Part shown: positions 1-25,267 of the stretch, piece after piece
How the letters are laid out: the number at the start of each line of letters is the position of its first letter
Numbering within the stretch: the stretch's first letter is position 1
Origin: Candidatus Hermodarchaeum yapensis
GTDB lineage: Archaea > Asgardarchaeota > Hermodarchaeia > Hermodarchaeales > Hermodarchaeaceae
Direction: 5' to 3'
Assembly: GCA_016840405.1 (NCBI GenBank)
Contig: JAEOSK010000039.1
Location: 1 to 25,267 of the forward strand
DNA: 25,267 nt
The notes under the pieces: model-generated
What the model saw: only the letters and a program-made list of their open reading frames with translations
What the model was told of the DNA's origin: nothing
Database searches by the model: none
Made by a program: the position numbers and the translations under genes

Positions 1-1194
1 GGTGAGATTCTCTGGCTTTACTTCAACTATACCGATTGGGATGGAAGCCAAATTATTGGTGCCACGGGTAGTTATGATTGGGACTTTGGACTTGGTGCAC
101 TAGTATTCGAGAATGGTTACTACATTGCTAAAATTGACTTAACCAACGCCCAGCCTGGAGAACACCAGCTGAGAGCTTCAATAACTCGCCAAAACTATGA
201 ACGCGGCCAAATCAGTCAAATGGCTCTGACGATTATCCCTGTCCCAACTGCAATCACTGGCATGGAAACTACCTTACTTAAAAACACTGGTGAATTATTC
301 TGGATCACAGTAACACTTGAAGATACTTACCATAATCTCACAGTGAGTGATGCTACGCTTTTCATCACTGTTCCCATATTGAACATTGATGATCAAGAAA
401 TGGTCAACAATGGTGATGGAACCTACTCCTTCGGACCGATTAGCTTCCCGCTTCAGGGTCAGTGGGAAATTGCTATTCGTTCTGATCCTCCTGATATCTA
501 CACTGTAGCTCAATTCTCCATCAGTGTAGGTGTCAGCCTTGATCCCATCGTCGTACAGGGTATCCAATTGGGTCTCATCGCCGCGATTATCGGAATCATC
601 CTATTACTTGCCTGGTTAGCTTATACTCGGGTCTTCGCCATTCCGTGGCTTGTCCGGAAGATGCGAAAGATGTCCCAAACCCTCGGCAAAGGTAGAACTC
701 CTCATCTCTCCAATCGAGATGTTAACCGAATTGCTACCAGACCCGATTCCATGACCGGCATCGCTGAACCCGCCTATGATGCCATCGGCTTACCCGCCGC
801 TGCGACAGTCCTACCTGCTGCCATCACCATCGAAGAACGCGAAGCCGAAGACGAAATCATCTGGCAAGAACTCGAAAAACTCGAAGGCTTAGGCCACGAT
901 CAGAAACTCGAACTCTTCGAAGAGATGAAGCGCATTCCTGCCAAGGACCGTGTCTGGTTCCTCGAAGACCTCAAAGCCCAAATGGCCGACGGCACCCGCT
1001 TTGGCCGAATAGCCGCAGAGCCCACAGTAGTCCCCGAAGGCGTTGATCCACTCGTCCACGCCCGACTCGAAGCCCTGGAAGTCCTCGGACCCGCCGAGAA
1101 AGAAGCCGTCGTTGAACAATTACGTGGACTCTCCAAAGAGGAACAAGAAGAAGTCATCCGCGCCCTCGAAGAAACCGAGCGACAAAGCAGCTAA
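1..1194 (+). CDS. C-terminal part (5'-truncated by window) of a large Ig-like-repeat single-pass membrane protein; paralog of 1423..7170
   Basis: Frame +1 is open from base 1 (GEILWLYFNYTDWDGSQIIGA...), so ATG 220 is internal. It has two beta-sandwich-type repeats (ENGYY, NNGDGTY), a TM helix at ~562-624 (LGLIAAIIGIILLLAWLAY) and a ~190-aa charged tail that aligns with the tail of the next gene. Confidence 0.85.
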   Translation, partial: GEILWLYFNYTDWDGSQIIGATGSYDWDFGLGALVFENGYYIAKIDLTNAQPGEHQLRASITRQNYERGQISQMALTIIPVPTAITGMETTLLKNTGELFWITVTLEDTYHNLTVSDATLFITVPILNIDDQEMVNNGDGTYSFGPISFPLQGQWEIAIRSDPPDIYTVAQFSISVGVSLDPIVVQGIQLGLIAAIIGIILLLAWLAYTRVFAIPWLVRKMRKMSQTLGKGRTPHLSNRDVNRIATRPDSMTGIAEPAYDAIGLPAAATVLPAAITIEEREAEDEIIWQELEKLEGLGHDQKLELFEEMKRIPAKDRVWFLEDLKAQMADGTRFGRIAAEPTVVPEGVDPLVHARLEALEVLGPAEKEAVVEQLRGLSKEEQEEVIRALEETERQSS

Positions 1195-1206
1195 CTGCGA
1201 TAATAT

Positions 1207-1241
1207 AGGGACACAACACGTGTCCCTCTTCACTCCTTTTT
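1207..1241 (+). terminator. Hairpin plus pyrimidine/T tract, putative terminator
   Basis: AGGGACAC (1207-1214) / GTGTCCCT (1220-1227) form a perfect 8-bp stem with a 5-nt loop, followed by CTTCACTCCTTTTT just after the stop at 1194. Confidence 0.55.
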
Positions 1242-1304
1242 ATTCGAACCTAGTTAGCAAATTCGGTACAGTTTAAAGCCAAACACAATCCACAAGCCAA
1301 CCCC

Positions 1305-1327
1305 TCTAGGTTTCTCAATAACCTAGA
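1305..1327. promoter_or_regulatory. Inverted repeat upstream of the giant surface-protein gene (possible operator or hairpin)
   Basis: TCTAGGTT-N7-AACCTAGA, perfect 8-bp arms; an AT-rich TTTAAT element follows immediately. Confidence 0.3.
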
Positions 1328-1422
1328 TGTTTAATTCACAAAATGCCTATAAAACCGATTGACGAATAAAGTATATTCAACAATAGATATGGGCTATTGC
1401 GATTTCCCGGGTTAATTGTGGG

Positions 1423-4400
1423 GTGTGGTTCGTGAGAAAAGTAAAGGGAGTTCCCCTGTTAGTAGTTACATTATTCTTAACCATCGCTCTGAGTGCCATT
1501 GTTCCTAACCAATCGATAATTGCTAAAGCGTCACCAACTACGCCATATCAGGGCAGCGGAGCCATTCTCGATGTTCATGAATTTGCTCGAAACAATACCG
1601 GATCCTTCGCAGGACAAAATAGCACCACCTTCTCCTACAACAGTAGCAGGTACCCTTCAGGCTACCGTGGTTACCAACTTTCTACAAACGTATCACAAGT
1701 TCGCCGATTCACCGACCCCCTTCCCAACGGTTCCTTTGAAAATACCACAGCGTTCAGTTCAACATGGAATCTCACCAATTTAGAACCCGGGGACCCAATT
1801 ATCACATCACTTACACCCGAACTGGGTCCCAGTCCAACCGATGGACTGTATGTCATGGATATGGAGCTTCCTCATAAGAAGATGAATGGGCAACGAACGG
1901 CGTACATCGATAACGATTTCAACTATACATCGGAATTCTTCCCCGATGTTACTGAAGTACGGTTTGATATCCGACTCGAAGATATCTCAGATAAAGACTG
2001 GCTCTTCTTACGAGTGGCTATCTGGAATCAAGGATCGGAGAAGGGCGTTTGGTCATACGATCTCAAAACGTTAAAGGCTGATATTGGTGAGGATTCCTGG
2101 AGTAGCCAACAATTTTTCACATCGTCAGTGAATGGACAAATCAAACTCCGGATCACTTTGTTTAAACAAACCCCGAAAAATGAAGATGTCAAAGGTCACA
2201 TTTACTTCGATAATTTCCGTTATATCATTGGTTCTGATGTCACGCCTAGTGAAGCCGGATTAACACTAAATGGTGAACCTTTCCTTGACGCGCCTTCAGG
2301 TCCATCAGGAAGCGTCGATATTTACGCCGATGCACTCTACGGTGAGGATGTTCCTTGGGCAAATTGCTGGAGCACAGATCAGCTATTCCAATTCGCTTCA
2401 CCACTCTATAGCAACCTCACCTTCTATTACGAATATGTCATGTATGTGAAGGCTATCAACTCTAGCGTAGCTGCAACTGCGTTCTCCGCGCCGGTTGACG
2501 GAACCCCCATCTGGACCATTCAATACGCGGTACCTGGTGGGCGACCACCCACAGATTACGAAGGTTATGCATTTGGTCTTCATCTCTCCACTGGATGGGC
2601 GTGCTTCTATGCTAATGATAGCCTCGGAACGCCCGTAACCTACTCTGTTAACTCAACTAGTAATTTTGTCAAGCTAGATGAGGATGAAGCGATTTCAGGT
2701 CGAACGTATTCAATATACGCTACAGCTCAGAATTATGTTCAGACGGTGATTTTACAAAAATCAGCTACAGGAGTTGCTCCTTGGGAGAACGTGACTTCCA
2801 ATGATTTTTACGTAATTGGCGATTACCTGAGAGTTACAGCTGAATTAATGCCCTTTGAATCAGATCCTTCGAATTTTGGGAACGTTACAGTCTATTATCC
2901 TGATGGTACTCCCTGGCGGAATGATGATTCCGTGCAATTCTTTGAAAATAATGATTCTCTTGTGAGTGATGCCTGGCAGATCACTGGTTCTGACGTTGAT
3001 GATTCCATAATCGGTCAAGACTGGATTGCCACCGTGTCCTTTGATAACAGCACTCAGTGTGGTAAGCGCCAAAGTCTTTTCACGGTAGTCGTGGAAACCT
3101 CATATACGAAAATTGACCCCACCGATGGCGCAAACGTCCTTTGGGGTGACTCGGTCTATGTTGAAGTAAATTGGCAAAACAATCATACGGGTAGCCCTAT
3201 CATTGATGCATCCACAGCACGGGTTCGCTATCTCGATCGCAATCTTGTCGTCCAATACGTCACAATGACCCCAGATGGGCTAGGTAACTACAGCACTGAT
3301 GTATCAACGACTCTAATGAGTCCAGACAGAAATGCGCAAATCCATGTAGAGCTCTTCAAATACGGTTACCAAAACGCCAGCTACGCCGATGGAACACAAA
3401 TCACCTTTACGATTAATCTCATCAACAAACTCAACCTCGTCATGATAAAACCCACCCTCATTACTGGACCCAATGAATTCACCGGTGAGACCTCAGCTTT
3501 CGAAGGGTTCACCAGTATTGTCAAGTTTTATGACCCCTATCAAGGTGCATACGTCCTTGATGGATCTGGAACATGGCCCACTGTTATTGTGAATTATACA
3601 TCATACGAAGATCCTGACGGTGGACCAGCCGAGTGGAATTTTTGGGGCACAGGCTTTTTTGCTCACAATGCTAGTGAGCGAACTTTTTCGAAGGATGATT
3701 CAAGTTACGTTGGAGTTGAACGAGTTAAGTATGAAGTCTCAATGCGAATCGAAGGGGCTTCGTGGGATTTCGAACAACACAATTTCACCATAATCATTAA
3801 TATCGTCTCCTGGGCTACTGACCTTGACGCATTACACACTTCAATTGAATATCCTCCAACAGGCGATGGGTGGACGCAATTCGATCAAACATCAGATAAT
3901 TATGATGCCCACGTGTATTGGAGTGAACAGTTCAATGTCACCGTATTCTATCACCTTGCGCAAAGTACAACTGGACTCCCTGACGCTGATGAACGGAGTA
4001 TAAAAATTGGCGCCTCATCCCCCCAAAACATGAACGATATCACTGGTGGCTACTATCAATACATCATTGATACATCTTCATTGGAATTGGGATTAACGAC
4101 AATTCTTATTACTGTGACAGAACCTGGCTATGCTTCGCAGACCATTTTAATTCAGCTGTTCATTGAAGCCCGACAAACGGTGCTAACCAAGGATCAACCC
4201 GGGTCGACAGCTATAATCCCTTGGGGCAGTATCTTCAGTGTCACTTTTTCATATAATGACACGGTCGAATCTTCACCCATTCCCATTCCTGACGCAAATG
4301 TAGTAGTTGAATTCACAACAAGTTCACTTCCCTACTCAATTACAAACCATACAGATGGCACCTACACCGTTTCCTTCACCGGAAATGCTGATGAAGGAAC

Positions 4401-7170
4401 CTATTCAATCACCATCTTCTTCACTCGGGACAAATATCAATCACAAAATCAGATTTATGAACTGACAATTCGCCTCATAGCCACACAAACTATCGGGCTC
4501 GCCAACACCCCAACCGTTCCATGGGGCGACAATGCAATCATAACCCTCACGTTTACTGATATTGACAATTCGCTTGGCATTTCAAGTGCATCATTTAACT
4601 TCACATCTCATGGGATATGGCTAATTGAAGGGGTAGACTATTGGGTTACGGATCTAGGAAACGGAGACTATACTTTAACCCTAAACACTACTCAAGTTCC
4701 CAAAGGTACTCACGGATACACCTTATTCTTTACGTTCACCAAGGACCATTACCAAACATCCCAAACGGCAGTGTTCTTCCAAGTGCGAGACATTCAGACC
4801 ATCCTCTTTATCACAGATACTCCCGATGGAACGATTATTCCCTATGGTGATGTGTTCACGCTCATCCTCCAATTCAACAACACCGATCTCATACCCAGCT
4901 CCATCATCGGAGATGCAATTATTGATTGCGACTGGGATCCCGTCTTCTGGAATTACACCTACGATGCAGGTCAAGGAATCTACATCGTAATGATTCAAAC
5001 ACAAATTCGATCTGAAGGAACATACATCGTAAATCTGCAAGCAAGCAAATCCCATTATTATGATGGGAGTAATATTCAGACGTTTGTAATTCGCACTATC
5101 CAAACCTTTGCTGAAACCATTCCCAGCTTCATTGATAATATTCCCATTGGTGATAATGCAAGTTTTTACCTCCATTATGAAGACTTAGATCACCCCGGTC
5201 AATTCATTCCGTATGCAAACGTAAGCATCACCTGGGATCCTGGTTATTACTCAATTACTGATATTGGAAATGGAACCTACATTATTGAATTGAATACAAC
5301 AAGTGGTTCTGTTGGGCCTTATTCCCTTCAAGTAGATGTGGGGTTGCCTCCACATTACGATTCTCGAACAGTCTATGTTACCATCAATATCGTTACGGTA
5401 GTCCTAACCATTCAAGTTGAAGAACCAAGTACAACACAAATTGAAGCCGTATTCAACACTCAGATTATATTAACGGTTAATATCACCGATAGCCATGGCA
5501 ATCCGATTAACGATGCTATTGTAACTTACCAATGGGATCAACGCGATGCTGTAAATATGACCTGGATTGGAAATGGCCAATACACAACTTCATTTCTTGC
5601 TAATGCTACTGTGGGTCCAAATTACCAGATCGCTATTCAAGCATATCATCCGGACAAGTATATTTCTGATGTCACGAGCATATTTCTCGTCATTCAACCT
5701 ATAGAAACCAATCTTGATGAAATCACACCTATCGCTATTCAAACTGTAATCGGTGAATCCTTTATTCTTAGTGTGAATTTCACAACAGATAATGATCAAC
5801 CAATCAATGGTGCACTCATTAATTTCATCGTTCGTAATGCAAGTCAGCATCTGATGTTCAATGGGACTTTCACGTTAGTTGGCCCAGGAATTTACAATGC
5901 TACTGTTGATAGTACTGGTCTCCTATTTGGAGTTTACATGATTTATGTTGAAGCTACCAAACCGACATTGCGTACACAATTTGCTGAATTTCAAGTAACC
6001 TTGACCAGAATTCCCGTCGAAATCATTGTACCTCCTGAGCAGATTGATGTTTTTACCAACAGTCCCTTTCTAGTTCGAGTCACACTCATCGATTATTATG
6101 GTCAACCGATTTCAGATGCTAATCTTACAATTTTAATTCCCGGATTGGTTGACATAGGCGGGCTAATGTATAATCATCAAAATGGCACCTATTCATACAT
6201 CGGTAATAGTGGGTTCAATGTCCGTTTATATCAGATTTTTATTGATGCTTCGGCGCCTCAACAATACATGCCATCCGATACAGCTGAAATCATTCTAGTT
6301 GTGAGAGCTAGTCCAATAATGACTCAACTAATGGGCTATGTAGCAGTTGCAGCGATCATTATCGTGGCCGTTCTTGCTCTTTGGCTTGCATACACGCGCA
6401 TATTTTCTGTCCCCTGGATGGTACGCCGAATGCGGAAAATGTCTAAAACCCTTGGCAAAGGCGATACTCCCACCCTGTCAAAGACTGATATTATGCGAAT
6501 ATCGGATCGCCCGGATCAGCTGACTGAAATTATTAATCCCTATTATGGAGCTATTGGTGTCCGAGCTAGCACTGCTGTGCTTCCGGCGGAAATCGATTGG
6601 AAAGAAAAAGATGCGGAAGATGATGCCATCTGGGGTGAACTCAAGAACTTACCAATGCTTGAATACGAACAACGATTAGAACTCTTCCAGCAAATGAAGC
6701 AAATCGCCCCCTCTGAACGAGTGTGGTTCCTTGACGATTTGAAGAAACAAATGGCTGATACGACTCGTTTTGCCCGGAAGGTCAAAGAACCGGAAATATC
6801 CGAAGATCTTGAACAGGAACTCCAGGCGCGTTTAGCTACATTTCCTGCCTTGAGTAAGATCGAAAAAGATCGTATCGCAGCGCAATTACGCAAACTTCCC
6901 AAAGAGGAATGGGATGAAATCTTCCATACACTCGCAGCGTCCCAGAAACAACCCACACCACAAGTCGAAGTTCTTGCCCCTGACGAACTACCAAGCCTCT
7001 CTGAAGAAGAAAAGAAGCGTGTTCTTGAAGAAATTAAAGATCTGAGTGAAGAAGAACGAGAAAAGGTGCTTCGTACCCTTCGCGATAAACAATCCAAAGA
7101 TGCCCCCAAAGGAAAGGTCGTGAAAGGAAAGAAGAAATTCGTCATAGACGAATCAGAAGATGCTGAATAA
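1423..7170 (+). CDS. Giant (1915 aa) type-I membrane/surface glycoprotein: signal peptide, CBM-like jelly-roll, ~10 Ig-like repeats, TM helix, cytoplasmic helical-repeat tail
   Basis: N-terminal signal peptide (RKVKGVPLLVVTLFLTIALSA; GTG 1432 is an alternative start). A LPNGSFE...IYFDNF segment is typical of CBM4/9-like domains. About 100-aa repeats carry [VI]PWG, I.DA.V, GNG.Y and K..Y motifs, with many N-x-S/T sequons. TM at 6331-6393, then a ~258-aa charged tail. Confidence 0.88.
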   Translation: MWFVRKVKGVPLLVVTLFLTIALSAIVPNQSIIAKASPTTPYQGSGAILDVHEFARNNTGSFAGQNSTTFSYNSSRYPSGYRGYQLSTNVSQVRRFTDPLPNGSFENTTAFSSTWNLTNLEPGDPIITSLTPELGPSPTDGLYVMDMELPHKKMNGQRTAYIDNDFNYTSEFFPDVTEVRFDIRLEDISDKDWLFLRVAIWNQGSEKGVWSYDLKTLKADIGEDSWSSQQFFTSSVNGQIKLRITLFKQTPKNEDVKGHIYFDNFRYIIGSDVTPSEAGLTLNGEPFLDAPSGPSGSVDIYADALYGEDVPWANCWSTDQLFQFASPLYSNLTFYYEYVMYVKAINSSVAATAFSAPVDGTPIWTIQYAVPGGRPPTDYEGYAFGLHLSTGWACFYANDSLGTPVTYSVNSTSNFVKLDEDEAISGRTYSIYATAQNYVQTVILQKSATGVAPWENVTSNDFYVIGDYLRVTAELMPFESDPSNFGNVTVYYPDGTPWRNDDSVQFFENNDSLVSDAWQITGSDVDDSIIGQDWIATVSFDNSTQCGKRQSLFTVVVETSYTKIDPTDGANVLWGDSVYVEVNWQNNHTGSPIIDASTARVRYLDRNLVVQYVTMTPDGLGNYSTDVSTTLMSPDRNAQIHVELFKYGYQNASYADGTQITFTINLINKLNLVMIKPTLITGPNEFTGETSAFEGFTSIVKFYDPYQGAYVLDGSGTWPTVIVNYTSYEDPDGGPAEWNFWGTGFFAHNASERTFSKDDSSYVGVERVKYEVSMRIEGASWDFEQHNFTIIINIVSWATDLDALHTSIEYPPTGDGWTQFDQTSDNYDAHVYWSEQFNVTVFYHLAQSTTGLPDADERSIKIGASSPQNMNDITGGYYQYIIDTSSLELGLTTILITVTEPGYASQTILIQLFIEARQTVLTKDQPGSTAIIPWGSIFSVTFSYNDTVESSPIPIPDANVVVEFTTSSLPYSITNHTDGTYTVSFTGNADEGTYSITIFFTRDKYQSQNQIYELTIRLIATQTIGLANTPTVPWGDNAIITLTFTDIDNSLGISSASFNFTSHGIWLIEGVDYWVTDLGNGDYTLTLNTTQVPKGTHGYTLFFTFTKDHYQTSQTAVFFQVRDIQTILFITDTPDGTIIPYGDVFTLILQFNNTDLIPSSIIGDAIIDCDWDPVFWNYTYDAGQGIYIVMIQTQIRSEGTYIVNLQASKSHYYDGSNIQTFVIRTIQTFAETIPSFIDNIPIGDNASFYLHYEDLDHPGQFIPYANVSITWDPGYYSITDIGNGTYIIELNTTSGSVGPYSLQVDVGLPPHYDSRTVYVTINIVTVVLTIQVEEPSTTQIEAVFNTQIILTVNITDSHGNPINDAIVTYQWDQRDAVNMTWIGNGQYTTSFLANATVGPNYQIAIQAYHPDKYISDVTSIFLVIQPIETNLDEITPIAIQTVIGESFILSVNFTTDNDQPINGALINFIVRNASQHLMFNGTFTLVGPGIYNATVDSTGLLFGVYMIYVEATKPTLRTQFAEFQVTLTRIPVEIIVPPEQIDVFTNSPFLVRVTLIDYYGQPISDANLTILIPGLVDIGGLMYNHQNGTYSYIGNSGFNVRLYQIFIDASAPQQYMPSDTAEIILVVRASPIMTQLMGYVAVAAIIIVAVLALWLAYTRIFSVPWMVRRMRKMSKTLGKGDTPTLSKTDIMRISDRPDQLTEIINPYYGAIGVRASTAVLPAEIDWKEKDAEDDAIWGELKNLPMLEYEQRLELFQQMKQIAPSERVWFLDDLKKQMADTTRFARKVKEPEISEDLEQELQARLATFPALSKIEKDRIAAQLRKLPKEEWDEIFHTLAASQKQPTPQVEVLAPDELPSLSEEEKKRVLEEIKDLSEEEREKVLRTLRDKQSKDAPKGKVVKGKKKFVIDESEDAE

Positions 7171-7288
7171 CTCAGTTGATTCGTAATTCCCACCTATAAT
7201 TTCGCGGTTCAAACGTAATACCGGTAATACTAATAGGTGGGTTGCCCTGCCTATGTTCCGCAAGACCAGATTCTTTTGGTGGCAAAAA

Positions 7289-8056
7289 ATGGATGATTCT
7301 GATGCAAGCGAGATGATTCTGAATCTCATCAAAGAGCGCCACGCTATTCGCGATTATATAACGAATCGACCGGTCAGTGACGACCTGCTCTACAAAATCA
7401 TTGAAGCTGGGGGATATGCACCCAGTGCTGAAAACCAACAACCTTGGCGAATCATTATCGTCCGAGATCGCGCTAAACAGCGTCGAATCGGGGAAATCGC
7501 CGTGAACCGAACTATCGAGCTGTTTGGGCGCATTACTCCTCGTCAAGAACTGGAACGTCGCCTCGAATATGTAGCGGCTCTTCCCAGCCGGGAAAGAACC
7601 ATCGATTGGCTCATTACCGGTCGACGCTTTGAATATATTAAAGGAGATCCTGAAACGGATGGAGCACCAATTCTCATCGCCTTAGTCGTCGAGGCTACGC
7701 ATGTTGGGAACTCGCAACCAACACTCCGGGGAACTGGTGGCGTTTATGGTTGGAGCAGTCTCCGTCACTCCATCATTGCTGGAAGCATGTTAATGCAGAA
7801 CTGCTGGCTGGCGGCTACGGCTCTAGGACTTGGTGCATGTGTTTCCAGTGTCCAGTTAGACCACTTTGATGATGTACGGGAAATCTCTGAACTGCTAGGC
7901 ATTCCCCATCCCCACTGGGTTCCTATTATGTTCTTAGCTATCGGCTATCCCAAACACCCTCGCTTGCGGGGTCCTCCTCGTCAACTACCTGAAGAAATCA
8001 CCTACGTTGATACTTGGGGTCAAAACTGGCAACCCAAGAAAAAACCAGCCAAGTGA
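7289..8056 (+). CDS. Nitroreductase-family (FMN-binding) protein
   Basis: IKERHAIRDY, APSAENQQPW, QNCWLAATALGLG and IGYP motifs. ATG 7289 with upstream GGTGG is preferred over 7253. Confidence 0.85.
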   Translation: MDDSDASEMILNLIKERHAIRDYITNRPVSDDLLYKIIEAGGYAPSAENQQPWRIIIVRDRAKQRRIGEIAVNRTIELFGRITPRQELERRLEYVAALPSRERTIDWLITGRRFEYIKGDPETDGAPILIALVVEATHVGNSQPTLRGTGGVYGWSSLRHSIIAGSMLMQNCWLAATALGLGACVSSVQLDHFDDVREISELLGIPHPHWVPIMFLAIGYPKHPRLRGPPRQLPEEITYVDTWGQNWQPKKKPAK

Positions 8057-8074
8057 ACTGGAGTAGAATAAAAG

Positions 8075-8617
8075 ATGGACCAATTCAAAACCCTTCAAGA
8101 ATTCATTACTGCCTGGATGGACGAGTTATGGTGGAGTATGCGTGATCGCGTCGGTGCCTTATCCATAATTGAAAGTCTCCAAAACTCTTGGCTAGCCTCA
8201 GGGCGTAAAGTAGGGGAACTCGCCAAAGCTGAGGGAATGAACCTCCTGAAAACAGTTGAAACGGGCAATGCTATGTTTGGGCGTTCTGTCAAAACAACCA
8301 AGGACACGGTCATTGTCAACGCTTGTCCTATTTGGAACCGAATCCTCAAAGGGAACCTCGAATATGGTCTTCGATGTGAGGAATTCATCTGTGCACCCTA
8401 TCTAACTGGGATCAAAGAGGCTCTCGGAGGGAAGGAAGCCAGGGTGGAAACAAATCTACGTCTCAACCATGTCGCTCGAGCCCGGTTAGAATACAAGCTT
8501 TCCAAACTGAGAGCTGCAAGTAGTACAGATTCGAAGACCAAACCACAAATTGATGAACTCGAAAAACAACTGGCCAACTTGCCAAAAGAACCCGCATGCA
8601 TTTTCCAAGTCAAATAA
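8075..8617 (+). CDS. V4R/MetOD1/DUF6125-like protein with four Cys and a helical insertion
   Basis: N-terminal helices with W...G+K.G, then VIVNACP...RCEEFIC...G...ALG and a terminal ACIFQVK strand, the Cys pattern of the V4R-like fold. Confidence 0.55.
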   Translation: MDQFKTLQEFITAWMDELWWSMRDRVGALSIIESLQNSWLASGRKVGELAKAEGMNLLKTVETGNAMFGRSVKTTKDTVIVNACPIWNRILKGNLEYGLRCEEFICAPYLTGIKEALGGKEARVETNLRLNHVARARLEYKLSKLRAASSTDSKTKPQIDELEKQLANLPKEPACIFQVK

Positions 8618-8618
8618 C

Positions 8619-8661
8619 GGGTCTCTCAAAGGGAGATTCTTCTTCTCCCTATAATAAGACC
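8619..8661 (+). terminator. Stem-loop directly after the V4R-like gene
   Basis: AGGGAGA (8630-8636) / TCTCCCT (8644-8650), with outer GGTCT/AGACC pairing. Confidence 0.35.
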
Positions 8662-8750
8662 AAGCTTGCAATCCTGTTACAAATTGCGAATCTTCTTTAA
8701 GTAAAACACACTAGAGTCGTGCACTAACTACTGGTGTTCTCTACCACTCG

Positions 8751-10142
8751 GTGTCACGAATGGCTTCTAAAACAGCCAAACAATCAATTACACAGCTCTT
8801 TTCAGGGAAATCCGTCGTGCTAGTCGGAGCCAGTGCGAATCCCCGCTCATTCGGTTTTCAAGTTGCTCGGTCACTAATCAAAGATTTCAACGGACCTGTC
8901 TATTATGTTAATCCCACAGAGGCCCAAGTTTTCGGGTCCCCGACCTATTCGAAAATCACAGAAGTTCCTAATGGCGAGCATCTCTGGATTATCGCTATGC
9001 CGACAAAAGAGTTCGCGAAAACTCTTCTTCTCATTGGGAAACGCCAACCCTTAGCAATTCTATTTCTCGTTGAACTCTCACCGTCCATTTTTGATGAATT
9101 AAACAAGGTGATTTCAAAACTCCCTTGTCCCGTCATTGGACCTCGTAGTGCTGGATTCTTTGATACTACAACAAATCTGGATATGCTTCCCTTTCCTGTT
9201 GAAGTATTACCTCGACCACCCAAAGGGGCTACCGGAGTCATTACGGATAATCGTGATGTTGCCTACGGCCTCTTGGAACAATTAACCAAATATCGATGTG
9301 GAGTTTCTCGCTTTGTCGATCTTGGCGAAACATTAGGAACGAACGAAACTGAACTCCTCTCTTTCTTTACACAAGACAAAGCTACCCAAGTCATACTTTT
9401 TGGCGCTGGGCAAATATCGAATCTCAAGAAATTTCAAGCGGCTATTCAGCGAGCTCATAAGGTTCGAAAACCAATAATTGTCTCACTCTTTCCTGAAGAA
9501 ATCACAACCCAACTCGGATTACATCGACGAACAGGAGAAAACATCGAACCTCTTACAAAGGCACTTGCAGAACAACACCACCTCATGGTGACTCCATCAT
9601 GGGGCCGTGCAGTCGACTTAGCCCTGATCTGTCAAACCCAACCCCTCCCTCAAGGACCCGGAGTAGCAGCCATCTCAAATTTTGGGGCCTATTGTGTCTA
9701 TGCTGCGAGTGCAATCCATGCCTCTGATTTACAGCTGGCGACATTCAGCAAAGACACTTCACAGAATTTGAAAGCCCATCTACCTCCCTACTGCCGCTGC
9801 GACAACCCCATCTGTTTATACACAAACGCCGACGAAGTCCGCCTCGATACCGCTCTACGCCTCATCCTACCAGATCCCAATGTTCACAGCGTCATTCTCA
9901 GTCTTCTCCCCGACTCCCCTAATATCGACCCCGATTACCTTTACGTTATGCTCCGACAACGTCTCAAAACTCTCGACACACCAAAAACTATTGTCGCCGT
10001 AATCCCCGCCACTGAACGAGACAATCTCCTCATTCAAAGCTTTGAACGTCTCAACATTCCCGTCTATTCCAACTCACACCGAGCCGTCACAACCCTACAG
10101 AACGCCTACCACCTCACCCAATTACTCAAACCCAAAACATAG
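8751..10142 (+). CDS. Degenerate paralog of ADP-forming acyl-CoA synthetase alpha subunit (CoA-binding domain protein, probable pseudo-enzyme)
   Basis: Colinear with 10467..11876 (VVLVGAS, YYVNP, VIGP, QPLPQG, NPI.L), but catalytic motifs are replaced: GPNCIG>GPRSAG, SQSGA>TDNRD, GNKAD>GETLG, AVSHTG>GLHRRTG, NPIDL>NPICL. ATG 8760 is an alternative start. Confidence 0.8.
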   Translation: MSRMASKTAKQSITQLFSGKSVVLVGASANPRSFGFQVARSLIKDFNGPVYYVNPTEAQVFGSPTYSKITEVPNGEHLWIIAMPTKEFAKTLLLIGKRQPLAILFLVELSPSIFDELNKVISKLPCPVIGPRSAGFFDTTTNLDMLPFPVEVLPRPPKGATGVITDNRDVAYGLLEQLTKYRCGVSRFVDLGETLGTNETELLSFFTQDKATQVILFGAGQISNLKKFQAAIQRAHKVRKPIIVSLFPEEITTQLGLHRRTGENIEPLTKALAEQHHLMVTPSWGRAVDLALICQTQPLPQGPGVAAISNFGAYCVYAASAIHASDLQLATFSKDTSQNLKAHLPPYCRCDNPICLYTNADEVRLDTALRLILPDPNVHSVILSLLPDSPNIDPDYLYVMLRQRLKTLDTPKTIVAVIPATERDNLLIQSFERLNIPVYSNSHRAVTTLQNAYHLTQLLKPKT

Positions 10143-10154
10143 GAGTGGATACAA

Positions 10155-10412
10155 ATCTACAAAGCATATGTTCTCATCAAAGTAACTCCTCAACAGGAGG
10201 ACCTAATTCTTCGGGAGATATCAAAGATATCTTCAATATCTGAGTCGCATAAACTGTTTGGACTTTACGACATCATTGTCGAAATCGAGCGGAAGGGGAT
10301 GCGAGATATCATGGAAACCGTATCCAAGATTCGTAGCCTCAAAGGTGTAATGGACACAATTACTAATCTCGTAGCAGACTTCGAGATGGATGTTCACGGT
10401 GCTCCTCTCTGA
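10155..10412 (+). CDS. Stand-alone Lrp/AsnC ligand-binding (RAM) domain protein, ~85 aa, with no canonical start codon
   Basis: Not in the ORF track. Translation: (I)YKAYVLIKVTPQQEDLILREISKISSISESHKLFGLYDIIVEIERKGMRDIMETVSKIRSLKGVMDTITNLVADFEMDVHGAPL*. It has the classic AYVLI...FG.YDII...IR.L.GV..T.T pattern. AGGAGTGG lies upstream of ATC 10155; the start position is inferred. Confidence 0.85.
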   Translation: MYKAYVLIKVTPQQEDLILREISKISSISESHKLFGLYDIIVEIERKGMRDIMETVSKIRSLKGVMDTITNLVADFEMDVHGAPL

Positions 10413-10466
10413 ATATACGAAGAGCTACCAAGGAATATACTGGAGGTCGATTGAGGGACAATTACC

Positions 10467-11876
10467 ATGACAGCGGATTTAGAGCCGTTTTTCAATCCTA
10501 AAACGGTAGCCGTAGTCGGTGCATCTGCGCGAAAAGCGAGTGTTGGCGGAGTGATTTTTCGAAACTTCCTCAAACCCGCTTTCAAAGGCACTGTCTATCC
10601 AGTTAATCCACGGACGACGGATGTCTTAGGCATCACAAGTTATGAGCGCGTTTCCTCAGTCCCTGACCCTATTGACCTCACTGTAATAGCAGTCCCCGCG
10701 GGTATTGTCCCCAAAATCATGCTTGACTGCGAAGAAAAGGGAGTCAAAGCCGTCATTATCATCAGTGGGGGATTCAAAGAAATCGGATCTGAAGGAGCAT
10801 ACCTTGAACAACAAATCGTCGAAATTACCCAACGGAGTGGTATACGCGTCATAGGACCAAATTGTATCGGAATCTACGATACCAATACGGGTGTCGACAC
10901 CACCTTTTTACCTGCATCACGGATGGGTCGACCGGGTAAAGGCTACATCAGTTTCATTAGTCAAAGTGGAGCTTTTGCTGCTGCAGTTCTTGACATGAAT
11001 GCTCAATCTGGGCTAGGGGTTAGTCGTGTCGTTAGTTTTGGTAACAAAGCGGATGTCAACGAAATCGATCTCATAGACTATCTTGGAAAGGATCCTGAAA
11101 CCCGGGTCATTGTCGAATATCTAGAGGGGCTTTCCCCAAGTACCGGTGGACAATATCTTCAAACAGCAAAAATGGTGACCCAAGAAAAACCAATCATTGT
11201 TGTCAAAGCAGGGCGGTCAGCCCGTGGATCTGTTGCTGCTGTCAGTCATACTGGGGCATTGGCTGGAGATGCACGTCTTTATGATTTTGCGTTCCATCAA
11301 GCAGGCATTATTAATGCACTTGACTTCGAAGACGGATTTGAAATGGCGAAAACCCTTGCCTCTCAACCTCCAGCAAAAGGTAATCGCATCTTAATAGTCA
11401 CCGATGCAGGAGGCGCAGGAGTGATGACGGTTGACGCCTGTGACGCTCTAGGATTACGCGTTCCCGAACCACCTGAAAAAGAGAAACAGATTCTTCGGTC
11501 AGCGTTCCCCGGCTATTGCAGTGTTAATAATCCCATTGACTTAACAGGTGATACCGACGCTGAACGCTACCAGATTGCATTCGATACGCTCCTAGGAACA
11601 CCCCATTATGATGCCGCTATTGCAATTGTGATGATGCAAGTACCTTTACTTGATCTCGATATTGTTGAACGACTTCTCTCAATTGTTCGGAAATATGACA
11701 AACCACTGGTAGCTTGCACTGCAGGTGGCCGGTTTACAATGAGCGGTGCCCGGCTTCTGGAGGAGGCAGGCATTCCTACACTACCTACTCCAGCACGAGC
11801 CGCAAAAGCCATCTGGTCACTGGTCAAATATGGGGAAATCAAACAAGCTAGACGGGAAGAAGAGTCAGCCTCTTGA
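10467..11876 (+). CDS. acdA: Acetate/acyl-CoA ligase (ADP-forming) alpha subunit
   Basis: VAVVGAS, YPVNP, IISGGFKE, GPNCIG, SQSGA, GNKAD, KAGRS..G..AAVSHTGALAG (phospho-His), NNPIDLTGD; upstream GAGGG RBS. Confidence 0.92.
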   Translation: MTADLEPFFNPKTVAVVGASARKASVGGVIFRNFLKPAFKGTVYPVNPRTTDVLGITSYERVSSVPDPIDLTVIAVPAGIVPKIMLDCEEKGVKAVIIISGGFKEIGSEGAYLEQQIVEITQRSGIRVIGPNCIGIYDTNTGVDTTFLPASRMGRPGKGYISFISQSGAFAAAVLDMNAQSGLGVSRVVSFGNKADVNEIDLIDYLGKDPETRVIVEYLEGLSPSTGGQYLQTAKMVTQEKPIIVVKAGRSARGSVAAVSHTGALAGDARLYDFAFHQAGIINALDFEDGFEMAKTLASQPPAKGNRILIVTDAGGAGVMTVDACDALGLRVPEPPEKEKQILRSAFPGYCSVNNPIDLTGDTDAERYQIAFDTLLGTPHYDAAIAIVMMQVPLLDLDIVERLLSIVRKYDKPLVACTAGGRFTMSGARLLEEAGIPTLPTPARAAKAIWSLVKYGEIKQARREEESAS

Positions 11877-11884
11877 CTAATCCC

Positions 11885-11891
11885 TTTTTTT
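11885..11891 (+). terminator. T7 tract, archaeal-type terminator candidate
   Basis: TTTTTTT 8 nt after the acdA stop. Confidence 0.4.
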
Positions 11892-11966
11892 GGTAGTAAT
11901 CACTAATTATTTCCTAATAGTAGAATTCGTCCCGTTATTCGAAATCTAAATTAAAATCAAATTAAG

Positions 11967-13325
11967 ATGATCAAAATGGGTGTAGTGAAGAAAGGTTTGG
12001 ATGTAGTCCAACGAGATAAGAAAGCTATCGGGCAAGCCCTTCGGCTAGCCTACTACCCAGTGGTCGCTGTTCGTGCTGAAGGCTCCAAAGTGTGGGACAA
12101 GGATGGAAACGAATACATTGATTTTCTTGGCGGAGCTGCAGCACTTCCTATCGGTCATCGGCATCCAGCTGTAGTCAAAGCCATCAAAGAACAAGTAGAC
12201 CAACTAATTCATCACCCACCACTTTACGGATACCATGAATTAGCAGTTGACCTAGCCGAGAAACTGAATAAACTTCCTCCCGGAGATTTTTCAAAAAAGA
12301 CGATTTTTCAACTCGCTGGCGCGGCTGCCATGGATCTCACAGTAAAACTTGTTCGAGTGGGAACCAAGCGAACAAAAATCATTACATTTCTTAAAGGGTA
12401 TTATGGCGCACTGTATGGCGCATTATCCTTGAGTGCTTTTTCAACAGTGCAACGCCGGTATTTAGGACCCTTTATTCCAGAGATTTACCATGTACCATTT
12501 GCTGACTGTTACAGATGCATCTTCAAGCAAGAATATCCAAGTTGTGGACTGGCTTGTTTGGATTATTTGAAAACAGTTCTAAAACATCTCGTGCCTCCGG
12601 AAGAAGTCGCAGCAATCATTACGGAACCCGTTGGGTCAGATGGAGGATATATCTTCCCGCCTCCCGAATGGCTGAAAGGTCTTGAGGAGCTTTGTCAGCA
12701 ACATGGTATGCTCCTTGCCCTTGATGAGATTCAAACCGGATGTGGACGCTGCGGTTCATGGTTTCTGTCAGAACAGTATAATTTAACACCTGATCTCGTT
12801 GCCTTTGGAAAGGGATTTTCTGCAGGAGTTCCGTTGAGTGGTGTGATTGGTCGGGCTTCGGTAATGGATGAATTAAAACCCCCTTCCGCAATTGGTACAG
12901 GAATTGGCAACCCAATTGTCTGTGCTGTGGCCATGGCTGTGATGGATGTGATTAGAGAAGAAAATCTCATCTTACAGTGCAAAAAGATGGGTGCCTATCT
13001 GAAGAAACGTTTCGAAGAAATGAAAGAAGATCACTCCCTAATTGGCGATGTTCGCGGTAAGGGTATGTTGATTGGCGTCGATTTGGTAAAGAATCAACAG
13101 ACACGAGAACCTGCGCGACTTGAAGCCTCCAAGGTTTGTTGGCGGTCAGGCGAGCTTGGTCTTATTCTAACAACTCTTGGTGAGTCTGTTCTTCGTGTCT
13201 GTCCTGCTTTTAATCTCACTCAAGAAGAGGCTGATCAAGCTCTTGAAATCATCGATAACGCTCTAAGTGATGTAGAGAAAGGAAAAGTTCCTGATACGGC
13301 CGTCGCTTCTCTTTCCCCTTGGTAA
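11967..13325 (+). CDS. Class III PLP-dependent enzyme (GABA-aminotransferase-like; amino-acid racemase/Ile 2-epimerase subfamily candidate)
   Basis: D.DGNEYIDF, GH.HP.VV.AI, EPVGSDGG, DEIQTG.GR.G, PDLVAFGK (PLP lysine), IGDVRGKG. Confidence 0.88.
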   Translation: MIKMGVVKKGLDVVQRDKKAIGQALRLAYYPVVAVRAEGSKVWDKDGNEYIDFLGGAAALPIGHRHPAVVKAIKEQVDQLIHHPPLYGYHELAVDLAEKLNKLPPGDFSKKTIFQLAGAAAMDLTVKLVRVGTKRTKIITFLKGYYGALYGALSLSAFSTVQRRYLGPFIPEIYHVPFADCYRCIFKQEYPSCGLACLDYLKTVLKHLVPPEEVAAIITEPVGSDGGYIFPPPEWLKGLEELCQQHGMLLALDEIQTGCGRCGSWFLSEQYNLTPDLVAFGKGFSAGVPLSGVIGRASVMDELKPPSAIGTGIGNPIVCAVAMAVMDVIREENLILQCKKMGAYLKKRFEEMKEDHSLIGDVRGKGMLIGVDLVKNQQTREPARLEASKVCWRSGELGLILTTLGESVLRVCPAFNLTQEEADQALEIIDNALSDVEKGKVPDTAVASLSPW

Positions 13326-13434
13326 CCAACTAATTAATCTCATGTACCTTCAAGAAGCATTGGCTGAAGCAATTGGTTTTTACATTCTAATATCTTCAAT
13401 GCCACAGAATCTTCAAAAATTCAAGGTGTAACTT

Positions 13435-14595
13435 TTGATTAACGTTAGCATCGTTGGTGCTGGACAAACCAAGTTTGGAAGGCATGACAATTATGATCTA
13501 AGAGAACTTTTCGTCATGGCAGCCCACGAAGCCATTGAAGAAGCTGGGATAACGCCAAAAGATGTGGAAGCCGCTTTCATTGGGAACCTCTCAGCGGATC
13601 AATTCAACCGGCAAACCCACATCGCACCACTAATGGCAGATTTTGCCGGTATGAAAGGTATTCCCGCAACGAAATGTGAAGCCGCATGCGCTTCATCTGC
13701 CACTGCATTGCGAGCTGCAATTTTAGCCATCGAATCAGGGCAACATGATGTGGTTATGGCTGCCGGTGTCGAAAAGATGACAGACCTTACCACACCAGGA
13801 GTCATTGAAACCCTAGCAATGGCTGCGGATCAAATCTTTGAAGCTCAACCTGGCATCACTTTCCCTGGCATTTTTGCCATTCTTGCTGTTGCACATATGG
13901 CGAAATATGGGACTACAAAAGAACAACTGGCTGCCGTTGCAGTGAAAAACCACGCCAATGGTGTCCATAACCCGTTGGCTCAATATCAAATGGAAATCAC
14001 CTTAGAGAAGGCTCTCTCATCACGAATGGTCGCTTGGCCTCTTGGGCTATTTGACTGTTCACCTATCACCGATGGAGCTGCAGCCGTTGTCCTAACCAAG
14101 AATAAGAAAGCCCGAAAATTCACGGATGCGCCTGTGAAAATCCTTGCGTCTGAGCAAGCAAACGATACAATGAATTTGTGTGACCGCACTGATCTGACTA
14201 GCCTGTATGCCGCACGAACGGCTGCCTATCGTGCCTACAAACAAGCTAGAATTAACCCTGACTATGTTGACGTAGCAGAGGTCCACGACTGCTTTACGAT
14301 AGCTGAAATCATTGCCACCGAAGACCTCGGCTTCTTCAAGCCAGGCAAAGGCGGTGCTGCAGTCGAAGAAGGAGTAACCCAAATTGATGGCGAAGTTGCC
14401 ATCAATACCAGCGGTGGTCTCAAAGCAAAAGGACACCCGGTGGGCGCTACTGGTGTAGCACAAATAGTAGAGCTCTATCATCAGCTGCGAAACGAGGCTG
14501 GCAAACGGCAAGTGAAATCTCCAAACGTTGGTTTAGCACATAACGTAGGTGGTACAGGAGCAACCTGTGTAATTCATATTTGTGAACGATGGTGA
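13435..14595 (+). CDS. Archaeal-type thiolase (acetyl-CoA acetyltransferase)
   Basis: EAACASS (catalytic Cys), GVEKM, VKNH.NG..NP.AQ, DCSPITDGAAA, EVHDCF, GHPVGATG; TTG start with AGGTG RBS. Confidence 0.93.
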   Translation: MINVSIVGAGQTKFGRHDNYDLRELFVMAAHEAIEEAGITPKDVEAAFIGNLSADQFNRQTHIAPLMADFAGMKGIPATKCEAACASSATALRAAILAIESGQHDVVMAAGVEKMTDLTTPGVIETLAMAADQIFEAQPGITFPGIFAILAVAHMAKYGTTKEQLAAVAVKNHANGVHNPLAQYQMEITLEKALSSRMVAWPLGLFDCSPITDGAAAVVLTKNKKARKFTDAPVKILASEQANDTMNLCDRTDLTSLYAARTAAYRAYKQARINPDYVDVAEVHDCFTIAEIIATEDLGFFKPGKGGAAVEEGVTQIDGEVAINTSGGLKAKGHPVGATGVAQIVELYHQLRNEAGKRQVKSPNVGLAHNVGGTGATCVIHICERW

Positions 14596-14600
14596 GGAAA

Positions 14601-15005
14601 ATGAGTGAAGAAACGACGATTAAGAACTATTTTGCGTTAATCAATGAAGGAAAACTCTGTGCTGCACATTGTTCGAGCTGTAACGAACTCGCTTTACCCC
14701 CGCGGCTCTTTTGCCCCAACTGTAATAGCAAGACCACTAACTGGACCGAACTGAGTGGCGAAGGAACACTACGTTCCTTTACGGTCATTCATATTGCAGG
14801 AACCACTTATGCAGCTGATGTACCCTATATCGTAGCCATCGTCGAATTAAAAGAAGGACCTGCGGTGTGTGCTCGGTTGGTTGGCGTGGATCCCTTAAAA
14901 CCCGAGGAAATCCATGTTGGTGATGCAGTCAAGGCTGATTTCGTAGAAATACCTGGACCTACTCCAGAAGAGAAGGCTAACCGCCTTGTCTTCCGTCCTG
15001 CATAG
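14601..15005 (+). CDS. DUF35 family Zn-ribbon/OB-fold protein (thiolase partner)
   Basis: CSSC...PPR.FCPNC, GEGTL.SFT, PY.VAIVEL.EG, C-terminal FRP. ATG 14601 is preceded by GGTGAGG (ORF-track start 14589). Confidence 0.92.
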   Translation: MSEETTIKNYFALINEGKLCAAHCSSCNELALPPRLFCPNCNSKTTNWTELSGEGTLRSFTVIHIAGTTYAADVPYIVAIVELKEGPAVCARLVGVDPLKPEEIHVGDAVKADFVEIPGPTPEEKANRLVFRPA

Positions 15006-15034
15006 ACATTCTAGCATTCACAATATGGTGTCAG

Positions 15035-16375
15035 TTAGTTCTTGACCCCTAGATACCGGATAATTGACACAGCGAAAACTTTAGTGGCTTTTATTAGGTC
15101 ATCGATTGCCACATTCTCATCAACCGTATGGGCTAAGACAGTATTCCCGGGTCCGTATGCAACCGTTGATTCGATACCCGCTCGACGGAGCAAACGCCCA
15201 TCAGTCGCAAAAGGAACCAGAAAGAACACCGATGGTCCCGCAATTTCTGTTGATGCATTGAAAAGTGTGACTGCCAACTTGTTTTGTCTATGAGTCGGAA
15301 CCACGCTTCCCTCAATTGCTTCGATAATCTCCATGTCACAATCTGTTGAAATGCCTAGTCTCTCTGCGTGGAACCGAATGAAGTTTATCATCTCCTCTGG
15401 TTTTTGCCCGGGTAAAATTCGAAAATCAATTTGGGCTTCACAGCGATCTGGAACTACATTCGTTAATACCCCTCCAGTTATTGTCCCAATATTCATCGAG
15501 GTTGCGTCTAAACCCTCTAACACAGCTGAAAGTGGGTTGGATTCTCCAGCCTCTTGGATGAGCGATTCAATCTGTTGCGATTCTTTCTTCAATGCCATGG
15601 CAAATTGGGAAACTACATCCTCACGGGTTAATACTGGTGGAATTGAAGGGGGTTTCGCTTCTTCTAAGGCTTGAAGCAACTTCAGCATTATTGTGATTGC
15701 ATTTTTTCCAGCGGTTGCCATACTCCCATGTGCCTTCTTCCCCTTTGTTGTAACTTTTACCCACACTGGACCCTTTTCACCGATATTCACTGCATAGCCA
15801 AGTGGCCCCATTCCCGAAGGTTCTGGAATCACAGCGGCATCGGCCTTGATTTTCTCCCACGCATTTTCGATACACCATGTGGTTCCTAGGGTTCCTTGGC
15901 GTTCCTCATCGCCTACCGCATTAAGAATCAGCGTTCCTTTCAACGGCACCTCAAGATCATGTAAAGCACAACACGCCATCGTCATAGCCGCTACTCCCCC
16001 CTTCATATCCATAGCACCCCGCCCATAGATTAACCCATCCCGAATTTCAGCCGCAAAGGGGTCCACCGTCCAATCCTCACCTGGAGGCACAACATCCACA
16101 TGACCATTAAACAACAGCCGCTTCCCCTTATTCACCTTCCAAGTAGCCACCAAGTTATCGATATTTGGGTGTGAGGAAAAATACTCTGTCTGAATTCCTC
16201 GATGTTCCAGTGTTTTTCCTACACGATGAGCTACTTCAGCCTCTCCTCGAGTTTCACGGTCCCAACTAGGAATTCGAATGATATCCTGACACAATTTAAC
16301 CAGTTCATTTTCTAGCCTGTCAACATGATCGAGTACTTTCTGTTCCCATCCATTCTCAGTCAAATTTGACACCAC
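15035..16375 (-). CDS. M20 family metallo-hydrolase (ArgE/DapE-like deacylase)
   Basis: NGHVDVVP, GRGAMDMKGG, GDEE, EP, HGS...G.NAI, NVVPD, ATDGR, AH..DE. Confidence 0.92.
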   Translation of the reverse strand: MVSNLTENGWEQKVLDHVDRLENELVKLCQDIIRIPSWDRETRGEAEVAHRVGKTLEHRGIQTEYFSSHPNIDNLVATWKVNKGKRLLFNGHVDVVPPGEDWTVDPFAAEIRDGLIYGRGAMDMKGGVAAMTMACCALHDLEVPLKGTLILNAVGDEERQGTLGTTWCIENAWEKIKADAAVIPEPSGMGPLGYAVNIGEKGPVWVKVTTKGKKAHGSMATAGKNAITIMLKLLQALEEAKPPSIPPVLTREDVVSQFAMALKKESQQIESLIQEAGESNPLSAVLEGLDATSMNIGTITGGVLTNVVPDRCEAQIDFRILPGQKPEEMINFIRFHAERLGISTDCDMEIIEAIEGSVVPTHRQNKLAVTLFNASTEIAGPSVFFLVPFATDGRLLRRAGIESTVAYGPGNTVLAHTVDENVAIDDLIKATKVFAVSIIRYLGVKN

Positions 16376-16744
16376 AAAATCTTATCACAGTTTCAAAACA
16401 ATATTTTGCATTATTAACAACTGTTTAACTTGATTGTTGCTCTAACCGTCAAAATGATACTACCGCTTTTGTAGTACAATCTTCAAGTGTTTCTATCTGA
16501 AGTATTAGTAATTTTTTACATCTAACACAGTAGTTTATTATTAAATACCCATTCTAATCCTCTTTACCGATTTATCCACATATTTTGCCTTCTTCTTACA
16601 AACTGACAGTTATTTTCCCTTTTTCTTCACCTCTAGCCTATAACCAGTCGAAGAATTGCAAAATCTGGTATATCAGTGATTAGAATTCAGCAAGATTCAC
16701 TTTTATTCAATTAACCTTGGATGCTTCATCCTATGTAGTTTCAT

Positions 16745-17569
16745 ATGAAGCTGGTGGGGTATATCATGATTGATCGACGTGTAGCTGATTTCTTCCAATT
16801 TTGGCGTGAGCAATATCGGTGGCCCCTTGGGTGTTCACGGGTTAAAACGGAAAAGAAAATCTTCGAATTTGCAGAAAATGCTAGAGCTGCTGTTTCTTCT
16901 GGGAAAGTGGAACGGCTAACTAGTACCTTGATGCAAATACACAGGTGGAAAACGCGTAACCAAGCAGGAATTACAGATAAATATGCTAGACAGCTTGATA
17001 AAGAACCGAAACGAGTACGGGAACTCCAAAAGCTGCTGCCAATCACTAAAGAAACACCAAACATGGTTTTGAAAAACGTCTTAGATTTAATGCGATTCCC
17101 TGATTGTAACTTACCGGTATGCACAGCACAGTTAAGTTTCCTTTCAGGAAGAGTGTTCCCGATTCTAGATCGGTTTCTGGCTCAATTCTTTAGCCGAAAA
17201 GCGCACCCAATGATACTCCAATGGGCTGAATATGATATTCTCAACGTTTTCGAAACGATTGGAAAAATTAACTTTATCCTTGAAGATGATGGACGTAACA
17301 AAGAGGTACCTAGGCTTGCAGTTTATACTGAAAACTCCTATCGGTATAATCGAGATCAGTATGTAGAACAGCTTATTCCAAGACTTCAAAATCTAGCTAT
17401 GGAACTACAAGGGGGCGATTTGACATACCAAGGCATTGATCGAGATCAGCACCATTTTACTAGTGTCGACCTACAAATGGCGATATTTATGTTTGGTAAA
17501 AAAAACCCGCGATTATTCAAAAAATTTTACAAAACACTCCCAATTCCTAATCTAACCATTCAAACTTAG
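16745..17569 (+). CDS. Hypothetical protein, possible HhH/OGG-fold DNA-glycosylase-like
   Basis: 274-aa ORF with I..WK, a degenerate HhH-like stretch (LMRFPDCNLPVCTAQL), FPILDR and a C-terminal T..D..MAIF, a pattern seen in HhH-superfamily orphans. Confidence 0.45.
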   Translation: MKLVGYIMIDRRVADFFQFWREQYRWPLGCSRVKTEKKIFEFAENARAAVSSGKVERLTSTLMQIHRWKTRNQAGITDKYARQLDKEPKRVRELQKLLPITKETPNMVLKNVLDLMRFPDCNLPVCTAQLSFLSGRVFPILDRFLAQFFSRKAHPMILQWAEYDILNVFETIGKINFILEDDGRNKEVPRLAVYTENSYRYNRDQYVEQLIPRLQNLAMELQGGDLTYQGIDRDQHHFTSVDLQMAIFMFGKKNPRLFKKFYKTLPIPNLTIQT

Positions 17570-17627
17570 GTTTAAAGAAATGAGATAAATCCAAGTAGAA
17601 CAGATAGTGCTCTGAATAGCAAAGGCT

Positions 17628-18224
17628 GTGGAAAGAATGGAACGGATAGAGAGATATCGGGAATTGGCAAAGGTGTCTCGCTCGGGGGCAATTACTCGCC
17701 GTTATTTTGCAACCAATGCCTTTGACGGAACCTTGACAATTGTAGGATTAGTGTTAGGAAGTTATTTCGCATTAATACTAAATCCTATGACTATTGTGAG
17801 AGCGGGAATCGGAGCATGCATTGCTATGATGTTTTCGGGATTTGCAGGGACCTATTTTGCAGAGCGACAAATTCAACGTGATCAATTACAAGAATTAGAA
17901 AAAGCAATGCTTCGAAAACTGGATAAGACATTACCTAATAGAGCATCCAACTTTGTGATAATAACTTCAGCAATTGTGGATGGAGTAGCTCCGCTCACAA
18001 CAGGCTTGGTGTGTCTAATTCCAATAATGGCTACAACATTAGGAATAATCACGTTGAACCTAGCTGTAATAATATCAATAATAATTGGCCTAATTACACT
18101 TTTTTTGTTAGGATTCTATATTGGAAAAGTCGCACGAACGAATCCTTGGGTTTTGGGCCTTCAAACATTTTTCATCGGCATTGGTACAGCCATTGCCATC
18201 ATCATTATACAAATCACTATTTAA
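17628..18224 (+). CDS. VIT1/CCC1-like membrane protein (TIGR00267 family)
   Basis: RRYF..NAFDG.LT..G, A...SG..G.Y.AE, LE.AML..L; about 5 TM helices. Confidence 0.85.
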   Translation: MERMERIERYRELAKVSRSGAITRRYFATNAFDGTLTIVGLVLGSYFALILNPMTIVRAGIGACIAMMFSGFAGTYFAERQIQRDQLQELEKAMLRKLDKTLPNRASNFVIITSAIVDGVAPLTTGLVCLIPIMATTLGIITLNLAVIISIIIGLITLFLLGFYIGKVARTNPWVLGLQTFFIGIGTAIAIIIIQITI

Positions 18225-18303
18225 AAACATGAAAAGACAATTCCACAAGTAAAAATTTTAAAATGCAATTCAAGATGAAAGCCACCCAAAAAATCGGAAG
18301 CGG

Positions 18304-18807
18304 ATGACCATGAAAATTGGAGAGATTTTAGCAAGAAGCAGGAATCGCTTATCACGCTATGGAATAGATTATCGTCAACCGTTTGACACATATTATGATT
18401 TGTTCCTAAGTAATGATGAGATTAAACCTGTTCAGATTAACTCTGTGCTAGTGTTAACGGACAAACGTCCCCGTTCGTTGATTGCAATCGCATATGCCCT
18501 TCGGTTGGCTAAATCGCTTAATGCCAATCTGTTAGCAGTAACGAGGGGTATTCATCAAGAGCTAGTTAAAGGAGAGGCGGAAATCTACGGAATCAATCTT
18601 GCGTTACTAAAAACAGAAAGTAAACAACCTTCAATTGGCTACCTTCTAAAAATAATCCAAGACTTTGATGTTGGCCTGGTTGTTTTTCATAATCTGTATG
18701 GGCTCTCTGAGGAACTTCAAGCAAGTTCACCTGTTCCTGTTTTGATTGTCAAAATCAATCAATTCTTCAGATCTACAAAGGAAGTATCCGGAGGATATTT
18801 CACGTAG
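18304..18807 (+). CDS. Universal stress protein (USP)-like protein
   Basis: SVLVLTD...S..AIAYALRLAK.LNA.L and C-terminal SPVPVLIVK; the ATP-binding G-x2-G-x9-GS motif is absent. Confidence 0.7.
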   Translation: MTMKIGEILARSRNRLSRYGIDYRQPFDTYYDLFLSNDEIKPVQINSVLVLTDKRPRSLIAIAYALRLAKSLNANLLAVTRGIHQELVKGEAEIYGINLALLKTESKQPSIGYLLKIIQDFDVGLVVFHNLYGLSEELQASSPVPVLIVKINQFFRSTKEVSGGYFT

Positions 18808-18817
18808 AGACAACTAG

Positions 18818-20206
18818 GTGTCATATTTGTTAGCAAAGCCACGTCGCATGACTAAGGCGCAGCTGAGAAGACTCTATACACCATTTCAACGTTTCTTCCG
18901 CCTAGAAGCGTCGAGTAGTATCCTTTTGATTATCTGTATTATTGTAGCCCTTGTGTGGGCGAATTCAATTTTAGGATTCAATTATTTTGCATTATGGGAA
19001 ACTCATCTCACTATTGCTATCGGTCTTTTTGTAATTTCTGAACCACTGCGGTGGTGGATAAATGAGGGATTGATGGCCTTGTTTTTCTTTGTAGTTGGAC
19101 TTGAGATAAAACGGGCAGTAGTTGTAGGTGAACTATCGCGAATACAGGATGCATTGTTCCCAATTCTGGCAGCAGTAGGAGGAATGCTCATGCCTGCCTT
19201 AATATATTTCATTATTAATTTTGGAACGGTAGGCGTTATTGGGTGGCCAATTCCAATGGCAACCGACATTGCCCTAGCCTTAGGTGTCCTCGCACTTTTA
19301 GGAAGCAGAGCACCAGTTTCAATGAAGCTTTTTCTTAGCACACTAGCAATTGCTGATGATATTGGATCCGTAGTAATTATTGCCATATTCTTTTCAACAA
19401 TTGCTCCCTTTCTACCGTTAATCATCGGCATTATACTGATAATTATTTTATTTATTTTGAATCGCACCGGACTTCATTATACCCTTGTTTATGCAGTTTT
19501 GGGTGTCGGAGTATGGCTAGCATTTCTGCTTTCTGGCGTGCATGCTACATTAGCAGGAGTAATAGTGGCGATGACCATTCCTGCCATCGCTCGTGTAAAC
19601 ACCGAAGATTTTTGCAGCAAGGGTCATATTCTGCTCAGAGACTTCGAAGAATCAAAAAAAACCGGTGAAAGTGTCCTCACCAATAAAACCCAACGAACGG
19701 CAGTATTAGGCATGCAAGCCATTTGCCGGGATGTTCAAACGCCTCTTCAGCGAATGGAGTACTTTTTACAACCTTGGGTGGGATTTGTCATCATTCCCTT
19801 ATTTGCTATTGCCAATGCTGGTGTATTGTTAGTTTTTGATATCTCCCTTCCAGCTGCAGGAACTGTAATCTTTGGAGTAATAATCGGACTGATTTTTGGA
19901 AAGCAAATTGGTATTATACTCTTCTCATGGCTTAGTGTACGAACAGGAGTGGCAAACATGCCTAAGGATTTATCCTGGCGCCAAATATATGCTGTTAGCT
20001 GTTTAGCTGGAATAGGATTTACTATGTCACTTTTCATGGCTGATTTAACATTTGCAGGAATTCCGTTATTAGACACAGCAAAAATTGCTATTCTTCTTGC
20101 TTCTGTAATATCAGGTCTTCTTGGATTTTTCCTTCTTGGAGGAGTAAAGCTACTCTCCGAGTTACAAAATGGAATTCTTAAACGACTTCCGAGGAGAACT
20201 ACATAA
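18818..20206 (+). CDS. nhaA: Na+/H+ antiporter NhaA
   Basis: WINEGLM..FFFVVGLEIKR, GWPIPMATDIA, LAIADD, SGVHATLAGV, PLFA.ANAGV, GKQIGI, GIGFTMSLF. Confidence 0.95.
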   Translation: MSYLLAKPRRMTKAQLRRLYTPFQRFFRLEASSSILLIICIIVALVWANSILGFNYFALWETHLTIAIGLFVISEPLRWWINEGLMALFFFVVGLEIKRAVVVGELSRIQDALFPILAAVGGMLMPALIYFIINFGTVGVIGWPIPMATDIALALGVLALLGSRAPVSMKLFLSTLAIADDIGSVVIIAIFFSTIAPFLPLIIGIILIIILFILNRTGLHYTLVYAVLGVGVWLAFLLSGVHATLAGVIVAMTIPAIARVNTEDFCSKGHILLRDFEESKKTGESVLTNKTQRTAVLGMQAICRDVQTPLQRMEYFLQPWVGFVIIPLFAIANAGVLLVFDISLPAAGTVIFGVIIGLIFGKQIGIILFSWLSVRTGVANMPKDLSWRQIYAVSCLAGIGFTMSLFMADLTFAGIPLLDTAKIAILLASVISGLLGFFLLGGVKLLSELQNGILKRLPRRTT

Positions 20207-20286
20207 TTTTTAACAGAATTTAAGCAGTCTATAATCGAATGTAATGGCACTTCTTGGAATGACCAAGATTAGGATTTCCGATTACA

Positions 20287-21129
20287 ATGGTGGGCTCTTC
20301 AAAAAATAAAACGACTGACCAGGCGAGTTATCATCTCGAAGAACCAATCTCTGCAGCTAGCATAAGATTAACAGGATTTCGTACATTCTTACTCACTAAA
20401 ACAACCATTATTAAACACAAATCGAGACAAGCCTTAACTCCACTTCGTCCAGGATTATTTGGCATAAAATATACAAAAAGCCCATTCTCAATTCCTGAAT
20501 TAGACACTAAATCAGAAGCTATCATTCTTATTCCAAGAAGAGAAGTTACTCAACGGGCAAAGAGTCAAAAAGGTACTATGGCAAGCATTGGTGACAGACG
20601 GTATGTCTTAATTACATTTCACCCTTTCAAGGATGCCACCCTCCGACAAAGAGCAAATCGTTTAGTTTGGCAAACACCTCTAATTCGAATTCGACCTGGA
20701 TTAATGATTACTCCTCATATCCGAATCAGCCGGTTCAGGCTCTACGAAGGGATATTATTCCGTCCAAGCGAATATGTTCAGCAAATGGTTGAACTTGGAA
20801 AAACTATCTGGTATGCCCCGAAACTTCAACTATTAAATCCTAATCAAGAGCGGACATTTGAAAAATTAATTCAGAATATGTTCGAAGAACGCGCTGATTT
20901 CATCACCAGATCAAGTAATAAGTTACTTAAAGAAGCCAAGGAATCTTCAAACCAACCTTTGTGGACCAAATCCTGTAAACAACAATTAAACCTGCTTCGG
21001 AAACGCCTACGCCAAATCCGAGCCCAATCAGCCTTTTTTTATCGTGAGTTCGGTTTCGACTACCTCCCCATCGTCACCCGCACTGCAGCCAAGGTAAGTC
21101 GTGTACGGCAAAAGGTATTGAACATCTAA
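20287..21129 (+). CDS. Basic hypothetical protein; C-terminal part resembles ChrB N-terminal / PaaX-middle (Cas2-like ferredoxin fold) domain plus helical bundle
   Basis: YVLITF......LRQR..R.......IRPGL.ITP followed by L....F..R...helices...L..IR....FF. Start uncertain (ATG 20578 is an alternative). Confidence 0.45.
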   Translation: MVGSSKNKTTDQASYHLEEPISAASIRLTGFRTFLLTKTTIIKHKSRQALTPLRPGLFGIKYTKSPFSIPELDTKSEAIILIPRREVTQRAKSQKGTMASIGDRRYVLITFHPFKDATLRQRANRLVWQTPLIRIRPGLMITPHIRISRFRLYEGILFRPSEYVQQMVELGKTIWYAPKLQLLNPNQERTFEKLIQNMFEERADFITRSSNKLLKEAKESSNQPLWTKSCKQQLNLLRKRLRQIRAQSAFFYREFGFDYLPIVTRTAAKVSRVRQKVLNI

Positions 21130-21376
21130 ACCTTATCGATTATTAAATTCAGAGGGATTCATTTTGTGACAACTAAATTACACTTACAAAATCCCCTTTA
21201 TCTATTCCTCCCCAAAATATATCGGATTTCGGGCATATCGTTGTTATTCCTCTAGGAATTTTCGAAAATGTCAAATTAAGCTATTCTTTCCTCTTTTTGG
21301 ACTATACTTCGGTTGATTCCAGAACTAGTGATCTTGAAGTATAACCTATTATGGTGCCTCTATTGCTGTGATTACC

Positions 21377-21451
21377 ATGGCCAAAAAGCAAAAGGGACAA
21401 AAGAAATCAGGTGCCAAGAGCAGCAAAAAAGAAAAGAAGGGTAACAAGTAG
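21377..21451 (+). CDS. 24-aa lysine-rich microprotein MAKKQKGQKKSGAKSSKKEKKGNK
   Basis: ATG with upstream GTGAT RBS-like motif; 11 Lys and 1 Glu; below the ORF-track cutoff. Confidence 0.55.
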   Translation: MAKKQKGQKKSGAKSSKKEKKGNK

Positions 21452-21462
21452 TTTCCCCTTTC

Positions 21463-21529
21463 CTAGGCTGCGCTGGTATCTTGTGGGTTTGAAATGCGTA
21501 GGGAGATTTCCTACGCGTGGATAGCCTAG
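21463..21529 (+). other. Predicted structured RNA element between the two microprotein genes
   Basis: Outer stem CTAGGCTG (21463-21470) / TAGCCTAG (21522-21529) encloses the 11-bp hairpin ATGCGTAGGGA-GAT-TTCCTACGCGT (21494-21518); G-U pairs are compatible with the + strand. Confidence 0.45.
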
Positions 21530-21594
21530 ACTGTCGAACACCAACCAACATACCGAAAATCAAGAGGCTTTTACTTTAGAGGTGAATAGAAAAG

Positions 21595-21699
21595 ATGGTT
21601 CCACCCCGTCAAAAAAGACAACAGGAAGAAGAAGAGGAATACGAAGAAGACGATGAAGAAGAATACGACGACGAAGACCTGTCTGAAGAAGATTGGTAA
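21595..21699 (+). CDS. 34-aa acidic microprotein MVPPRQKRQQEEEEEYEEDDEEEYDDEDLSEEDW
   Basis: Strong RBS GAGGTGA (21579-21585); in-frame GAA/GAC/GAT/GAG codons with synonymous variation; 19 Asp/Glu; followed by a terminator hairpin. Confidence 0.7.
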   Translation: MVPPRQKRQQEEEEEYEEDDEEEYDDEDLSEEDW

Positions 21700-21719
21700 C
21701 CCATTAAAATTCTAGCATT

Positions 21720-21754
21720 GGGAGGTGTCGAATGGCACCTCCCTTATGTCTTTT
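21720..21754 (+). terminator. Hairpin plus T-rich tail terminator
   Basis: GGGAGGTGTC-GAAT-GGCACCTCCC (10-bp stem, one G-U) then TTATGTCTTTT. Confidence 0.65.
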
Positions 21755-21851
21755 AAAAAAATTAAGGCTAATGATTTAGGTTCTTAAACGAAATGAAAAT
21801 CAACACAATCAATATCGATAACCTTGGCATATTATAAGTGAGTGAGGTAAG

Positions 21852-22424
21852 ATGAAAAATTCCGAAGTTGCGAAGGTATTACGGGAGATAGCTGATTTAT
21901 TAGAATTACAAGAAGTTCCCTTCAAACCCCGAGCATATCGTCAGGCTGCCCAGTCAATTGATAGGTTATCAGATCAAATAGTAGCTGTTGACGCACGGGG
22001 TGATTTAGATACAATTCCTGGCGTTGGTGAAAGTATTGCTAAGAAAATCCATGAGTTAATCAGTACAGGGCGTTTGAAATATTTAGAAGAACTCCGGAAG
22101 GAAACGCACCAAAGAGTGTTAACTGGAAAAGGTCAAGGAAAAGAAGTTGAGTATGAAATCAATGGATTAAAGGTGAAAGCACGGTTAACAGAGAAGTATG
22201 AGCGGATTACTGTCCGCGATTCCAGGAATTTCGTTGAGGATTCTTTCCGGACCGTGGATATTGGACCACCAGGATATAGTAAATTAATTCGAGGTCAGCT
22301 CAAGAAAACAGGGGAATGGGCTACTGTCACCTATCTCATTTCAAGAGAGATTCGTGAAGAGACTAAGAATAAATTACGCCAGGCAGCGGTAAAAGAATTG
22401 AAAAAGAACAACACTTCAAGATAA
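21852..22424 (+). CDS. PolX N-terminal (8-kDa lyase/HhH) domain fused to an unrecognised ~105-aa domain
   Basis: MKNSEVAKVLREIADLLEL...FKPRAYRQAA..I...IPGVGESIAKKI.E...TG.L.YLEEL matches family X polymerase N-termini; no polymerase or PHP domain follows; GAGGT RBS. Confidence 0.85.
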   Translation: MKNSEVAKVLREIADLLELQEVPFKPRAYRQAAQSIDRLSDQIVAVDARGDLDTIPGVGESIAKKIHELISTGRLKYLEELRKETHQRVLTGKGQGKEVEYEINGLKVKARLTEKYERITVRDSRNFVEDSFRTVDIGPPGYSKLIRGQLKKTGEWATVTYLISREIREETKNKLRQAAVKELKKNNTSR

Positions 22425-22586
22425 TGCTGTATTCATATGAGTGTGCGTTTTAGTTGTTAGCTCGTTTGTAAATCTATACTTGACAAGTACACTATCATAT
22501 TGGTGTTCATGCTGCATGTCAAATTTCGCTATCCTTAGATTTATACTTGTCCAAATCATCCTTTGCATGACAGGTGATTTCTTCCG

Positions 22587-23570
22587 ATGAATCGAGAGGT
22601 AAGCGTCGAAGAGCGATTGTGCGAGATTTCTGAAAAGGCACAATTAGCTATGCTTTTAGACATCCTCACACCAAAACCTGGAAATGTTCATCGATACCGT
22701 GATCATCCAGATACACGAATTATCCATTTTGCAGCCAGCATCACGCAGTTGATTCATCCACTATACAAAGCTGCTGAGTGGGGTTACCACTTGCAAAGTT
22801 CTGGTGCTGAGTCTAATAAATTAGGTGTCCTAATCAAACGTGCAGTGCAGGCATCGATGAAGCTACATGAAAAAAATACCCTTCTTGGAACAATTCTCCT
22901 ACTTATCCCTCTTGCAATAGCCGCAGGTAATGCCATCTCTACACAAAAACTTTCAAAGAATCGTCTTCGTCAAAGTCTAACGCAAATTCTTCATAATTCC
23001 AATGTCACTGATGCTATTGAATTTGTTCGCGCCCTACAAATTGCTAGCCCAGGAGGCGCAATTCCGAAATCACCTGAATGGACTCCACGTTCGCAGACTT
23101 TCGATTTTCAATCACCACATACAATTGCTTTAGTTCGTCGCGAGAATTACACAATACTTAACTTACAAGCGCTTGCTGCATCGTATGATTCAATTGCACA
23201 AGAATATACAACTGACTTTGCCTACACATTCAATACCTTGTATCCTCAAATGATAATCGCTTTGAATCGTTATGCGCGCATCGAAGATGCTGTCCTCGCG
23301 TCTTATTTGTGGACGTTAAGCGACCGCCCTGACACATTCATCCAACGAAAAGGTGGGCCCAAAGCCGCTCAACAAGTAATGGAACAGGCTCAGAAAATTT
23401 ATGCCCGCATCATAAAAACTCCCGCAAGACAGTGGCATGAATATGTTACTCCTTTCGATGAATATCTTCATTCGAAGGGCTCAGAATTAAATCCTGGAAC
23501 AACTGCTGACCTTCTCTCTGGCGCACTCTTCATTGCCTTGCTTCTCGAAAATATCAAATTGATATTTTGA
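22587..23570 (+). CDS. citG: CitG-like triphosphoribosyl-dephospho-CoA synthase family protein (archaeal type)
   Basis: KPGNVHRY.D, NT.LG..LL..PL, PDT.I.RK.G, NPGTTADL; AGGTGA RBS. Confidence 0.88.
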   Translation: MNREVSVEERLCEISEKAQLAMLLDILTPKPGNVHRYRDHPDTRIIHFAASITQLIHPLYKAAEWGYHLQSSGAESNKLGVLIKRAVQASMKLHEKNTLLGTILLLIPLAIAAGNAISTQKLSKNRLRQSLTQILHNSNVTDAIEFVRALQIASPGGAIPKSPEWTPRSQTFDFQSPHTIALVRRENYTILNLQALAASYDSIAQEYTTDFAYTFNTLYPQMIIALNRYARIEDAVLASYLWTLSDRPDTFIQRKGGPKAAQQVMEQAQKIYARIIKTPARQWHEYVTPFDEYLHSKGSELNPGTTADLLSGALFIALLLENIKLIF

Positions 23571-23698
23571 TTTAGATGATTAGAATCTTTTATTGAAAAT
23601 TGTAGTTTTTAACAGATTTCCAACGGAAAAATTGACCAAAAGTACTCTTTGGGCACTAAAGTCCATTCACTTAGCAGATGTTTCTGTAAGGGATCAAC

Positions 23699-25153
23699 TT
23701 GGCCTCTGCTTCTATGCATCAACTTATTAGGAAAATAACTTCAAGTATAAAATCACTTTTTGGTAAAAGACAAGTTTCACCATTTGTTGGTTTCTTTGAA
23801 TTAGGGCAAGATCTCCATTCATTTAATCAATCTGCAGTTAATACTGCAATTATTGAAAGAAAGAGCAAGACCACTATTGAACGAATTTTGAGTGAACAAT
23901 TAATCTCATCTAAAATACAATTTACGCTCCAAATTGGTCTAGTCAATGAAAATTTCTATTTCTGGTATCGTAGCACCAGTGCTGACAATTGGCTGAATAT
24001 CTATGCTGGTGAAACTTTTTACTTTCGCACTCTTGCATTCAAGAAACAGCTGATTGACTATACTCGTCAACATCTTCAATTGAAAAGTGACCGGAGTCTT
24101 GGTCGGCTTGTTAGCCAAATTACTAACTTTTTCTACAAAGTTCCTGAAGTAGTTGCAATCTCAGATCTCTTACGAAACCACCCTAGAATGCAAGGTGAAA
24201 CACTTCATTTTCTTCTCAATGCAACTAATCAGGATTTGAATAACATTAGAAGGCAAATCAGTCACATTGGAAAAGGTCACCTTAACCGCGGACGTATTTT
24301 GAACCCTAGATTCCCAAAACTCGAACCCCTAAGAACACAACTGTTCGCAGCAATGATTTGTGATGGGCATCTCAATAAACGTCGTTGTTTGCACTATACT
24401 GAAAAAGATTCTGACCGTCTTCAAATAGTTAAACACCTTATTAGCAAACTTGGTGATGTTGAATTTAGTGAGCGAAAGCATTCTAATGGATGTACTCGCC
24501 TAAATCTCCCTGCAATAATTGGAAGGTTATTAGAGTGTTGGGGGATGCCTGTTGGTGATCGAGCCATTCTGAACATTGGACTTCCACATACGATTCTAAA
24601 AGCCAACCGAGAAATCAAACGAAAATATCTTCAAGAGCTAATACCTGAAGAAGGAAGTTTTATTTCTCGAGATAATTGCTTTAGGTGGTCACGAACTGCA
24701 GTTCTTGATGCAAGGATCAAATCTGAAGAATATTCATTCACACCCAGAATCAGCCATAAGCATATTAGAATAATCTCTGAATTCGGCAATCAAACTCAAC
24801 GTTCTTATGGAAAAATCAAATCAAAAAAACTTATTCGTCTTATTTGGGGGCGCTTGAAAAATCTTAAAGATTCAGAAAAGGCAGACCTAGCAAATGATGC
24901 AAAAGTGTTATGGAAAATCGTTTTAGCTAATCCACCAAAGTTGATGAAAGATGAGGTGGCTTTATGCAACAGCCTAGGAATTGGTATCCCGTATAATCCC
25001 GTTGTAATCAATCTTTTTGACGCGGGTCGTGTAAGTGTTACTTGGCATGCAACTACTGCTAGTACAACCGATGGAATCAAGTGGGCTTTACAAGCGCTTC
25101 CACATGATAAAAGAAAGCGAATCGAAGTTGAGAACTTTTTAGCAACGATCTAG
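23699..25153 (+). CDS. Free-standing LAGLIDADG (DOD)-like domain protein
   Basis: Two motifs ~95 aa apart (FAAMICDGH at ~24344; YLQELIPEEGS at ~24626) with an intein-endonuclease-like linker (IGRLLECWGMPVG...LP..IL.A..E). Start uncertain (TTG 23699 or ATG 23714). Confidence 0.65.
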   Translation: MASASMHQLIRKITSSIKSLFGKRQVSPFVGFFELGQDLHSFNQSAVNTAIIERKSKTTIERILSEQLISSKIQFTLQIGLVNENFYFWYRSTSADNWLNIYAGETFYFRTLAFKKQLIDYTRQHLQLKSDRSLGRLVSQITNFFYKVPEVVAISDLLRNHPRMQGETLHFLLNATNQDLNNIRRQISHIGKGHLNRGRILNPRFPKLEPLRTQLFAAMICDGHLNKRRCLHYTEKDSDRLQIVKHLISKLGDVEFSERKHSNGCTRLNLPAIIGRLLECWGMPVGDRAILNIGLPHTILKANREIKRKYLQELIPEEGSFISRDNCFRWSRTAVLDARIKSEEYSFTPRISHKHIRIISEFGNQTQRSYGKIKSKKLIRLIWGRLKNLKDSEKADLANDAKVLWKIVLANPPKLMKDEVALCNSLGIGIPYNPVVINLFDAGRVSVTWHATTASTTDGIKWALQALPHDKRKRIEVENFLATI

Positions 25154-25164
25154 CTTGAGTAGCA

Positions 25165-25267
25165 TTATGGTTCGTATTGAAATGGATGTTTGGCATATTC
25201 TTTGTCTCTGAGCAATTCGTCAATGGTGGGTCGTCCTTCAATTGCCCGGCGAATTGCATGTCGCATT
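25165..25267 (-). CDS. fae: 3' end of a probable formaldehyde-activating enzyme (Fae), truncated by the window edge
   Basis: The minus-strand frame from 25266 reads MRHAIRRAIEGRPTIDELLRDKEYAKHPFQYEP*, matching the Fae C-terminal AI.RA..G.P...l.....HPF pattern; only 33 aa are visible. Confidence 0.6.
   Translation of the reverse strand, partial: MRHAIRRAIEGRPTIDELLRDKEYAKHPFQYEP

Follow-up and report, generated by a model that had tools for sequence, protein, structure and literature searches.

Two tandem giant proteins of Candidatus Hermodarchaeum yapensis share a conserved multi-unit tail with a predicted Asgard family of surface glycoproteins

Introduction

Cultured Asgard archaea have been described as having no S-layer or ordered lattice and as displaying unidentified 'complex surface proteins' (PMC9834061), and a cultured Asgard envelope without S-layer has likewise been reported to be covered by unidentified surface proteins (bioRxiv 10.1101/2025.11.06.686947). 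It has also been reported that cultured Asgard archaea adhere and crawl via actin-filled protrusions in a Lokiactin-driven manner, the adhesion molecule being left unnamed (PMC13716822).

A contig of Candidatus Hermodarchaeum yapensis (JAEOSK010000039.1) raises a related question. In the window, that is, the whole stretch of 25,267 nucleotides that was analysed, nt 1-7170 are filled by two co-oriented open reading frames, A and B. Why do two giant proteins with diverged outer parts end in the same transmembrane (TM) helix and tail, and what would this tail do inside the cell? A first-pass annotation of the sequence had proposed a TM adhesion or receptor system coupled to a cytoplasmic partner and possibly acting as a heterodimer. 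As judged from sequence, A and B are best explained as members of a family, specific to Asgard archaea, of giant type I surface glycoproteins that cross the membrane once, their glycosylation being predicted from N-x-S/T sequons.

Gene organization and membrane topology

The features of both genes are as follows (all on the + strand).

1-1194, +: ORF A, 5' end cut by the contig start, 397 aa visible
1-567, +: end of the gene A ectodomain, Ig-like repeats that resemble the Ig region of B at repeat level, 2 sequons (translation)
568-624, +: gene A TM helix (hydrophobic stretch, aa 190-208)
625-834, +: gene A juxtamembrane region, basic helix PWLVRKMRKMS and then LS..D..R and P.Y..IG (alignment of 36 tails)
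835-1002, +: gene A unit 1, three-helix bundle with the DRVWFLEDL motif (unit-1 HMM at aa 279-334, iE 1e-28)
1042-1176, +: gene A unit 2 (unit-2 HMM at aa 348-392, iE 1e-16)
1191 and 1192-1194, +: last coding nucleotide and stop codon of gene A
1423-7170, +: ORF B, GTG start, 1915 aa
1423-1530, +: gene B GTG start and Sec-type signal peptide with basic n-region (RKVK), hydrophobic core and AKA (translation; hydropathy peak at aa 7-12)
1540-2832, +: gene B head, predicted all-beta, CBM-like jelly roll (AF2, Foldseek)
2833-6336, +: gene B stalk, Ig-like repeats with many N-x-S/T sequons (Pfam, sequon count)
6337-6405, +: gene B TM helix (hydropathy, aa 1639-1657, nt 6337-6393; helix 2-23 in the AF2 tail model)
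6406-6603, +: gene B juxtamembrane region, basic amphipathic helix (SVPWMVRRMRKMSK) and two short helices (AF2 helices 26-39 and 48-70)
6604-6771, +: gene B unit 1 (HMM iE 1e-26; AF2 three helices 94-139, pLDDT 86-93)
6808-6942, +: gene B unit 2 (HMM iE 1e-19; AF2 helices 155-203, pLDDT 81-94)
6973-7092, +: gene B unit 3, an extra copy that is not in A (unit-3 HMM iE 5e-19)
7105-7170, +: gene B C-terminal KGKxVKGKKKFVIDE-acidic motif and stop (alignment; AF2 pLDDT <50)

The contig start cuts gene A, so that only the last 189 residues of its ectodomain are visible. Its tail spans nt 625-1191 (189 aa) and that of B nt 6394-7167 (258 aa), in accordance with the tails having been placed correctly at 625-1194 and 6394-7170 by the first-pass annotation. 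Downstream of ORF B lie metabolic genes for a nitroreductase, two ACD-type CoA ligases, an aminotransferase, a thiolase and a DUF35-type OB protein. In other genomes of the same genus, a tandem of three to four tail-bearing genes precedes the nitroreductase and ACD genes seen here, and A and B are therefore the last two genes of such an array.

The intracellular position of the tail, assumed by the first-pass annotation, and the type I orientation agree with the distribution of charges and sequons. Besides its Sec-type signal, the sole other strong hydropathy peak of B falls at aa 1630-1660, with 7 lysines or arginines in the 25 residues past the TM helix vs 1 in the 25 before it. The ectodomain of B (1638 aa) contains 43 N-x-S/T sequons (2.6 per 100 aa), 4 cysteines and 4% K+R, and the tail (258 aa) has zero sequons, zero cysteines, 18% K+R and 20% D+E. 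All paralogues follow the same trend, their outer parts carrying 1.1-3.2 sequons per 100 aa and their tails 0-1. On the positive-inside rule and on this composition, the tail is placed inside the cell and not at its exterior.

Pfam recognition in the ectodomain of B is limited to Ig-like repeats, with Invasin_D3 at aa 952-999 (49.2 bits, cut-off 33) and with Big_1 (23.8 bits) and Filamin (20.2 bits) under their cut-offs. The head was modelled with AF2 from residues 40-470 and 26 homologues, giving an all-beta structure of high confidence (pLDDT 90.8, pTM 0.74). Foldseek matched its jelly roll to CBM61, CBM16 and CBM4-2 (E 1.6e-6 to 3e-5, TM score 0.60-0.71 on the target), with MAM and ephrin-receptor ligand-binding domains also among the matches. 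According to this model, B looks like a lectin-type head carried on an Ig stalk, an adhesin-like design in which sugar binding is predicted only.

Anatomy of the shared tail

The common consensus of TM helix and tail that had been noticed in A and B is borne out by BLASTP. Whole A and B align with 40% identity over 359 aa (E 5e-70), with a sharp rise past the hydrophobic helix: TM helix plus tail are 50% identical over 193 aa (E 2e-67), whereas the best ectodomain HSP shows 30% over 106 aa (E 8e-7). The membrane-proximal Ig repeats are thus far more diverged than the tail, as originally claimed. The likeness of the two tails is far beyond chance, since six giant ORFs of the genome and 40 cluster representatives carry this tail as well. 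Recent gene conversion between A and B was ruled out, the tails being only 50% identical at the protein level.

The anatomy of the tail was derived from a MAFFT alignment of 36 tails and from an AF2 model built with 22 sequences, and both agree on the order of its parts: the TM helix, a basic amphipathic helix, two short helices, unit 1, a linker and unit 2, with a unit 3 only in B-type tails. In the model (pLDDT 79, pTM 0.30) the bundles are confident but mutually independent. The basic amphipathic helix bears the motif [FY]S[IV]PWxVR+MRK, and the two short helices carry LS..D..R and P.Y..IG. Unit 1 is a three-helix bundle with the motifs EL..[IL]PGLG.EEK and KIP.KDRVWFL.DL+.QM, and unit 2 is defined by L..IP.LS.EEK..L...L+.LS.EE+. 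The linker between them measures 0-80 residues and is Pro/Glu-rich in paralogues C12 and C28. Apart from unit 3, what distinguishes B-type tails is a KGKKKFVID-acidic end, whose full form KGKxVKGKKKFVIDE-acidic is kept in 8 of the 10 aligned three-unit tails and has diverged in the other two (P0009 and P0011). This end is probably disordered, given its AF2 pLDDT below 50.

The unit-2 HMM matches both unit 1 (7e-8) and unit 3 (9e-8). Since the unit HMMs detect one another, the tail is to be regarded as a tandem array of one ancestral bundle of ~45-55 aa, the number of units being two in A, three in B and up to five in another family. Charge is unevenly distributed along the module, the units having a mean net charge of -3 to -4 and the juxtamembrane 25 aa one of +4.6, with whole tails reaching values as low as -34. 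The proline just past the TM helix, in the PW motif, is the only invariant column among 29 tails from many Asgard lineages. R127, F130 and Q137 (tail numbering) mark the conserved face of the tail.

Conservation and selection

The tail is under strong purifying selection. With respect to three orthologues, identity ranges over 33-62% in the ectodomain, 73-80% in unit 1 and 67-77% in unit 2; among orthologues in general, unit 1 reaches 73-85% and counts among the best-conserved segments of the protein. Across units 1 and 2, identity spans 73-90% and dN/dS 0.05-0.18. Over the tail dN/dS is 0.05-0.13, vs 0.24 for the adjacent ectodomain. When A is compared with its nearest orthologue, the two parts have the same dS (0.52 and 0.55) and dN/dS amounts to 0.053 in TM plus tail vs 0.24 in the last 182 ectodomain residues. 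Similarly, pN in B is 0.09-0.18 for the tail vs 0.27-0.36 for the ectodomain. These dN/dS comparisons left out a 91%-identical orthologue (P0043). Within the module, constraint is weakest in the TM helix (35-52% identity, dN/dS 0.23-0.43).

Column-wise conservation across 26 full-length homologues gives 0.61 for the juxtamembrane region and 0.60 for unit 1, against an ectodomain mean of about 0.48. The membrane-proximal repeats are the lowest (0.33-0.37), and a few ectodomain stretches equal the tail (0.57-0.63). The tail is consequently more conserved than the ectodomain overall but not uniquely conserved. Of the contrast between a conserved tail and a divergent ectodomain on which the first-pass annotation was built, the slower evolution of the tail stands, as seen in dN/dS and pN, and what has to be given up is its exclusiveness. 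The contrast is also less absolute than claimed in that paralogue C54 shares its head with B at 41% identity. What is particular to the tail is that it is the only part common to all paralogue classes.

Copy number and distribution

The genome holds five to six copies of the tail, two on the contig of the window (C29) and the rest on C54, C12, C28 and C59, the last being cut by a contig end. All of them terminate ORFs whose lengths range from 1277+ to 4075 aa. The ectodomains of the six copies are 23-30% identical, which corresponds to Ig-repeat level, and the tails 35-64%. Other genomes reach 10-11 copies and ORFs of up to 6555 aa.

A phmmer search of 1.84 billion cluster representatives returned 40 matches, C-terminal in every full-length protein, and the database names of the homologues are all "hypothetical protein". 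A pattern scan of 185,579 species genomes yielded 38 confirmed loci, 29 in Hermodarchaeota or other Asgard-labelled MAGs and nine in three MAGs labelled no further than 'uncultured archaeon'. A broad profile made from 29 tails was then applied to 268 Asgard genomes, each at least 85% complete, and matched 207 of them. Several families are matched almost throughout, with hits in 104/106 genomes of f20, 58/58 of f31, 9/9 of f19 and 4/4 of f27; five other Asgard families gave 0/49 with the same profile, a result that doubles as a specificity control.

The module varies between lineages. One large family has a variant unit in up to five copies and up to 10-11 genes per genome, and three loci (L007, L008 and L016) have further helical repeats inserted in the tail. 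In f19, a family that includes closed genomes of 6.0 Mb and 4.3 Mb, only the TM helix and the juxtamembrane motif are kept, and past this motif the tails consist of K/E-rich low-complexity sequence. The bundles are therefore not universal.

Searches for known families and for a partner

In the searches of Pfam and NCBIfam with the tail, nothing rose above threshold, the sub-threshold noise being composed of BET, RRF, MgtE_N, YqbF_HeH, RecX and SAP. A Pfam scan of 29 diverse tails gave RecX_HTH1 as the commonest such match (7/29, E 0.005 or weaker), and the RecX repeat family was rejected, the best scores shown being 12-13.5 bits vs a cut-off of 26. No Pfam match to cadherin or integrin tail families was obtained in the tails either. 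NPYY is read in B alone and corresponds, in the alignment of 36 tails, to a P-x-Y column without the asparagine. Profile search against the PDB gave no match to the tail, hits being confined to the ectodomain Ig parts of the alignment, and the ESM Atlas returned no usable match. With the tail model, the best Foldseek hit had an E of 0.25 (engineered protein A repeats), and a wide VIA-align search reached Z 5.4-5.7 with the protein A B domain, the CtsR C-domain and the measles P XD. These structural matches are all generic three-helix bundles, with Z inside the background range for small helical bundles. A full-text literature search found no paper describing the module. Searches of Pfam, NCBIfam and the PDB as well as Foldseek and VIA-align thus yielded no characterised family for the tail. 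Three findings would have spoken against the first-pass annotation (a characterised family, a tail conserved no more than the ectodomain, or a tail outside the cell), and none of them was obtained outright.

Sorting of the PGF-CTERM type was rejected for these proteins, as the TM helix is followed by 189 aa in A and 258 aa in B and no PGF motif precedes it. In addition, PF09721 (exosortase/archaeosortase) had no match in this genome, which is 86% complete, under conditions that found the M. jannaschii control.

The neighbourhood comparison covered 37 flanks plus the downstream stretch of the window, corresponding to 20 loci in 17 genomes from six Asgard families. Among these 20 loci no cytoplasmic gene recurs beside the giant genes, the recurrent neighbours being more giant genes and ACD-type CoA ligases; around the paralogues of the same genome, the common genes are metabolic paralogues only. 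In one family, a gene for a 720-aa secreted, membrane-anchored metzincin-like protein with an HExxHxxGxxH motif lies directly upstream. In three genomes, PAS-type sensor proteins, one of which has a histidine-kinase ATPase domain, are encoded only a few kb away from the C54-type paralogue. The unit HMMs detected no soluble protein with a tail unit in this genome, and an apparent soluble carrier elsewhere (L015/L017) turned out to be another type I surface protein.

Proposed function and alternatives

The reading to which we would give an even chance is that the tail is a docking module for a shared partner, mounted on adhesin or coat proteins. The ectodomains would serve as adhesins or as a coat for an Asgard envelope that has no S-layer, and the basic juxtamembrane helix would rest against the inner membrane leaflet. 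The helical bundles may form a docking platform, with a valency set by the number of units, that would tie many different ectodomains to one common intracellular partner or sub-membrane scaffold. Several observations speak for docking: the nearest structures (protein A B domain, measles P XD and CtsR C-domain) are protein-binding three-helix modules, one tail is found on many ectodomains, its units are repeated in variable number and it is kept by purifying selection. Against it stand the lack of a conserved cytoplasmic neighbour, the generic character of the structural matches, the f19 tails without bundles, the ectodomain segments as conserved as the tail, and the five Asgard families with 0/49. 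Two elements of the first-pass proposal are without support: the receptor reading, for which neither a signalling domain nor a conserved gene for a partner was found, and the heterodimer, because within the module it is the TM helix that is least constrained.

The tail could alternatively be a device for biogenesis, anchoring or retention and nothing else, in which the TM helix and the basic motif fix topology and hold the giants in the membrane and the units assist with folding, targeting or quality control as the proteins are exported. Across the phylum, conservation is in fact widest not in the bundles but in the TM-proximal motif [FY]-x-[IV]-P-x-x-[IV]-[RK] with its invariant proline, which is also all that f19 genomes keep, and the negative search for a partner gene fits as well. 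A stop-transfer anchor, however, requires only a few basic residues, and units 1 and 2, although 90-200 residues away from the membrane, belong to the most constrained parts of the protein; moreover, the genome (86% complete) has no exosortase or archaeosortase match and the tail does not conform to a PGF-CTERM type signal. We consider this explanation unlikely, and slightly more so one based on lateral self-assembly, by which acidic bundles would bind each other or the basic juxtamembrane helices to build a sub-membrane lattice that organises the surface coat. The restriction of the units to giant proteins, their tandem arrangement in variable number, the complementarity of acidic units (-3 to -4) and basic juxtamembrane helices (+4.6), and the presence of several co-oriented paralogues per genome would all suit such a lattice, but AF2 predicts no inter-unit contacts within the chain (pTM 0.30) and no coiled-coil signature is present.

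A true signalling receptor, whose head binds a ligand and whose tail changes state and relays a signal to a cytoplasmic effector, is improbable. The receptor-like architecture, an Ig stalk topped by a CBM-like or MAM-like head, and the PAS-type sensors near the C54-type paralogue in three genomes invite this idea; against it, known signalling domains such as kinases, phosphatases or cyclases are all missing from the tail, no PAS gene is adjacent in the window, two of the three PAS cases belong to one genus, and the TM helix, which would have to pass the signal on, is poorly conserved. Least credible by far is a tether between membrane and DNA, in which units of HTH, SAP or RecX-like type would bind nucleic acid and keep the chromosome attached to the membrane. 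It draws on the sub-threshold Pfam matches (RecX_HTH1 in 7/29 tails, best E 0.005; SAP, E 0.03; YqbF_HeH, E 0.008), all of which lie far under curated cut-offs, and DNA binding by the units was rejected on charge, as the units are acidic and whole tails reach -34, a misfit with DNA binding.

A bolder reading may also be considered, namely that the giants are the Asgard adhesion receptors, their heads binding partner cells or substrate glycans and their tail units recruiting the Lokiactin cytoskeleton or membrane-remodelling machinery. We regard this as an unlikely, if attractive, scenario. The family in any case provides named, searchable candidates for linking the Asgard cell surface to the interior: it is multi-copy, present in most sampled Asgard lineages, adhesin-like in its ectodomain and endowed with a constrained module that domain databases lack. 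Short, modular and confidently modelled by AF2, the tail could be used directly as bait for a partner, so that the coupling of surface and cytoskeleton in Asgard cells would become testable. Should the tail turn out to be an anchor and no more, it would still constitute a new Asgard-specific C-terminal anchor domain that annotates hundreds of giant proteins now listed as "hypothetical".

Comparison with known surface systems

Membrane-anchored S-layer and surface glycoproteins of archaea, such as the haloarchaeal type, resemble the A/B family in having a Sec signal, a large ectodomain with N-glycosylation (predicted in A and B), a single C-terminal TM helix and multiple copies, which in the A/B family would likewise make up the outer face of the cell. 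The difference lies on the inner side. Known anchors end a few basic residues past the helix or are processed at a PGF-CTERM signal, whereas this family continues for 189-430 structured and conserved residues; instead of the short cytoplasmic stub of an S-layer protein, A and B have tails of 189-258 aa with predicted folded units.

The Big-domain adhesins of bacteria, invasin and intimin, are like B in carrying a distal binding domain on a rod built of Ig-like repeats. They are, however, anchored by an outer-membrane beta-barrel without any cytoplasmic module, whereas B has a signal peptide and a C-terminal TM anchor, and their head is C-type-lectin-like and that of B CBM-like. With regard to the units, staphylococcal protein A domains, RecX repeats and the paramyxovirus P XD are comparable in bundle size, in topology and in their tandem arrangement on flexible linkers. 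These modules act as protein binders, and their likeness to the tail units is structural only and generic.

On paper, the closest counterparts in overall design are integrin beta, the cadherins and Dictyostelium SibA, in which an adhesive ectodomain that varies is joined through a single TM helix to a conserved tail shared between paralogues. Their tails are short and dock adaptor proteins. No relation of sequence or fold connects them to the family described here, in which neither a conserved NPxY nor a catenin-binding motif is found. If the giants were true adhesion receptors, their tails would represent a prokaryotic functional counterpart of the integrin, cadherin or SibA tails, of independent origin and predating eukaryotes.

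Divergence and architecture of the cytoplasmic tails

Between B, the complete member of the window's pair of giant surface-protein genes (compared over 1423-7167), and its orthologue L133 (G099:C188:2700-8900), divergence is mosaic along the protein. The tails share 83% identity with a pS of 0.52, whereas the ectodomains share 47% identity with a pS of 0.79, a value that is saturated. The mosaic suggests recombination, either placing swapped ectodomains on a constant tail or exchanging the tail itself. Further loci with notable tails are listed here.

Tail variants
G000:C12:23493-24365: tail of paralogue C12 (L004), in the window's own genome
G000:C28:1298-2149: tail of paralogue C28 (L005), same genome
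L017:5237-8350 (G165:C123), minus strand: type I surface protein, Asgard
G333:C3:360041-360694: tail copy L060, in an open frame of only 316 aa

In C12 and C28, a Pro/Glu/Lys-rich linker of about 80 aa with PEP, PKP and PPE runs separates units 1 and 2, the first two helical bundles of the tail; A and B lack it. This linker could be a poly-proline docking site. In L017, an ectodomain rich in sequons leads into a transmembrane segment near aa 585-605, which is followed by some 430 aa of cytoplasmic tail. This tail contains an unassigned domain, a single LSEEEK-type unit and an end rich in Lys. Atlas matches resembling that domain are small soluble Asgard "hypothetical proteins" (score 0.87), to be taken as a lead only. 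L060 lies within a large contig, adjoining a full paralogue of 2612 aa; it may represent either a gene for the tail alone or a giant gene that has been disrupted.

Genomic neighbourhood of the giant genes

In five genomes of one large Asgard family, the giant gene is directly preceded, in the same orientation, by a gene for a protein of 720-734 aa with the metzincin-like motif HETMHSIGIGH.

L018:5106-7307, plus strand: secreted, C-terminally membrane-anchored protein (homologues in L025, L027, L030 and L037)

Neither a Pfam match nor a clear homologue in the genome of the window was found for this protein. Pfam likewise gave no match for window ORFs 8075-8617, 16745-17569, 18304-18807, 20287-21129 and 23699-25153, and HHH_8 is the only domain of ORF 21852-22424 (190 aa). 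Beyond about nt 16000 (region 16000-25267), G+C falls from 0.45-0.48 to 0.38-0.42.

Paralogous metabolic genes (window 8751-15005 and G000:C12:17675-23483) adjoin the window array and the C12 paralogue alike.

Identity between the window and C12 copies
ACD-type CoA ligase: 35%
Thiolase: 47%
DUF35/ChsH2-type OB protein: 33%

Giant genes are also adjoined by an ACD-type ligase in three genomes from a different Asgard family. The arrangement may reflect an ancient segmental duplication or, alternatively, synteny that has been conserved.
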